Positions 1 to 64,000 are shown, counted from the stretch's first letter. The stretch: DNA of 64,000 nt from an uncultured virus (IMG/VR IMGVR_UViG_3300023174_000066) (IMGVR_UViG_3300023174_000066), one strand, 5' to 3'. Notes: generated by a model not told the origin, from the letters alone. Numbers and translations: made by a program.

Positions 1-1387
1 GTAGATCGTCTGCAGTCATGGCTGGAAGAGTTCCAGGCAACTGTGCGTATGGCTGATTAATAGGAGTTCTTGGTTTAGCAAGAATTCCTGAAACATCTAG
101 GGGTCTGCCAAGATCTTCTTGAAGAGGAGGAGCTTCTTGTCCACCCTCTTCTCTTGGTTTTGTTTTGTTTGCAGGTACGCTGACAGTCTGTCCGCCATCG
201 GTCTGAATGGACACTTGGCCAGTAGACGGGTCTGTACCAGTGATGATACCGGAAGCAGCGGGATTACCAGCAACCGTAACACTCTGTCCTTGCTTAGCAA
301 AACGACCAAGAGCATTTCGCATCTGGGAAGACGCATTTTGAGATCGCTCTTCTGGGCTGTAAACCTTATCCGTCGGGTTAATTCCAGCGGCAGTAAGGGT
401 ATAATCAACAATCTCCCAGTCAATGTCCTCTGCTGCAAACATAACCAATCGAGCCTCTTCGGCATCAATTTCTGAGACAGAAATGTAGTGATCAGGGTTT
501 TGGTGCTGCTTTGCAGCAATAATAATTGCAGAGTCCGGGTCAATCGGAATAATTGACTTCTCTACTAAATCAAACTCATCGTCTAATTCTGAATTGTACG
601 AGTATACATCGCCATCGGACATGCCAAGATTGTCCCACTGTCCGTCGTCCCAAACATACATGGAGCTATCAATGTCTACTTTGTATAGTCGATCAATTCC
701 AGACCCGTCCATGCGGACTCGAGCCAGGAAGTCAGGAGATGATAAGTGGCCCTCAGTCATTGCTTTAGAGAATGACTCTAGGTCGGGTCCTGGAGAGACA
801 GATGCAGTAGTTGATTTCTTTTTGTCTTCGCGTTCAACGATTGCTTGAGCCCAGCGCCATGCAACATCGCCACCCCAAAGAGCCCACGCAATGCGTCCGT
901 TTGAAGGGAATCCGTCTTCTCCAGGCGACCAGCCTTTCCCCTGTTTGTCTACTTCGTGCCTTGGGAAATATTTTGCAATGTGGCGAACTTTCTTGATTCC
1001 AAGTTGTCCTCCGCGGGCAAGAGTGCGAGCAGTGTTGAGACCAACCGAAGTTCCACCGCGGTTTTCTTCTTTGCGCCACTCAAGGGCTTTTTTAGCTTCG
1101 GATTGGGCACCTTTGGGGATTGTATATAGACGATCACCAGATGGGCCAGCTGCGGTAATAGTAATATTTAAATCAATTAATGAAGCTGACGCTAGTTCAA
1201 ACGAAGTAGAGAGGTCAATTTCCTCATCAGTACCCCAGATGTACTCGCTAGAGAGTTCTCTCTCTGATCCGGACTTTACAATAAGGTTGTGGTCTGTGTC
1301 GACAATTACTGCAGAACCGCCGTGAGCAAAAAGAGCTAAAGATCCATTCGTTCCTAGGAACTCAAGATCCCTACTTAAATTACTCAT
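1..1387 (-). CDS. Phage head-module protein (partial, runs off left edge) with RIAWALWGGD domain
   Basis: Not in the ORF track because no stop falls in the window. ATG at 1385-1387 with GGAGG upstream. Translates MSNLSRDLEF...EAKKALEW...GGTSVGLNTARTLA...YFPRHEVD...FPSNGRIAWALWGGD, a motif seen in phage head-morphogenesis and prohead proteins. The frame was open wherever checked, including positions 2-120. Confidence 0.75.
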   Translation of the reverse strand, partial: MSNLSRDLEFLGTNGSLALFAHGGSAVIVDTDHNLIVKSGSERELSSEYIWGTDEEIDLSTSFELASASLIDLNITITAAGPSGDRLYTIPKGAQSEAKKALEWRKEENRGGTSVGLNTARTLARGGQLGIKKVRHIAKYFPRHEVDKQGKGWSPGEDGFPSNGRIAWALWGGDVAWRWAQAIVEREDKKKSTTASVSPGPDLESFSKAMTEGHLSSPDFLARVRMDGSGIDRLYKVDIDSSMYVWDDGQWDNLGMSDGDVYSYNSELDDEFDLVEKSIIPIDPDSAIIIAAKQHQNPDHYISVSEIDAEEARLVMFAAEDIDWEIVDYTLTAAGINPTDKVYSPEERSQNASSQMRNALGRFAKQGQSVTVAGNPAASGIITGTDPSTGQVSIQTDGGQTVSVPANKTKPREEGGQEAPPLQEDLGRPLDVSGILAKPRTPINQPYAQLPGTLPAMTADDL

Positions 1388-1434
1388 TAAAAAGTCCTCC
1401 ATAGGGAATAGAACATAAACACAATCGAGTGTTG

Positions 1435-1941
1435 TTATCCTATTGTATCAGTTTTACTTTTTACGGATTTTGAGGCTCGCATTAGTTGCTTCTCTAAGTA
1501 AGACTTTGGGTGCCACTTACTTGGGATTTCTCGTGTTTCAATCTCTAAAATAGCCATCTGATCTTCAAATTCTAGATCTTCAAAAAATCTAATTTTATTA
1601 TTTAAAATTTTATCAAAGACCGGTTTAAGATTTTTCCAGTCATCCGGAAAAAATTTCTTGACTGTGTCCAAACACCAAAGAATTCTTTCGGCAAACTGAG
1701 GATTAGGAAGTGAAGCGCCTAAAAATTTATACACTTCTTTTCTTAAAGAATCTGGCATTGGCACAGCAGCAGGAAGTTTCATAAAAGCATTAATTTTCTT
1801 TTTCTGCGTATCGGTATCAGACTCAGATAAACCAAGAGCACTTAGTAAATCTTCTAAAGAATTTACTCCTGGAAACCCCCAGCCCGTCATCTTTATCCAA
1901 TCAGAGGAGTATAAAGAATTATCAATGTTAATCATTTTCAT
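1435..1941 (-). CDS. Hypothetical protein, 168 aa, translationally coupled to the giant ART-ending gene
   Basis: ORF track; start overlaps the stop of 1928..15451. Confidence 0.75.
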   Translation of the reverse strand: MKMINIDNSLYSSDWIKMTGWGFPGVNSLEDLLSALGLSESDTDTQKKKINAFMKLPAAVPMPDSLRKEVYKFLGASLPNPQFAERILWCLDTVKKFFPDDWKNLKPVFDKILNNKIRFFEDLEFEDQMAILEIETREIPSKWHPKSYLEKQLMRASKSVKSKTDTIG

Positions 1942-4900
1942 CTTCCCAATCTTTTATTTCTTTTTGTATTTCTTCCTGGTATTTTTTCATTTCCATGTCT
2001 TCAAGCTCTCGCTCTACTAAATAACCAATTTTACGCACGCCATCAATTTTTTGGTCTTGTCGTGCTGTATTTAGTTTAGCAAGAGTGTCTTTAATAAGAT
2101 CAACAAGGTCATCAGGTAAATCTTGTCCACTATTTAATAAATTTCTCATAAATTTTTCCATTACTTGATCGGTGGTGTTTACGGCAACGTCGACACCATC
2201 TAATTCTGGGAGAACTGTCTGAAAGAAAGACATTAATCGAGCATTTTTTTGCCCAGATTTATCCTCTATAAGACTCTTTAAGTATCTTCTAACGTCATCT
2301 ATAATTTCATATCTCTTAAAAATATCAATCATAGTTTCGCTGTCAGAGACGTCAGCCTCACCACGGACATTGTCATACTCTAGACTTCCTCCAAGAAGCA
2401 CAAGTTCTTGCTCACCTAAGCAACCAAATCCAGAACCAAACATACCAAAAACTCTACTTGCTGGGGTTTGAGAAGTTAGAGTAATTTTTGCACTGTTCCC
2501 CGTGTCTCCTCTCCAGCTTTCGTGATTAGAGAATGCGTCTGCAATGTCTAAGTCAAATGACCAAGATGATAGGGGGCTCATAGAAAGACGTCGATCATCG
2601 GCCCCATCAATTAAATCTTTAGAGGAGACACTTTGACCCCTAAACACAGTGACTTCATTTATTTTAAGATCTTTTAGTCTTTTTTGAGTTGTCTTATATT
2701 GTGCAGCAATAAACTGACGAATAAACTCCATGCCTTTTTCAAGTTGACGAGCTCTTTCAATCTTTTCATTAGTTTTTTCTGATGCATATGGCCATTTAAA
2801 GGCATTTTTTAAATTAAACATTAAGTCGACTTCTTTTTGAATTAGCAAAGAGAGCGGATTGTCTCCGTTAGAAGTATTGGCCCATGTAGCAACTGTGCTC
2901 GATACTGCATTTTCGACAATAATCTTTTTTACAGCTTCTGCAGTATCAGTCATGCCATCATTAACTGCAAATTTTCCTGAAGCCATGGCAATTGCTGAAC
3001 CGCCCATTCCTGAAAACATAGAATCAACTATAAAATTAGCAGCAAATTTTTCATCATCGGATGCAAGTGCAAGAAGTGCTTCTCTCTGGTTCACTCCTTC
3101 AAACTCACTAAATCCGTCTTTTAGTGCCTTATCTCTAATTTTTTGAGACAGTGATTTTATTTTTTGTAGTGCTAATTTAATAGAATCAGACTGATCGTCT
3201 CCTTGCGGCGTCGGATTACTTTCGTCACCGTAGTATTCATCTAAGAAAGAACCTTTTTTGACTGTTGTAATGTTTCCGTTGTAGGGATTAGTAAAAGCTA
3301 TAACTCCGTCTCTGATACTCGCATACTCTCCGTCAAAAAATGCAAGCATACGAGAGTAATTCTCCGCTAAATCATTGCTATTAGCCATACTAGAAAAAAG
3401 ATCCATGTCATTTGATAACAAATCATCTACGGCATTGAAGGCCCCATTTAGAGACATGTTCGAGACAATTTCAGCAGTTAAAATATCTGCGTTGCCAGCT
3501 TTAACGCTAGTGTCTCCAATGTCTGGAAGTCCAATCCAAGAAGATTCATCAACAGAAGCACTCTGCATTGTTTCTAGCTTTTCGCTGTCTTTATACGAAG
3601 AAGGAACAAATTCGTCAAATCCAGGTTCATTTTCTTTTTGAGCGTAGGTCTCAAAAATTTCTCCAGAGGCAAAGTTAGAATCGGACCTAGGAGCCATTCT
3701 ATCAATTTCAGGTTCTTGTGCTTGGCGGTCGTCTCTACCAAACATACGGCCCATAAAGTACTTGACTCTTTCGGATATTTTAACATCTGACAAGTCAAGA
3801 GGAACTTCTAAGAATAGACCCTTAGAGCTTCTAACCCTACTGAGCGCAACGTATGTTTGGCCTTCAGCAAAAGCTCCTGACTTTTCAATTAATCCAGTTT
3901 CAGGGTCTACAGTTCCATACTTAATTAGTGCCGAGTCCAGTGTCTGCCCCTGAGACTTGTGCACAGTAATTGCGTACCCAAGCTTAAATGGATACTGCTT
4001 GTAGACCCCTGCTTTGGCCATCTCAGTAGTTATTTTTTCGTCGCCACCGACCATGTTTCTAGATAGTTTTACGTTTTTATCAATAAAGTTTGTTTGAGGA
4101 ACCGTTACAATTTTCATTCCTCCCTTATTTACATCGGGAATTCGGACTTCAATAAGGAAATCGGTTGGGTCCCCTGCTTCATTAAACGTAATAGGTCTAA
4201 GCTCAGTAATCTCTCCAACAGTTCCGTTTACCCAGTCTGGACGCTCGCCTTCTCTAGCTTTAGCATTTTGAACAAAAATGACTCTAGCGCCCTTTTTCAT
4301 TTTCATGTACTGCTCTGGTAAAACGCCTTTAGTCGGGTCAGACGCATCTTTTAGTTTTTTAACAGAAGCTGGCTCGCCACTATACGTGCCAACCAGTGTA
4401 TACTCAGGTTCGTTTATTTCACTAAGTTTTTGAAGGTTAGAGTTTCGAGCAAGGAGGTTTGTTGGGACAAGGGCTGGAGATGATTCTGGAGTACTAGTTT
4501 TTCTATTATTTTGGCTAACTTGCCACAGCCAGTCAAGATCAGACTGCGTAGCAGTTCCCTTCTGTACTGCACGAAGAATTCTAATAAACTCTGGGTCGGA
4601 GCTTTCATCCTGTCTATAAACTACAGTAAGTTTAGATCCCTGCATTGGGAACTCTTTAAAGACAGTAGCGTCAAAGAACCAAGGGCTAGAGTATGTCTCT
4701 TTAAAATCTGCGGTACCCGAGTCTCTTTCGTTAACGACTGGGGACAGCTGGTATGGGTCACCAACCATAACTATTTGAACCCCACCGAAGGGCTGATCAA
4801 GCCTTCCTCGGACAGCCCTAAGCATCCTATCAATTAAGTCTAAAGTGTCTGCCCTTACCATAGAAATTTCATCTATAACTAAAACTTGTAGTGCTTGCAG

Positions 4901-7900
4901 TAGTGGTTTTTTCATCTGCACTAAGTTGCTGTTTAGCCAGCTACCAATGTTATAGGACGATTGGGGTATGTTTGGGTTTATTAGTAGTAGTGAGTTGAGG
5001 GTCACTCCTCCAACATTTAGGGCAGCAATTCCAGTAGGGGCTGCCACTGCATAAGAAACCCCTGTTTCTTGTAGAATTCCTGTAAATTGGTTGACAACAG
5101 TACTCTTACCCGCGCCGGCTTCACCAGTCAGGAAGAACGGCTCTTTTGTCTGGAGTAGAGTGTCCAATGCGTCCCGCTGCTCCGGGCCTAGTTTGATCTG
5201 TGGGGGCCCGTCAGGTTCCATTCCTGTGCCGCCGTATTCAATTTTTTCTGGATCTCTAGTTGCCATTTTATCTATGACAGAAACCTCTTCAGGAGATGTG
5301 TATCCTTGCAGTTTAGACGTGTTGTATGAGTCAGGGATATCAATTCCAGAAATAGGCTCATCATTAATAATTCGCTTATTGAGAAGTTTGGTGTTTACCT
5401 CATCAACAATAGGCTTAATAGAGTTTTTGTCTAGATAAGGAAGAATCTGTAGTATTTCTAATTTGCGCTGATCAGTTAAGACACCGTCTTCAGCGATTGC
5501 TTGCTCAATAGCTTCTATGTCATATAGGGCAGGAGGATTCGTTTCATTCTTGCTCTCCGTGATTGGGAGCCCGGAAGACATCTTATCTATTTCACTAGAG
5601 TCTCTGTTTTGGTTGAGTTTTTTATTAATAAAGTCAGCAACGTTTGTGAATCCCTGACTCTGCTCTGAAGGCTGCGCTGGGGCGGGCGAGGGAGCGGGAG
5701 CGGGAGCAGGGGTGGGCGCAGGGGGAGGCGTTGGCTCAGGGGCGGGCGTAGGGGCAGGGGTCGGCTTAGCTGCTTCCCGAGGCTCAGGGGTTGCTTTTTC
5801 TTCTTCTTTTAGTGGTTTGCCGTCTTCATCTTTAGTTGGAGAGTAGTTTTCATATTTTAGCGCCAGCTCCTCTGTTGGCAGCTCTGGCTTTCCGTCGGCA
5901 CCAGTGTAGTATTTATTGACTAACTCATCGACTTGCCAACCGTTGTCCAGTCTCCAAGCCAATTCTGCGTTATTTAGACGATTAAGAATGGAAGTATAGT
6001 CAAATTTAGACTTAAGTTTTTTAAATTGCTCGTTTAGCTCGTCTGTTTCGGCCTGCGAAAAAATTCCAGGGTAGATTCCAGCATTTACTCGTCTATTAAA
6101 TGATGCGTTTTGACGCGGAGAAAGCTCACTATTGTAGGGTAGATCGGGATAGGGGTATTCGCTATCCCCAGACAGTACTTGATTTCCCTTTACTGTTTGG
6201 GCAGCTTTGCCTGTCTTATAAGTCAAAGGAGTTCCTCTAACTTTGTATCTTCTTAGGTTGTCATAGTTTTGTAGTAGTTCTACAAGCTGAGCAGCACCAG
6301 ACCTGGTGATAAATTTGTACCGCGCTGCGTTGACAATTGATCTGTACATAGTTTCAGACAAGTATCCAAAGTTATAGAGACGAGAAGCGACAGAATTGAT
6401 TCTGTCCATGTTATTCATAATATTTCCCATCTCTTTTCCAAGATTGCGAATAGGCTCTCCAGGAAGAGTCGGTACTTGATCTTGGATGGGAAGAAGTTCT
6501 TCAACTTTAACTTGATGACTTCGGTGTACTGGACGATTGTCGCTGTCATAGCCAATAAGCTCCGCAATTTCCACAACTCCAGGAGAAACAAACCGAGATA
6601 TTCGACCCTTCACATCGGTCTCCCGCTGGGCCACAAACATCGTGTCGTCAAATAAGATAGGGTTGTCACTAATCTTCATGAAAGATTTTGTTACATCCTC
6701 TAAGTCTTCTAAATCGACAAGTCTTTGTTCGTAAATTCTCTGGTCATTCACTGGATATGAATGCTTGAGTGTTGCGTCATCGGCAGTGCCACTAATAAAG
6801 ACTCTAGTTCCGTTTCTTTGTAGAGAGTTTGGGTCTTCATCTACGTTGGGAATAAAGTCTGCATCGTCTACTAGACCTTTAAGAATTTTTACTGACACAC
6901 CGCCACGGTTTATCAACTCTGTTGTTTGAGTCTCATCGTTACGAATTTCTGAAAGATTGTGGCCGTATACCTGGGCAACTTCGCCCGTAGATTTAATTAC
7001 GACGTATGTTCCAGGGTGAAAAATTTCATACAAATTTTCTTCTTTATCTGGCAAGAAGCGGCTCTCAACTGCATCGGTGTCGCCACCCCACATGCCGATC
7101 TTGCTGGCCATCTTGTCAATTTCAGCTTCTCGAACTTCGTTGTCAGTTCCATACATATCGTTTGAGTTAAAAATAAGCGCTGGGTGAATATCACGAGGGA
7201 AGGGTCGGTCTTTAAACGGGACATCTATTCCGGTCTCACCAAAACCATTGTCAAGAACCTGAGCATTTTCGTTGTCTTGGAAATAGTTGGTAATTACTCG
7301 AGCGGGAGTAAATCCAATATCAAGTCTTCTGGAAGCCTCTACTCGGTGGTTTCCGTCCGCAACGAATGCTTTATTGTTTGAGGGGTTATAGAAAATAATT
7401 GCTGGAGTTTTGAAGCCTCTACCAGATCTAATATCTTCAACTTTTTCTAAGACTCTGTCTTCATCTTCTGTGTAGTTTCCCTTGAGGGCACTGAGAAGTT
7501 CGGTTGAGATATAGCCAACTACAGAATTGTCCGGCCCTAGCCCACCCTCTGGGTCGTCCGAAGTGTAGTCTTTTAGGTTGGGATGAAGAATTTCACCATA
7601 CGACTGAGACATATAGTTGGGAGCCATTTTGTCAAGTCGCTGTTGATGAGCCTCCCAAAAAGCATCATCTTTTTCTAACAAATCTTTTGTTCTTTTACGC
7701 TCTTCTTCTCTTCTCTCGGTTGGCCCTAAGAATAGCGAGTCGTCTGTATCAGCCGTCTCTGACCAGTATTTTCCTCGGGGTGTCCTTGATAAAGAGTGAA
7801 GAACCCTATTTTTTGGAGAGTTTTGGCGCGTAAAAACAAGAAGAGCTGTAGCAAGACCCCTTCTTCGATGGGATATTTTTGTATCGACATACTCAATTGC

Positions 7901-10900
7901 TAGATCATTTTTATCTTTTGGCTCTTGGTTAGAAGTAATTAGGTATGAGCTTGGGAAAAAATTTGTATCAATTCTTGCCCTAATAGTTCCCTCAGAGTCG
8001 GAATAGCTAGAGTCAAGTATTGCCTGTCTAGTCGCATCATTTAAGTCTCCCTCAAATGCATATGCCCAGTTTTTGATTGTTGACCCCAAACCGAGATATG
8101 TCGTAGAGCCGTCTATGTCTATAAATTCAAGGTCTTCCTTAGTCACTCCACTAAGCTCAGCATTTTTAAAGAATAGCGTGAACACAGTGCCGCGCTTGTC
8201 GGTATAGGTTCCAAAAACTTTTGAAATTGTTACTTTTGCACTCTTTGGTAGTTTTTTTGATACTTTTTCTGGAATTTCTAAATCTTCAAATGTTGAGGCT
8301 CCGGACTGAAAAGAGCTCTCGTCTGTTTCAACTCTTCTAGAGACATTTTCGGAAGTATTAGTGTTTTTAGAATTCTTTTCATATTCGGACTGAAAATAGC
8401 CTTCGTAAAGATCTTTAAGAGTCTTAGCCTTAGAGGCATAGTTATGCTTAGCATTAATAACAGAGGCAGTTGCGACAAACTTTGCTTTGTTTATTTCATT
8501 TAATCTGTTTTGCGCATCTACCGCTAAAGAGTGGGCTGCACTAATTGCTTCTTTTTGTTGGGGGTTTTCAATAGGACTTCCGTCTGGCTTTAGGCCGTTG
8601 GAGTAGAAGTAGTCTCTATCTTCGAACTCAACAATAATTTGGTCGTCCGTAAATTCTGGGCCACTGGTCTTAAAGTCAGGAATTTCAGGAGCCATCTTAT
8701 CAATTCCAGGATCTCTAGCGATGGCTGGAATTGGCTTCTTTTTGTATCTCTGGCTTAGCGGGGAGGAACGTAGTTGGTAGAAAAAATCAGCAAATCTACG
8801 AATGGGGCTGTTTGCTGGAATTCTTATGCCTTTAATTTCGTGCATAAGGAAAACTCTCCAAAGCTCTGCAAAACTTTCTTTATGGTTGCCAGCGGCGTAC
8901 TCGGAAATTGGGTGCAGTCTTGGGTCGAGTGGGTACCCTAGATTTACAAATTGTTGAAATAGGGGGTCATTTTTATTATTACCGCCTGTCCTTAACTCAA
9001 GGACTAAATGCCCATACTCGTGACCAAGGTCCTGTAGTAGTCTGTTGTCAAGTTCTTTGTTTTTAGTGTCTTTGGCCCAATTTCCGTCTACACCAGCATT
9101 TATTTTTCTCTGGTCGATGTCGAGAACAATGAATGCGCCGTCTTCAGTGACGTATTTGTATCCAGTCCAGTCCTCACCTTTCCCGCTTGTGAATAGGACT
9201 CCGTCAGCACCTCCTGGAGTAAATTTATCTTTCTTTGAAAGAGTTACAGAAATAGGAAAATCGCCAAGAGAATCAATTTGATTCATTTGCTTGATTTGTT
9301 TAATTACACTATTTAGTGTTTTTCTAGCATCCTGGTCATTGTCAAAATCAGACTCTTTCCAACGAATAGTTGCGTTCGTCCCGTCAACTCGGACAACCCG
9401 CATTCGCTCTGTTTCTTTTCTCTGTTTTGAGAGTGTTTTATTAAATGCCTCAATTAGATCATCTATTTGATCATTGGTAGCTTCTACACCGTCTCCAACA
9501 AAACCTTGTACAAACCTCATAAATGAGGCATTTTTGCGCCAATTCTTCTTATCTACTTTGTCAGGAAGAGTCCCAAGAGTTCCAGAGGAGTCTCTAAATG
9601 TTGGGAGACCCTCAAGCCACCTTACTTGTACTTGCTGACCATTAGCCAGAAGAAGACTGTTTCTAGTTTCTTCATACTTTTTAAGCGCTTCCCCCTTAAG
9701 TTCTTTTGCCCCAGCAAATCCAGCAGATCTTGCTCTACGCTGGCCGGTCTGCATGAGGACCTCTTTGCCGTCAAGATCCAGGGCATTTGTTAAGTTAATT
9801 GTTGGACGGTAGCCAGTGTTGACTGCCCTAACAACAAAGTTACCAAACTCGGCAAACTTTTCGCTCTTGGGGTCATTTAATCGATCTGCAAAAAAGTCTC
9901 TAAACATTTCGCCAAATTCAATGGCTCCATTAGATTTTTTGTTGATGTCAAATTTATTTTTAAATATTTCCTCAAGCTCTGTAGCAGATTTATCTGCTTT
10001 AAACCCAGCACCGACAACAGAGCCATACAGTGCAACACCATACTGTTTTAAGAACTCCCCGATAAATGGTGCAATTTGAGTATCGACACCATCTTCTTCT
10101 TTTTGCTTAATTTGCCCAAACATTCTCTCCGAGATGACAATGTTAATACCGCTCTCATCGAAAGTGGTAAAGCCTTTAGTCCTATCGCTGCCGGTAATCT
10201 CTTTCATCCATTCGGGGTCGGCAAGTGTAACTTTGACCTTAGATCCGCCTGGAGGAGTGATGTCATTGACGACTTTCATCACTTGAGAGAGAAGAGCAAA
10301 TGCTTTTTTAGTTACTTTGCCCTTGCTGCTGTACCTGATTTGGACATTGTCCATTTCAAAAACTTGGTCGTAGATACGTTTTTTATTTTCGTCCATCCAA
10401 GCGTCGTATAATTTTCTTTCGCGTGCAATACGCTTTTCATGCTTGGGAAGATTAACTAGATCGGACAGGGGAATATTTGGATACTTATCCTCAAGGAACT
10501 CTTCAAACGTATAGCTCTTTGAAAGATCTGTTTTTTCTCCGTCAGGGATAATATCTGAGACATTTTTTAAAGTTTTTGGTACAGGAATTTTTTCTTTTTC
10601 CGAGAGAGCCTTGAGGTTTTTAAGGATATCTCCTAAGTTTGCCGCACGCTTGTAGAATTCTGTCTCAAGAAGAGGATTTGATTCAATAATGTTTAAGACA
10701 GCCTGTCTGGCTTCGTTTAGCGGCATCTGACGAACTAGCCGAAGAAGTTTTTGTTTTTCTGTGTCCGAAACACCGAGCTGTTCTAGCTGGTCTCTTAGTA
10801 CTTGAAGTATAGGAGCATTTTCTTCGTCTTTCGCCCATGCAATGTCTGCTTCCGAAAGTTTAAATTTCGGTTCATAAGGCTGTCCCCAACCCGGGAACTC

Positions 10901-13900
10901 TCCGGCAGGTAGTTTTTCCTGATTCCGGCCAATTTCTTCTAATAGCAGAAGAGTTTTAATAGAAAGTCTTTTGTCTTCGTCAGACATCCCTGTAAAATCA
11001 AGCTCAGAAATATCTGCTGGTATAGGGAGGGCTCGAGTCGGGGCAGAAGTTTCTTCTTCTACTTCTTCTTCTTCAGTCTCAGTTTCAGTTTCAGTAGTCT
11101 CGGTTACTACAGGTTTTTTACCAATAATGTCAATTTGTGCAGTTGGGCGTACATCAATAACAGAGATATTTCCATCAGAGTCTTGAAGAGATAGTCTTAC
11201 CCAAGGAGTTTTCTGTCCGGAGATAGAAATAGGAGAAGAGTTAATAACTGTTGCAGATTTTTTCTTGTCCGTTCCGGGGACATAAATTCTGTCTCCAATT
11301 TTTACCTCTGATGCACTAGCGCTATATGATTCTTTAGTGGCTGTTGTTGTAGTAGTTGGCCTCTTAAGCGGAATAAAGTCTCCAATAATGCTGGTAAGAT
11401 TTCGCATCAAAGAATCATTGATGTCCCTTTGGGCGGCAACAATTGCAGTTCTGTATTCTCTACTGTTTACAAAATCTTCTCCGAAGTACTTAACTCTGGA
11501 GGGGTCCATCATCACTGCAGTAGCAAAATCAGAAAAAATTTCTTTCACTTTTTTACGAGCTTCGGCTCTAGTGATGTTGGGGTCTTCGTCAATCAATTTG
11601 CGAAGAATGGTTTCAAGGCTTTGCAGCGAGTCTACTAGGGCCATATCAATAGTGCTGTCCCGAACGTTTGCAATAGCCTCGACACGGTCTTCTTCCGAAA
11701 GGGTGCCAGCTTCAATCTGCTGCTTAAGCCACTTCCAGTAGGGCTTGTTGCTCTCCGGGTCCTCTAGTTTGAAGACAGGCTTTTCGCCTATCTCTGAGAC
11801 AAAAGATTCAATTTGAGCATTAAACTCATCTTCAAAAAGTTTTTCGCCAGAAGAATTTGATTTCTTTTCTCTATTTTTAAAGACTGCCTTGTTTACATTA
11901 TCTCCAAAAATACTTGTATAAAGCTCTCGAATAACGTTACCTGTGGCCGCAATGTAAGGAGTGCTGTTTTTTAAAAACTCTAAAGCTTGACCTTTAGTTC
12001 CATCTGGATTTGCATCAAAAAACTTTTTTAAAACTTTTGCTACGTCTTCTTTAACAGTTTTTTGGAAAATATTTTCTGAGATATCAAAAGCTAAATTAAT
12101 TGCTTCTTTAAGGTCAGCTTGGGTGATTTTGCCTTCCTTAACTTTTAATTTGATCCAGTCCCAGTACTCTTTAGTGTTTAGTGCTGGTTTAGTAGAAGTT
12201 GAGTTAATAATGACAGCGTCGTCTGTGACTACGCTGACGGGCCCCTTGCTTCTAAAAACATCTTGAATTTCCATCTTATTGTTGAGACTGGTAGAGTATC
12301 CATCAGAAAAAGTAACATCTGTGCTGTCGTCATAATCTTTTGAAGGAGATAGCCCAGTGACGGTAACTAGTGCGGGGGTAAATTTGCCATCTTTCCCCGC
12401 TAAACGCTCAATAAACATGTCTCCAATTTTAAGATCTTTTGGAGATACGTCACCCAAATATTTATGAGTACTTGGGATTTTTCCTAATTCGGTTGCCTTA
12501 CCCGACGACTTACGAACAATAAGATTTTCTAGGTCCCCAACAACTTTTCTAAAAGTATTTCTTATTTTTGTCAAAGAATTATTATTCTCTGCCGTAGAAA
12601 GATCGTTTAAAGATCTTATACGGAATACGTATGAAAGTTCGGGGACCATGAACCCCAGAACTTCAGCAAAATGGGTCTCTGCTTCTTTAATTCCCTGAGA
12701 CGTCTCTAGATCATATAGTTTTTTAAATTCTTTTATAGAATGAGTCATTAGCATCTCAATGAAGCTATCTCTTTGCTCTACAAATTTATCAAACTCTTCT
12801 TGCGTTGGGTCCGTGAGAGGGTCGAAAGGGCGCGAAGCTAAAAAGTTTTTAACAGCGTCTCTATCTTTTTTAGGAAGAGACTCAATAAATCTTCCATATG
12901 TTTCCTCGGAATTGTCAAACATATTGTCATAGTACTTAATAGCAGACTCAATAGTTGCCTTGAGATCCTCAGAGTTTTTGACTACTCCACTAGATTTAAC
13001 CAAATAATCAAATGAAGATGTGTTTGTAAAATCAGGGTTTTCATCTGGTTTTGACTCTGTTTTTAGGCTAAGACTATACGATATGGTGCCATCGTCATTT
13101 CTTTTTGCTTTTATAAGTAATTTTCTAGAACTACCCTCAGATTTTCCATAGCTAATTACACTATTTCCATCTTTATCTTCTTTTTGCTGAGTAAGCTTTT
13201 TGCCGTCTCTAGTTTTGATTGACTCTACAACACTGTCAATGCTTCCTGTGTCGTCTCCTACATTGTCTGGGTTTAGTTTTTTATTGAGAGCCTCAATGAG
13301 TTTTGCGCGATCTGCGTCCGATCTAGAAAGAACAGACGTTGTGTACTCGCTATCATCTTCGGCAAGCGAGGTGTCGTGGGCAGGGACGGCATCCTTGGCA
13401 TCAAACATAAGCCAATCAAATGCTGCCTCATTCTTATCTAGGTTGCCCTTGAAATGGATTACCCCGTCGCTAGTAATCTCAAAAGAAACACCGTTTTCAA
13501 GATCTCCCCTTGTGCCAGGTTTTCCACTAAAGTTTTCTGTCTCATCAGAGACATCTCCAGAGCTTTGCCTCTCTTCATAAAGTCTTTTTAGATTTTCTGC
13601 AATGAATTTTACGGCATCTTCGACTGTACCTTTTTTAATATCAAAACTAAGTGAGTGGGAGGCCCGCTTTAGGTCTCTAAAATAATTCGGGTTCTTTGGG
13701 TCTTTTCCCTTACCGTGGTACTGCAATACGACACTCCCAGCGCCACTTTGTCTAAAGAGCGCTGCTGCTTGCTTTAAAAGATCTACATTGTTCCAGTAAT
13801 CTTTCCCAAAGACAACCATGACCCCGTCGTCATAGACATCGTAATCAATCCCTTCAGCAATTTTAATTTTTTCATCTTCTACAACAACGTCTGTTGTACT

Positions 13901-15451
13901 TTCGGTTTTTGATAAATCTTTATAGTACTCTTCAACCTTAAATCCGGCTTTTTTCATTTCGGATTCAATTTTGTCCATTTCTGTCTCAATGGTGGCATTT
14001 AGCTTTAATAAAGATTGTGCCTCTTGTGAGTTGTCGGGAAGGGACTTAATTGCTTCTGTATTTTTTCCATATAGAGCTGATATTTTGTTATATCTATCAA
14101 TTGCAGGTTTTTTTGACTCAAAAACTTCTTTTCGGGATACTGTATTTTTTATAGGAGTGTATCTCGTGTTTCCCTCTTTTAGCTCCATTTTTTGCTTAAC
14201 AATGGAAGATTTAGGGATTTTAATGACACTTGTTTTGTCATCTGCATCTTTAACTACAACGTACCAGTTTTTTCCGTCAGGCTCTAGTGATGCCGAAACA
14301 AAAGTGTACTCTTGTCCAGTAGCGATATCAAAAAGCACATTGCCAGCATCAAGGGAATCAACAGTAGTTCTTTTTGTGGGGCCTAAATCTTCTTCTGGTG
14401 GTGCTACAACTTCATCTGCTGGTTTAGGGGGAACTACTTGGTAAGAAACGTCTTGATCTAAATCCATAGCGACGTTTGCTTCGTTATCTTCATCTCTTAA
14501 AGTAAGTCTGTAGAATCCAGGCGAGCCTTTAATTTCTACAGGGTTCTTAAGTACTGAATACATTTGACCGTCATCAAAAATGATAGAGTCACCTTTTTGA
14601 AGGTCTTTAACTTTGTATGAGCCTGACCTAGGCTTTTCTGGCTCTTCGGGCGCAATTCCGTCTTCAACAGGCTCGTCTTTTTTCTTTCGAGCAGCCATTT
14701 TGTCAAGAGTTGCTTCCTGCTCAGACTGCTTCCAAACAAAAACAGGTCGATCAATGTTTTTAGTGGGGACCTGCGAAATTCTTTTGTTCTGCCAGCGGAC
14801 CCAAATTCCATTTTCATCATTGGAGACGACAAGTCCGTAGACATCGTCTCCCTCATCAAAAACAAGGTCTCCGGGCGTAAGCTCAGAATATGTTGTTTGA
14901 GTTTTTTCTCTTTTTGCTGCCATTTTGTCTAAGTTAGGCAGTGGTTCAAGTTTTCTATTAGAGTTGTCTACGTCCTCTTGACTAGCATCGTCTCTAGTGA
15001 CCCCATTAATGTCAATAATAAGGCCAGGATCTGATGGAAGAGCCTGAGTCTCTGCACCAATTCTCTGTAGATACTCTTCAGAGAGTTTTGCCTTAACGCC
15101 GAGATCAACTTTTTCCATTGGGAGGTGGTAAACTCCGTCAGGAATGTTTGCACTTCCGGTAATTAAAAACTTTCCATAAGTTGGTCCGTCATTAGATGGT
15201 CCAATGTAGGTAAAAATCTCACTGCTAACTTTTCCTTGAGAGTTTCTAACTTTGGAGAGACCGAGTCCGCCCATCTCGGCAAACTGCCCTGCGTTTTCGC
15301 CAGTTTGAACTCTTCGCTGAAACTCTGCCCACCAACCCCAAGGCTTGCCACTTTTGGTAAGAGACTTAATTACTCTACCAATAAGGCTCGCAACAATTGG
15401 AGCCAGATCTTCTGGCTCTTGATTGTAGGTGCTTTCGTGGAGGCTAGTCAT
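1928..15451 (-). CDS. Giant polyvalent protein, 4507 aa: SH3/KOW-like repeats, zincin peptidase, GNAT, ParB/Srx-like, Pif1-family helicase, C-terminal ADP-ribosyltransferase-like domain
   Basis: Zincin HEYGH...ISEYA...ESFAE. GNAT HRRRGLATALL. ParB-like VADGNHRVEA. Pif1 motifs TGEAGAGKS, APTGIAA, DEISMV, GDPYQL, AITVHKSQGQT, YVALSR. ART R-S-E motifs VFRG, LSSWS, GEQELVL. Confidence 0.85.
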   Translation of the reverse strand: MTSLHESTYNQEPEDLAPIVASLIGRVIKSLTKSGKPWGWWAEFQRRVQTGENAGQFAEMGGLGLSKVRNSQGKVSSEIFTYIGPSNDGPTYGKFLITGSANIPDGVYHLPMEKVDLGVKAKLSEEYLQRIGAETQALPSDPGLIIDINGVTRDDASQEDVDNSNRKLEPLPNLDKMAAKREKTQTTYSELTPGDLVFDEGDDVYGLVVSNDENGIWVRWQNKRISQVPTKNIDRPVFVWKQSEQEATLDKMAARKKKDEPVEDGIAPEEPEKPRSGSYKVKDLQKGDSIIFDDGQMYSVLKNPVEIKGSPGFYRLTLRDEDNEANVAMDLDQDVSYQVVPPKPADEVVAPPEEDLGPTKRTTVDSLDAGNVLFDIATGQEYTFVSASLEPDGKNWYVVVKDADDKTSVIKIPKSSIVKQKMELKEGNTRYTPIKNTVSRKEVFESKKPAIDRYNKISALYGKNTEAIKSLPDNSQEAQSLLKLNATIETEMDKIESEMKKAGFKVEEYYKDLSKTESTTDVVVEDEKIKIAEGIDYDVYDDGVMVVFGKDYWNNVDLLKQAAALFRQSGAGSVVLQYHGKGKDPKNPNYFRDLKRASHSLSFDIKKGTVEDAVKFIAENLKRLYEERQSSGDVSDETENFSGKPGTRGDLENGVSFEITSDGVIHFKGNLDKNEAAFDWLMFDAKDAVPAHDTSLAEDDSEYTTSVLSRSDADRAKLIEALNKKLNPDNVGDDTGSIDSVVESIKTRDGKKLTQQKEDKDGNSVISYGKSEGSSRKLLIKAKRNDDGTISYSLSLKTESKPDENPDFTNTSSFDYLVKSSGVVKNSEDLKATIESAIKYYDNMFDNSEETYGRFIESLPKKDRDAVKNFLASRPFDPLTDPTQEEFDKFVEQRDSFIEMLMTHSIKEFKKLYDLETSQGIKEAETHFAEVLGFMVPELSYVFRIRSLNDLSTAENNNSLTKIRNTFRKVVGDLENLIVRKSSGKATELGKIPSTHKYLGDVSPKDLKIGDMFIERLAGKDGKFTPALVTVTGLSPSKDYDDSTDVTFSDGYSTSLNNKMEIQDVFRSKGPVSVVTDDAVIINSTSTKPALNTKEYWDWIKLKVKEGKITQADLKEAINLAFDISENIFQKTVKEDVAKVLKKFFDANPDGTKGQALEFLKNSTPYIAATGNVIRELYTSIFGDNVNKAVFKNREKKSNSSGEKLFEDEFNAQIESFVSEIGEKPVFKLEDPESNKPYWKWLKQQIEAGTLSEEDRVEAIANVRDSTIDMALVDSLQSLETILRKLIDEDPNITRAEARKKVKEIFSDFATAVMMDPSRVKYFGEDFVNSREYRTAIVAAQRDINDSLMRNLTSIIGDFIPLKRPTTTTTATKESYSASASEVKIGDRIYVPGTDKKKSATVINSSPISISGQKTPWVRLSLQDSDGNISVIDVRPTAQIDIIGKKPVVTETTETETETEEEEVEEETSAPTRALPIPADISELDFTGMSDEDKRLSIKTLLLLEEIGRNQEKLPAGEFPGWGQPYEPKFKLSEADIAWAKDEENAPILQVLRDQLEQLGVSDTEKQKLLRLVRQMPLNEARQAVLNIIESNPLLETEFYKRAANLGDILKNLKALSEKEKIPVPKTLKNVSDIIPDGEKTDLSKSYTFEEFLEDKYPNIPLSDLVNLPKHEKRIARERKLYDAWMDENKKRIYDQVFEMDNVQIRYSSKGKVTKKAFALLSQVMKVVNDITPPGGSKVKVTLADPEWMKEITGSDRTKGFTTFDESGINIVISERMFGQIKQKEEDGVDTQIAPFIGEFLKQYGVALYGSVVGAGFKADKSATELEEIFKNKFDINKKSNGAIEFGEMFRDFFADRLNDPKSEKFAEFGNFVVRAVNTGYRPTINLTNALDLDGKEVLMQTGQRRARSAGFAGAKELKGEALKKYEETRNSLLLANGQQVQVRWLEGLPTFRDSSGTLGTLPDKVDKKNWRKNASFMRFVQGFVGDGVEATNDQIDDLIEAFNKTLSKQRKETERMRVVRVDGTNATIRWKESDFDNDQDARKTLNSVIKQIKQMNQIDSLGDFPISVTLSKKDKFTPGGADGVLFTSGKGEDWTGYKYVTEDGAFIVLDIDQRKINAGVDGNWAKDTKNKELDNRLLQDLGHEYGHLVLELRTGGNNKNDPLFQQFVNLGYPLDPRLHPISEYAAGNHKESFAELWRVFLMHEIKGIRIPANSPIRRFADFFYQLRSSPLSQRYKKKPIPAIARDPGIDKMAPEIPDFKTSGPEFTDDQIIVEFEDRDYFYSNGLKPDGSPIENPQQKEAISAAHSLAVDAQNRLNEINKAKFVATASVINAKHNYASKAKTLKDLYEGYFQSEYEKNSKNTNTSENVSRRVETDESSFQSGASTFEDLEIPEKVSKKLPKSAKVTISKVFGTYTDKRGTVFTLFFKNAELSGVTKEDLEFIDIDGSTTYLGLGSTIKNWAYAFEGDLNDATRQAILDSSYSDSEGTIRARIDTNFFPSSYLITSNQEPKDKNDLAIEYVDTKISHRRRGLATALLVFTRQNSPKNRVLHSLSRTPRGKYWSETADTDDSLFLGPTERREEERKRTKDLLEKDDAFWEAHQQRLDKMAPNYMSQSYGEILHPNLKDYTSDDPEGGLGPDNSVVGYISTELLSALKGNYTEDEDRVLEKVEDIRSGRGFKTPAIIFYNPSNNKAFVADGNHRVEASRRLDIGFTPARVITNYFQDNENAQVLDNGFGETGIDVPFKDRPFPRDIHPALIFNSNDMYGTDNEVREAEIDKMASKIGMWGGDTDAVESRFLPDKEENLYEIFHPGTYVVIKSTGEVAQVYGHNLSEIRNDETQTTELINRGGVSVKILKGLVDDADFIPNVDEDPNSLQRNGTRVFISGTADDATLKHSYPVNDQRIYEQRLVDLEDLEDVTKSFMKISDNPILFDDTMFVAQRETDVKGRISRFVSPGVVEIAELIGYDSDNRPVHRSHQVKVEELLPIQDQVPTLPGEPIRNLGKEMGNIMNNMDRINSVASRLYNFGYLSETMYRSIVNAARYKFITRSGAAQLVELLQNYDNLRRYKVRGTPLTYKTGKAAQTVKGNQVLSGDSEYPYPDLPYNSELSPRQNASFNRRVNAGIYPGIFSQAETDELNEQFKKLKSKFDYTSILNRLNNAELAWRLDNGWQVDELVNKYYTGADGKPELPTEELALKYENYSPTKDEDGKPLKEEEKATPEPREAAKPTPAPTPAPEPTPPPAPTPAPAPAPSPAPAQPSEQSQGFTNVADFINKKLNQNRDSSEIDKMSSGLPITESKNETNPPALYDIEAIEQAIAEDGVLTDQRKLEILQILPYLDKNSIKPIVDEVNTKLLNKRIINDEPISGIDIPDSYNTSKLQGYTSPEEVSVIDKMATRDPEKIEYGGTGMEPDGPPQIKLGPEQRDALDTLLQTKEPFFLTGEAGAGKSTVVNQFTGILQETGVSYAVAAPTGIAALNVGGVTLNSLLLINPNIPQSSYNIGSWLNSNLVQMKKPLLQALQVLVIDEISMVRADTLDLIDRMLRAVRGRLDQPFGGVQIVMVGDPYQLSPVVNERDSGTADFKETYSSPWFFDATVFKEFPMQGSKLTVVYRQDESSDPEFIRILRAVQKGTATQSDLDWLWQVSQNNRKTSTPESSPALVPTNLLARNSNLQKLSEINEPEYTLVGTYSGEPASVKKLKDASDPTKGVLPEQYMKMKKGARVIFVQNAKAREGERPDWVNGTVGEITELRPITFNEAGDPTDFLIEVRIPDVNKGGMKIVTVPQTNFIDKNVKLSRNMVGGDEKITTEMAKAGVYKQYPFKLGYAITVHKSQGQTLDSALIKYGTVDPETGLIEKSGAFAEGQTYVALSRVRSSKGLFLEVPLDLSDVKISERVKYFMGRMFGRDDRQAQEPEIDRMAPRSDSNFASGEIFETYAQKENEPGFDEFVPSSYKDSEKLETMQSASVDESSWIGLPDIGDTSVKAGNADILTAEIVSNMSLNGAFNAVDDLLSNDMDLFSSMANSNDLAENYSRMLAFFDGEYASIRDGVIAFTNPYNGNITTVKKGSFLDEYYGDESNPTPQGDDQSDSIKLALQKIKSLSQKIRDKALKDGFSEFEGVNQREALLALASDDEKFAANFIVDSMFSGMGGSAIAMASGKFAVNDGMTDTAEAVKKIIVENAVSSTVATWANTSNGDNPLSLLIQKEVDLMFNLKNAFKWPYASEKTNEKIERARQLEKGMEFIRQFIAAQYKTTQKRLKDLKINEVTVFRGQSVSSKDLIDGADDRRLSMSPLSSWSFDLDIADAFSNHESWRGDTGNSAKITLTSQTPASRVFGMFGSGFGCLGEQELVLLGGSLEYDNVRGEADVSDSETMIDIFKRYEIIDDVRRYLKSLIEDKSGQKNARLMSFFQTVLPELDGVDVAVNTTDQVMEKFMRNLLNSGQDLPDDLVDLIKDTLAKLNTARQDQKIDGVRKIGYLVERELEDMEMKKYQEEIQKEIKDWEDEND

Positions 15452-15707
15452 TCTTAGATTCAGTGGCCTTTTTATCTTTTTGACGCTGTTTCCACTCGAT
15501 ATACCAACGAGCGTCGTCTCCGGTTAAATCGTCAACTCCCTTTGAGATATCAATCCCAATTCTTTCACGTAAGGCCAGGCGCGCTACATCTACGCGAGCA
15601 TCCACCCACAGCTCTTCAAGTTGGTCGTCGGTGAGGTCAGAAACCTTAACTTCGGCGTCGCCGGCTCCGGTAAGGTGTAGGGAGATAGTTTGGTTTTCGT
15701 AATCCAC
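15444..15707 (-). CDS. Hypothetical protein, 87 aa (paralog of 15707..15964)
   Basis: ORF track; coupled to both neighbours; shares AR..R.R.G.D......T..DAR.Y..W with the upstream ORF. Confidence 0.7.
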   Translation of the reverse strand: MDYENQTISLHLTGAGDAEVKVSDLTDDQLEELWVDARVDVARLALRERIGIDISKGVDDLTGDDARWYIEWKQRQKDKKATESKND

Positions 15708-15964
15708 TAAACTTCCTTCTCTGTGTCGTTCTCATCTTCTATTGTATCGGAATTTTCTTCGAGCCACTTTTCGTAGTCCCGAGCGTCCTGGGGAGTCTGC
15801 TCTTTAATTGGCTTGTACGGGTCAAAGCCTTTGCGCCTACGAAATTCGTAGCGTGCTTGCATAATTCCTAAAGATGCAAAGTGAAAAAGACGGCTAAGAG
15901 GCATGACAGAAAAGTCATGCTCAACTTCCTCGATTCCGGCATCACCGTTAATGATAATTTTCAT
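15707..15964 (-). CDS. Hypothetical protein, 85 aa
   Basis: ORF track; operonic. Confidence 0.7.
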   Translation of the reverse strand: MKIIINGDAGIEEVEHDFSVMPLSRLFHFASLGIMQARYEFRRRKGFDPYKPIKEQTPQDARDYEKWLEENSDTIEDENDTEKEV

Positions 15965-15972
15965 AACAGCGG

Positions 15973-16104
15973 CTACTTCTTCTCGGCCTCTACTACAGCT
16001 TCCTTAATATCTTCTGGAGAGTCTGTATTTGGCTCAAAGTACCCAATCCAATACTCTTCATCTTTGAGGGGGTCGTAGTTGTCCATGTTGTACTGCTCGG
16101 CCAC
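15973..16104 (-). CDS. Small acidic hypothetical protein, 43 aa
   Basis: Manual translation MAEQYNMDNYDPLKDEEYWIGYFEPNTDSPEDIKEAVVEAEKK; GTG start with AGGAG RBS; fills the gap between genes. Confidence 0.55.
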   Translation of the reverse strand: MAEQYNMDNYDPLKDEEYWIGYFEPNTDSPEDIKEAVVEAEKK

Positions 16105-16146
16105 GTAGTCTCCTAAAACTAAATCTTACCCAAGTATACCAAAGAA

Positions 16147-19100
16147 TTAAAGATCTCTTTGTATTTTTTCATCTACCAGTTCTTTTAGCTCGTTATAAGA
16201 CATTCCAAGTCTTTCTGCCCAGAATCTAATTATTTGCTCCCTGGCGCTCGGGGACGTGATGGATGCCAGCGTGGCAACAATAGACATCAAGGATTCGTAT
16301 GTCTGGCCAGATAAGCTCCACTCAAAGAACCCCTCCATAAGCAAGCCACTCTCGAGATCTAGCCTATTCTTGATTGCGGCTAAGAGAGCCTCTTTCCCAC
16401 CCTCTTTGTAGATATCGGCCGGATCATTTGAGTCTTTAGTGGCCTCTCCGTCAGAAACAGAGACTGGCCTATTTACCATGCTGTGGAGGATCGGGTAGTC
16501 ATATCCGATCTTCAGGGCTCTTCTTGCTGCCTTACGTCCGGCTGCGTCAGGGTCTAGGAAGAAGACCATTTCTCTAAATGGCTTGTCTCCTGGTTTAGTG
16601 AGGCCCATAAACATGTTAATATGTGCCTTGGTAAACTCAGATCCCATGATTGCAACAGCATTGTCAATGCCAGCTGCCTGCATAGCAATGACATCCATTT
16701 GACCCTCAACAAAGAATATTTGATTTCTCTTTTGAATACCTTTGCGGGCAACATCAAGACCAAACACAGACTCACTCTTCTTAAAGATTGGAGATGCTTT
16801 GGTATAAACGTATCTAGCATCGTCCTCGGGGTTCACTGTTCGAGCCGTAAACGCTAGGATGTTTCCGTCAGCATCTTTAAGAGGGATAACAATTTTGTCG
16901 TCTCCAGTGCTTCCGACAATTAGGACATCGTAAATAGTCCCCGTTCCCTCTTTAATGTTAACTAAGCCAGAAAGGACCATATCTTCTTTACTAAAGCCAA
17001 GTTCAGTTAGGTGGTTGGTTAAAGCTTTCCATCCGCCGCCCTTGTTGTACCCTGCAGCCCGCCCTAATTGGAACTTCTTAGCATCGTTGATGTTAAAGCC
17101 CCGGCTTGTTAGGTACTTAATAGCAGGAGAGTACTTAGATGCAGACGTTAGGTTGTTTTCGTAGAACTCTGCTGCAGCTTTGTTAAGTGCATAGAGTCGC
17201 TTAGTTACCTCTTCATTGTCTTCTCCAGGTACTTTAGCCGCCATCTTGTCAATTTCAGCCCCTGGGCCACCCGATGCGGCAATGAGGTCCTTGAGGGCCT
17301 GAAGAGCTTCAACTCTTCTTCTAGGTGCGTCATCTCCACCAAGGCTAAGTCTCCACGTGCCAGACTTTCCATGCCAGAAGAACTTAAATGGACGACCATT
17401 ATTGTCAACGGTCACTGACTTGATCTCATCTTTGTACTTCTTAGTGTCACCAAGAAGAATAATTTGATCTCCTTCAATTCGATAATTCACTCCGCCACCT
17501 AGCCCATTGAATTCACCAGATGCTCCAGTAATAATTCCGGTCTCAGCGCCAATTGCTTCTGTAGGAGTGATCTCATTTTCAGCGTCAGCTTCGACAAAGC
17601 CTTTTTCAATTGACAACCAGTATCCTCCAAGAATGTGCTCTACTGCTTGCCCAGCAAGAGTTGCGGCCTCGGTAATCATAGCTGGGTTGTCCTTAAGTGC
17701 TTCAAGCCAGTCCGCAACGTAGGCAACAGAGTTGTCGTATGTGACATCAATATTAAAAATTTGAGAAAGCATTGCAGAACCAATCTCAGCAACAAGCTCT
17801 TCCCTTGCCCGACTTTCAATATGCGCACCGTAGTTTTCTATAAGATCTTTACGATTTAGTCTAGATGGGTCGCCTGTGCTGTGAGTCAGTTCGTGGGTAA
17901 GAGTTGCAAAATAGTCTTCAGCACTAGAAAATTGGTTTCTAAGTGGTAAGAAAATAGAATCAAATTCAGGATTCCAAAATGCTCTATCTTGAGGAAAATT
18001 AAAAATTGGAGGCTTATTAGTGTAACTATCAAGAATAATAGTTTCAGCGTCTAAAGTTTCAATTTTTCTAAGCTTTGGTGCTGGAGGCAGAGTAATCCCT
18101 CTAATCTGGTCTTCGTTATAGACAGAATAGTATCCAACCCGGGGGAACTTCTTCTCTACTTCGCGTACCTGATCAATAACTTTATTAGGGTCATTGGGGT
18201 CTGGTACCTGGGTAACTTCTTTCTCTGTCTTTTTCACAGTGCTAACAAAAGAAATACTTTCGGGAACTGCTGTGTCCTCAACGTAGCCACCCATTTTTTT
18301 AATAGCATTTGCGGTATACCATCTTGTTCCGGTGTACCCTCGAATTTCACCCATGATATTCAGCCAAAGAAGATTGCCTCGTCGGTAGACCTTTCCTGAA
18401 GACCCGGAAGTTGGGAGTGTTCCGTCAACAGACCAGGGCTTTTGCCAAGGAAGCTTTCCAGACTCTTGAATAGCCTTAATCATCTGATTGCCCCACTCTT
18501 CGGCAAACTTTTGATTGCTGGAGCGCACTTCCGCAGCGCCAGCTTCGTCTAGAGGCTCTAGATCGGAGCCTGGGCCGCTTTCTGTAGGAATTTCGTTGTC
18601 ATCGCTCTTAGGAGCCATTCTGTCTATCTCAGGTGTCTGCGCTTGAGGCGCAACGTCGCCGCTCTCGTCAGCAAAACGGTGACTCTCGAGCTCTTTGAGA
18701 TCTCCAGTGACAACCCACTCTAAGGATCCAGGATCGAGAGCATCTTCGGCTCGAGTGATTGCTACATAGCCATTATTGAGCTCATCTTCAGAGAATGCTC
18801 GGTTTCTTGACTCTGCTCCTTCGCGGGGATCATAGAAGTCGTTCCAGAGCTTAACGCGCTGGCCCTCAAGGCCTTTAGCGTTGTGCGCTGTCATAAACCT
18901 AATTACAATGTCATCGCCATTTAGGGAAAAGACAAGATCTGTTAGCTGCATTTCAAAATTTGCTGCTACGTTTTTTACAAATCGAGGTGCTGTCTTTCCT
19001 GGCGCGTACTCGTAGTCCTCTTTAACATATCCAAGTCTTTCGAGGACTTGTCTATTGTCAAAAATCCCATCTCCATATTTTTTGTTAAAGGTGCTGTTTA

Positions 19101-22100
19101 CAAGATAAACTTTATCTTTTTCGCGCCTAAACGAAATGTTCCCTCCAATAGAACCTTCGGACCCAATAGTAGCAGGCATCCGGAAAGTCTCTCGCTTAAG
19201 GCTTAGTTTCTCCACCATATCAATAATTTCTTCAATGGCTTCTGATTCTTTTTTAAGCCTCGAGGTGCTCTTTACTTGATAAATAAGGTTTTTATAGACC
19301 TTAAGCTCTCTATCTTCCGCAGCCGCAGCCATGAACATATCCCAAGTTAAAAAGTTAGCTAGTTCTGCTGGAATAGTCTTTGGCCTGTACTGAGGGTTGG
19401 CCCCATATCTGAGCCACTTTAGTGTCCTCATGTTTTCTAGAATACGCTTTTTAAAGTTAATAGTTGTCCCAAAAATTACAGAGTTTCCCTGGAGGATACG
19501 GAAGTAGTACAGAGCCTCAACAATTCCAGAGTTTGTTCTGGCCAACAAAAGATCTGGATCATCCATTGAACCGGCTTTAAGTATCTCTGTTGTTTTGTAT
19601 GGGTTTCCAGTGAGGTCTTTTTCATTGCCTAAGTGCTTTAGAATTTTGTCTGCAACTTTGGCAAGTTCTGGTCCAAACCTCCAACTCTGAGTTAGTGGCA
19701 ACATGTAGTCAGTCTTAATGACCTCAAAAGCATTAATAGTTCCACGGAAACGATACATCGACTGGTTCCGGTCACCAATAATTAGGAACACAATGTCTAC
19801 TTTGTGCAGATCTTGCTGGTCGGCAAGAATTCCACCAAGGACTTCATTGATGTCCTGAGCCTCATCTAGGATGACTAGATCAGGAGCTCCGCTTCTAAGC
19901 CCGTGAGGGCTCTTATTGTCGGATCCAATTTCTTTCAAATTGGGTCGAGTTAGACCCCAATTTTTTGTCATCATATCAAAATCAATCTGAATCTGAGGAC
20001 CTTCTCTGTCTAATGGATCCGTAACATCTTTCCACATTCTTCCTGCCATATCAATGTAAAAAAAGTACTCTTCATAAGACTCTGGAGCATAGTCTCCCAT
20101 TTCTTCGATCATATCAATATGCCGAATATTGGGTGAGGCATCAGACGAAAGGACCCAGTTCTTAAAAGTAGCGACTATGATCCGCTCTGCGGTCAGTCTA
20201 GGAGCATTCTTGGGGAACCCGCTGGCAGTATCTAGTCTTTGGGGAAGTTTGTCGATCCTCGGTGCGTTAGGATTTTCAAACTGGTACGCAGCATACATCT
20301 CATCAAAGAGTTCTTTCATGTCATACTTACTAGCTTTTTTCAACCACTCCGAGACGGCCTCTGGATCGTCTGTGCCAATTATTCTTGCAACAGCGGCAAG
20401 TCTGTTTTCTTTAGACATTGCAACTTGATATTTTTTATCAGACATGTCGACATTAAAATCATTGCTTTCAAAGAACCCAAAGAAGTCCATAAGGGCGCCT
20501 GGAATACGAAGATTTACTCGAGCATGGTAGCTGGCAGTTAGGTTTGACTGCTCGTCAAATTTTGTTGACATAGATCTATTAGCAGAAGCAGCTTTAGAGA
20601 CAGAGTGAGAAGTTCTTGACTCAACAAACTTTGGCATTCGACGCTCAGCATCAAGTTGAGTCTCTTTGTTGAAAACAAGGTTAAGGACTCTTGATTTAGG
20701 GTTTAGCTTTTTATATGCTGCAGATAGTACTACCGCAAGAGAAGTTTTACCTACACCGGCGTACGCTTCAGCACTGACACCTCTTTGATTTAGGATGGCG
20801 TTAATAATCTGTCGACCCTCTTCGGTCGGAGGGAACTTAAGATCAAGCTCCTCTTCTACGCCACTAAATAGGTCTGGGAGGCTACTAATGTCAGGAACAG
20901 CGTCCTTCTTTTTTCTAGCAGCCATTTTATCAATTTCTGGCTTGCCGGCTGGGAACCCCCCTTGAGGAAGACTATCAGCAATGTCTGAGTTAGCATCGAG
21001 AAGATCAAACTGATCAATAGCATTTTTAAGTCTAACAATTATTCCGTTTGCTGCTCTATTTGAGTAAGTTTTTGTTTTTACGGCAGACTTATAGGCTTCG
21101 GCAATCTCACTAGTGATGCCTTTTCGAGAAAGCAGCTGATCTACTAAATTGAGGATCTGTGAGTAGTGGTCTTGGTTTGCACCATCTAAGTTTGACGATT
21201 CTGCAACAACAAGATTTGCAGCTTTTTCAGGATAAACGGACTCGGCGTATCCAACAAGGACCTCGCCAACGTTTGTCCCGAATCCCAAAACTCTTGCTAC
21301 CTGATCGGATGAGCCCTTAGTGACATTCATTCCGTAGTCAATTAGAATGCCGTTTTTAGAGATGTATCTATTTGTTACAGGGCTCAGTTGTTGCGCAGGA
21401 GTCTGCTCTAGGTTAAACTTCTGCTCTCTTTCCCCACCAACAGCGAGATAGTTTACAAGAAGGTTTCCCCCAGGAATAAGCCCAACAACCTGTCCTACTC
21501 GACCGTCGCTAATATTAAATGCATATGTCCCACCGGGAAGACCCTTAATCGTTGCGGGAACAGGGGTCACAATTGCATCTCTATTCTCACTTGAAATTGT
21601 GAGGTTTTCGGTCATAGACTTGAAATCAGAAATCATTTGATTTTCAATGTCTTCGGCTGTGAGCCCCTGCAGTGCCAAAATACGCTTGTATCGGCTAATC
21701 CAGTACGCTACAGCCTTTTCTTCATACTCAGCAACCGCAGAGTCGTACTTCTCTTGGTCCCAGCCGTTAAGAGATTTTTCATACGAAAACTCTGCACCAC
21801 CGAGTGCAAGGCCCCGCTGAGCGCGGTCAAACATTGCATTAAGAACGTCAACGGTAGATGCAACGTCAGCGTCTGCTTCGTGGCGACCGTTGTTAGAAAG
21901 CCCAAAGTAGGTAACTAGGGCCTCAAGTGTGTGAGCTGGGACCTGAACTCCATACAATCTTCTCTTTTGAGCGTCGTCCCATCTGCTACCAATTTTGTAT
22001 GGCGCATCGGGGTTTTCGGGGGACCACTTAGGCATCATGTGTCGTGCAAGCCCGAGAGTGTCAAGATATCCAGAAGGGTTGAGCCCCTCTAGACCGGCTT

Positions 22101-25100
22101 GCCTCATTGTACGATCAAGAACCTCTTTATCAAAGACATAGAAGTTGTGCCCACCAATAATAGACCCTTGAGGTATGAAGTCCATAACTTGCTGCATAAC
22201 TTCTTTTTTCGTGGGGAACTGAGACAAGAATTCGGGAGTAACTTTTCCGCCCTTGCCGTCACCTACGCCGCTAAGAGTGTAAGCACTGAGCTTTGATTCA
22301 GGATTAATATATGTCGAAAATACATCTACAACTTGTAGGTTTTTAACCTTAGAAATAGCAATCTGGACGGGGTCGTTTTTGATTTCTGGATCGTCAAGAT
22401 CTACAAGTCCGGTAGTTTCAAAGTCAATGATGTAGAACTCTGAGTTCTTCAACAGCGAGACAACATCGTCCCAAGAAGTTGCTCCTTTGAGAAGATCAAA
22501 CGCAGGCCCAGCAAAGGTTGGTGGGTCAACGTAAGGACTTCTTGGCTTATCGACCTGAGTTGGAATGGTAACCATCTTGTCAATCTCTGAAACAAGTTCT
22601 TGGTCTTCTGGGGTTCCAGCAAAAACGCCAGCCTTATAAAGACCAACAAGGTCTAGAACAGCAGACTTTGCTCTAGTTAAGGCATCCCTGTCTGATGCTT
22701 TTTTACTTCGGGGGCTGCCGTAGATTCCCGGGGCATCGGCCCTAATTGTAAGAAGTCCCTCAGCAATTTGCTCGAGTCTGTCGTTCAACTCTCGAGGAGT
22801 TAAAAGAGGATTACGTCGGCCAAGATGCATGGTGTAGTGGATGACGTTTAGGTCCCCGTTTGCAGCTTGTAGAATTTTGCGTGCACCGGCACTAAGTTTG
22901 TCGGGGGTTAGGCTGTACAGATCTGCAAAAACGCCAAACACGCTTCGAATGCCACGGCGGAGTCGCGCTAGGTCTGCTCGAAGAGCCTGCCCGGCCAAGA
23001 ACTCGTCGTTAACAATAAAGGAGTCTTCATCTGGAGTAGAGACAATAGTGTTGACAACATTAATTGGTGTCCCAGCTTCTAGAGCCTTGTTAATCTCTTC
23101 TTCTGTCGGTCCAAGCCACTTACCAGGAAACTTTGGCGTGTACCCTTCAGGAATCTCGACAAGGCGCTTACCTTCTGCACCATTACGAAGCCCTGCTACC
23201 TCGTATCCCTTTTTAATTGACTGCTCTAGGATATGCTTGTCGTGAGCATTTTCAATTTCTTTATACTTATTTAAATATTTAGTAGAGACTTCTTCTCGAG
23301 TCATGTCCGGGATGGCTTTTACCATTTCTTCCCACTCAGACGCATCGCTAATAAAGTTTCTAAAGCGAATGCGCTCAAGAGCGCGAAGCATTCTCGGGGT
23401 TGGGGTTGTTTTCCCACCTTCGGGCAGGTTAGATTTTAAAACACCAACTGCACTGTACTTCTTACGATTAGGCAGCGCTTGAAGAGTATCAATTATTTCT
23501 TTAATAATTTTTCTTGGCTGGTTCGGGATTATCCTTGTGAGACGGTCAATTTCGTCAGCAGAGATGTCTTTGTTTTCAAATAAGAACTCGACCATTGCAA
23601 GCATGGCATCACTAGGGATAAAGCCCTCTTGAGTCATATTAGTGAATAGGTAGTTTGGCTTTAAGTTAGTTGGAACAATCGTGTTGTTGTTTGTTGAAGA
23701 ACTGTCGTCTCCAATTGCTTTTTGGAGCTCAGTAATTGCGTTTGAGGCCTCTCTGGCCCAGTATCCTAAGTAACTTGCTCTAATTGAATTGAGTCTATCT
23801 TCAGGAATGGCATTGCCGACGCGCTTAAGAAGTCTTTCAATAAGAGCTTTCTGGGCGGGCGTAATTCTTCCTCTTTGACCGACCTTAGACTCAGCGGGGG
23901 TCGTAGGTCCGCTAGGAGTTCCGGTGTCTGTCGAAGTGGACACGACTTCTGCAGGCTTAGATCCATTAATAATATAAAACAAACGACGAGCTTCGGCGTT
24001 GGTGTACTCGTCTCGGTTGTCTCTAATTGCGTCGTAAGCACGTCGCATTTCGGGAGTGTGGTCAGGGTTGGCAAATAAAAGCTTACGAAGGGCAGTAAAT
24101 CTGCTTCCCGTAACGGGACCGTCTGGATCTTCGCCAACCAGTCGAATGGCACTCTTGTCTTCTTCTGTCGGAGCGAGGAAGTCGTGCACATCAAAACCTG
24201 TCGCAGACCCGACGCCATCTTTAAGGAAATTAAGAACGTCGATAGTGTCTTGAAGCAAGTCAAAAGAAAAATTACGGTAGTTAGCCTGTACCTGGTCTTT
24301 TGTAACTCCCTCTCTACCGCCAATTTTAATTCCGTTTTCTGGAAAATTGACAACAGCAAGTAAGTCACGAATAATTTGACGTCGAGCAGCACTAAGCTTT
24401 CCGTAGCTTGTTTCGTTACCGCGAGACTCTGCCCGGTCAGGTTGCTTGTTAAAAATACCTAAAAGTTTGCGTGCTTGCTGAGTAATAAAGTTGTCGCGTA
24501 ATGTTGCCATTTCGTCAAAGATGTCGACCATCTCAGGAGTAAGCTCTTTTTGGTCATACTTTTTGTGCACAGTCGAAAAAAGAGCAGCACTAATTGGGTC
24601 AGTTGCTCCCTTAATAGAGAGGTCCTTTTCGCTCATAGCAACCAGCTCTTCGCGGCCTGGCGTCAGGTCATTGCGGTTGGGAGCCATTTTGTCGAGATCG
24701 CTGTCTGGGATCTCGGTTGGGTTGAATCTAATAGCGGTTACAAGCTCTTCAACTCCGTCCCAGTTAAATGCAACACCAATAGTCTCATTGGTGGCAAAAT
24801 CAGTAACCTCAAAGACGTCGTCAAGGTGTACTGCATTTCCGTCTTCTTCAACAGTAAATAGCGCGCGACCAAAACGTGCTTGATATCCGGTATAAGGATC
24901 AATGAAAACATTTGGAATATTTTCAATCCAGTTTTTGGGCTTGTCTGCTCTAGGATCAATTGCAGCAGGAGTTTCGCCTTCCTGCGTTTCTTCCTCTTCG
25001 GGCTCTTCGTCTCTTGGTGCTATTCTGTCAAGTGGGACGGGGCTTGGACCTCTGTCAACTTCGGGAAGTGGCTCGTTTTCTGCTTCTGGGTACGACGCAT

Positions 25101-26310
25101 CTTCTTCAGTTGCAAGCTTTTGTACGGATGCCCAATCTTGAGCATAGCCAACAACCTCGGTCTGACCACGCTTCGTTGAAATAAGTTCGTAAACGGGGAA
25201 GTCAGGGCTTAGGGTGTCGGTTCCAGATGAGCTAATTACCTGAGCATTAAAAACCTCTCGAGCGTCTGAAACACGTCGAGCAAGAGCACGTCCTTCATTC
25301 TCATTCTCAAAGTAGTTTGCTCTATATCCGTCACCAGTTGCATAAGTCTTCTTAGGGGCCATCTTATCAATGCCGGGGACCTCTACAGAAGAGCGTGACT
25401 CAAACCAACTTGTCGGAAACTCTTTGCGGCGAAGAGTTGCAAGATCAACAAACTGCACATTTCTGTCAGGAGAGACATCGATTGATTTTGAAATTGCGTG
25501 TTCAGGAAGAATTGCCTTGAATGTGTGAGAAATATTGGAAGGAATAGTGTAGATACCATTTTTTAGGCCCTTAACACCAGAAACTTCAACATCAATACCT
25601 TCTGGGTCATTTTCAGGAAGACCAGCGATCTTACCAACAATTGATAGGAGTCTTCCGTTAGGAAGTCGTCCATAGAATCGAACTCCACCGCCCATTTCAG
25701 CAAATTGGCCTTCATCGTCACGACGCTGCTTGTTTGCACGCATGGCACGGTGCCAGAAGCTGTTTTTACCAGCATAAGGATCGCCAAACGCCAAGAGTGG
25801 TGTAATTAAGAGGTCGGACGGGACCTGACCTTCTCCAAGGGATTGAAGGCGTGTCAAATGATAGGTGCGCTCGACAGAAAATGGGTTACTGGCATAGACA
25901 GAAGCAACAATTGCACGCGCTTCGTCTGAAACAATTCGTGGGTCAGCTGCAAGCCACTCAGCTTGAAGAGAGCGGACAGTGTCAAAAGAAAGGTCGGCTT
26001 GCTTCTTGGAATATGGGTTAGAAATTGGCAAAAGATCTGCGTGCTTAGCGGATCCGCTAGCTGTAATGCCCTGAGTAGCTAGAGTAATAAAACTATTGAC
26101 TTCACGAAGAGTATTGAAGAACTTTACGTCACTATCGAAGTTAGAGTAGAAAGCAAGGGCACGCTCGGCAACCTGAAAAAGAGCTTCTTCATCAACCATG
26201 CGCGCTTGAGGAGCCTCGACACGGGTCGATTCAAGAATATCAATAATGGCGTGCTTAAGATTTAGCTCGTCACCAAACTCTGCATCAAATGCGTCAACTA
26301 AACTGCTCAC
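16147..26310 (-). CDS. Giant polyvalent protein, 3387 aa: DEDDh 3'-5' exonuclease, UvrD/SF1 helicase, ArdC-like ssDNA-binding plus zincin domains, DnaG primase core
   Basis: Exonuclease IIDFETTG, GHN..FD, HEADAD. SF1 helicase AYAGVGKT, DEAQD, GDRNQSMYRFRG, LTQSWRFG, TAHNAKGLE, YVAITRA. ArdC LPWQKPW, YRRGNLLWL, HELTH, EELVAEIGS. Primase YLTSRG, EGQMDV, DPDAAG, DPAD. Confidence 0.88.
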   Translation of the reverse strand: MSSLVDAFDAEFGDELNLKHAIIDILESTRVEAPQARMVDEEALFQVAERALAFYSNFDSDVKFFNTLREVNSFITLATQGITASGSAKHADLLPISNPYSKKQADLSFDTVRSLQAEWLAADPRIVSDEARAIVASVYASNPFSVERTYHLTRLQSLGEGQVPSDLLITPLLAFGDPYAGKNSFWHRAMRANKQRRDDEGQFAEMGGGVRFYGRLPNGRLLSIVGKIAGLPENDPEGIDVEVSGVKGLKNGIYTIPSNISHTFKAILPEHAISKSIDVSPDRNVQFVDLATLRRKEFPTSWFESRSSVEVPGIDKMAPKKTYATGDGYRANYFENENEGRALARRVSDAREVFNAQVISSSGTDTLSPDFPVYELISTKRGQTEVVGYAQDWASVQKLATEEDASYPEAENEPLPEVDRGPSPVPLDRIAPRDEEPEEEETQEGETPAAIDPRADKPKNWIENIPNVFIDPYTGYQARFGRALFTVEEDGNAVHLDDVFEVTDFATNETIGVAFNWDGVEELVTAIRFNPTEIPDSDLDKMAPNRNDLTPGREELVAMSEKDLSIKGATDPISAALFSTVHKKYDQKELTPEMVDIFDEMATLRDNFITQQARKLLGIFNKQPDRAESRGNETSYGKLSAARRQIIRDLLAVVNFPENGIKIGGREGVTKDQVQANYRNFSFDLLQDTIDVLNFLKDGVGSATGFDVHDFLAPTEEDKSAIRLVGEDPDGPVTGSRFTALRKLLFANPDHTPEMRRAYDAIRDNRDEYTNAEARRLFYIINGSKPAEVVSTSTDTGTPSGPTTPAESKVGQRGRITPAQKALIERLLKRVGNAIPEDRLNSIRASYLGYWAREASNAITELQKAIGDDSSSTNNNTIVPTNLKPNYLFTNMTQEGFIPSDAMLAMVEFLFENKDISADEIDRLTRIIPNQPRKIIKEIIDTLQALPNRKKYSAVGVLKSNLPEGGKTTPTPRMLRALERIRFRNFISDASEWEEMVKAIPDMTREEVSTKYLNKYKEIENAHDKHILEQSIKKGYEVAGLRNGAEGKRLVEIPEGYTPKFPGKWLGPTEEEINKALEAGTPINVVNTIVSTPDEDSFIVNDEFLAGQALRADLARLRRGIRSVFGVFADLYSLTPDKLSAGARKILQAANGDLNVIHYTMHLGRRNPLLTPRELNDRLEQIAEGLLTIRADAPGIYGSPRSKKASDRDALTRAKSAVLDLVGLYKAGVFAGTPEDQELVSEIDKMVTIPTQVDKPRSPYVDPPTFAGPAFDLLKGATSWDDVVSLLKNSEFYIIDFETTGLVDLDDPEIKNDPVQIAISKVKNLQVVDVFSTYINPESKLSAYTLSGVGDGKGGKVTPEFLSQFPTKKEVMQQVMDFIPQGSIIGGHNFYVFDKEVLDRTMRQAGLEGLNPSGYLDTLGLARHMMPKWSPENPDAPYKIGSRWDDAQKRRLYGVQVPAHTLEALVTYFGLSNNGRHEADADVASTVDVLNAMFDRAQRGLALGGAEFSYEKSLNGWDQEKYDSAVAEYEEKAVAYWISRYKRILALQGLTAEDIENQMISDFKSMTENLTISSENRDAIVTPVPATIKGLPGGTYAFNISDGRVGQVVGLIPGGNLLVNYLAVGGEREQKFNLEQTPAQQLSPVTNRYISKNGILIDYGMNVTKGSSDQVARVLGFGTNVGEVLVGYAESVYPEKAANLVVAESSNLDGANQDHYSQILNLVDQLLSRKGITSEIAEAYKSAVKTKTYSNRAANGIIVRLKNAIDQFDLLDANSDIADSLPQGGFPAGKPEIDKMAARKKKDAVPDISSLPDLFSGVEEELDLKFPPTEEGRQIINAILNQRGVSAEAYAGVGKTSLAVVLSAAYKKLNPKSRVLNLVFNKETQLDAERRMPKFVESRTSHSVSKAASANRSMSTKFDEQSNLTASYHARVNLRIPGALMDFFGFFESNDFNVDMSDKKYQVAMSKENRLAAVARIIGTDDPEAVSEWLKKASKYDMKELFDEMYAAYQFENPNAPRIDKLPQRLDTASGFPKNAPRLTAERIIVATFKNWVLSSDASPNIRHIDMIEEMGDYAPESYEEYFFYIDMAGRMWKDVTDPLDREGPQIQIDFDMMTKNWGLTRPNLKEIGSDNKSPHGLRSGAPDLVILDEAQDINEVLGGILADQQDLHKVDIVFLIIGDRNQSMYRFRGTINAFEVIKTDYMLPLTQSWRFGPELAKVADKILKHLGNEKDLTGNPYKTTEILKAGSMDDPDLLLARTNSGIVEALYYFRILQGNSVIFGTTINFKKRILENMRTLKWLRYGANPQYRPKTIPAELANFLTWDMFMAAAAEDRELKVYKNLIYQVKSTSRLKKESEAIEEIIDMVEKLSLKRETFRMPATIGSEGSIGGNISFRREKDKVYLVNSTFNKKYGDGIFDNRQVLERLGYVKEDYEYAPGKTAPRFVKNVAANFEMQLTDLVFSLNGDDIVIRFMTAHNAKGLEGQRVKLWNDFYDPREGAESRNRAFSEDELNNGYVAITRAEDALDPGSLEWVVTGDLKELESHRFADESGDVAPQAQTPEIDRMAPKSDDNEIPTESGPGSDLEPLDEAGAAEVRSSNQKFAEEWGNQMIKAIQESGKLPWQKPWSVDGTLPTSGSSGKVYRRGNLLWLNIMGEIRGYTGTRWYTANAIKKMGGYVEDTAVPESISFVSTVKKTEKEVTQVPDPNDPNKVIDQVREVEKKFPRVGYYSVYNEDQIRGITLPPAPKLRKIETLDAETIILDSYTNKPPIFNFPQDRAFWNPEFDSIFLPLRNQFSSAEDYFATLTHELTHSTGDPSRLNRKDLIENYGAHIESRAREELVAEIGSAMLSQIFNIDVTYDNSVAYVADWLEALKDNPAMITEAATLAGQAVEHILGGYWLSIEKGFVEADAENEITPTEAIGAETGIITGASGEFNGLGGGVNYRIEGDQIILLGDTKKYKDEIKSVTVDNNGRPFKFFWHGKSGTWRLSLGGDDAPRRRVEALQALKDLIAASGGPGAEIDKMAAKVPGEDNEEVTKRLYALNKAAAEFYENNLTSASKYSPAIKYLTSRGFNINDAKKFQLGRAAGYNKGGGWKALTNHLTELGFSKEDMVLSGLVNIKEGTGTIYDVLIVGSTGDDKIVIPLKDADGNILAFTARTVNPEDDARYVYTKASPIFKKSESVFGLDVARKGIQKRNQIFFVEGQMDVIAMQAAGIDNAVAIMGSEFTKAHINMFMGLTKPGDKPFREMVFFLDPDAAGRKAARRALKIGYDYPILHSMVNRPVSVSDGEATKDSNDPADIYKEGGKEALLAAIKNRLDLESGLLMEGFFEWSLSGQTYESLMSIVATLASITSPSAREQIIRFWAERLGMSYNELKELVDEKIQRDL

Positions 26311-28541
26311 TCTGGTTCACTTTCTGTTTGTTGCTTAGGAAGTAGATCTGCGTCTTTGCTGTCGTATAGGTTGATTGCTAATTCGGCTGCCCGGTCGAAG
26401 GGGGACTCGTTATTGGCAACTCCCCGACGCCACGCTGCTCTAAAGATGGGAATAGATTCGTAGCCAAGACCTGAATACTCAGCCAGGGCATAAAGCGCAT
26501 CCTCTGGGCTCTGGTATGTTGACTCATCTTCAATCTGAATGTAGAGCTCTCTTTCGGCGTAACCAGTGGCCGTCATTGCCGAAGCGGTCCTGCTACTCTT
26601 GGGGTGGCCGCTAGGGAGCAAGTCGTTGTCTTGCGTATATTTGGAGTTTGAGGGGCTACCAGACTTTACTAGCTTAAGGAACGCGTTGACTCGGGCGTGC
26701 GCCCATGAGTTGCGGTTCTGGTCTGGGCGGTGGCTGGTCGAGAATGCTCCAGCACCACGGCGGTAGACTGCCTTAAGCATTGAGAGAGTGACCTTCTTTG
26801 AATCGGCGGTGACGCTCTTGTTGTGGGTCTCAACTTTTTCCTTAAGTGAGTCCTCAACCTTTTTGGAGAAGGTGACCTTACGTCCGCTAGAGGCGGAACC
26901 CTTTTTGTTCTTGTCAGAACCCTTGATCTGGTCTTTCTTGGGGGCTGGCTTAGATCCAGCAGTGGCGGTTACAGACGCTTCATTGTCTGGAACGCAGTTG
27001 GGGACCATCTTTCCGTTTTTCTCTTTCATTCCAACCTGCTTGTAGCCGTCCCAGCAGGGTCCGTCGGAGGCAAACTCCATGTCTTCTGGGTCGATAAGAA
27101 TTGGGTCAAATCCTGTGGACTCAATTGAGGAAGTTTTTTTCTGAACGTCTTCAGTAATTGGTCCGCCGGCTGCCCAGGCGTTACAGGTGCGGCTAGCAGC
27201 GCACTTAAAGTCTAGAGCGGTGCAGTAGCCGAGCTCTGCTTGGTCAATTGCGTCCCATGCGCTTGCTTCGCCGGAGCCGCCGTCGGCAATTCCGGTTTCG
27301 ATGCAGTCTAGGGTCTTTGGGCGGCGGTCAAAGAAGACGCAGTTGCCACAAATACTCTTTTTGGCTTCCATGGGGTCAATATTCCAACGGTCGCCCTTGT
27401 CCTGCCAGAACTCGTCGTTGGGCTCTGCTGGGTTGAGGGGGCCGTAGCCAACATTGTCGATTGCCTTTTGGCGGTTTTCGATGTTGAGCGCAATGTCCTG
27501 AGTTGCGGGAGGGCAGGCATCTCCGTAGTCAGCGTCAGCAAGCAGGGGCTTTCGGTGCTTGGGACGTTTGGTGACGTCGTTCATATCAATCATCTCAGCG
27601 GGAGCGCCCGCTCCGCCAGAAAACTCTCCTGGACGGTATTCGTGGTTGCCTTTAGTTTTCCCTGCGGGGGCTTTTGACGGGTCAACGGCTCCGTCGGGAA
27701 GAACTGCGAAACGGCAGTAACCCTCGGGGTGAACAGAGAACGCAACAACGGCGCACTTGTCTCCGCCTTGGTAAAGAACGCAGTTTCCGCACTTTACGCC
27801 CATCTCAGCGTATGGATTGTCTTCGGGCTCGTGATAATCCGCCCAAATACCAGTTTGATCTTCGTCAAACTTTCCATATTTGTCAGCAATTTCAACAAGA
27901 GCTCGAGCTAGGTCTTTTTCTTCAGGAACTAAACGTCCAGCGGCAACAAGAGCGTTTCTACTGGTAAAAACAGTTGGCTGAAGTTCCACAACTACGGGGT
28001 GCATGCCCTCGTGAGTTGCATTTACAGGAACTTCAGCCTCAGATTTTCCCAAGGGAGCCGAAACTGACATTGAGTCAGCCCCAATCGTGGTTCCGATCTG
28101 CCAAATCCACTTATCAACGATGTCAATGCGTCCCGCAAGGAAATCTGCGATTCCCTGAGCACTAATAGCATTTGCAACAGCAAAAGCGTCGTTAAGCTTG
28201 GCGCAGTGAGCAACGTAGGCCATATAGAGGTTGGCCGACATCTCCATTGGGTCGCCAGAGGCGGGTCGGACCTCAATGCAGCTCAGTGCAGCGAGTTCGA
28301 GGAGGAAGTGGGGGGCGTCAAAGCCGAGCTTGCGGATATTTTCAGCAATGGGGTCCTCGGCCTCCGCTGCATCTTCATAAAGCTCCTGGAAAAAGTCGTG
28401 AAACTGAATAAATTCAGGTCCTTTGACGTTCCAGTGGTATCCGTGAGCAAGATAGTGAATTGTAACGTTGTCAGCGAGGATGCACGCAAGTAATTTTGCT
28501 AGCCCTTCCTTACTGAGCTCGTATTCTGATTCTTTGTACAT
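26307..28541 (-). CDS. Multidomain head-region protein, 744 aa, with N-terminal Dps/ferritin-like domain and Cys-rich (HiPIP-like) modules
   Basis: Dps signature AHGYHWNVKGPEFIQFHDFFQELYE...D.IAE.IR.LG. Cys modules CGNC..Y....C.VV...V.PEGYC and CGNC...GYC...FKC...RTC.AW. PCW.GY...G.K...G.MVPNCVP motif. LKAVYRRG...WA.ARVNAFL domain. Confidence 0.8.
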   Translation of the reverse strand: MYKESEYELSKEGLAKLLACILADNVTIHYLAHGYHWNVKGPEFIQFHDFFQELYEDAAEAEDPIAENIRKLGFDAPHFLLELAALSCIEVRPASGDPMEMSANLYMAYVAHCAKLNDAFAVANAISAQGIADFLAGRIDIVDKWIWQIGTTIGADSMSVSAPLGKSEAEVPVNATHEGMHPVVVELQPTVFTSRNALVAAGRLVPEEKDLARALVEIADKYGKFDEDQTGIWADYHEPEDNPYAEMGVKCGNCVLYQGGDKCAVVAFSVHPEGYCRFAVLPDGAVDPSKAPAGKTKGNHEYRPGEFSGGAGAPAEMIDMNDVTKRPKHRKPLLADADYGDACPPATQDIALNIENRQKAIDNVGYGPLNPAEPNDEFWQDKGDRWNIDPMEAKKSICGNCVFFDRRPKTLDCIETGIADGGSGEASAWDAIDQAELGYCTALDFKCAASRTCNAWAAGGPITEDVQKKTSSIESTGFDPILIDPEDMEFASDGPCWDGYKQVGMKEKNGKMVPNCVPDNEASVTATAGSKPAPKKDQIKGSDKNKKGSASSGRKVTFSKKVEDSLKEKVETHNKSVTADSKKVTLSMLKAVYRRGAGAFSTSHRPDQNRNSWAHARVNAFLKLVKSGSPSNSKYTQDNDLLPSGHPKSSRTASAMTATGYAERELYIQIEDESTYQSPEDALYALAEYSGLGYESIPIFRAAWRRGVANNESPFDRAAELAINLYDSKDADLLPKQQTESEPE

Positions 28542-28552
28542 GGTTATTTTCC

Positions 28553-30304
28553 TTATTCTGGGATTTCTGATTCATCTGTTGTTGGTTCAGCAAGTTGAAT
28601 CGGTTGTTCAGTGGGTTCTCCGGCTGGAGGAGCTGCTTCTTGAGGAGCCGCTCCTGGAACTGGCTGCCCTTGAACCGCTTGAGAGAGGTCTTGAGGCATT
28701 GGTCCAACACTCTGGCTCTGCTGAGCCTCTCGAGCCGCTTGGATGATCTCTGGAGCAACCGCAGCGAGCATTGCTTCAGAAAGTTCGGGAGTAATCATGC
28801 CCTTTTCGAGCAGAATTCGGAGACCAAGCTCGGTTGGGCTAGGGGCATCAGCTTCAGAGAAACCGTGAGTCCGTCTCCACGTCTCAAATGAGACTGCCAT
28901 CTTCTCAAAACCTGAATCAGCATCTGATGCGCGGTCATTTCTCGTTGCAACGGCGCTAGGGTCGTACCAAATAACGATTCGGTCGACGTCTGCTTCGGAA
29001 TATCCGTTTGCAACGAGGTAAGGACGGAGGTAGACAACAGTCAGAGCATCTGCAATGAGCAGCATGAGGGGTTCGATGTGTGCTTTGTAGAGTGCTTCGT
29101 CAATTTGCAGCGCATTTGAGTACTTGACGTTGGCAAGACCGGTAACAATGTCTTTAGGGACGTCGAGGCCCTGAAGAATGCGCTCAAGAACGCGATCGGA
29201 ACGTGCTGCAAGGGCTGGGTCGAAGCTACGCTCAAACTTGAACTGCTTAATTCTGTCACCAAGCTCTGCAGGACCGCGAATAATAAGAGGAACAACGGCT
29301 GAGGCTGAGTCTTCGTCGCGGATAGGGGTCGTCATCGCGTCGATGAGCTGATCTTCGAACTCGTCTTGGGCTTCTTCAGGGGTTGGGTCGGCGTAGAGGC
29401 CGTCTTCATCCTCGTAAGGGTAGTTGGGGTCGGGTGTAGAAGCAACAGAAAGGCCGTCTGGCAGGTAAAGTGCTCCAGCGTTGAGGCGTGAACGTGCCGT
29501 AGCGCGGAAAGTGCGGTTCAAAAGAAGAAGTTCGGCGCAAAGATCAAGCATTCCGCGGATGCTGGAGTCAGATTCGTCTGAGAAACGAGGGTGAGCGCGC
29601 CAAATACGGCCAACAAAAGCAGTTTTGGGAAGTTTAATCATTCCCTTGTTGTTTTGATTGCTCATTGCGCTGCCCTGAGTATATTCTCGACGTCCGGCGA
29701 TGACGTAATTACCCTTAGAGTCCATCGTAAGTTCGTCGACAGATCGGATATCCCAGCTTTCAGGGAATCCAGTCCCAACAAGAGGAGGCATATTGACGAG
29801 ATAGCACTCGCCGGTTACGGAAAGGTTGAGAGCGGCGTCACGAAGAAGTCCTGCTTGCCCGCCGTAAGCGGAGTCGAGACGCTGAAGAGCACGTTCTGCG
29901 GCGCGAGCCAGGTCTTCGTCGAATCCAGGGACCTGACGGAGTGGTTTGGGAGCTTCCGAAGGGTCTTGAATGACAGCGGCATAGAGGCGAATTCTTGAAA
30001 CAACAGATGCAACGAGGTTGAAGGCATACTTGATCTCGCCAATTGCGTCGTAGTACTCCCAGGCTTCTGACTGCCAGGACGTCGACTGGACGTTACGACG
30101 TGATTTGAAGCGGTCGGCTTCGCCCTTGTCGTTAAGTTTGATTTGAGACGCGGCGGCAGTGAGGGCTCGAGGTTGGTTGTACGCTACAGCGACTGCTCTA
30201 CCTTCTGGGCTGAGAAATACAGAACTAGAAGGGAGCTGAGTTGCAGCAGAGGGGGGAATACCTGCACCTCTAATTGGCTGCGGGTCGCGGCTGAAAACGC
30301 CCAA
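28553..30304 (-). CDS. Phage portal protein
   Basis: 583 aa; WQSEAWEYYDAIGEIKYA, SRIRLY, LSVTGECY, ARSRL..GAL, SAVVPLII resemble actinophage portals; lies downstream of TerL. Confidence 0.8.
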   Translation of the reverse strand: MGVFSRDPQPIRGAGIPPSAATQLPSSSVFLSPEGRAVAVAYNQPRALTAAASQIKLNDKGEADRFKSRRNVQSTSWQSEAWEYYDAIGEIKYAFNLVASVVSRIRLYAAVIQDPSEAPKPLRQVPGFDEDLARAAERALQRLDSAYGGQAGLLRDAALNLSVTGECYLVNMPPLVGTGFPESWDIRSVDELTMDSKGNYVIAGRREYTQGSAMSNQNNKGMIKLPKTAFVGRIWRAHPRFSDESDSSIRGMLDLCAELLLLNRTFRATARSRLNAGALYLPDGLSVASTPDPNYPYEDEDGLYADPTPEEAQDEFEDQLIDAMTTPIRDEDSASAVVPLIIRGPAELGDRIKQFKFERSFDPALAARSDRVLERILQGLDVPKDIVTGLANVKYSNALQIDEALYKAHIEPLMLLIADALTVVYLRPYLVANGYSEADVDRIVIWYDPSAVATRNDRASDADSGFEKMAVSFETWRRTHGFSEADAPSPTELGLRILLEKGMITPELSEAMLAAVAPEIIQAAREAQQSQSVGPMPQDLSQAVQGQPVPGAAPQEAAPPAGEPTEQPIQLAEPTTDESEIPE

Positions 30305-30336
30305 AATTAACTCCTGTCATTTATAACGGAACGTGG

Positions 30337-30627
30337 CTAATCAACCCGTGCGGTTATGATACTGGCGACTGCTGAGAGGGCAAGCGGAAGTGAGAATACA
30401 ACCGCCGTCGTTGTATCTATTGTATACCATACCGTTAAAAGTGATCCGAACCAGATCGATTGGCAGTAGATGCACGTGAATAGGTAGCCGGTCATGGTGT
30501 GCGGAGGCTTGACGCTCCAGATTTTGTTACGCAGCGGCTCAAAGATTGTGTCAATTACGAAGAGCCGTGCAAGGCGGTACGTTGCAAGGGCAAGAATAAT
30601 GAAGTGAGTTAGAGTGAGTTCGTTCAT
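30337..30627 (-). CDS. DUF1360-like membrane protein
   Basis: LATYRLARL..D.IFEPLR...LFTCIYCQSIW; ATG overlaps the upstream stop. Confidence 0.65.
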   Translation of the reverse strand: MNELTLTHFIILALATYRLARLFVIDTIFEPLRNKIWSVKPPHTMTGYLFTCIYCQSIWFGSLLTVWYTIDTTTAVVFSLPLALSAVASIITARVD

Positions 30628-30992
30628 TCTGTAGGATCCTTCATTGAGCTTAAGGTTCGGTAAGGGTTCCAACCTCGGAGCGTCGATCCGCAGCCGCAGT
30701 TAGTGTCCTTCTTGAACGCGATTGATTTGTTGGAAGTTGTGAGAACGTAGGAGTCAACTTCGGGGGCGAGGGACTTTTCGAATTGGGTGTAGGGTTCGTG
30801 AAAAACAATCTGAGGTCCGCCGGGGACGTCCTGGGCAACGGTAATATGTGTGTCGGTAACAATGATGCGAGTAGTTTGAAGGTAGTACGTGTTTTCGGAG
30901 GCGGGGGAGGACGTTAGTGCGTGGGGGTCGGGGTAGACGTCCGGGGCAGCAATAACGAAGTGAGCGGGGAAAAGGTCGTAGAGAATTCTCAT
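30624..30992 (-). CDS. Hypothetical protein, 122 aa (CGCGS motif)
   Basis: ORF track; ATGA coupling on both sides. Confidence 0.7.
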   Translation of the reverse strand: MRILYDLFPAHFVIAAPDVYPDPHALTSSPASENTYYLQTTRIIVTDTHITVAQDVPGGPQIVFHEPYTQFEKSLAPEVDSYVLTTSNKSIAFKKDTNCGCGSTLRGWNPYRTLSSMKDPTE

Positions 30993-31510
30993 GGGTGTTG
31001 GGTTAGTCCTTCCAGACGTCGGGCAATGGCTCTGTGGGTAACGTTGGCTGCTCGGGCAATGTCAGCAACAGAGACGTTGTTCTCGCGGAGTTCTTTGGTG
31101 ATTTGATTCATCTCTTGATTGGCTTGGTAGGCTTCGGTGGCCGAGGACATGCGGTGTCGATAGGTCTTAGCAATGGGGGCAATCTGTCGGAGTCTTTGGG
31201 CGGTGTGTGCGGGGACGCCTGGGGAAACGGGGGTCAGACGTTGATATCCACCCTCTGGGGTGCGGAGGCGTGGAATAGGGACGTCGACGTTGATAAGGTC
31301 TCTAGGATCGGGAGTGGGATAACGATCCACCCAGGATTTAATTGTCGAGCGGGTACGTGTGGGGGAAAGGGCGTTGCCAATGGAGGCTAGAGTCCAACCT
31401 GCGTGATAGAGGGAAGAGGCGCGTTTGTGAAGGTTAGGACCGGAAAGGGTTGCAAGAAAGTCCGATTCCTTTTTGGGGAGGAATTGGAGTCGGGCGGATC
31501 TTCGGGCCAT
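30989..31510 (-). CDS. Putative double-HTH DNA-binding protein
   Basis: GWTLASIG and VSVADIARAANVT..AIARRL; leaderless promoter. Confidence 0.65.
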   Translation of the reverse strand: MARRSARLQFLPKKESDFLATLSGPNLHKRASSLYHAGWTLASIGNALSPTRTRSTIKSWVDRYPTPDPRDLINVDVPIPRLRTPEGGYQRLTPVSPGVPAHTAQRLRQIAPIAKTYRHRMSSATEAYQANQEMNQITKELRENNVSVADIARAANVTHRAIARRLEGLTQHP

Positions 31511-31608
31511 GCTTATATTGTATCATACTTTTGGCAGTGTTTGTCTACTGTGCGTAAGAATGATATGTTAAAAGAATATTTTTTGTAAAATTTTAGGGGG
31601 TTATAAGC

Positions 31609-32349
31609 CTACTTAACAAGACGCCGCCTAATATTTCCTTCATCGCATCCAACTACGTTTGCCATCTCTTGAACAGAAACACCTAAATTTTTAAGATAGT
31701 TGACTAGATCGCGATACTCTTGCGCTGCAATAGCTACGGGATGATCTCCTCGAAATTGAGGCCTAAACTTTTTAGCAACTTGAGATAGTTCAATAAGATG
31801 CTCTTTTTGATCTTCAGACATGTGAACTATTTTTGAAAGTCGCTCTTCTCTTTTTAGTCGGGAGCTCATGGGTGGGCGGGGAACAGGGGCACCGGTTTCA
31901 GCGTCATATATGTGTTTCAGTGCTGTTCTAAGTTGTACAGCAGTTGGAGCGACTCGAGCACCTTCTAATATAGCCGCAACTGACCACCCGGCTGCTTGAA
32001 GCTCTGCGGCTCTTTGAAGCATGGCATCGCCATCTAATCCGCGCAGATATTGTAATTCTTCTTGCGGGAGATTAGCGTGGCTTGTTGGATATCGTTTTTC
32101 GGGCTGAGGGCTGTATTCTTTAGAAGTGACGACTTCGTTGTACTTCGGGAATGAGTCTAATATTGTATCTCTTTCTACGACAATTGCTGCTTCTCTTGTC
32201 GAGAAAATTTTAAGTACAATTTCGTCTACTTCATTCCACCAGCTTTTTGTGGCTTTGTGAGCAATTAGCCGTTGATCAATGTTGTTTGTAATTCCGACGT
32301 AGAGTAAGTGTCCGTCAAAGTTGTAGGTTTTATAGAGATATGTTTTCAT
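31609..32349 (-). CDS. GIY-YIG nuclease fused to a double-HTH domain paralogous to 30989..31510
   Basis: YLYK...LLYVGITNN..QRL..H...WW...E...P.YN; the C-terminal ~150 aa align by eye with the downstream ORF. Confidence 0.75.
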   Translation of the reverse strand: MKTYLYKTYNFDGHLLYVGITNNIDQRLIAHKATKSWWNEVDEIVLKIFSTREAAIVVERDTILDSFPKYNEVVTSKEYSPQPEKRYPTSHANLPQEELQYLRGLDGDAMLQRAAELQAAGWSVAAILEGARVAPTAVQLRTALKHIYDAETGAPVPRPPMSSRLKREERLSKIVHMSEDQKEHLIELSQVAKKFRPQFRGDHPVAIAAQEYRDLVNYLKNLGVSVQEMANVVGCDEGNIRRRLVK

Positions 32350-32496
32350 ACGTCTAGTCTAACATGTTAGTGGAAGAGTTATTTGTATTTTTCCTTTTAG
32401 AGTCGTATTTTGGTTTTGGCCTGCGAGACGGAAGCGTTGTATTTTGGCGTTATGTCAGATTGTTTCCTATTTCCGCCTAGATACTGGGAACTAGGG

Positions 32497-33290
32497 GGGT
32501 GGCGCGTGGCGCGTGAGGGTGGCGCGAGGGTGGCGCGTGGCGCGTGGCGCGTGGCGCGTGGCGCGAGAGGGTGGCGCGTGGCGCGTGGCGCGAGGGTGGC
32601 GCGTGGCGCGTGGCGCGTGGCGCGTGAGGGTGGCGCGTGGCGCGTGGCGCGAGGGTGGCGCGTGGCGCGTGGCGCGAGGGTGGCGCGTGGCGCGTGGCGC
32701 GTGAGGGTGGCGCGTGGCGCGTGGCGCGAGGGTGGCGCGTGGCGCGTGTCGTTAGGCGCGTGTCGTTAGGCGCGAGAGGGTCACCGTATAGGCGTGACCC
32801 GCGGGCGTGACCCGCGTGACCCGCGTGACCCGCGGGCGGGCGTGCCCGCGTGCCCGCGTGGCGCGGGCGTGACCCGCGTGACCCGCGTGACCCGCGGGCG
32901 TGACCCACGTGGCGCGGGCGTGACCCGCGTGGCGCGGGCGTGACCCGCGTGACCCGCGGGCGTGACCCGCGTGACCCGCGTGACCCGCGGGCGTGACCCG
33001 CGTGGCGCGGGCGTGACCCGCGTGACCGTGACCCGCGTGACCCGCGGGCGTGACCCGCGTGACCCGCGTGACCCGCGGGCGTGACCCGCGTGGCGCGGGC
33101 GTGACCCGCGTGACCGTGACCCGCGTGACCCGCGGGGCGGGCGCGGGGCGGGCGTGACCGTGACCCGCGTGACCCGCGGGCGTGACCCGCGGGGCGGGCG
33201 CGGGGCGGGCGTGACCGTGACCCGCGTGACCCGCGGGCGTGACCCGCGGGCGGGCGTGCCCGCGTGACCGTGACCCGCGTGGCGCGGGGT
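32497..33290. repeat. GC-rich tandem repeats: (GTGGCGC)n then (GTGACCCGC)n, shared core CGCGTG
   Basis: Directly visible low-complexity array. Confidence 0.95.
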
Positions 33291-33296
33291 GAAACA

Positions 33297-33327
33297 CTTA
33301 CGCCCCCGCGGGGGGCGGGGGCGTAAG
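33297..33327 (-). terminator. Terminator-like hairpin, identical to 34029..34059
   Basis: CTTACGCCCCCGC...GCGGGGGCGTAAG followed on the minus strand by TGTTT. Confidence 0.65.
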
Positions 33328-33355
33328 CGTGGCGGGCGCGGGCGGGGGGCGGGGG

Positions 33356-33670
33356 CTAGTTGTCGTAATCCCTACGGGCGTTGGCGTAGGCAACCGCGCC
33401 AGCAATTAGCCCCGTGAGGTAGTAGTCATCAACCGCGACAGTAGTTGAGAGAATGGCGCACATATCTACCGCGTCACCATACGGGCGCAAGACGGGGAAC
33501 TCAATTCGGTAGTCATCAACCGTGTCGATTACCGTAGTAAGTACCACGCCCCAATCCGTGTGAGTTGTGATTACCGTGTAATCGGTATCGTTCACCGTGA
33601 GGGTGCTAGTTGTCGTGTAGCGGATTTTTTTGGGGGCTACGCTCTCGGCGTTCACCTTGTTGTTGTTCAT
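33356..33670 (-). CDS. Hypothetical protein, 104 aa, leaderless
   Basis: ATG 6 nt after TATCTT -10; only complex sequence between two repeat blocks. Confidence 0.7.
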   Translation of the reverse strand: MNNNKVNAESVAPKKIRYTTTSTLTVNDTDYTVITTHTDWGVVLTTVIDTVDDYRIEFPVLRPYGDAVDMCAILSTTVAVDDYYLTGLIAGAVAYANARRDYDN

Positions 33671-33676
33671 ACCCCC

Positions 33677-33705
33677 AAGATAGGGCAACCCGCCCCGCGT
33701 GTCAA
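33677..33705 (-). promoter_or_regulatory. SigA-type promoter TTGACA-N17-TATCTT
   Basis: Near-identical copy at 34342..34370. Confidence 0.75.
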
Positions 33706-33709
33706 GTCA

Positions 33710-34020
33710 CCCCGCGGGCGTGTCGTGTCGCGCCCCGCGGGGCGGGCGTAAGCGTGCCCGCGTGAGCGTGCCCGCGTGCCCCGCGGGCGGGCGTGCCCGC
33801 GTGCCCGCGTGCCCCGCGTGAGCGTGGCGCGGGGCGGGCGTGCCCGCGTGAGCGTGCCCGCGTGCCCCGCGGGCGGGCGTGCCCGCGTGCCCCGCGGGCG
33901 GGCGTGCCCGCGTGCCCGCGTGACCCGCGTGAGCGTGGCGCGGGGCGGGCGTGCCCGCGTGAGCGTGCCCGCGTGCCCCGCGGGCGGGCGTGCCCGCGTG
34001 CCCGCGTGCCCCGCGGGGGC
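33710..34020. repeat. GC-rich tandem repeats (GTGCCCGC)n, CGCGTG core
   Basis: Directly visible. Confidence 0.95.
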
Positions 34021-34028
34021 GTGAAACA

Positions 34029-34059
34029 CTTACGCCCCCGCGGGGGGCGGGGGCGTAAG
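34029..34059 (-). terminator. Terminator-like hairpin
   Basis: Identical to 33297..33327; follows ORF 34076..34300. Confidence 0.65.
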
Positions 34060-34075
34060 CGTGGCGGGCTAGGGG

Positions 34076-34300
34076 CTAGGGGCGCGAGATACGCTCAACA
34101 TAGCGCAATAGTTGCGGGGCGAATGTTGCGGATACTACCCATACGATTAGAACTAGGGGCAACGCCGTGAGATACATATCGAGAGTACCGTGTGCCCCGA
34201 ACATAACGGGAACTATCCACACTAGCCCGTAGGCAATAGCAACTAGGGGGGTCAGGATAACGCTGGCAACTAGCCGGCGTATCGCGTATCGTGTTTCCAT
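34076..34300 (-). CDS. Small two-TM membrane protein, 74 aa
   Basis: ORF track; two hydrophobic stretches; has its own promoter and terminator. Confidence 0.65.
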   Translation of the reverse strand: METRYAIRRLVASVILTPLVAIAYGLVWIVPVMFGAHGTLDMYLTALPLVLIVWVVSATFAPQLLRYVERISRP

Positions 34301-34341
34301 TTTGTCTATCCGTTTCCGGGGGCGTTTCCCCCATACCGATA

Positions 34342-34370
34342 ACGATAGGGCAACCCGCCCCGCGTGTCAA
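34342..34370 (-). promoter_or_regulatory. SigA-type promoter TTGACA-N17-TATCGT
   Basis: Same 17-bp spacer sequence as 33677..33705. Confidence 0.7.
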
Positions 34371-34373
34371 GTA

Positions 34374-34458
34374 TCGGCGTGTCGGCGTGTCGGCGTGTCG
34401 CGCTTGCGCGCCCCGCTGGCTTGCGCGCCCCGCTGGCTTGCGCGCCCCGCCCCGCTGG
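34374..34458. repeat. Short GC repeats (CGGCGTGT; CGCGCCCCGCTGGCTTG) immediately after the terL stop
   Basis: Directly visible. Confidence 0.8.
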
Positions 34459-35856
34459 CTATCTAACGCGGAATCCGCCGCCGCGGCTGAATGGGTTGTT
34501 ACTGATACGACGGTCTGCCATCGATTTTGCGGTTATCTTACCGCCGCTGAATCCTAGTGGCGGCTTGATGAGAAGGGCGGTCATAGCGTGGACTAGGGCA
34601 TCAACGCGGTCAGGTGATTTACCTTCTCCCGGAATCCACGAATACATTTGGCTCTCAAGGTCAGCTAGGTATCCGATATGGTGAACGCGGTTCTGCTCAT
34701 ACGCGAGAGTAACGGGTTCAGCGCGGAGTGCCTTGCCATACTTGGAATGAACTTCCAGCACCTTTACATTGGGGTCGATGGCATTGATGGCGTTACGGAC
34801 TAGCGCACCACCCTGGTTCACTTCCGCTACAACGGGGCATCCCCACTTGCGCGCCATCTCAACGACGCGGTTCGCCCAGGTTTCAGGTGACCCCAGAATG
34901 CTGGCATCCTCGAGCACCCACGCCTGGCGCTTGTATAGGTCACGGTCTGCCGTCGCTGAACATACGATTATGCCACACTCGTCGCGCGGGTTCTCGGCTA
35001 CCGACGGGTCGACACCAATAATGCGCAACGGGGTGCCGGGCGGCATCGAGTTCTGTCGACCACGGTCTATCATCTCTTGAGTCCACAACGCGCCCTCAAC
35101 GTCGTCGAGCATTTCGCCATATAGTTCTTGGGCGGCTAGCCTGGTTCCGGCATAAACGCCAGTGATGGCATCAAGATAAGCACCGGATAGGTTCCCGGAA
35201 TTGTCTAGGGTCGACCCGCGGGTAATCGCAACACGACCGGTTTTGGCTTCCTCGATTAGTTTATACAACAACGGAACGCGCTTGGGGGTCGTCGTAACGA
35301 TAATCTGGGGGTTGCGACCCAAACGGGTTCCGACGCGCAAGTTGTCGAATGCTGTCATCCCCGCGGCATCGGGTGTCTGACGCCACGCGGCAATCTCGTC
35401 ACCCCAGGCGTGAGTGAACTGTGGACCACGTAATGAGTCCGGCTCGTCGGCTGTAAAACACGTCGCCGTATTGCCGTTAGGCCACGTCAAACGTCGCTTC
35501 GACGGCTCGTACAGTGGACGCTCGGAAGGTGGTGTAACGTTCATAATCCCGGATTCACCCTCAACGATAACGTCGCGGACATCGGCTGCAGTACGGGCAA
35601 CAAGGGCGAATCGTCGTTGTCCAGTGGTCGTGTACTTAGCTTGCTCACGGACCCACTCGGCCGCGGTTCGGGTCTTACCGGCACCACGTCCAGCGATGTA
35701 TGCCCAGATCGCCCAATCGCCTTCGGGTGCCTGCTGCTCAGGCCGGCCCCATACGGACCAGTCCCACAACAGGGCATCAGGATCCATACCGGCTAACGCT
35801 TTGGCCTGCTCTTCTGGGGGCAGCAACGAGATCTGCTCCATGATACTTTTGGCCAC
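34459..35856 (-). CDS. terL: Terminase large subunit
   Basis: Walker A AGRGAGKT, LRGPQF, Walker B WGDE, TTTP motif III, nuclease IGVDP and SPDRVDA. Confidence 0.95.
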   Translation of the reverse strand: MAKSIMEQISLLPPEEQAKALAGMDPDALLWDWSVWGRPEQQAPEGDWAIWAYIAGRGAGKTRTAAEWVREQAKYTTTGQRRFALVARTAADVRDVIVEGESGIMNVTPPSERPLYEPSKRRLTWPNGNTATCFTADEPDSLRGPQFTHAWGDEIAAWRQTPDAAGMTAFDNLRVGTRLGRNPQIIVTTTPKRVPLLYKLIEEAKTGRVAITRGSTLDNSGNLSGAYLDAITGVYAGTRLAAQELYGEMLDDVEGALWTQEMIDRGRQNSMPPGTPLRIIGVDPSVAENPRDECGIIVCSATADRDLYKRQAWVLEDASILGSPETWANRVVEMARKWGCPVVAEVNQGGALVRNAINAIDPNVKVLEVHSKYGKALRAEPVTLAYEQNRVHHIGYLADLESQMYSWIPGEGKSPDRVDALVHAMTALLIKPPLGFSGGKITAKSMADRRISNNPFSRGGGFRVR

Positions 35857-35858
35857 GG

Positions 35859-36308
35859 TTAATCGTTTACCCTAACGTTGGGATCGCCTTTAAAAATTAA
35901 CTGAAACGTTTCGGAATCGATGGATCCGTCGCCGTCGATACCGTTCGCTGCTTGAAACTTAGCGATAGCATACTTAGTAAGATCGCCGTAGTATCCGTCA
36001 CGATCTCTGGAGGCTTCAACGTACCCGAGCTCGGTTAGCCGACGCTGTAGATGATGTACCGTAAGCGATTTCTTAGAATGTAGATTCTTGAATATGCATG
36101 ACGAAAGATAAATGTCGTCTACTTCCCCGAGACCAACGACGGCAGGCCCCGCGGGATCTGGAAGTGCTGAATAAATTTCTTCAAGATCGACGGGAATTGG
36201 TACGGATGTTTTGATCGGGGAAGATGGACGAACTAACGGCGCGGCTTCAACTCTGGCTTCCGTATCGATGTCTTCGGAATCAATTTTATTAGACATTGGT
36301 TCTTCCAT
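35859..36308 (-). CDS. Peptidoglycan-binding domain protein
   Basis: V..LQRRL.ELGY...DGYYG..T..AI.KFQ..NG...DG. Confidence 0.75.
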   Translation of the reverse strand: MEEPMSNKIDSEDIDTEARVEAAPLVRPSSPIKTSVPIPVDLEEIYSALPDPAGPAVVGLGEVDDIYLSSCIFKNLHSKKSLTVHHLQRRLTELGYVEASRDRDGYYGDLTKYAIAKFQAANGIDGDGSIDSETFQLIFKGDPNVRVND

Positions 36309-36321
36309 GGTGAGTTCCTTA

Positions 36322-36492
36322 CTAGACTCGTTGGGCGAGGATGGCCATCGTAATCGCTGCAGAAGAAAGAGAAATTACAAGATCGATGTTAGTGATGGAT
36401 GTGAAGGCAACAACGATAGCTGCTACCGCAAGCAAGAGTGCGACCACGGCGGGCCAGACGATCTCTCTGAGGGCTAGAAATAGGTTCCGCAT
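36322..36492 (-). CDS. Small two-TM membrane protein, 56 aa (holin-like)
   Basis: Manual translation MRNLFLALREIVWPAVVALLLAVAAIVVAF...AITMAILAQRV. Confidence 0.5.
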   Translation of the reverse strand: MRNLFLALREIVWPAVVALLLAVAAIVVAFTSITNIDLVISLSSAAITMAILAQRV

Positions 36493-36493
36493 G

Positions 36494-36685
36494 TTATTTA
36501 CCCTTTCTGGGGGAGTTAGGCGCTGAAACGGCGTCCTGTGACGTCTGAGGCATCACAACGCCGAGCAGGGGCTGCTGGTCTTGCAAACGGTGGCGACGTC
36601 GAATGATTGACATAGCCGCAAGGACAATGCCGGACGTTAACCCAACGAACACCGCAAGGACTGCAATCTGTACTAATTCTGTCAT
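36494..36685 (-). CDS. Small membrane protein, 63 aa
   Basis: N-terminal TM helix followed by RRRHR; GGAG RBS. Confidence 0.6.
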   Translation of the reverse strand: MTELVQIAVLAVFVGLTSGIVLAAMSIIRRRHRLQDQQPLLGVVMPQTSQDAVSAPNSPRKGK

Positions 36686-36772
36686 GTTATCTCCAATATT
36701 CGGACACTGTAATCATATCATACATTGAGAGAGGCCCTACCGCATAACGGTAAGGCCTCTCAGGTGAAGCGA

Positions 36773-37462
36773 CTAGGACGCGGTTCCTACAACAGACGCA
36801 GGAACTAACGATCCTTGTCTCTCGATACGCTTCGGTGGTGTTGTGAGTGGGATGATCCGTACGTATCGTGGATACATGCTCCAACTCACGACACCGTCTT
36901 CAGCGGACTCAATACGTGTAACGGTTCCAGGCTTAAGCGCATGGATTACTTTTCCGTTTCCGATATAGATTCCGGTGTGTGATGCTACCGGGTAACCCCG
37001 GTAGTAGTATGCAACAACATCGCCCGGTACAGGGTTCTTAACAAAGATACCCTGTTCAGATTGAGCTCCTGCACTGTGAGGAAGACGTACTCCCATTTGT
37101 TTGTACGTCCATGCAACAAGACCAGAGCAGTCCCAACCGTCGGGAGTAGATCCGGAGAATGCGTACCATGTTCGGCCTGCGGTTCTCTCGAGTCTAGTTA
37201 GGACTTTCTCCATCTTGAATGCGTTCTCTCGCTCTAAGCGAGTAATTTCCCTGTCGTGTTGCTCAGCGGCTAATCGTGCTGCCTCGCTTTTTTGAAGGGC
37301 TTGATACTCTTCGGGACTCAAAAAGAGATCGATGAGATCAGTTTGCTGACTACTGGAGTCAGCTGCGTATGTTACTTCAGGTTTTACTATCGATAACGCG
37401 GTACTGCTACATGCTGTAAACAGAACCGACATCGCGATAGCCGTAGTTACAAACCTTTTCAT
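36773..37462 (-). CDS. NlpC/P60 peptidoglycan endopeptidase, predicted lipoprotein
   Basis: Signal peptide with FTAC lipobox-like motif; GWDCSGLV, PGD, HTGIYIG, IHA. Confidence 0.88.
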   Translation of the reverse strand: MKRFVTTAIAMSVLFTACSSTALSIVKPEVTYAADSSSQQTDLIDLFLSPEEYQALQKSEAARLAAEQHDREITRLERENAFKMEKVLTRLERTAGRTWYAFSGSTPDGWDCSGLVAWTYKQMGVRLPHSAGAQSEQGIFVKNPVPGDVVAYYYRGYPVASHTGIYIGNGKVIHALKPGTVTRIESAEDGVVSWSMYPRYVRIIPLTTPPKRIERQGSLVPASVVGTAS

Positions 37463-37581
37463 TTAGCGCCTACCTTTCCTTTGAGAGTAATTTCTCGGCG
37501 TTTATTGTCTGGGTCTCCCTTACGGTTTACCGATCTGGCAAAACGTTGTTCCAGTGTACACCACACGCTCTAAAAATCAAA

Positions 37582-37604
37582 AAGCCAACCGTGTTGGTTG
37601 GCTT
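37582..37604 (-). terminator. Intrinsic terminator
   Basis: AAGCCAACC...GGTTGGCTT hairpin with a T-run on the minus strand. Confidence 0.6.
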
Positions 37605-37620
37605 AGAGATCCGCGCAGGA

Positions 37621-37845
37621 TTAAAAATTTGACAAATGTGCAGCAATTAGGCGTCTAAACGCAGTAAGTTGGGGCTTTTCTACGTAATTTAAGTGCGCGT
37701 AAGACAGCTCGAAAGCGTTTTGAAGCCGCACTAAATCGAGAATAGAAAGTGTTTTGAGATCTAGCTCACCGCGCTCGTAGTCGGTGTAGAAGGAGTCAAT
37801 AAAGTCGATTGACGATTGGATGAAGGAAGGAGTAGATTTAGCCAT
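37621..37845 (-). CDS. Hypothetical protein, 74 aa, leaderless
   Basis: TATACT-N6-ATG. Confidence 0.6.
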   Translation of the reverse strand: MAKSTPSFIQSSIDFIDSFYTDYERGELDLKTLSILDLVRLQNAFELSYAHLNYVEKPQLTAFRRLIAAHLSNF

Positions 37846-38111
37846 ACGTACAGTATACACGGTGGCGCGGGGGGTTTGGGGGGCGTAGCCCCCTCCCGAG
37901 CGTAGCGAGGGCGGCACTGGCCGGTACGCGCGTAGCGCGATCCGGCAGTGCGGGTTTGAGGGTTTACGGTTTTTACGGTTTTACGGTTTTCCGCACGCAC
38001 AATTCCGCTACGCTGCGCGCCCGTGGAGCGAAGCGAAACGGATCGCGCCGCACGGCCGAACGCCGAAAGGCGAAAGCCCGACAACCTTTTGGGTTGTCGG
38101 GCTTTCGAGAC

Positions 38112-38366
38112 TCACCACTGGGGATAAACGCGAGTGGCGAGAGAGTCGGCGCGGTAGGCGAGACGAGAGGCGGTCTTTCCGAAACGGTACAGAATGTTTC
38201 CGAGAAAGACGCGGATTCGAAACTCGGCGTTGACTGGCGGAGCGTAGGGGTAGCCCTCCGTGATGGTCTCAACGATGTCGGCGTAACATCTTCCGCAGAC
38301 TTGCTGATAGTCTCCTTCCGCAAACATTTCCGAACAACGAGAGTGGGTTTCCGTGGACATAGCCAT
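38112..38366 (-). CDS. Hypothetical cassette protein
   Basis: Lies between promoter 38423 and terminator 38070-38103. Confidence 0.65.
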   Translation of the reverse strand: MAMSTETHSRCSEMFAEGDYQQVCGRCYADIVETITEGYPYAPPVNAEFRIRVFLGNILYRFGKTASRLAYRADSLATRVYPQW

Positions 38367-38664
38367 TCCTTTCGGTAGGTGAGTGACTGGCATACATCAA
38401 GTATCGCAAACGCGAGGTTCGTTGTCAACTGAATCGGGCGGGCGGGTTGTTTTTCGAAGTGCGGGGTTTCGCCGTGCTGCCCGTCGGAGCGAAGCGACGC
38501 CGGGCCGCGCGGTTGGGTTTCACGGTTTTGGGTTTTACGGTTTTCCGCACGCACAATTCCGCTACGCTGCGCGCCCGTGGAGCGAAGCGAAACGGATCGC
38601 GCCGCGTGGCCGGAATTGAAATAGGGCTAGCCCGACAACCTTTTGGCTGTCGGGCTAGCGGCGG

Positions 38665-39006
38665 TTACTCGTGGAAGTAACGGCGTTCGTTAGTCGCTTC
38701 CGCTTCGTAGTAGTAATACTCATCTGCTACGCTGGCACACTCTCGGCAGAGAGTGTGGGGCTGTTCCGCGTTCTTGATTTCGCACACTTGGCAGGGGCGC
38801 AGGTGGCGCGTTCCAACAAGGTGTCCAAAAATTGCTGACGCAATTACGACACAAGCAACGACAGAAATAATGTCGAATGTGGTGTCGTAGGCTGGGTAAG
38901 CCGCGATATATCGTTCGGCGGTGTATGCCAGTCCTATCGCGTAACCGTATAGGGCTAGGGCTAGGATTGCGCGATATCTCCGCGAAGTACCGTCATTTCC
39001 AAACAT
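38665..39006 (-). CDS. Two-TM membrane protein with C-terminal CxxC/CxxC
   Basis: AGGAG RBS before ATG 39006; CQVC...CREC. Confidence 0.65.
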   Translation of the reverse strand: MFGNDGTSRRYRAILALALYGYAIGLAYTAERYIAAYPAYDTTFDIISVVACVVIASAIFGHLVGTRHLRPCQVCEIKNAEQPHTLCRECASVADEYYYYEAEATNERRYFHE

Positions 39007-39014
39007 TTTTTCTC

Positions 39015-39095
39015 CTATTTCTTTAGGTAACCAGATTGGATTATTGCCAACAAATACCTTTCGGCACTTGACGGTGTTGGTGTTTCTGTGGACAT
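39015..39095 (-). CDS. 26-aa peptide MSTETPTPSSAERYLLAIIQSGYLKK
   Basis: AGAAAGGAG RBS; its stop overlaps the next RBS. Confidence 0.4.
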   Translation of the reverse strand: MSTETPTPSSAERYLLAIIQSGYLKK

Positions 39096-39341
39096 TTTCC
39101 ACTCCTTTCTTTCATCTCTATCCTCTCAAACGAAACGATTGTTGTCAACTCGCGGCGGGCGGGGGGTTTGTTTTTCGGGGTGCGGGGTTTGGGGGGCGTA
39201 GCCCCCTCCCGAGCGTAGCGAGGGCGGCACTGGCCGGTACGCGCGTAGCGCGATCCGGCAGTGCGGGTTTGAGGGTTTACGGTTTTTACGGTTTTACCCG
39301 CGCGAAAGCCCGACAACCTTTTGGGTTGTCGGGCTGTCGGG

Positions 39342-39842
39342 CTATCCCCAGATAACGGACACTCCGCGAGAGCGCGCATCCTCGCAGACGGTGCGAAGGT
39401 CGGCAAACTTCTGGTCGAAGTATCCCGCGGGGCGTCCGCCTTGGATGATGCGCGGACCGAATGACGGGTGCGAGATATCAACGGCGGGGCGTCCATCGTC
39501 CTCGGGCATCAAGGCGATTACCGTAAGGACTCGTCCGAGCATTTCCTCGGCGGGCAGTGCGCCGACACAGGCATCCGCGAAGTCCTTGTCCTCGGTAAGG
39601 ATGCCGAGCATCTCCAAGAGTTCCGCGGCGTTTCCGTTGGCGAGTTGACACTCGGGCGCGACACCCTCAACGGCTGCTCCGTAAGGGTCACAGTCCACAT
39701 CGCCACATGCGGCAACGAAACGCTGGGAGTGGTGGACTGCCGAAGTGTAGTCGGGGAAACGCATCGGCGTAGTCTTGCCGCAGATACAGGTGACAGAGTG
39801 CGGGCGCATGTGCCAGTCGGCGGGAGAGAATGTTACAGACAT
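39342..39842 (-). CDS. Hypothetical protein, 166 aa
   Basis: ORF track; cassette context. Confidence 0.7.
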   Translation of the reverse strand: MSVTFSPADWHMRPHSVTCICGKTTPMRFPDYTSAVHHSQRFVAACGDVDCDPYGAAVEGVAPECQLANGNAAELLEMLGILTEDKDFADACVGALPAEEMLGRVLTVIALMPEDDGRPAVDISHPSFGPRIIQGGRPAGYFDQKFADLRTVCEDARSRGVSVIWG

Positions 39843-40046
39843 GGTGAGTTCCTTTCAGTTGCTACTAGTGGACTACTCCAGTTTGCCATACGGGACATTC
39901 GTTGTCAACTCGCGGCGGGCGGGGGGTTTGTTTTTATTTGATTTTTGGGTTTGGGGTTCTCCGCGCAGCGGGGTTTTAGGTTTGGGTTTACGGTTTTTCT
40001 GGCGAGCCCGAAGGGCGAGCCCCGCGCTGGGCGGGGCTCACCTCGG

Positions 40047-40223
40047 TCACTCTCCTTCGGCTCGGCGTTCGTTCAGGGCTTCCTGCTGGGCTTCCAAGTC
40101 CTCAAGTCGGCAGTCCAGGCACTGTCCTCGGCTGCCTGTCGGCTCGCCGCAGGTGTAGCACGACTCCGACATTAAGAGTTGGTCAGGCGCGGGTTGGGTG
40201 TAGTTGTCTTCGTAGTCAGCCAT
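40047..40223 (-). CDS. Small Zn-ribbon protein
   Basis: CYTC...CLDC; GAGGAG RBS. Confidence 0.65.
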   Translation of the reverse strand: MADYEDNYTQPAPDQLLMSESCYTCGEPTGSRGQCLDCRLEDLEAQQEALNERRAEGE

Positions 40224-40405
40224 CGTTGGCTCCTCTCGGTTGGGTAACTCAAGTGTCGCACGAATCAAGGCGAGAGTCAAGTCGCGGCGGGCGGGCGCTT
40301 TGTTTTTCGATGTTTGCTTTTCTTCCGCGCAGCGGGGTTTTAGGTTTTACGGTTTTCGCAAATAAAGAAAGCCCGACCCTTTCGGGTCGGGCTTTCGGTG
40401 AGTAG

Positions 40406-40600
40406 TTATTTGCCAAAGTTATCTTCGGGCGGTAGCACTAGCCCTACCTTGATAGCGAGGGCGAGGGCGGCGTGGGCAACATCTGTTCTCATTCGGCGGC
40501 GGTACTCCGTTTCGTCGATTTGCTTGGTTTGGAATGCAAGAGAATGTTCTTCGATATAGAGAGTATGCGCTCGAATGTAGGTGATGGGTTGGATGGGCAT
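40406..40600 (-). CDS. Hypothetical protein, 64 aa
   Basis: ORF track; AAGGA RBS. Confidence 0.6.
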   Translation of the reverse strand: MPIQPITYIRAHTLYIEEHSLAFQTKQIDETEYRRRMRTDVAHAALALAIKVGLVLPPEDNFGK

Positions 40601-40656
40601 TGCTTTCCTTTCGTTAGGTGATTAGACAGTTTCACAACTTGTCTAGGTTGGTAGTT

Positions 40657-40806
40657 CTACTTCTTGTCAAGAAGCCTTTGGATTAGGCGAGTAAGTTCGG
40701 ATAACCGAGCCTCGTTCTCCGCTTTCTGCTGTATGACTAGCGCGCGCGTTTCTTGTAATGCCTTAATTGCGTTGTTTAGCATTTCAACTTCGTCAATTTC
40801 TTCCAT
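40657..40806 (-). CDS. Small coiled-coil protein, 49 aa
   Basis: Manual translation MEEIDEVEMLNNAIKALQETRALVIQQKAENEARLSELTRLIQRLLDKK, after promoter 40860. Confidence 0.55.
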   Translation of the reverse strand: MEEIDEVEMLNNAIKALQETRALVIQQKAENEARLSELTRLIQRLLDKK

Positions 40807-41017
40807 TTTTCCGTTCCTTTCGTTGGGTACAATATCAGTTTACGCGAATGTCGTAATCAAGTCAAGCGAGAGGGCGGGGGGATTTGTTTTTATTTGATTT
40901 TTGGGGCGGAGCCCCTTTCCGCGCAGCGGGGTTTTCAAGGTTTTGGGTTTTACGGTCTTCCGCGCCAGAAATAGGGCTAGCCCTACCCGAGGGGGGGTAG
41001 GGCTAGCAAACGGATAA

Positions 41018-41275
41018 CTAAATGAGGCGAGAGAATTTCTCGAGCATTTCTTGAGCATCCTTGTTGTCGGCACTGGTGCGAACACTTGACGCGAAACTGT
41101 CGGCGGTCATCTCGAGAGCCTGGATGAATTCCCGTAACGCTTCCAAGTCATCCGTCGGCTCGTTGTCCGTGTACAGGATGTGGTCTTTCTTGCGGTACAT
41201 CTCATCCGTGAGACGATTGATAGCCCAATAGGCAATCAGGTTCTGCGCTGCGACAGGCAGTTTGATTTTTGTCAC
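41018..41275 (-). CDS. Hypothetical protein, 85 aa
   Basis: ORF track; cassette context. Confidence 0.65.
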   Translation of the reverse strand: MTKIKLPVAAQNLIAYWAINRLTDEMYRKKDHILYTDNEPTDDLEALREFIQALEMTADSFASSVRTSADNKDAQEMLEKFSRLI

Positions 41276-41482
41276 TTCCGTTCCTTCCGTTTGGTCGGAT
41301 TGTTCCGATACTCAATATTCGCATAGTCGGCAGATATTGTCAAGTGGCGAGGCGGGCGGGGATTTGTTTTTCGATGTTCTGGGGTTGGGGTTCTCCGCGT
41401 AGCGGGGTTTTCAAGGTTTTGGGTTTTACGGTTTTCCGCACGCCAAAAAGCCCCAGCGCGTTAGCGCCGGGGCTTTTGGTGG

Positions 41483-41665
41483 CTACTCCCAGGCTCGGGG
41501 AGTTCCGCGACTCGACTTTAGAGCGCGAGTGTATACACGTTCACGGCGGGTCAGGCGGTGGCGGTCTTTCAAGAGAAACCGATAGTTGATTACCAACATT
41601 GTGCTGGCGACACCTATCAAGAAACTCACGATAAATCCGAGAATGATTAGCGTGTTGTTGTCCAC
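41483..41665 (-). CDS. Single-TM protein, 60 aa
   Basis: GTG start after AAAGGA; TM helix then basic tail. Confidence 0.55.
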   Translation of the reverse strand: MDNNTLIILGFIVSFLIGVASTMLVINYRFLLKDRHRLTRRERVYTRALKSSRGTPRAWE

Positions 41666-41729
41666 GGTATTCCTTTCTTTTTGGTTTTGTTCGCCAGCCC
41701 AACCCTTTCGGGTCGGGCTGGCGTTGTGG

Positions 41730-41858
41730 TTACTCGGTGACGGTGACGGCAATTGCGCCATCGTCATACAGACTTTCCAGTTTTGCCTCGATTTCGATTT
41801 CGTCACAAACGATTGTTGTGATTTCACCGTATCCAAAGTTGGCTTTGAGAACTGCCAT
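41730..41858 (-). CDS. Small protein, 42 aa
   Basis: Manual translation MAVLKANFGYGEITTIVCDEIEIEAKLESLYDDGAIAVTVTE; AAAGGA RBS. Confidence 0.5.
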   Translation of the reverse strand: MAVLKANFGYGEITTIVCDEIEIEAKLESLYDDGAIAVTVTE

Positions 41859-42061
41859 TGTGTTCCTTTCGTTGGGTACGATATCAGTTTGCCATCTATC
41901 CGCACATAAGTCAAGTGGCGAGAGGGGGGCGTTTGTTTTTCGATGTTTGCTTTTGGGGTTCTCCGCGTAGCGGGGTTTTCAAGGTTTTAGGTTTTACGGT
42001 CTTCCGCGCCAGAAATAGGGACTGCCCCAACCCTTTCGGGTCGGGGCAGTCGGTGAGTGGA

Positions 42062-42412
42062 TTAGGACGGCGAGCCAGCGTAGAGCAAGTCCGCGACCAA
42101 TTCCGCAACCTGCTTGTCAGTCAGTCCGAGCGTCTCGCCCTCGTCGTCCGCGCCACCCGTGATGATGGCGTTTCCGACGATAATGTCGATACCCGAACCG
42201 AATGCCGAAGTGAACAATTTAGTTGCGTAGTTGTTCACGGGGAGTCCGTCCATCTTGCCTTCCTCGTTCACCCAGAGCGTCAGACCGCTTGGAAGCGTGA
42301 CCGCTTCAATCATTCCGCCGACCGCACGAGAGAGCGTCGCGTAAGACACAAACTCTTCCGTGTCTTCTTCAACTTGGATTGTGTTGTTGGTCTTGAGTAC
42401 CAGAGCCTTCAT
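42062..42412 (-). CDS. DUF3846-like protein
   Basis: L...VGG.IE.V......VNEEGK..GLP.N..AT...D.IVG. Confidence 0.75.
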   Translation of the reverse strand: MKALVLKTNNTIQVEEDTEEFVSYATLSRAVGGMIEAVTLPSGLTLWVNEEGKMDGLPVNNYATKLFTSAFGSGIDIIVGNAIITGGADDEGETLGLTDKQVAELVADLLYAGSPS

Positions 42413-42758
42413 TTCCGTTCCTTTCGTTTTATCGGGTTGTTCCGATATCTCAATACTGCCATAAGACAGGCATTGAGTCAAGTGAGAGGGGCGGGGGGAT
42501 TTGTTTTTCGATGTTTGCTTTTGGGTTTCACCGCGTAGCGGCAGGTTTCCGCCGAGCTGAGTATCTCTTCGATGCCTTGCGAGAAGGATTCTCCGCGAAG
42601 CGCACCCGTAGGGGCGTAGCCCCGAAGGGCACCGCATAGGTTCGAGCGAAGCGAGATCCGATGCGGGGGGTTTTCAAGGTTTTGGGGTTTATGGTTTTTA
42701 CGGTTTTTACGATTTTACACGCGAGAAATCCCCGACCCTTTCGGGTCGGGGCGGTGGC

Positions 42759-43220
42759 TCAAACTTCTGCCACTTCCTCGGTGAGTACCGTGTTCTGCCA
42801 GATTCCAAGATTGGTTTCCAAACGGTCACCAAAGATACGAACCCAGTCGGCAAGGTCGATTTCCTCGTCGGTCACAAACTCCATCAGCAAATCTCGGTGA
42901 AGTTCGACTGGTCGGGCGTATCCGAGTCCGTTGCTCGACCAAACTGGAATTGGAACAATTCGGCTGTCGGCATCTGACATCCAACCGACTCCTTCTGTTC
43001 CGATGATTGCGACTCGGGGCTTTCCCCAACAGTCCTTGTCCTTGATTTCGGCAAAGACCAACGGCTCGACTTCGCAACGCTCAATTCCGTCAAAGTGCGG
43101 GTAAGTGAGTCGCATGATTTTGAGGATGTGGTCAGTCAGACGCTTCGAATCAACGACTCGAGCGTGAACTCCTTTTTGGCGTTGAGCGTATCGGTGGTGC
43201 GTTTTGTCTACTTCGGTCAC
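42759..43220 (-). CDS. Hypothetical protein, 153 aa
   Basis: GTG start after GGAG; cassette context. Confidence 0.65.
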   Translation of the reverse strand: MTEVDKTHHRYAQRQKGVHARVVDSKRLTDHILKIMRLTYPHFDGIERCEVEPLVFAEIKDKDCWGKPRVAIIGTEGVGWMSDADSRIVPIPVWSSNGLGYARPVELHRDLLMEFVTDEEIDLADWVRIFGDRLETNLGIWQNTVLTEEVAEV

Positions 43221-43454
43221 GATTTCTCCGTTTCGTGTTTTGGTCGGGTTGTTCCGACATCTAAATACTCTCATCTTTCGATGAAAGTGTCAAGTGGCAA
43301 GGGGCGGGGGATTTGTTTTTCGATGTTTGGGTTTTCGCCCCTGCCGACCTGAGCGCAGCGAAGATCGGCCGGGGGCGGGGTTCACGGTTTTGGGTTTTAC
43401 GGTTTTCCACAAACGCCAAATACCCAGACCACTTGGGTCTGGGTATTTGGGTTG

Positions 43455-43589
43455 TCACTCTCCGTTTTCGCACCAACCACAGAGATAATCTCCGCCATAA
43501 GGATTGCCGATGAATGTTCCGTGCTTACAATAGAAATCTGGAACGTTCAGGTCATCCTCGTCAAAGAGTGGGTCGCTACTGGTGGTCAC
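43455..43589 (-). CDS. Small Cys/His protein, 44 aa
   Basis: Manual translation ...FYCKHGTFIGNPYGGDYLCGWCENGE; GTGA coupling. Confidence 0.5.
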   Translation of the reverse strand: MTTSSDPLFDEDDLNVPDFYCKHGTFIGNPYGGDYLCGWCENGE

Positions 43590-43789
43590 TTTACCGTCAC
43601 CCACTCCATTGCGGTACGCAACAAGTGGTCGTAATCGCCTGCGGTGCTTTCGGTGAAGTAAGCGTCAATCTCTGACTTCTCCACTTTTGCTCGCTTGAGT
43701 GCTGTCTGGACTGTGGCGAGAATGGTAAAGGCGTTTCCGTCATTTCCAGTCAGTTGGACAACCACATCTGGGTATCTGGGTTCAGACAT
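43586..43789 (-). CDS. Conserved phage small protein (LTGxDGNAF...GDYDHLL)
   Basis: Recognised motif; GGAG RBS. Confidence 0.7.
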   Translation of the reverse strand: MSEPRYPDVVVQLTGNDGNAFTILATVQTALKRAKVEKSEIDAYFTESTAGDYDHLLRTAMEWVTVK

Positions 43790-44046
43790 TATTTCTCCGT
43801 TTCTTTGTCTGTCGGATTGTTCCGATACCTCAATACTCGCATAGTTCACATTTTTTGTCAAGTGGTGGGGCGGGGGGTTTGTTTTTCTTGGTTGCTTTGG
43901 GGGTTGGGGGCGCAGCCCCTCACCGCGAAGCGGTCTCCGCGTTGCTCCGGTGCGCGAAGCGCAACCGGGCCACGCGGGTTTTACGGTTTTGGTTTTACGG
44001 TTTTCCGCACGAGAAACTGCCCTAACCTTTCGGCTAGGGCAGTCAG

Positions 44047-44283
44047 TTACTCGTCAAAGTTGAATAACTTGTTCCAACATTTGGGGCAATATCCAGAGAT
44101 AAAGCGTTCTCGAATATCTTTGGATAAGTCGGGGAATATTTCGTGGGCAAACATTCCGTTGTGGTAAGCAAATAGGTTTGCGCCAGTAACCGTAATCACG
44201 GTGTTGTCCGAACAGTCTGGACAGTCAAGTGAAGTGGCGAGATATGTGTCCTCGTCAACCTTTTCGACTTTTGCGATTTTCAT
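44047..44283 (-). CDS. Zn-finger protein
   Basis: CPDC...RERFISGYCPKCW. Confidence 0.7.
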   Translation of the reverse strand: MKIAKVEKVDEDTYLATSLDCPDCSDNTVITVTGANLFAYHNGMFAHEIFPDLSKDIRERFISGYCPKCWNKLFNFDE

Positions 44284-44353
44284 CAGTTCTCCGTTTCTAT
44301 CTTTTAGTTGGGTAGACAGTTTCACAACTTGTCTAGGTTGGTAGGGCTTCTAC

Positions 44354-44479
44354 TTATTTCCAGTAATCCGAAAATGCTTGGTCGTAGATTGCTTGGCGTT
44401 CCGATTGGTACTGTTCGTCAGTCATTGAACAGTCACTCGGCATTTCGTGTCCACAACAAGGGAAGTCCTCGCAAGCCAT
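44354..44479 (-). CDS. Small Cys-rich protein, 41 aa (CEDFPCCGH)
   Basis: Manual translation; TAATG coupling. Confidence 0.5.
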   Translation of the reverse strand: MACEDFPCCGHEMPSDCSMTDEQYQSERQAIYDQAFSDYWK

Positions 44480-44613
44480 TACTCGGGCAGTTTCTCGATA
44501 ATCCGCAAGAGTTCTGCGTTCTCGGGCTTGTCGGGGTCGGCAAGGACTTTATCAACCGCATCCATGTTGATAAGGCTGTCCAAGTCCTTCGGGTTGTTCC
44601 AGTCGAACGACAT
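44479..44613 (-). CDS. Small protein, 44 aa
   Basis: Manual translation MSFDWNNPKDLDSLINMDAVDKVLADPDKPENAELLRIIEKLPE; GGAG RBS. Confidence 0.5.
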   Translation of the reverse strand: MSFDWNNPKDLDSLINMDAVDKVLADPDKPENAELLRIIEKLPE

Positions 44614-44859
44614 GATTTCTCCATTTCTTTCGTATCGGATTGTTCCGATATACCAATAGTGCCAGACGGAACATCTATTGTCAACTGGTAGAGGGCGGGG
44701 GATTTGTTTTTCGAAGTGCGCTTTTGAGGGGCGTAGCCCCTCACCGCGCAGCGGTTCGCCCGAGCGTAGCGAGGGGCTTTTGGTTTTAGGGGTTTATGGT
44801 TTTTACGGTTTTACCCGCGGGCGACTGCCCACAACCTTTCGGCTATGGGCAGTCGGCGG

Positions 44860-45273
44860 TTACTCCTCCCGAGTGTCGATTGCTACAACAAACGGTGCGC
44901 CGAGTTCATCGTGCGATGAACGAACGACAGTCAATTCTTTGTCGTCAAGAGTGAAACGAAGTATCCAAGACGAATTGATTGAGAGAGTATCAACCAAGTC
45001 TTTCGCTGAAACGCTGGCGTATCCTGAAACTTTGTTCCAATTCATTGCCTCGCTAGAAACAATAATTCGGCTATCACGGTCGGCGTTGTTACGCGCCAGC
45101 CATTCGTCAAGGACAAACTCATCGAAGACTGCGAGTTCTTCTTCGTAACATTCGTGGCAGTAGTCGCTGGGAATGGGGTCGCCATTCTCATCAACCATCT
45201 CCTCGCCTGTTTCTTCGTCAAACTTCGTACAAACGCAGTCGTTCGTCAGAGTGAATGTCTGTTTCTCGGTCAC
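44860..45273 (-). CDS. Acidic hypothetical protein with CxC/CxxC
   Basis: GTG start after AAGGAG. Confidence 0.65.
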   Translation of the reverse strand: MTEKQTFTLTNDCVCTKFDEETGEEMVDENGDPIPSDYCHECYEEELAVFDEFVLDEWLARNNADRDSRIIVSSEAMNWNKVSGYASVSAKDLVDTLSINSSWILRFTLDDKELTVVRSSHDELGAPFVVAIDTREE

Positions 45274-45542
45274 GGTATTCTCCTTTGTGAGATTGTTGAT
45301 TTGCCTCACACACTAACTCTATAATAAACGGAACATTCAGTCAAGTCAGGGGCGGGGCGGGGATTTGTTTTTCGATGTTTGGGTTTTAGGGGGCGTAGCC
45401 CCCTTCACCCGAAGGGTCTCCGTGCTGTCCGACGCGCGTAGCGCGATCGGCCGCACGGCGGTTTTGATTTTGGTTTTATGGTTTTTACGGTTTTAGACGC
45501 GCCAACGCGCCTACCCTTTCGGATAGGCGCGAGGCGAGAGGA

Positions 45543-45857
45543 CTACGCGGTGCGAATGTAGTCGTAGGGCGTTACGCGGAGAGTTTCGGCGTAAGCGACA
45601 GGAAACTTCTCTTGTAGCATTTTGCCATCAAACGAGGAGTTCTTGCTGGAAACGAGAGAGAAAGCCTTTGTACCGTTCACAGTCGCAACGGTGGCAGTTC
45701 CGAGTGCTTCTCGCAGAATTGCTTCTGCGATAGCCTTGCGTTCTTTCGCCAACTTTTCATCAGCCTTTGCCTGAATGAAGTCGGTGAGTGCCTGACGGAC
45801 TTTCTTGTTTTGAGGTTTGATTTCTACAACCTCGGGGGTTTCGGCGTTGTTAGCCAT
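45543..45857 (-). CDS. Coiled-coil protein, paralog of 51358..51684
   Basis: Shares REALG.ATVATVNG and KFP.AY with the paralog. Confidence 0.75.
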   Translation of the reverse strand: MANNAETPEVVEIKPQNKKVRQALTDFIQAKADEKLAKERKAIAEAILREALGTATVATVNGTKAFSLVSSKNSSFDGKMLQEKFPVAYAETLRVTPYDYIRTA

Positions 45858-46026
45858 TTCTTTCTCCTTTTGTGGATTGTTGATTTGCCCACATAAGAAA
45901 CATTACGCGGTATCCGCACGAATGTCAAGTGGCGAGGGGGGCGCGTTTTGTTTTTATTTGATTTTCTAAATAAGAAATCCCCTCTCCAACTGCCAGCGGT
46001 CTATCCGCTTTGAGTAGAGAGGGGAT

Positions 46027-46094
46027 TGTGGGCTATGAGGTTTCGAACCTCGGACTATCACAGTAGTCCGCGCCTAGTCTTTCGACCTAGCCCT
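46027..46094 (-). ncRNA. tRNA-like RNA (non-canonical, GUG in the anticodon-like loop)
   Basis: GGGCTA/TAGCCC acceptor-like stem, GAGG-TTCGAAA-CCTC T-arm, CGGACTA-CTGTGA-TAGTCCG stem, GTC-GAAA-GAC mini arm. Confidence 0.45.
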
Positions 46095-46105
46095 TGTCGT
46101 GCTAT

Positions 46106-46408
46106 TTAGTTATCTACGGCAGTCAGACTGTCGCAGTCGTCGCAGAAGTGTCCCTTGCTCTCAACTTCCTCGTCACCACACTCCGCGCACATTGGAATGT
46201 CCTCGAAGTATTCAGGAACGAAAAAATCTTTCGCGCCATCGGGGTATGCCTCGGCGCAGTCACCGCACAACCAGAAGTAGGTCAGTTCCTCAACCTTTTT
46301 GGTGTCGGTCACTCCGTATGTCGGGTTTGTTCCGATAAGACTTATCGGGTCACCATCGAACCAAGCGGAACAACCATCGCAGTTTATATCACTCCAAGAT
46401 AATGCCAT
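46106..46408 (-). CDS. Cys-rich acidic protein (four CxxC)
   Basis: ORF track; AAGGAG RBS. Confidence 0.7.
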   Translation of the reverse strand: MALSWSDINCDGCSAWFDGDPISLIGTNPTYGVTDTKKVEELTYFWLCGDCAEAYPDGAKDFFVPEYFEDIPMCAECGDEEVESKGHFCDDCDSLTAVDN

Positions 46409-46726
46409 TTCCGTTCTCCTTTTTGTTGGGTGAGTAGTTGTTTCAACAGACGCACATACTCAGGTGCGGGAAGCCTTTTAGCGAATGGAGAAAACGCACC
46501 TATCCGACTTCCTAGATAGGATTAGGGCGGTAACTGATGACAACGGTTACATATGTAAATCTATCAGACAGCAAGCCGACTTGTCAAATCAAGGGGGTCG
46601 GGGCGTTTGTTTTTCGATGTTTGGGTTTGGGGGTTTCTCCGCGCGAAGCGCGGTCACGGTTTTGGTTTACGGTTTTTACGGGTTTACACGGCAAAGCCCC
46701 ACTCCCGAAAGAGTGGGGCGCAACGG

Positions 46727-47128
46727 TTAGCCGTAAACGACTTCGCCGTAGACCATTTGCTGTATCACACAGTCAGAGGTCATAGCGTCAAAGTCAAACT
46801 CGCTGTTGCCGTAGAACGATTGAGCCATTGACTGGCTGGCGTAAGTATCTTGAGCCAGCAGTTCCGCATAAGCCTTCACCATATCGTGAATACCGACCTC
46901 AACGGTAACTGTCTTGTCCTCGTCTTTTGGGTCAAGAGCCGTGATACGAGCCAAGCCGACTTCTTCCCAAGACGCACCGTTCAGGTATTCGACTTTCTGA
47001 ATGTGGCTACCAAAGAACTCAAAGCCACCACCGAACACCGAAGACCAAAGCCCACCAGCCTCAACCTTGACTGGAATGATTACCAGTTCCGAGTTGCGTG
47101 ACACTCTTGCTTCTGTTTCCTGTTCCAA
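46727..47128 (-). CDS. Hypothetical protein, 133 aa
   Basis: ORF track; ends D.VIQ...YGEVVYG. Confidence 0.7.
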   Translation of the reverse strand: MEQETEARVSRNSELVIIPVKVEAGGLWSSVFGGGFEFFGSHIQKVEYLNGASWEEVGLARITALDPKDEDKTVTVEVGIHDMVKAYAELLAQDTYASQSMAQSFYGNSEFDFDAMTSDCVIQQMVYGEVVYG

Positions 47129-47370
47129 TTTCTTGCCTTTCCGTTTGGGCGTTGTTGCCTTGATATAAATCTATACCCTCGCAGCGGTTCAGTCAAGTGG
47201 AGTGGGTCGGGGCGGTTTGTTTTTGCGAAGCAAAGGGCGAAGCCCTCACCGCGAAGCGGTCACTCGAGGGGCGAAGCCCCGAGGGGTTTTTACGGTTCTA
47301 GGTTTTATGGTTTTTACGGTTTTACAACGCGCGAACGCGCCCCCCTTTCGGAGAGCGCGTTGCGGTTGGT

Positions 47371-47784
47371 TCAGACTTCCTCGACCTCAAGGCTGTCGGT
47401 CTGGTAGCCGTAGGCGAAGTCCATATCGGAGTGCGTGGCTTCGATACTTGCCTCGAAGTGTTCCTCGTAATCGGAAGCATCTTTTCCGAGCGGAATGGTG
47501 AGCGTTCCGCGCCAAGTGGCGGTCACTACGATTTCGACTTCTTGGGTGAGTTCGACACCGAGCGCGTCACAGAGTTCGACAATGAATTCATCTTCACCAT
47601 CAACCTCGCCGTTGGAAATCGCGGTCTTAAGAATGTCGCTTGCCTTCTCAACTTTTTCGCGGTACATCTCCATTCTGCTGACTGCGAACTTACGAGATTG
47701 CTCGGTTTCGATAAGCCGTTCCTTGACATTTTTCAGAACATCAGTTGCTTCTGTGAGCGTTTCGCTCATTTCGTTGTTGTCCAT
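47371..47784 (-). CDS. Hypothetical acidic protein, 137 aa
   Basis: Cassette context; GGAG RBS. Confidence 0.65.
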   Translation of the reverse strand: MDNNEMSETLTEATDVLKNVKERLIETEQSRKFAVSRMEMYREKVEKASDILKTAISNGEVDGEDEFIVELCDALGVELTQEVEIVVTATWRGTLTIPLGKDASDYEEHFEASIEATHSDMDFAYGYQTDSLEVEEV

Positions 47785-47936
47785 TTTGGTTTGTTTCTCC
47801 GTTTCTGTCGGATTGTTCCGACACTCAATAGTCCCACGAATGACCGTCAATGTCAAGTCAAGGTGGGGGGCGATTTGTTTTTCTTTGATTGTTTTTGGGT
47901 TGAGCAGTTTTAGACTTACTCAGGTCTGGGAGAAAT

Positions 47937-48287
47937 CTACTTCTCGTTTTTGAGGTTGTTGATTAGGTCAGCAAACGCGCTGTCGGTTTCTGCTTTCTCG
48001 TTTACCTCGTACCGTTCTAGGATTTTGGTCAGTAAACCACCTAGTTCGTCTTTGACATTTATGGTCGAAGCAATGAGTGCTTCACGCCCCATACGCTTTA
48101 CCCTGCCGTCTGCTTCTGTGTCGAAGTTTACATCAGGGTCAAACGCGAGGTGGATACCCATAGCCAGCGAACCAGCCATAACAAAGAGCGCAAAGATTTC
48201 GCGGTCAGTCAAAGCCATCTTGCGAAGTTCGTCTTTGTAGTCAAGGTCATTGAGAGGGTTGTATTCCTCGTCACCTGTTTTTGGCAT
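47937..48287 (-). CDS. Hypothetical protein, 116 aa
   Basis: ORF track. Confidence 0.65.
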   Translation of the reverse strand: MPKTGDEEYNPLNDLDYKDELRKMALTDREIFALFVMAGSLAMGIHLAFDPDVNFDTEADGRVKRMGREALIASTINVKDELGGLLTKILERYEVNEKAETDSAFADLINNLKNEK

Positions 48288-48298
48288 TTCCGTACCCC

Positions 48299-48463
48299 CT
48301 AGTAGTTCTCTGCTACGAAATCGGACAGTTCTTTGAGGTTCGCACCGCTACTAATCAAAGCCAGCAGTTCCTCGTTTTCTGACAGTAGTTCGACAGAAAC
48401 GAAGTGAAGCCCTGCGAGGATTGAGAGTGCGCCAACCGCACCCCCGAAATAATCTTTAGCCAT
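48299..48463 (-). CDS. Hypothetical protein, 54 aa
   Basis: AGGAG RBS. Confidence 0.55.
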   Translation of the reverse strand: MAKDYFGGAVGALSILAGLHFVSVELLSENEELLALISSGANLKELSDFVAENY

Positions 48464-48651
48464 TTTTTCTCCTACCGAGGATTGTTGTTGCCCCCGATAA
48501 TATAAGTAAATCATCTATGACGGTTCTTGTCAAGCGAGAGGGCGAGGGGATTTGTTTTTTATTTGAGGGGTTTCACCGCGTAGCGGTTAGGTTTTTACGG
48601 TTTTCCACAAACGCCGAAACCCCCGACCTAAGTCGGGGGCTGGCTGAGTGA

Positions 48652-48975
48652 CTACTCGAGTGCTAGGTAGTAGTCCTTGACAAACTGGGGCAGGTTGTTC
48701 TCACGGACATAATTCATTCCGTCAGGTGTGAGATTGACCGACAGCCATTGACCGCAATCGCAAGCCCACGGTGTGTCGCTTTCACCTTCACCGTAAATGT
48801 CGCAGTAGGCGTAAGAATACCCCTTGTTGTTGTAGTCGCTTGCTGAATAAGGATTTTTGAATTCCAAATCATAGTCGGTGGCGTATTGACGAGCGCATTT
48901 TTCGCAAGCGTAGGTGACATAACTATCGTCACCAATTACCCACGGTGTTTCCAAGATTTCTGCTTCCATTTCCAT
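48652..48975 (-). CDS. Hypothetical Cys-containing protein
   Basis: AAGGA RBS; CEKC...CDCG. Confidence 0.6.
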   Translation of the reverse strand: MEMEAEILETPWVIGDDSYVTYACEKCARQYATDYDLEFKNPYSASDYNNKGYSYAYCDIYGEGESDTPWACDCGQWLSVNLTPDGMNYVRENNLPQFVKDYYLALE

Positions 48976-48976
48976 T

Positions 48977-49225
48977 TCAGTCCTTTTCTGTCCACGGTTC
49001 AGCGGGGTCGTAATCCACTTCTCCGTCAGTTGAGGTTTCGTGAGTGACCTCGCAGTTTTGGCAAACCACTTCCCAGTCACCCCAGTCGTTAGCAACAACG
49101 GTTTGTGCTTCGTTGTGCTTGTTGTCGCAGTCGGGGTTTTCGCAATCGAACTCCGCATACTCGAATTCGGTTTCGTAAATCCCTGACCCCATCATTGACC
49201 CCTCGGGGTAGTTGTAACCAGCCAT
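48977..49225 (-). CDS. Acidic Zn-ribbon protein
   Basis: CENPDC...CQNC. Confidence 0.65.
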   Translation of the reverse strand: MAGYNYPEGSMMGSGIYETEFEYAEFDCENPDCDNKHNEAQTVVANDWGDWEVVCQNCEVTHETSTDGEVDYDPAEPWTEKD

Positions 49226-49516
49226 TCCGTTTCCTTTCGTTAGAAGTTGTATTTATTCTCTCACCGAAAGCAACCAATGTCAAGTCAAGGGGGGTCGGGG
49301 CGGTTTCTTTTTCGAAGAAACGGTTTTCACCGCGAAGCGGTCACCGCGAAGCGGGGGTTTTACGGTTTTGATTTTTACGGTTTTTACGGTTTTCACCCCC
49401 AGAAATGGGGAAAGCCCCTACAAGCCCAACACTTGTAGGGGACTTTCCAGCCGAGGAAAGTAGGGGAAACCTCGGCTACTGGCGGTGGGGAAACGGAAAT
49501 AAACCCACCACCAAGA

Positions 49517-49906
49517 TTAGACTACTTCGGGTTCTTCGACTTTTGACGGAATTACAATCCGAGTTGCGACAGCGGTTGCCCAGAACAAGTCGTGACCGAT
49601 AACCTCGGCTTCGATTTCGACATTAGTTCCAGTCCTATCGTCAGTAGTCCAGTCGCGCACACGCAACCGACCTGAAACAACAATACGGTCACCTTTTTTG
49701 AGCGAGGGAACGCAGTTGATAGCCAGTTGCTTATACGCGCTGACGGTGTACCAGTTGGTCGAACTGTCCACCCATTTTAGAGTTGCCTTGTCGAAACGGC
49801 GTTGTGATGAAGCGAGGCGGAACGAAGTGATAGGAAGCCCCTCGCTGGTTACAATGTGGCGCGGTGTTGTGGCGATAAGCCCTGTGACTGTGATTGTGTC
49901 AGACAC
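49517..49906 (-). CDS. ssb: Single-stranded DNA-binding protein (actinobacterial type, no long acidic tail)
   Basis: ITVTG..AT.P...GLPITSFRLAS..RRFD...W.D..TNWYTV...LA.N...SL.KGDR..V.GRLR.RDW...EIEA..IGHDL.W. Confidence 0.92.
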   Translation of the reverse strand: MSDTITVTGLIATTPRHIVTSEGLPITSFRLASSQRRFDKATLKWVDSSTNWYTVSAYKQLAINCVPSLKKGDRIVVSGRLRVRDWTTDDRTGTNVEIEAEVIGHDLFWATAVATRIVIPSKVEEPEVV

Positions 49907-49939
49907 TATTTCTCCTTTGTTTAGGTTGGTATGATAAAT

Positions 49940-50215
49940 CTATCGGGTGAGAGATACATTGTCAAGTTGGGCGGGGCTGTTTTGTTTTTCGTTGGAAGTT
50001 TGTAATTTCCACCCTGCCAGCGTGACAATGTCATAGACAGTCACACCAAGACCGTCTGCGATACTTTCTAGCACTTCGCTAGAAACTTCGTTGTGACCTC
50101 GTTCGATTTCCGAGAGGTGAGCAATAGAAACATACTTGCTTACATCAACGAGGTTCTTGCGCTTGTCCGTTCGGAGTTCGCGCAAGACCTCGCCAAGAGC
50201 CTCACGATAGAGCAT
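49940..50215 (-). CDS. XRE-family HTH regulator, ClgR-like
   Basis: REALGEVLRELR...L.DVS..VS..HLSEIERG..E.SSEVL.SI..L.V. Confidence 0.8.
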   Translation of the reverse strand: MLYREALGEVLRELRTDKRKNLVDVSKYVSIAHLSEIERGHNEVSSEVLESIADGLGVTVYDIVTLAGWKLQTSNEKQNSPAQLDNVSLTR

Positions 50216-50604
50216 TAGTAAACCACATCAGGTTCGCAGTTGAGGATTTTAGGCGGTTTGACTGAACTATTGGGTCTTGCTTTGTAAGTCGTTCCGTCAT
50301 ATTCGTAGTAGCCAAAGTCAGCGTTGATATAGACGGTGGGGCTGTCAGTCCAACCCTCGTCACTACCAGTTTCGGCAGTATAGATACCAAACGACAGTTC
50401 GCCGTCATAAGCACCGAGATTGACCGAGAACTCGTGAAACAGTTGAGCCGTCAGATATGAGGGGTCACCGACCCGACCAGTCCGAGCCATAACATTTTGG
50501 ACAGCCGTGAAGTTGTCCGTTCCTGACCAATGACCGTAGAAACGAATTTCGTTGTTGTTGTCAAAGTCTTTTGAGCGAATGATGATAAGTGAGCGATTTC
50601 CCAT
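50215..50604 (-). CDS. Hypothetical protein (MGNR...Y.HW.G family), ends EPDVVY
   Basis: AAAGGA RBS; own promoter. Confidence 0.7.
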   Translation of the reverse strand: MGNRSLIIIRSKDFDNNNEIRFYGHWSGTDNFTAVQNVMARTGRVGDPSYLTAQLFHEFSVNLGAYDGELSFGIYTAETGSDEGWTDSPTVYINADFGYYEYDGTTYKARPNSSVKPPKILNCEPDVVY

Positions 50605-50657
50605 TTGATTTCCTTTCGTTGGGATATTCCCAAGTCTATACTCGTGTGAAGTTCGTG

Positions 50658-50909
50658 TCAAGTTGGAGTTACTAGGTCGGGTTCTATTTCTCCTAGCGAC
50701 TTATACCAAATGTCTTTTTTGGCTACCGTGTACCAAAGACCGCAACACACGCAATCAAAGAACACCATTGGCTCTCCGTCAATCAAGGTCGGATACTCTT
50801 TTTTGATTTGGATAATTTGAGGGTGGTTGTGGTGTTCCAGAGCATAGGCAGACATATTGCTAACTGCCGTCACTTCGGCGTATTCAGTCGCTTGCTGTAT
50901 CTCCGTCAT
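50658..50909 (-). CDS. Hypothetical protein, 83 aa, ends EPDLVTPT
   Basis: ORF track. Confidence 0.55.
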   Translation of the reverse strand: MTEIQQATEYAEVTAVSNMSAYALEHHNHPQIIQIKKEYPTLIDGEPMVFFDCVCCGLWYTVAKKDIWYKSLGEIEPDLVTPT

Positions 50910-51237
50910 AAACTATTTCACTCTCCTCACCACAGTTGGGGCAGGTCACTTCACCCTCAATGTTTTTCGAGCCGTAGTGATACTCCCAGCAATCCTCACA
51001 GCGGAACTCGCCAATAACGCTGTGAACCGCGTCTTGCCAGTCCTCGTTGATTTGTTCCCAAGTGTAGTCACCAATGGTAAAGTTTTCTATGATTTGTGCT
51101 TGGTGGGCTTCTGTTGCGGTAAAGCCGTTACTTTGGTCATCACCGACTTCGCTACCAGTCCAGTAAAGAAACATAATTGGTTCGTCTGGGTTCATAGCGG
51201 AAAGCGTTTTGATTACATCTGCGACTGTCTGTGCCAT
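50884..51237 (-). CDS. Hypothetical protein with C-terminal Zn ribbon
   Basis: CEDC...CPNCG. Confidence 0.65.
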   Translation of the reverse strand: MAQTVADVIKTLSAMNPDEPIMFLYWTGSEVGDDQSNGFTATEAHQAQIIENFTIGDYTWEQINEDWQDAVHSVIGEFRCEDCWEYHYGSKNIEGEVTCPNCGEESEIVYDGDTASD

Positions 51238-51357
51238 TTTTTGTCCTTTCGACAAGTCTAATTCTATGTCCATTTAGAGAGGCGAGGCACTTCCGAATGG
51301 GGGGCTGGAAGTGCCTCGCGTGGCAGGGAGAAATGGAAGAAACCCTGCCCTACCCAC

Positions 51358-51684
51358 CTACGCTTTGGCGGTGGGGGCTTGGATTACATTGAGGAAGTCG
51401 TACTCCACAATGTATTTGGTTGCTTCATACGCTTCGGGGAACTTGGCTTCCAGTTCCTTTGCGTTCACATTGGTTCGCTTACGAGAAGCAACGGAGAGAA
51501 CCTGAAAGCCGTTCACGGTGGCAACAGTCGCTTCGCCAAGAGCCTCGCGGATTTCTGCTTCGGCTTTTGCCTTGACTTCCTCGGCTTCTTTGATGATTTG
51601 CTTGGCTTCCACAAATGCCGTAAGAGCCTTACGAGCCTTTGCTTTCAGTTCGACCTTTTCGGTCTGTGTTTCGGTGCTAGTCAT
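51358..51684 (-). CDS. Coiled-coil protein, paralog of 45543..45857
   Basis: Alignment by eye. Confidence 0.75.
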   Translation of the reverse strand: MTSTETQTEKVELKAKARKALTAFVEAKQIIKEAEEVKAKAEAEIREALGEATVATVNGFQVLSVASRKRTNVNAKELEAKFPEAYEATKYIVEYDFLNVIQAPTAKA

Positions 51685-51766
51685 TTCGACTACTTCCCTT
51701 CTGTCATTTTGTCGGGTCGGGTTCGACCTACTAGAAATAATACGCTCGTTCGGAACTCTTGTCAAG

Positions 51767-52000
51767 TCAGTAAATCAAATCGGGTTCCTCGGCTTTTGGG
51801 TCGGGGGTTGGCACATAGACAAACTCCTCAATCTCATCTACATACACATCTCCACCAGACCAATCGCCAAACTCCTCGTCTGCGTGGTGTCCGTTGTCAA
51901 GAAGTTCTCCACCTTTCTCCTCGGCTTCTTGCTCGTCTTTGGCTTCGACCTCAACGGTGTACCAGACATAGGCACATTTCTGAACGCGATACTTTGGCAT
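51767..52000 (-). CDS. Acidic small protein (VEA..E.EA family), ends EPDLIY
   Basis: ORF track; TAATG coupling. Confidence 0.7.
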   Translation of the reverse strand: MPKYRVQKCAYVWYTVEVEAKDEQEAEEKGGELLDNGHHADEEFGDWSGGDVYVDEIEEFVYVPTPDPKAEEPDLIY

Positions 52001-52230
52001 TAGTACACCAAGTCGGGTTCTTGTTTGGGGGTTTTGTCTGCTGGGTCGGTGGCGTTCTCGTCAATCAAGTCTGTTTCGCCCTCATCCCAGTATTCCCCGA
52101 AGTCACTATCATCCTCGTCACCGCTGGCAATTCTCTCAACGCCAATGTCATACGCTTCATCCTCGCTGTCAGCGTACACATCTACATAGTGGTAACTCGT
52201 TGAGCCGAGTGTAATTCGATACAATCCCAT
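52000..52230 (-). CDS. Acidic small protein (V.A.SEDEA family), ends EPDLVY
   Basis: ORF track. Confidence 0.7.
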   Translation of the reverse strand: MGLYRITLGSTSYHYVDVYADSEDEAYDIGVERIASGDEDDSDFGEYWDEGETDLIDENATDPADKTPKQEPDLVY

Positions 52231-52242
52231 TGTCTTTCCTTT

Positions 52243-52962
52243 CTAGCCGTAAACCAAGTCAGGTTCTTGGGCGTTGGGGTCAATGATACCGTTTTCCTTG
52301 TTCCAGCGCAAGATTTTCTCGGCTCGGTCAGGGCAGTCCTCGTACCAGTCGTTTGGGTCATCATCCCAACTACATTGGCAACTGTCCTCACGGTCACGCT
52401 CAACATAGTCAGCGTGGCTGTCGGGAATATCCCATTGTTCGACAATGGTAAGTCCAGCCTCGGCTTTGGTCGGGTCATACTGCCACTCCGCGCCAAATCC
52501 TTGCTCTTCTTCCCAGTTGAGGTTTATGGACAGGCTCGGAAATCGCTTTATCAGTTTGTCTATAAATTGCTCTGGTGGTGACCACGGGGTACTGAACTGA
52601 ACCTGAAAGAAAGAATTATTGTCCTCGTTCTCCTCTGTCCAGACATACACATCAGAGCAATCCCACTTACAGCCCCACTCTGACAAGTTCCAGTTGTACC
52701 AGTTGTATTCCGTGTTACCGAACTCCTCACCATTTTCCCAGCCTTTTTTGCCGTAGTATTCCTCAATCTTGTCGGCAGGTGGAGAAACAAACGCGAGGAA
52801 AGAGAACCCACCGTTGCTGTCATAAATCAGGCAGTCTTTTTTGTCATCTTGCCAGCCCTGCGGAACATCTTTTCCAACGAGCGATAGAAACTCAATCATC
52901 TCGGGGTTGTCTAATTTTCCATTGGAACTTACCGTGAGAGTGTTGCTTACCCAGTTTGGCAT
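52243..52962 (-). CDS. DUF1281/YubB-like ferredoxin-fold protein, ends EPDLVYG
   Basis: MPNW..N.L, WY.WN...WG.KW, F.T.WSPP. Confidence 0.75.
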   Translation of the reverse strand: MPNWVSNTLTVSSNGKLDNPEMIEFLSLVGKDVPQGWQDDKKDCLIYDSNGGFSFLAFVSPPADKIEEYYGKKGWENGEEFGNTEYNWYNWNLSEWGCKWDCSDVYVWTEENEDNNSFFQVQFSTPWSPPEQFIDKLIKRFPSLSINLNWEEEQGFGAEWQYDPTKAEAGLTIVEQWDIPDSHADYVERDREDSCQCSWDDDPNDWYEDCPDRAEKILRWNKENGIIDPNAQEPDLVYG

Positions 52963-53072
52963 TTTCGTTGTCCTTTCGTTTGCCTACTACTGATAGTACG
53001 CTCGTTCATTGTTCGTGTCAAGTTGAGAATGGGGGCAGGGTGAAAGGTGAGGAACGCCCTGCCCCCAAGTTT

Positions 53073-54878
53073 TTATGAGTTCTTGCGACCAATCCGCGAC
53101 AGAACTTCTGCGCCAGCAGTTCCAATCAGAACCGCCGACTTCTCAATTTCGTCAGCGTTCAGTTGTACGACCTGACCATTCGTGCCAGCGAGGTAGGGGG
53201 TTATGTAACTGGTGTTCCTGTCAAATGTCAGCCAGAGAACTGCCACGCCTTTTCTCTCACATTCCTGAACCCACGCCCGAGCCTTTTTGCTTTCGTCTGT
53301 CGTGTATTGACCGTCACTTACGACCACGAGCATTTTTGCGCCCTGATTGTCCAGCAGAGTGAGGTGGCTGTCCAGAGCGCGGAACGCTTGGTCAAACTTC
53401 TCTGTGCCGTCTGGGGCAGACCACACGCGAACCTCGTCAAGTTTCTCACCAAGTCGAAGTGTCGGGAACGCGCCAGAGCCGTAATAGACCATAGCAGTTC
53501 GCGCCTGAACGCGCCGACCTGCGTTGGCAAGAACCCACGCTGTCGTTGCCATTGGGTTCATAGCCGAACCCATTGACCCCGATATGTCCACCATTACACC
53601 AATCGTCAGAGTTGGCTCGTCTGTGTGCTTTCGGGTTTTGTGTTCCCACGCTTCGACTGGCGTGAATACGCCTTTGCTTTCTAGAGCCTTGCTCTGAACG
53701 AGAGCGCGAGTTCGCAACCGACCAGCAGGGAGAACCGAGCGAACTGTGGTCACATCACGCTCACGATATTTTGCCTTTTCCAGAAGTTGCCCGACCTTGA
53801 CCGAGGCTACACGCTCGGCAGAAGTTGGCTTACGAGTTTCCACGAGCGTAGAGCCAGAGCCATTGGTGGTCTGCTCTCCTGTGCTTTTGGCAAAGACCTT
53901 GCCCTGCTCAACCTTGCCCTGCTCACGGCGTTTGCCGTCAGCGTTGCGTTCTTTGGCTTCCTTGCCCCACTTCTCGCTCTGCTCTCGTTGGGAGAGGCTG
54001 TCGTTGGCTCGGAATGAGGTTTCGTCTGCGCTGTCTGCGATTGCTTCTGCGATTGCTTTGGCAAGAGCCTTGCCCATTCCCTCGCCCTCTGTGGGTTCTC
54101 CACTTTCGCCCTCGCCCTCGCCCTTTTCCTTTTCGCGTTCGGAAACAAGAAGTTCCCATTCACGAGCGAGAGCGTACAGAGGTTCGGCGTTTTTGTGGGC
54201 TGTGTAGTTTTGAGCCTTACGCCAGATAGCGCGGAGTTGGTCATAGAGTTCTTGACCGAGGTTGCCCACCGCGAGGGCAATCACATCTGCCACATCTCGC
54301 TTGTCCAGAACCCCAGCGTCTATTCGCGCACCGACCAGCGCACCAATCTGCGCGAAAGCGCGAGTTCCCGAGAGTTTGGAAAGGGCTTCCTCGTCAAGTT
54401 CGCCCAGCACGATTTCCATAGCAGAGGTGCGGAGAAAGTCACGATTGTCGGGAAAGGTCAGAACGCCAAGAGCCTCAATTCGACTTTCCTCTAACAAGTG
54501 AAGTGCCTTGTTCTCATTCTCGGAAAGTTCCTTGCTTGCCAGTTCCAAATCCCAAAGAGTGAACCGAGCGTGAAGTGCCTCGTGGAGAATTGCCCCAGTT
54601 GCTTTTGGGAACTCGTACTGCTCGTCACGATTGTTCAGGTCACCAACCCACTTCGGGTCAGCGATACCAAATGCGTTCTTGGCGTGGATTTCGATTTCAG
54701 CCACGCGAGGGTCAAACAGAGCGATTGAGGTTTCACCGCTTTTGAGGTCAGCCCCGAGATAGACAACTAAATCATCTCGTTCTGCCCAGTTGTTTACCAG
54801 TTGCCCGACCTGCGAACCTACCGCAAGCCATTCAGAGGGAGTGTGCTTCACTCCACTTGTGTTTCCAAAGTGCGACAT
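53073..54878 (-). CDS. vWA domain protein with N-terminal HExxH (CobT-like partner of a MoxR-type ATPase)
   Basis: HEALH...LEESRIE; MIDAS motif DISGSM; SDG. Confidence 0.85.
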   Translation of the reverse strand: MSHFGNTSGVKHTPSEWLAVGSQVGQLVNNWAERDDLVVYLGADLKSGETSIALFDPRVAEIEIHAKNAFGIADPKWVGDLNNRDEQYEFPKATGAILHEALHARFTLWDLELASKELSENENKALHLLEESRIEALGVLTFPDNRDFLRTSAMEIVLGELDEEALSKLSGTRAFAQIGALVGARIDAGVLDKRDVADVIALAVGNLGQELYDQLRAIWRKAQNYTAHKNAEPLYALAREWELLVSEREKEKGEGEGESGEPTEGEGMGKALAKAIAEAIADSADETSFRANDSLSQREQSEKWGKEAKERNADGKRREQGKVEQGKVFAKSTGEQTTNGSGSTLVETRKPTSAERVASVKVGQLLEKAKYRERDVTTVRSVLPAGRLRTRALVQSKALESKGVFTPVEAWEHKTRKHTDEPTLTIGVMVDISGSMGSAMNPMATTAWVLANAGRRVQARTAMVYYGSGAFPTLRLGEKLDEVRVWSAPDGTEKFDQAFRALDSHLTLLDNQGAKMLVVVSDGQYTTDESKKARAWVQECERKGVAVLWLTFDRNTSYITPYLAGTNGQVVQLNADEIEKSAVLIGTAGAEVLSRIGRKNS

Positions 54879-55009
54879 TGTTTTTCACCTTTCGTTGTCG
54901 TTGCTTCGATTGTAATGCTCACTCCCCATTCTTGTCAAATGAGAGAGTGGGGCAGGTAGCCACCATAACTACCTGCCCCGACCTGCCGAGGGTAAGAAAG
55001 GACAAGACC

Positions 55010-56053
55010 CTAGATTTTGGCAGGTACACATTCCTCGCCAAAGACCCGACTAAATACTTCGACCACAACTGGTCTGTCGTTCTCTGGTGACGAGGCAATC
55101 AGATTTTCGATTGCGAACTTCGTGCCAAAGGTGTTGGCGAGGTTACGGAAAGCAAGCAGTTCACGGAATTGTGGTGACCACGAGATTTCTCCCGAGTTCT
55201 GCTTCTTGGCGAGGTTTTGAGCGCAGGTGACCGCAGTAGCAGGAACGCCCAACTTCTTTGCCAAAGCCCAGTCAGTTGTCATTTCTACCTGCGCCACAAA
55301 GCGCGAGAGCAGAGCCTCTGACAGTCGAACGCCAACAGCGTTGGGGTTCGTAGCACCAACGACATAGAAGCCGTCTTTTGCCTTGATTGTGCCACGCTCG
55401 GGGTTCTGCGTAATGGTCAGTTCTCGTCTGCCGTCAATCAGTCCATAGACCACCGAGAGAACTTTCGGGTCAATCAGACCAATCTCGTCAATGAGCAAGA
55501 CCTTACCCTGCTCGGCACAACGAGTGAGTGCGCCGTCAACCCACTCAAAGCCACCCGAGGGAGTTTGGACATAGCCACCAACGAGGTCAGCAACTTCCGT
55601 ATCCCCAGAGCCGAGGATTGTTTCCAGTTCCTCACCAAAGGTTGCCTCAACGAGTGCTGTCTTACCGCACCCTGGCGCACCATAGAACAGAGCGTATTGG
55701 CTGGTTTCGCGCAACTTGCGAAGTACCTCAACATCAACATTCTCGGAAGTACCCCAGTTACGCGAGTAGTAGAGTTCACCATTCGGGCGAGGGTAAGAGG
55801 TTTCACCCGACAGGGTTTCTGCTTCCACGATTTTCGCTTTCTTGGTTGTGCCAGTTCCTCGCTTGGTGAGAGTTCCAGCAATCGGGGTGTGAGCCGAGAG
55901 CGTGTCGCTGTCAGCGAGAGTTGAGGAGTATCCCTGACCTGCTACCGCAGTCAAGAGTTCTCCAAGACCCTCATACATTCTATCAGTTGTGGCGATACGC
56001 TCTCTGTCTGATAGTGATTGGAGTTCCATATCTGTAATGGTGTTCGTAGGCAT
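55010..56053 (-). CDS. MoxR/CbbQ/CobS-like AAA+ ATPase
   Basis: GAPGCGKT, WVDG.L, LLIDE, ATNP, LSEALLSRF. Confidence 0.88.
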   Translation of the reverse strand: MPTNTITDMELQSLSDRERIATTDRMYEGLGELLTAVAGQGYSSTLADSDTLSAHTPIAGTLTKRGTGTTKKAKIVEAETLSGETSYPRPNGELYYSRNWGTSENVDVEVLRKLRETSQYALFYGAPGCGKTALVEATFGEELETILGSGDTEVADLVGGYVQTPSGGFEWVDGALTRCAEQGKVLLIDEIGLIDPKVLSVVYGLIDGRRELTITQNPERGTIKAKDGFYVVGATNPNAVGVRLSEALLSRFVAQVEMTTDWALAKKLGVPATAVTCAQNLAKKQNSGEISWSPQFRELLAFRNLANTFGTKFAIENLIASSPENDRPVVVEVFSRVFGEECVPAKI

Positions 56054-56068
56054 TTTGGTTGTCCTTTC

Positions 56069-56572
56069 CTATTCTACGATTTCGGTAATTAGTTCCTCGG
56101 GGAAGTTGGCTTCCTTACGAGCGCGACCAATCCTGCGGATTAGTGCTTGTGGTGTGTTCCAAGAAACCGTGTCAATCAAATCCTCTAACGAGAACTCAAT
56201 GGCGAGAGGCTTCTCAACTAACTCCCAGTCGCTATTGTAAAGATTGTTGAGGAGAGTTGTCAAATCAACAATCGTTTTGTTGGCAAGCGAGAGCGCGAGT
56301 TCGGGGGTGTCCATTTCTTGTATCTCCCCGACACACATCTCTTTGCGGAAACTGACAACATCTGTGTTTGCTGTGGCATAGCACCGCCACGGCTTTTTTG
56401 GTGACCACGAGGAAATCTGCCTACGCCAAGTGGAAACTGGAACATACTTCCCAGTATTGTCAATGCCCTCGGGAGTGAGGATAATCTGGGCTGTGTTTAC
56501 GCCCTTGCGGAACTCCAAGTAGAGTGCCTTGCCAACGAGGTTGGCGTGGTTGGGGATTGCTTCGTCAGTCAT
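56069..56572 (-). CDS. Hypothetical protein, 167 aa
   Basis: ORF track; AAAGGA RBS. Confidence 0.7.
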   Translation of the reverse strand: MTDEAIPNHANLVGKALYLEFRKGVNTAQIILTPEGIDNTGKYVPVSTWRRQISSWSPKKPWRCYATANTDVVSFRKEMCVGEIQEMDTPELALSLANKTIVDLTTLLNNLYNSDWELVEKPLAIEFSLEDLIDTVSWNTPQALIRRIGRARKEANFPEELITEIVE

Positions 56573-56650
56573 TTTATGTCCTTTCGCTGACTGGTGGTTT
56601 TTGCTTACAGGTCAAATCTAGTCGTTTTTTCGCTTCGTGTCAAGTTGGGA

Positions 56651-57220
56651 TTAGTAGTGGAAATAAACTGGCACGAGATATTGCTTCTGGGGTTCTTTTT
56701 CACAGCGTTCAGAGAAGTGAGCGAGAGTTGGGTAGCCAGTTTCCAAATCAAAGAACCTACTGTCTGCTGTCCATTCCCCGCTCAACATATCAATAACTCT
56801 TTTGAGTTGCCAGAACTCCATAGACGAGGGAACTTTGATTGATGAATAAGAACTGTATTCAGTAACAAGAGTGTTGAGGTCAATGCCAACAGGCATACAT
56901 TCCCTCATCTCTTGCTTCACATCAGAAGCGAACCGAGCCAGCGTGTATTCCGCGAGTTCGGGGTCATCTGCGTAGCAGAGGATATCGGGTGCGCTGAAAG
57001 AGGGTTTTATGCCCTCTATCTCTTTCTCCGCTGTTTCTTTTATCTGCGCCTCTGTGAGGAACACGCCACCAGTCCAGCGACCAGCAAATGGTGGCATACC
57101 AGCAGCGTTGTGATAGTCCGACCACTCGGGGTTGATGTGTTCAGTAATCATAAAGCCTACGCGCCCATAGGCTTCGGCTTCGCTGTCTGCTGTGACAAGC
57201 ATGATTTGTATCGTGTGCAT
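56651..57220 (-). CDS. Hypothetical protein (WSD...GRW.G...V..HY family)
   Basis: Start reassigned to MHTIQ, after the promoter. Confidence 0.7.
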   Translation of the reverse strand: MHTIQIMLVTADSEAEAYGRVGFMITEHINPEWSDYHNAAGMPPFAGRWTGGVFLTEAQIKETAEKEIEGIKPSFSAPDILCYADDPELAEYTLARFASDVKQEMRECMPVGIDLNTLVTEYSSYSSIKVPSSMEFWQLKRVIDMLSGEWTADSRFFDLETGYPTLAHFSERCEKEPQKQYLVPVYFHY

Positions 57221-57338
57221 CTTGCGCCCTTTCTTGACGGTTAGGTCAAATCTAGCGCACACGCCGATACTTCGCAAGTCGCAATGCTCACGGTTGAGAT
57301 TTTTTGAGGACTACCTCGCCTGCACTTCTTTTTGAGTG

Positions 57339-57563
57339 TTAGGGGTAGATAACAGGTGTGTAGCATGCCTCGCAGGCTAGCCACATGTCTTGGTCGCTCT
57401 TGTCGACTACGACTACGAATGAGTAAAGCTCTCCGTCTATATATCCAACATCTTCTTGACATGCCTCGCAATGGGGGATGTCGTATTCATCTAGGTAGCC
57501 CGCAGCTTCCGCCTTCGCAAGGTCGGACGAAGATGAGACGAGAAAGATATCGAATTGCTCCAT
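57339..57563 (-). CDS. Small Zn-binding protein, leaderless
   Basis: Two CEAC motifs; TACTAT-N6-ATG. Confidence 0.65.
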   Translation of the reverse strand: MEQFDIFLVSSSSDLAKAEAAGYLDEYDIPHCEACQEDVGYIDGELYSFVVVVDKSDQDMWLACEACYTPVIYP

Positions 57564-57603
57564 AGGTATATAGTACCCGATTTGCCATCGGTTGAGATTT
57601 GTG

Positions 57604-57867
57604 CTACGGGGTCATGCCGCGGTTCGAGGCGCGCCACACACTGGCCGAGTGATTCTCTTCTACCTCGAGCTTGTGCTCAGCGTCGTCGTACAAACGAATG
57701 ATGTGGATGCAAGGGTCCCCTCCGTCAGAGAATTCTGCATCTTCGGTCTCACTCATCGGCACGCCATCATGCGTTTCGCATATGGGCGCGCCTGCCCATC
57801 CGTTATCAAATCCGATGCGCACCCAGGCCTCGAAGTCCATCGGTTCATTGTCTACAGGTTCCAGCAT
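57604..57867 (-). CDS. Conserved phage protein (C.THDG.P...DPCI..IRL)
   Basis: ORF track; GAGAGG RBS. Confidence 0.7.
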   Translation of the reverse strand: MLEPVDNEPMDFEAWVRIGFDNGWAGAPICETHDGVPMSETEDAEFSDGGDPCIHIIRLYDDAEHKLEVEENHSASVWRASNRGMTP

Positions 57868-57979
57868 GCCGAGCCTCTCATTTGTTATCGGTTAAGTACT
57901 TCACACTATACCAGGCCGGAAGCTCAAATAAAAAGAAACGCTCCCAACTTTCGTGGGGAGCGCTCTTGAGGAGAGTTAG

Positions 57980-58120
57980 TTACTCGGCTGCGGCTTCTTC
58001 TTCGTCGCCTTCAACGTCGTCAGCGTCATCTTCGACAACGGCTGCTTCTGCTTCTTCGATTTCTTCAGCTTCAACTTCAGCTTCAACTTCAACCTCGTGG
58101 TCGATGTTCTCTTCGGTCAT
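57980..58120 (-). CDS. Extremely acidic 46-aa protein
   Basis: Manual translation; AAAGGA RBS; followed by hairpin 57938-57963. Confidence 0.6.
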   Translation of the reverse strand: MTEENIDHEVEVEAEVEAEEIEEAEAAVVEDDADDVEGDEEEAAAE

Positions 58121-58292
58121 GATTTATTTCCTTTTGCTAGGTGTGCGGGACGAAATGTTCGTAAAACCATTTCACTAAATGATATCACGTTTCTGGTCCT
58201 GAGTCTGGCCGGCCGATCGAGCTGCGGGTTAACTTTGAATGAACGTTCGTTGGAAGTTTTGCCGGATGCGGGATGGCGCTGCCGGTAAAATT

Positions 58293-59078
58293 TTAATCAA
58301 CGCTCGTGAAAAGTTTTGATGTCTCGGCCAATTTCCTGAGCGTCCCTGGATTTGGGATGCCCGACGCGCGATCTCCCTGGAAACCAAGGCTTCGTTCAAA
58401 GTTTGCGAAGGCGGACCTGGTCTTGTGATCAAACTCGCCGCGGGGGGCACCGCGAAGACCAACCACTGCAGACAATGCCAGTTGTATAATAACAACACTG
58501 GGGTGCTTTAGACCTGGTCGGATGATGGAGCTGTGTACAACGGGGAGCTTTGTTTCCTTCGTTGAAAGTTTTAGATCTGAGCCGGCCGCGCTCAACTTTG
58601 GACGAGCGAATGCGAGCACTTCGTAAACGTAACGCGTCCGTCGGTAGACACCGTTCTTTGCTGAGCTACCCTTTGGCAGGCCAGGATCGGTTTGACCTTC
58701 GATGCACTGGAACATGCCGTGCTTCGTGAAATGTTCGACGTCCGTTACCAGGCCAACGTGTGGCTGGCCGAACGGGATGATGTTTGAATCTGATGACGGT
58801 TGAAAGAATACGATGTCACCAGGCCGGGGATTTTTGTAGATGAGGTTATCTGAGATGTAACGAGCAAGAATGCTAGCGGTTAAAACATGGGACGCGCATA
58901 CCAGGCCTGCACGTTTGATGACGACGTCCAGGAAGGCACCTGCCCAGGGAATGCCTGGTTGGCCGACGGTCTGTGAAAACATATCCGCTTGTTGGAACGG
59001 GGCCGTGTATCCAATGTACTTTTCAGCTTCGGTTATTAAAAGTGCTGCCTGCTTACTGGCCCTACTGATTTTTATCAT
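58293..59078 (-). CDS. CHAP-like domain plus peptidoglycan-binding domain (lysin-like; catalytic Cys apparently replaced)
   Basis: A...IGY, PWAGAF, P.PGDIVFF, HVGLV, IEG; C-terminal V...Q.AL...G.F...T..A...F. Confidence 0.7.
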   Translation of the reverse strand: MIKISRASKQAALLITEAEKYIGYTAPFQQADMFSQTVGQPGIPWAGAFLDVVIKRAGLVCASHVLTASILARYISDNLIYKNPRPGDIVFFQPSSDSNIIPFGQPHVGLVTDVEHFTKHGMFQCIEGQTDPGLPKGSSAKNGVYRRTRYVYEVLAFARPKLSAAGSDLKLSTKETKLPVVHSSIIRPGLKHPSVVIIQLALSAVVGLRGAPRGEFDHKTRSAFANFERSLGFQGDRASGIPNPGTLRKLAETSKLFTSVD

Positions 59079-59232
59079 ACAACTGCTCCTCAAGCATGTT
59101 GACTAGCTGGGCCGCTTCGTTGGCCCTTGCTGTCAATCTTACATGCTCGATTCGAGTTGTGGCAAGTTTTACGTCGTCAAGCATATGTCTTGCTAAAACT
59201 TTTGCGTACTCGAGTAGCGCTGGATTTGTCAT
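59062..59232 (-). CDS. Hypothetical protein, 56 aa
   Basis: Manual translation MTNPALLEYAKVLARHMLDD...; ATGA coupling. Confidence 0.55.
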   Translation of the reverse strand: MTNPALLEYAKVLARHMLDDVKLATTRIEHVRLTARANEAAQLVNMLEEQLYDKNQ

Positions 59233-60224
59233 TCGTTCGTTGTTTCTTTCTCTTCGGTGCTGTTTGGAGTTTCCTGGATGACCTCGACGTCAATGATCTT
59301 TGAATCAGCTTCGTTCGAAGTTTTACCGGATGCGGCCGCTGCGGGCTCATCACCTGGAATGTTTACACCAGCGTCGTGCAATCTTGCCGCTGCACTGGAT
59401 GCATTGATCGCCAGTCGCTGTAGACGTTCGGCAATGACGGACGCTGCGGGACGGGCGTCCAGTGTGATGTTTGCATCAAGCTCGACTCCGCCGCGGACGC
59501 CAGCTCGATCGAGGATCTCCGTCGCAGCTTTGAGCTTTACGGGTTCGGACTCTGCTGTTTCCATCATTTGTTCGAGGACGTCGACGGCGTACGGGGCCGC
59601 CTGGGTTAACTTTGCACGAGCTCGTTCGATGTCATCTCCGGGCCTGTGTTTTAAGGATCTTAGGTGAACGCGACAGAGACCGTCATCTGCTAGACGTCCG
59701 GAAGACCACAACATGCAACGAAGCCCATCATCTTTGACAGCAGTGCATCTTGTTGGAAAGACTAGCGGTTGACGTTTTCCAGATATAGCCACGCCGCTCT
59801 CTTGTTCTTTGAGCCAAGCGCGCGTCGCGCCAATGACCCAAGGGGGGACAAGGTAATCGGTTGCTTCTTCCGCGATTAAGTCCAGGCCGGTGAGATAGTC
59901 GGAGTTTTTATTATCAGGATTAGTAAGGATGGGTTTTTTCTCATTGAGAGAAATGATTCGTTTCTGGGTGGCCATCTCTTCTGAGACTGCCTGGATGAGA
60001 CCGGTTGGGATTCCGTTCGTTGCATATACGGGTAACCAGTTTAAGTGTGCTCGACGTAGGATGGCACGGTTCTCATATGTATCCTCACACACGCCGCGGT
60101 CGGTTTCTTCAATGCCGATGGCGGATAAGTCTGGCCTGATGTTCGGCATTGTGTTGATTTCAACAATGGGCTTATCCGGTTCGGGTGTATCGAACGGGTC
60201 TAGTTCCGTGCCGTCTTTTATCAT
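59229..60224 (-). CDS. Putative terminase small subunit-like protein
   Basis: RC.A...G.RC...LC..H zinc knuckle followed by A..AV..L..MM..AESE.VKLKAATEILDRAG, a pattern common in TerS-like proteins. Confidence 0.5.
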   Translation of the reverse strand: MIKDGTELDPFDTPEPDKPIVEINTMPNIRPDLSAIGIEETDRGVCEDTYENRAILRRAHLNWLPVYATNGIPTGLIQAVSEEMATQKRIISLNEKKPILTNPDNKNSDYLTGLDLIAEEATDYLVPPWVIGATRAWLKEQESGVAISGKRQPLVFPTRCTAVKDDGLRCMLWSSGRLADDGLCRVHLRSLKHRPGDDIERARAKLTQAAPYAVDVLEQMMETAESEPVKLKAATEILDRAGVRGGVELDANITLDARPAASVIAERLQRLAINASSAAARLHDAGVNIPGDEPAAAASGKTSNEADSKIIDVEVIQETPNSTEEKETTNE

Positions 60225-60511
60225 ATGACTTTTTACCAACGTTCGTTAAAAGTTAGGCCGACGGGATGAAACTTGGGGAGAGGCTGCTCATCCCGTCGGG
60301 GTTCGTTGCATCTTGCGTATTGCAGCGAAGGGCCTCTTCCCACGAACTTCGTTAAAAGTTCGATGAGAACATCTTCTCACGGTTCCAGAAAGTTTTTTTG
60401 GCGTACGGTGAGAGATAGCAGGTTTCCTGGTTTAGAAACAAAAACAAAAACCCCGTAAAATCAAGGTTTTTGATTTTACGAGGTCTTGTTTAGAAAGTGC
60501 TTTGGATTTAC

Positions 60512-60700
60512 CTACTTACAATCGCAATGACCGCAACCGCAATTTCCTGCCATTGGCAGTTTTGCCGTGACACTTGGGTGGTCTACGCTAACCCAACGGC
60601 CACTATCTAGACGTACTACTTTTTCTGCTTGTGTACGAGAATTTTTAGACGCGCTTCCTACGAGTAGGTTTCTTAGCCACAGTTTCAGTTTCAGGAACAT
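60512..60700 (-). CDS. Hypothetical protein, 62 aa (Cys-rich C-terminus)
   Basis: ORF track; overlaps the upstream ORF. Confidence 0.4.
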   Translation of the reverse strand: MFLKLKLWLRNLLVGSASKNSRTQAEKVVRLDSGRWVSVDHPSVTAKLPMAGNCGCGHCDCK

Positions 60701-60839
60701 TTATATTTTCACCTGCTTCCTTTTTCTCGTATCCGACATTGCACTCACACTCACACACAAACTTGTCAAACTCTCCGACACAGCCTAAGCAGTGGTCGCA
60801 ATTTTTGTGATGTGAGGTACTGCACCACCCGCAAATCAT
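60645..60839 (-). CDS. Small Cys-rich protein, 64 aa
   Basis: CGWC...H..C...C.C.C; ATGA coupling. Confidence 0.6.
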   Translation of the reverse strand: MICGWCSTSHHKNCDHCLGCVGEFDKFVCECECNVGYEKKEAGENINVPETETVAKKPTRRKRV

Positions 60840-61552
60840 CGGATTGCGTATCGAGTTTCTTTGTGGTGGTAAACCTTGATTGTAGGGTCAAGCATAATTT
60901 TGTATCCTTTCTCTCGGGCATTCATACACCAAGAGTAATCTTCTCCTACATTGCACTCAAAGTCAAGTCCGTCCCATTGGATACCTTTGATTCGAAACCA
61001 CGGGCGGTCACAATTCTCAAAGACTCCCTGCTTCATAGCAACGAATCCAAATCCCACGCCAAAGACTTCTTGAACTTCTTCATTCATAAAAAAGTCAATT
61101 TCATTCACCATCTTGGGTCGTCCACTCTCGTCAAAGAACGAAACTGCGACGGTTCCATCTGGGGAGGTTTGATACAGACCGCTAATCACATCTTCTTTGG
61201 ATTGATAAAGCCTGACGAAATCTTCGACGTCCCACTCGATATCGGAGTCAATCCAAATAATTTTGTCGTAGGTGAACTTGCCAGCGCCAATCTCGTTGGT
61301 CTCCCAGTTGTTTTTGTATTCGTCAATGGCGGTCAGTTCTCGTGCGCTCGGCACAAAGGAGGATTGCTTTGATAAAAACTTGTAGTCAAGCCCTTCACTA
61401 TTCAGCCACTTGGTTGTCTCAACAAGACTGTTCACGTACTCGGAATGCATCACCTTTCCAGGTGTTGCAATAACTACGTGGTAGTGGGGCTTACTCGAGG
61501 AACTCGTCGATTGTTGTGGTGCACTGTCCATATGATTTACATCTTTCTTCAT
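60836..61552 (-). CDS. GT-A fold glycosyltransferase-like protein
   Basis: IATP, WIDSDI (DxD), GFGF...GVFE, GEDYSWC, D...V.H. Confidence 0.78.
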   Translation of the reverse strand: MKKDVNHMDSAPQQSTSSSSKPHYHVVIATPGKVMHSEYVNSLVETTKWLNSEGLDYKFLSKQSSFVPSARELTAIDEYKNNWETNEIGAGKFTYDKIIWIDSDIEWDVEDFVRLYQSKEDVISGLYQTSPDGTVAVSFFDESGRPKMVNEIDFFMNEEVQEVFGVGFGFVAMKQGVFENCDRPWFRIKGIQWDGLDFECNVGEDYSWCMNAREKGYKIMLDPTIKVYHHKETRYAIR

Positions 61553-61715
61553 TCAGGTCGCACGAACTACACACCTTGCCATCGCCATCGCAATATCGGC
61601 AGTTAGTCCATTCGTCATTGATTGCTTCGCCATCTTCTTCAGATAGCCAGCCGTACTTAGGCAACTCGCCGGTACCGTCACAATACTCGCAGTCGTATAA
61701 GTCTGGCTTACTCAT
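61491..61715 (-). CDS. CxxCxGxG zinc-finger protein
   Basis: CEYCDGTG...CRYCDGDG. Confidence 0.65.
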   Translation of the reverse strand: MSKPDLYDCEYCDGTGELPKYGWLSEEDGEAINDEWTNCRYCDGDGKVCSSCDLNEERCKSYGQCTTTIDEFLE

Positions 61716-62055
61716 CGTCCTCGTCCTCGTCCTCGTCGTCGAAGATAGCGTCTTTTCCGTCGCTCATCTCCATCCATGCTTTAATCAGACGGTTTACTTC
61801 TTTGATGGGCATGACAGAGATTTTGTCCCAGTCTTCATTGTTAATGAGGCACAGTTGGAGAATATCCATAAGCACTACCATTTTTTTATCACCAGGAGTG
61901 AGCATGAATTGTCGCATCTGCATCATTGGCATCTCTTGTAATGAAATAAGCCTTATGACACCAATGCTGGTCTCAATCGCAACTTGGTCGATCTCGTTGT
62001 AGCTATCAGCGATCATCTTCTCTTGTCGCTTAGTTAGTATTTTTCTTGTTGCCAC
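61708..62055 (-). CDS. Hypothetical protein, 115 aa
   Basis: GTG start after GAGGA. Confidence 0.6.
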   Translation of the reverse strand: MATRKILTKRQEKMIADSYNEIDQVAIETSIGVIRLISLQEMPMMQMRQFMLTPGDKKMVVLMDILQLCLINNEDWDKISVMPIKEVNRLIKAWMEMSDGKDAIFDDEDEDEDDE

Positions 62056-62056
62056 T

Positions 62057-62281
62057 TTAATCCTCTTCTGGGTCGAAGTAGTCGTTAAGGTCTCTTTCCC
62101 AGCAGACCCCTTCGCCATCGCATGTAAGCACGTCATTAAGGCATTCCCCACATACTGTACCTTCTCCTGCACAATTAGGACAGTCAATAGTGAAGTCACG
62201 CAAATGAACGTCCCAACTTGCGCCGTTGCCCTCGCAAACGGAGCAGGTGATAAGTCGTTCATATTTACCCTTGCTTGTCAT
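62057..62281 (-). CDS. CxxCxGxG zinc-finger protein
   Basis: CSVCEGNG...CPNCAGEG. Confidence 0.6.
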   Translation of the reverse strand: MTSKGKYERLITCSVCEGNGASWDVHLRDFTIDCPNCAGEGTVCGECLNDVLTCDGEGVCWERDLNDYFDPEED

Positions 62282-62751
62282 TAGATACCTGTTCGACAGT
62301 CTTGGCACAGAAGAGCATTCAATCCTGTGTCTTGGTCATAAACTACAGTACCAGATTTTGTGATTACTGTCGGACTAATTGGTCCTTGTTTTCCACAGCG
62401 GTCACACTGTCGTGGAGCAATCCATTCAATCACATGTCCTCGTTCAATCGATGCAAGCATTCCTCGAGAGAGAGCATGCTCTGGTCCAGGTCCCATCGTC
62501 TTTCGAATAAACAGTCTAACGTCTTCAACCTTAATTACAGGACGAATCTCTTTGCATCGACAATCAATGCGAGAGGGAGTGCAAGCAACAAATCCACCAT
62601 CAAAACTTTCGTGGACCTTTACTGAGTGACCGCAGACACAAATTCTTTTGTCTCGATCAGACCTTCCGCTCTTACGAATTTTTTCGTCAGCGGTCTTGAG
62701 TTCCTCAATCGTAAAATCGAGAAATCCCATCGGGTTATTTTCTTGTTCCAT
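62281..62751 (-). CDS. Cys-rich hypothetical protein, leaderless
   Basis: CVCGH...C...CRC, CDRC...CQDC; TGATACACT-N6-ATG. Confidence 0.7.
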   Translation of the reverse strand: MEQENNPMGFLDFTIEELKTADEKIRKSGRSDRDKRICVCGHSVKVHESFDGGFVACTPSRIDCRCKEIRPVIKVEDVRLFIRKTMGPGPEHALSRGMLASIERGHVIEWIAPRQCDRCGKQGPISPTVITKSGTVVYDQDTGLNALLCQDCRTGI

Positions 62752-63030
62752 ACCCAAAGTGTATCATAAACTTTCCTAATTATCCTAATTTTCTAATTGT
62801 CAATCGGTTTTTGGGCCCCCTATACACATACGTACACGCGTATAGAGAATTCAATTGACATTTATAGTATTAGGATTTATCATTGCCCTACTATCCACTT
62901 CGAGCAAAAGTTTTTTCCAAAAACGGATAGTATTATTTATACCCCTCTGTTTTTTACTATCCACTTCTGGTTTTACTTTTTCTTCAAAAGTGATAGTATT
63001 ATTTTATCACCTAATCTGAACAGGAGTAAA

Positions 63031-63270
63031 ATGTCATACATTATCCTTGGAATCACCTACTTTTTTACTTCTTTATTATACATTTTATGGCCTGTTGCCC
63101 TCCTCGTAATGCTTACAAAAGTGTCCAAATTTAAGATTGCACTACCCATTACAATCGTCATTTCCGTCTCAGCTTTTCTTCTTGGACACCAAGCTTTCCT
63201 ACTCGCAGGGGCAATAGTCTTCCTTATCAGCATTCTTTTTTATCTGATTGGCGACTACGTAATCTGGTAA
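63031..63270 (+). CDS. Membrane protein, 79 aa
   Basis: AGGAG RBS before ATG 63031; strongly hydrophobic. Confidence 0.55.
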   Translation: MSYIILGITYFFTSLLYILWPVALLVMLTKVSKFKIALPITIVISVSAFLLGHQAFLLAGAIVFLISILFYLIGDYVIW

Positions 63271-63344
63271 ACTAGAGGTACACCAACCTAGAAAGTTATG
63301 ATGCTACGTCCCATTAGGGGCGAGGGAGAGCGTCCAACACATAC

Positions 63345-63386
63345 AAAAAGACCACTGATTTTAATCTCAGTGGCCTTTCTATTTTT
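63345..63386. terminator. Bidirectional terminator between convergent genes
   Basis: AAAAAGACCACTGA...TCAGTGGCCTTT. Confidence 0.6.
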
Positions 63387-63397
63387 TGCTAATCCGA

Positions 63398-63580
63398 TTA
63401 CGGCTGGCGCTTTATCTTTACCGACCGAGGCGAAGCTTCAGCCTCAGCCAACTCAGCTTCGTATTTCTTCGCAGCCTTACGGTTCAGTCTTGCAGCAAGT
63501 ACTAGTCCTAGAAGGAAAAACCCCAGGACTCCTGCTGCAAACCCAACCCAGAACGAATCAAGTTCAATCACAATCTGCAT
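63398..63580 (-). CDS. Single-TM protein, 60 aa
   Basis: GGAGG RBS. Confidence 0.6.
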   Translation of the reverse strand: MQIVIELDSFWVGFAAGVLGFFLLGLVLAARLNRKAAKKYEAELAEAEASPRSVKIKRQP

Positions 63581-64000
63581 ATTCAGACCTCCTATCTGAG
63601 CTCCAGTTTACACTACGTCACCTCGAAAATCTACTGTCAAACGCAAAAAACTCTGACCCCCTAAACCCAGACCCCGAACTTCTCTCCCAATACAAAGCAG
63701 AGATCAGGAGTCTGGAACTTAAGCTCCAGCAACTTCAAACGAACGTCGACGCAACTCAGCAAGCATACGAACAGCTATTCACGTCCACTCAACTTCTCGA
63801 AGAAGCAACAGCAAATAAGCAACAAGCGCAAGAAGCCTACGACGCTGCAACTATTAACGAACAGAAAGCAAACCAAAGACTTGCACAGGCACATCAAGAA
63901 CTTGACGCAGCAGTACAAGCTTACGAACAAGCCAACCAGAACTATCAACAAGCGCTACAGGCTTATAACGAAAGCCAGATTCCAGACCCTAACCAAACTA
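63490..64000 (+). CDS. Q/A-rich coiled-coil protein, partial, start uncertain
   Basis: Frame open to the right edge (ELLSQYKAEIRSLELKLQQLQ...AYEQANQNYQQALQAYN); no clear start seen. Confidence 0.4.
   Translation, partial: MQQVLVLEGKTPGLLLQTQPRTNQVQSQSAYSDLLSELQFTLRHLENLLSNAKNSDPLNPDPELLSQYKAEIRSLELKLQQLQTNVDATQQAYEQLFTSTQLLEEATANKQQAQEAYDAATINEQKANQRLAQAHQELDAAVQAYEQANQNYQQALQAYNESQIPDPNQT

What the first reader, a model, noticed from the sequence alone, without database searches (positions are those of the whole stretch)
37879..49354. Template-strand C-GNA-G triloop DNA hairpins in most cassette spacers
Seen on the plus strand, which is the template for these genes: gggggcGTAgccccc 37879; cgcgcGTAgcgcg 37927 and 45433; ccgcGCAgcgg 39961, 40325, 40919 and 44744; ggggcGGAgcccc 40903; ccgcGTAgcgg 41395, 41963, 42531 and 48576; ggggcGCAgcccc 43907; accgcGAAgcggt 43922, 47248 and 49329; tgcgcGAAgcgca 43951; ccgcgcGAAgcgcgg 46639; agggcGAAgccct 47234. 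Stems co-vary and all four bases occur at N, while G, A and the closing C-G pair are fixed. Established: d(GCGNAGC) forms extraordinarily stable DNA mini-hairpins, and coliphage N4 virion RNA polymerase recognises such template-strand hairpins. On the mRNA strand the loop would read UNC, which is not a known stable RNA motif. Inference: ssDNA or cruciform signals read by a phage protein (virion RNAP, the ZBD-less primase, SSB or a recombinase), upstream of host-type promoters.
Basis: partly seen in the sequence, partly recalled or inferred. Interest (0 to 1): 0.85.

Follow-up and report, generated by a model that had tools for sequence, protein, structure and literature searches.

The report
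Strand-locked GNA mini-hairpins in phage gene linkers
A lake-water phage of actinobacteria carries, ahead of almost every promoter in a row of small genes, short DNA hairpins whose unusually stable G-N-A loop always lies on the same strand; they look like repeat-type linker elements, not the promoters of a special phage RNA polymerase.

Summary
There are 30 perfect C-GNA-G triloop hairpins on the + strand in 37879-49354 and none in the other orientation; shuffles give 0.8. They sit in 15 of 19 linkers between small minus-strand genes.

Each linker has the same order: terminator, A/T tracts, GNA hairpin(s), GC block, sigma-70-type promoter, 5'UTR hairpin. Three related phage lineages have unrelated linker sequences but keep the same hairpin type, on the same strand, 44-70 bp upstream of the -35. 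Other relatives have the same cassette without it.

A related 11-mer, GAGCGNAGCGA, has a tandem G.A mismatch only on the GNA strand. It occurs 51:0 by strand in relatives. It also caps REP-like palindromes in many bacteria, archaea and viruses.

No RNA polymerase was found, so the N4-type reading is not supported. A zinc-finger-less DnaG domain exists in a giant protein, but its link to the hairpins rests on one genome.

Best reading (0.4): REP-like structural insulators within PeSL-like linkers, folding on the template strand. The mechanism is unproven.

The parts
37879..37893 (+). GNA hairpin gggggcGTAgccccc
37927..37939 (+). GNA hairpin cgcgcGTAgcgcg (apex of a longer imperfect hairpin)
39192..39206 (+). 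GNA hairpin gggggcGTAgccccc (duplicate block of 37879)
39240..39252 (+). GNA hairpin cgcgcGTAgcgcg
39961..39971 (+). GNA hairpin ccgcGCAgcgg, followed by GGTTTT
40006..40016 (+). hairpin gcccGAAgggc (no GC core; near terminator)
40325..40335 (+). GNA hairpin ccgcGCAgcgg
40903..40915 (+). GNA hairpin ggggcGGAgcccc
40919..40929 (+). GNA hairpin ccgcGCAgcgg
41395..41405 (+). GNA hairpin ccgcGTAgcgg
41963..41973 (+). GNA hairpin ccgcGTAgcgg
42531..42541 (+). GNA hairpin ccgcGTAgcgg
42611..42623 (+). GNA hairpin ggggcGTAgcccc
43907..43919 (+). GNA hairpin ggggcGCAgcccc
43922..43934 (+). GNA hairpin accgcGAAgcggt
43951..43963 (+). GNA hairpin tgcgcGAAgcgca (apex of longer imperfect hairpin)
44725..44743 (+). 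GNA hairpin tgaggggcGTAgcccctca
44743..44755 (+). GNA hairpin accgcGCAgcggt
45388..45404 (+). GNA hairpin agggggcGTAgccccct
45407..45417 (+). hairpin acccGAAgggt (no GC core)
45433..45445 (+). GNA hairpin cgcgcGTAgcgcg
46639..46653 (+). GNA hairpin ccgcgcGAAgcgcgg
47222..47234 (+). GNA hairpin tttgcGAAgcaaa (first of four in tandem)
47234..47246 (+). GNA hairpin agggcGAAgccct
47248..47260 (+). GNA hairpin accgcGAAgcggt
47268..47280 (+). GNA hairpin ggggcGAAgcccc
48575..48587 (+). GNA hairpin accgcGTAgcggt
49310..49320 (+). hairpin tttcGAAgaaa (no GC core)
49329..49341 (+). GNA hairpin accgcGAAgcggt
49344..49354 (+). GNA hairpin ccgcGAAgcgg
37898..37908 (+). GAGCGTAGCGA cap (GNA triloop, 2 G-C pairs, tandem G.A mismatch; flanked by CCC/GGG)
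38026..38036 (+). GAGCGAAGCGA cap at apex of long imperfect hairpin
38487..38497 (+). GAGCGAAGCGA cap
38580..38590 (+). GAGCGAAGCGA cap
39211..39221 (+). GAGCGTAGCGA cap
42644..42654 (+). GAGCGAAGCGA cap
43351..43361 (+). GAGCGCAGCGA cap, only hairpin element of this linker
44762..44772 (+). GAGCGTAGCGA cap
38424..38454 (-). promoter-upstream block AAAAACAA..GC-rich..TTGAC(-35)
39144..39175 (-). promoter-upstream block to -35
39904..39935 (-). promoter-upstream block to -35
40276..40307 (-). promoter-upstream block to -35
40861..40891 (-). promoter-upstream block to -35
41339..41371 (-). promoter-upstream block to -35
41910..41940 (-). promoter-upstream block to -35
42477..42508 (-). promoter-upstream block to -35
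43289..43320 (-). promoter-upstream block to -35
43857..43886 (-). promoter-upstream block to -35
44680..44711 (-). promoter-upstream block to -35
45340..45372 (-). promoter-upstream block to -35
45924..45955 (-). promoter-upstream block to -35 (linker without hairpin)
46588..46614 (-). promoter-upstream block to -35
47192..47224 (-). promoter-upstream block to -35
47857..47882 (-). promoter-upstream block to -35 (linker without hairpin)
48529..48560 (-). promoter-upstream block to -35
49284..49312 (-). promoter-upstream block to -35
49961..49989 (-). promoter-upstream block to -35 ahead of the SSB gene (no hairpin)

Best explanation
What it is (shown): short palindromes capped by the d(C-GNA-G) mini-hairpin loop, always with GNA on the template (+) strand. 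They form one fixed sub-element of a repeated intergenic linker. Read in the direction of the genes, the linker runs: terminator with a GAAA-type loop, A-tract repeats, one to four GNA hairpins, an A-tract plus GC-rich block, -35 TTGAC, -10, a 5'UTR hairpin, and a Shine-Dalgarno site. The linker separates about 20 small, mostly acidic orphan genes of a freshwater actinophage.

How it works (inferred): they are REP-like cis elements. They act as a structure of the + strand rather than as a sequence read by a dedicated polymerase. The stable hairpin, set in A/T-rich flanks about 90-100 bp upstream of each start site, can extrude under the negative supercoiling behind a strong promoter. If transcription runs backwards into the linker, the same element reads as a hairpin followed by a T-rich tract. 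Either way it insulates one transcription unit from the next.

The near-identical linkers also provide the homology at which whole cassettes are gained and lost, as in the PeSL cassettes of T4-type phages.
For: Enrichment and strand lock:
- 30:0 in the window.
- 22:2 in G001, 31:2 in G002 and 21:1 in G003, within their cassette arrays.

Position:
- The centre of the promoter-proximal hairpin lies 44-70 bp from the -35-like hexamer in 61 of 72 hairpin clusters across five lineages. Medians are 52, 52, 62, 59 and 64.5.
- The linker sequences of those lineages are unrelated.

Loop identity:
- C-GNA-G is the only enriched triloop class. All other triloop types are near-singletons.
- The sense terminators of the same linkers use GAAA or TTCG tetraloops on the gene strand.

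Conservation between the window and G001, which are 83.5% identical overall:
- Stems differ at 10 of 211 positions. Spacers differ at 13.3% and coding sequence at 19.1%.
- Loop A differs at 0 of 22, loop N at 5 of 22 and loop G at 3 of 22.

Folding of the + strand:
- GAGCGNAGCGA occurs 8:0 in the window and 51:0 in 80 related loci.
- G.T next to the stem numbers 19 against 4.

T-rich tract after the stem on the GNA strand, counted as T in 10 nt:
- L013 8.3, L014 8.5, L004 4.5, window 2.3.
- On the gene strand the figures are 0.9-1.8.

REP-like kinship:
- The same cap is found on palindromic repeats in more than 116 viral and more than 122 prokaryote contigs.
- GCGNAGC appears in REP sequences listed in Table 1 of PMC2817692.

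Cassette exchange:
- Synteny breaks between the window and G001 fall in linkers.
- Contigs from other samples join linker to linker. One example is 40322 to 40917, with 19 shared letters.
- The PeSL precedent comes from the abstract of PMC2839356.
Against: - No experiment or transcript data exist, and no RNA run was available.
- Extrusion needs both strands to fold. The tandem G.A class is weak on the opposite strand, which argues for a role when the strands are already apart rather than for a cruciform.
- In the window lineage only 3-4 hairpins pass a simple terminator scan on the + strand. Terminator-like sites as a whole are not enriched there: 29 against 21.6 +/- 4.7.
- Nearest-neighbour DNA energies show no strand difference, -397.6 against -400.7 kcal/mol summed over 16 linkers. 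Those parameters carry no GNA bonus.
- Close relatives run the same cassette design without the hairpin, so it is dispensable for promoter and terminator function.
- L004 tolerates a flipped loop in 4 of 10 linkers.
- Copies within a genome descend from one another, so the counts overstate independent support.
Confidence: 0.4

Rival explanations
1. Selfish or neutral REP-like repeats. In this reading the hairpins spread and are kept perfect by a single-strand mechanism. This could be template switching at very stable hairpins, or mobilisation in trans by a host enzyme. They would have no function for the phage. The strand lock would reflect which strand is exposed or simple common descent.
For: - The copy number per linker varies from 0 to 4, with tandem duplicates.
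- Many relatives lack them while keeping the same cassette.
- The same cap is found in repeat families of many phyla.
- The loop is flipped in L004.
Against: - The position relative to the -35 is fixed across lineages whose linker sequences are unrelated.
- Stems and loop A are more conserved than the surrounding spacer.
- No Y1/RAYT transposase was found in 5 related records, while the control search rang in 10 of 14 genomes. None was seen in the window proteins scanned.
Confidence: 0.18
2. Plain RNA-level intrinsic terminators for antisense (+ strand) transcription. The hairpin plus U-rich tract would stop divergent or spurious transcripts before they enter the upstream gene.
For: - T-runs follow the stem on the GNA strand in L013 and L014 (8.3 and 8.5 T of 10) and in L004 (4.5).
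- Window sites 39959, 40323 and 48575 were called terminator-like on +.
- RNA parameters favour the + strand, -779 against -726 kcal/mol.
Against: - The loop is strictly C-GNA-G. The genuine sense terminators beside them show varied RNA-type tetraloops.
- 25 of 30 window stems are only 4-5 bp.
- Hairpins inside tandem arrays have no T-tract.
- Arrays of the GAGCGNAGCGA cap in L005 have no T-tracts.
- Few + strand promoters are predicted, 4 of 15 sites.
Confidence: 0.15
3. Loading or priming signals on single-stranded + strand DNA for phage replication or ejection proteins. Candidates are the zinc-finger-less DnaG-type primase at the end of the 3387-aa polyvalent protein, its helicases, or the Prim-Pol/D5 primase-helicase. 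The parallels are G4 oric and RSF1010 ssiA.
For: - A DnaG core plus Toprim domain without a zinc-binding domain lies at residues 3037-3362.
- A PIF1 helicase lies in the 4507-aa protein.
- An SSB gene heads the cassette array.
- Mini-hairpins at primase sites are documented (passages of PMC13037366).
- The DnaG and PIF1 domains are absent from 5 hairpin-less relatives, 3 of them at least 90% complete. The positive control rang.
Against: - The co-occurrence rests on one hairpin-bearing genome. The other hairpin-bearing contigs stop at the terminase gene.
- A priming role does not explain the fixed distance to every promoter.
- The cap is common in organisms without such proteins.
Confidence: 0.12
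4. Template-strand hairpin promoters of an unrecognised, virion-delivered RNA polymerase, working like N4 vRNAP.
For: - The loop and closing-pair rule and the strand match the N4 promoters.
- The direction fits the genes.
- About 4700 residues of the two giant proteins next to the portal gene have no recognised domain.
Against: - No RNAP appeared by Pfam, PHROGs or PDB sequence search.
- There is no DxDGD motif and no T7-type A, B or C motifs in order.
- PF00940 was found in 0 of 5 records, including a complete relative. That search's control genomes also gave no hit, so it carries no weight.
- There is none in 37 kb more of G001.
- 17 of 30 loops have T or C at the centre.
- Each linker has 0-4 hairpins and its own sigma-70-type promoter.
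Confidence: 0.07
5. Chi-like, orientation-dependent signals read as single-stranded sequence by a host helicase-nuclease, protecting the entering DNA.
For: - The strand lock is absolute.
- AGCGG and GAAGCGG lie inside many hairpins. The resemblance to the Chi sequences of Bacillus and Staphylococcus is recalled from memory and was not tested.
Against: - The shared feature is the fold (varied stems such as GGGGC, CGCGC, TTTGC), not a fixed word.
- Chi needs no palindrome.
- The position is tied to promoters.
Confidence: 0.03

Closest known systems
Coliphage N4 virion RNA polymerase early promoters (P1-P3)
   Same: Both are small hairpins on the template strand with a 3-nt G-N-A loop closed by C-G (N4: GCGGAGC, with loops GGA or GAA). 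In N4 they are stable enough to extrude from supercoiled DNA, and the complementary hairpin is the weaker one (passages of PMC4496689 and PMC13037366).
   Different: N4 has three such promoters, with the loop centre at -11 of the start site, read by a 3500-aa T7-like virion RNAP. Here there are 30 hairpins, 0-4 per linker, about 50-65 bp upstream of the -35 of ordinary promoters. The loop centre is T or C in 17 of 30. No RNAP was detected.
Primase recognition hairpins of ssDNA replicons (phage G4 oric hairpin I; RSF1010 ssiA with CCGAAGG)
   Same: Both are mini-hairpin sequences on a single strand close to where a primase starts, and SSB binds such hairpins poorly. This phage encodes an SSB, a DnaG-type core without a zinc finger, and a relative encodes a Prim-Pol.
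   Different: Those signals sit at one or two origin sites of single-stranded replicons. Here they recur ahead of every promoter of a double-stranded phage, and no priming data exist.
REP/BIME extragenic palindromes of bacteria
   Same: Both are abundant intergenic imperfect palindromes, strand-specific when read as single strands. REP sequences of Citrobacter, Enterobacter, Salmonella, Klebsiella and Coxiella listed in Table 1 of PMC2817692 contain GCGNAGC. The GAGCGNAGCGA cap tops repeat palindromes in many phyla.
   Different: There is no GT(A/G)G head, no RAYT gene and no alternating BIME arrangement. The elements are located in a phage, at a fixed distance from promoters.
PeSL regulatory cassettes of T4-type phages
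   Same: In both, small orphan genes are each bracketed by a strong sigma-70-like promoter and a stem-loop terminator, and recombination between these repeated linkers shuffles genes (abstract of PMC2839356). Here cassette content differs between close relatives with breaks in the linkers.
   Different: This is an unrelated phage group (a siphovirus of actinobacteria) with unrelated sequence. PeSLs as described have no extra strand-locked GNA hairpin between terminator and promoter.
Intrinsic (rho-independent) terminators
   Same: Both are G+C-rich hairpins followed by a T-rich tract. This holds on the + strand, and clearly so in lineages L013 and L014.
   Different: Stems are often only 4-5 bp and the loop is invariant C-GNA-G. 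The direction is antisense to all genes, and many copies lack a T-tract.

Membership tests
N4-type vRNAP hairpin promoter | Template-strand hairpin with 5-7 bp stem and 3-nt loop GGA/GAA closed by C-G | tested here: inconclusive
   The strand, C-G closure, G1 and A3 are met in 30 of 30. Stems are 4-8 bp, with 10 of only 4 bp. The loop centre is A or G in 13 and T or C in 17.
N4-type vRNAP hairpin promoter | A virion-delivered single-subunit RNA polymerase encoded by the phage | tested here: not met
   No RNAP was found in window proteins by Pfam, PHROGs or PDB sequence search. No motifs were found. PF00940 was found in 0 of 5 records, but that search's control genomes also gave no hit. G001's extra 37 kb has none. 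Undetectably diverged enzymes in the giant proteins are not excluded.
N4-type vRNAP hairpin promoter | Transcription starts about 11 nt downstream of the loop centre; needs gyrase and SSB | not testable with these tools
   No RNA run holds the stretch.
Primase ssi / G4-type origin hairpin | Cognate primase that starts at or beside the hairpin on ssDNA | not testable with these tools
   A DnaG core without a zinc finger is present. It is absent from 5 hairpin-less relatives. There is no biochemical test.
Primase ssi / G4-type origin hairpin | Located at a replication origin | tested here: not met
   The hairpins are spread over 15 of 19 linkers, each tied to a promoter. No origin was identified.
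REP/BIME | Many copies of an extragenic imperfect palindrome | tested here: met
   There are 30 perfect copies plus 8 imperfect caps. All but one GCGNAGC match in the range (38237) lie between genes.
REP/BIME | Conserved GT(A/G)G head and associated RAYT transposase | tested here: not met
   No conserved head beside the stems. PF01797 was found in 0 of 5 related records, with the control ringing in 10 of 14 genomes. None was seen in the window proteins scanned.
PeSL-like regulatory cassette | Repeated unit of strong sigma-70-like promoter plus stem-loop terminator between small orphan genes | tested here: met
   There are 19 near-identical promoter-upstream blocks. Promoter-like sites number 15 against 6.6 +/- 2.3 in shuffles. 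Terminator hairpins have GAAA loops. The genes are mostly without family. Promoter activity itself was not tested.
PeSL-like regulatory cassette | Recombination between units shuffles genes | tested here: inconclusive
   Synteny breaks with G001 fall at linkers. Linker-to-linker joints appear in contigs of other samples, but joints in repeats of metagenome contigs can be assembly errors.
Intrinsic terminator (antisense direction) | Stable hairpin immediately followed by a U-tract | tested here: inconclusive
   Met in L013 and L014 (8.3-8.5 T of 10). Weak in the window (2.3), where 3-4 sites pass the scan.

The most novel reading that the evidence does not exclude
The template-strand mini-hairpins could be start or loading signals for proteins that the phage ejects with its DNA. 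The 3387-aa polyvalent protein carries an exonuclease, a UvrD-like helicase, ArdC and a DnaG core without its zinc finger. The 4507-aa protein carries a PIF1 helicase. In this reading the entering early region is opened to single strands, and synthesis begins at a hairpin ahead of every gene. That would be a phage counterpart of the N4 virion polymerase or of the single-strand leading-region strategy of conjugative plasmids. The SSB gene is the first cassette.
Probability: 0.1. Interest if true: 0.9.

Novelty: new variant of a known kind. Interest (0 to 1): 0.5.

Why it matters
The d(GCGNAGC) mini-hairpin is a chemical curiosity with very few documented biological uses: N4 promoters and a few primase sites. 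Here it is a conserved, strand-locked, position-fixed part of a regulatory linker. It is kept across phage lineages whose linker sequences have otherwise diverged completely. This offers dozens of natural variants for testing what a DNA-specific hairpin does next to a promoter.

The side finding may matter more. A 13-nt cap, C-GA-GC-GNA-GC-GA-G (GNA triloop plus tandem G.A), tops repeat palindromes in many bacteria, archaea and viruses. This suggests a general, under-described building block of REP-like elements.

For phage genomics, the linkers explain how blocks of orphan early genes are exchanged in a widespread group of lake actinophages.

Tried and rejected
- Megablast of 8 kb against named phages gave no match.
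- An exact search for the window's promoter module in IMG/VR gave 0 stretches.
- No whole genome is held for the window.
- ARAGORN found no tRNA.
- Rfam gave 5 matches at E 0.23-0.84, all far below gathering scores.
- No RNA holder was listed among the sequencing runs.
- The earlier-findings index was empty.
- The protein atlas gave no usable hit for residues 1-1700 and 1701-3400 of the 4507-aa protein.
- Searching IMG/VR for relatives of the primase domain gave only one locus, 99% identical, on a 20-kb contig. Searching for the L013-type hairpin gave 7 stretches on 4 contigs. Co-occurrence of hairpins and primase therefore could not be tested beyond one genome.
- I looked for a hairpin-binding protein shared by the hairpin-bearing lineages but missing from three hairpin-less complete genomes. 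The shared real genes (46727-47128, 47371-47784, 47937-48287, 50884-51273, 61708-62262) are small acidic proteins with pI 4.1-4.9 and no family. This gave no candidate.
- DNA nearest-neighbour folding gave no strand difference.
- In unrelated viral contigs the orientation of the cap relative to flanking ORFs was mixed, 17 same against 15 opposite by a crude ORF call. The strand rule is therefore lineage-specific.
- Literature searches for the 11-mer, for GCGAAGC with intergenic hairpins, for triloop hairpins in phage intergenic regions, and for REP with GNA loops found no description of these elements. The library lacks most subscription journals, and no supplements were consulted.
- Structure prediction, complex prediction and the large homology searches were not used. 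About 4700 unassigned residues could not be covered with two folds, and a negative result would not exclude a diverged polymerase.

Full report
**Observation.** A scan for perfect hairpins with 3-nt loops (stem of at least 4) finds 33 of the form C-GNA-G on the + strand of the 64-kb window. Thirty of them lie in 37879-49354. The opposite orientation occurs 4 times in the window and never in that range.

Five hundred dinucleotide-preserving shuffles of the range give a mean of 0.83 (sd 0.89, maximum 4). With the composition of the spacers alone the mean is 0.34. That script counted 29 observed hairpins because the last one ends on the final base.

The core word GCGNAGC has 58 matches in the window against 29.9 +/- 5.2 expected. 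In the range, 37 are on + and 5 on -. Loops are GAA 12, GTA 12, GCA 5 and GGA 1, and 27 of 30 have the GC-GNA-GC core. The copies are not independent, since some linkers are duplicated blocks.

**Setting.** All genes here are on the minus strand, so + is the template strand. Nineteen near-identical promoter-upstream blocks (AAAAACAAA, a C-rich run, then TTGAC) mark a repeated linker. Read in the direction of the genes, the linker runs as follows:
- a stop codon and a terminator hairpin, often with a GAAA loop;
- (AAAACCGT)n-type A-tracts;
- one to four hairpins;
- an A-tract and a GC block;
- the -35 and -10;
- in at least 6 linkers, a conserved 5'UTR hairpin TCGGAACAATCCGA;
- a Shine-Dalgarno site and the start codon.

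Sigma-70-like sites number 15 against 6.6 +/- 2.3 in shuffles. Of 24 cassette proteins scanned, only an SSB and a DUF3846 passed a Pfam cut-off, and a few more matched PHROGs of mostly unknown function. Those examined are acidic. Hairpins occur in 15 of 19 linkers, or 17 of 19 with the imperfect class.

**The organism.** The window encodes a large terminase, a portal and two giant proteins:
- The 3387-aa protein has an RNase T-like exonuclease, UvrD-like helicase pieces, ArdC plus a zincin peptidase, and a DnaG core with Toprim but no zinc-binding domain.
- The 4507-aa protein has a PIF1 helicase.

The terminase has 451 relatives in IMG/VR. The closest named phage is Actinomycetia phage DSL-LC01, at 79% identity, a siphovirus assembled from lake water. 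Runs holding the stretch are lake and freshwater metagenomes from 13 studies.

**Relatives.** Among the best 80 terminase loci, only a few carry the hairpins.
- G001 is 83.5% identical to the window and has 22 hairpins with GNA on the template strand against 2.
- Two further lineages (L013/G002, 31:2; L014/G003, 21:1) and L004 have linkers of quite different, A-rich sequence. They keep a C-GNA-G hairpin with other stems (TTTGCGGC, TTGCTGC, TGCGC, GGCGC) between terminator and promoter.
- The centre of the promoter-proximal hairpin lies 44-70 bp from the -35-like hexamer in 61 of 72 clusters, with medians of 52 to 64.5.
- L004 is the exception in orientation. Six linkers have TNC and four have an identical flipped copy, ggcggcGAAgccgcc, at the same place.
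- Other relatives (L009, L015, L002) have the same cassette design without the hairpin.
- Three complete hairpin-less genomes are at background, 1.2-2.5 per 10 kb with both orientations.

**Which strand folds.**
- A second class, GAGCGNAGCGA, forms a hairpin with two G-C pairs under the loop, then a tandem G.A/A.G mismatch in a C-GA-G context, and then further Watson-Crick pairs that differ between copies (CCC/GGG in the window, GC/GC in L005). On the other strand the mismatches are pyrimidine-pyrimidine. The word occurs 8:0 in the window and 51:0 in the 80 loci, always on the template strand.
- Next to perfect stems, G.T pairs are on the GNA strand 19 times and on the other strand 4 times.
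- C-GNA-G is the only enriched triloop class. The sense terminators of the same linkers use GAAA or TTCG tetraloops on the gene strand.
- Between the window and G001, stems differ at 10 of 211 positions. Spacers differ at 13.3% and coding sequence at 19.1%. Loop A differs at 0 of 22, loop N at 5 of 22 and loop G at 3 of 22.
- That the d(GNA) loop is very stable and depends on the closing pair I take from the abstract of PMC3201870 and from passages of PMC13037366. The stability of tandem sheared G.A pairs in this context is recalled from memory.

**A wider family.** A pattern of two caps within 30 bases finds more than 116 stretches in viral contigs and more than 122 in genomes of many bacterial and archaeal phyla. 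I estimate well under one such stretch by chance.

In these the cap tops longer palindromes whose outer stems differ, including repeat families such as gtcatcccGAGCGCAGCGAgggat. REP sequences of five species in Table 1 of PMC2817692 contain GCGNAGC. A repeat-derived primer of Mycobacterium intracellulare contains the 11-mer. In unrelated viral contigs the orientation relative to neighbouring ORFs is mixed. The phage hairpins are therefore one case of a widespread, REP-like kind of element.

The N4 facts hold. Its promoters are template-strand hairpins with GGA or GAA loops, a sheared G:A pair and the loop centre at -11. They are extruded by supercoiling and spared by SSB.

No polymerase was found here:
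- Pfam, PHROGs and PDB-sequence searches of both giant proteins show none.
- There is no DxDGD and no ordered T7-type motif set.
- PF00940 is absent from five records, including complete DSL-LC01. That search's control genomes also gave no hit, so it carries no weight.
- 37 kb more of G001 holds ribonucleotide reductase, ThyX, dUTPase, a resolvase, collagen-like proteins and a Prim-Pol/D5 primase-helicase, but no RNAP.
- About 4700 residues of the giants remain unassigned, so a diverged enzyme is not excluded.

The primase idea has one new hint. The DnaG and PIF1 domains are missing from five hairpin-less relatives, and a positive control rang. The other hairpin-bearing contigs end at the terminase gene, so the link rests on one genome.

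**Other readings.**
- Terminator reading. On the + strand the hairpins are followed by T-rich sequence. This is strong in L013 and L014 (8.3 and 8.5 T of 10), moderate in L004 (4.5) and weak in the window (2.3). Three or four window sites pass a terminator scan on +. The result looks like an antisense terminator, but short stems, tandem copies without T-tracts and the invariant loop argue that RNA termination is not the whole story.
- Cassette exchange. Cassette content differs between the window and G001, with breaks in the linkers. Contigs from other samples join linker to linker (weak evidence). This parallels the PeSL cassettes of T4-type phages (abstract of PMC2839356).
- Mobilising or binding proteins. 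No RAYT gene and no candidate binding protein was found.

**Verdict.** The hairpins are real, highly enriched, strand-locked and conserved in kind and position. I file them as REP-like GNA-capped palindromes built into PeSL-like linkers. They most likely act as a structure of the template strand that insulates neighbouring transcription units, with confidence 0.4. The rivals are neutral or selfish repeats, RNA terminators, priming signals and N4-like promoters. They are not members of the N4 promoter family on present evidence.

Noticed in passing
window 32480-32745, 32780-33300 and 33700-34030: These are large tandem arrays of 7-9-mers, (GGCGCGT)n and (GACCCGCGT / GCCCGCGT)n, at 67.5% G+C. 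They lie between the large terminase gene and a GIY-YIG endonuclease plus a small-terminase-like HTH gene. Two small promoter-bearing genes sit inside them. The heptamer GCGCGTG equals the Chi word I recall for Lactococcus. The arrays could be a pac site, an origin or protein-binding iterons.
   Followed up: partly
IMG/VR loci L089-L168; genome loci L205 onward: The 13-nt cap C-GA-GC-GNA-GC-GA-G tops repeat palindromes in more than 116 viral and more than 122 bacterial and archaeal contigs of many phyla. I found no description of it in four literature searches.
   Followed up: partly
L005 9440-11300 (also L006-L008): In these relatives a non-coding stretch of about 1.9 kb after the terminase gene holds at least 15 copies of the cap, spaced 21-27 bp. 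It also holds many C-TTC-G hairpins with varied A/T-rich stems, and five copies of TATATAAAACTGGAGTTGAAC. It may be an origin, a packaging site or a set of non-coding RNAs.
   Followed up: no
window 1928-15451 (-) and 16147-26310 (-): These are two giant ORFs just after the portal gene. One is 4507 aa with a PIF1 helicase at about residues 3420-3900. The other is 3387 aa with an RNase T-like exonuclease, UvrD-like pieces, ArdC plus a zincin peptidase, and a DnaG core with Toprim but no zinc finger. These enzymatic domains are absent from five related genomes. The 3289-aa giant of DSL-LC01 has no Pfam domain.
   Followed up: partly
window 46030-46100 (-): A stretch of about 64 nt has a 6-bp acceptor-like stem and a GGTTCGAAACC T-arm-like end. 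ARAGORN does not call it. It may be a degenerate tRNA-like element in the hairpin-less linker.
   Followed up: no
window 37845-37870: The first cassette gene (37621-37845) has a TATACT -10-like hexamer only about 6 nt before its ATG and no Shine-Dalgarno site. It is probably a leaderless mRNA, as is common in actinobacteria.
   Followed up: no
window 38424-49312, + strand: The template strand just upstream of each -35 is made of G-runs (GGGCGGGGGG, GGGTTTGGGG) followed by GGTTTTACGG repeats. Four or more G-runs within about 50 nt give G-quadruplex potential on the same strand as the hairpins. The GC skew is +0.11 to +0.12 over 38-42 kb.
   Followed up: no
window 40322/40917, 41435/41694, 39977/43985: Contigs from other lake samples join these pairs of linker positions and skip whole cassettes. 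One joint is seen in three runs. This may be natural gain and loss of cassettes, or mis-joins at repeats.
   Followed up: partly
window 49517-50215 (-): An HTH_3-type regulator (49940-50215) and an SSB (49517-49906) head the cassette array. The SSB promoter block lies inside the end of the HTH gene and has no hairpin.
   Followed up: no
relatives L009, L015, L002, L013, L014: A short word, ACACGCC, recurs just upstream of the A-rich tract or the -35 in the linkers of several lineages. It is a possible regulator site. Short tandem repeats such as (CCAGGTT)n and (CCAGGAG)n fill the same linker zone in hairpin-less relatives.
   Followed up: no
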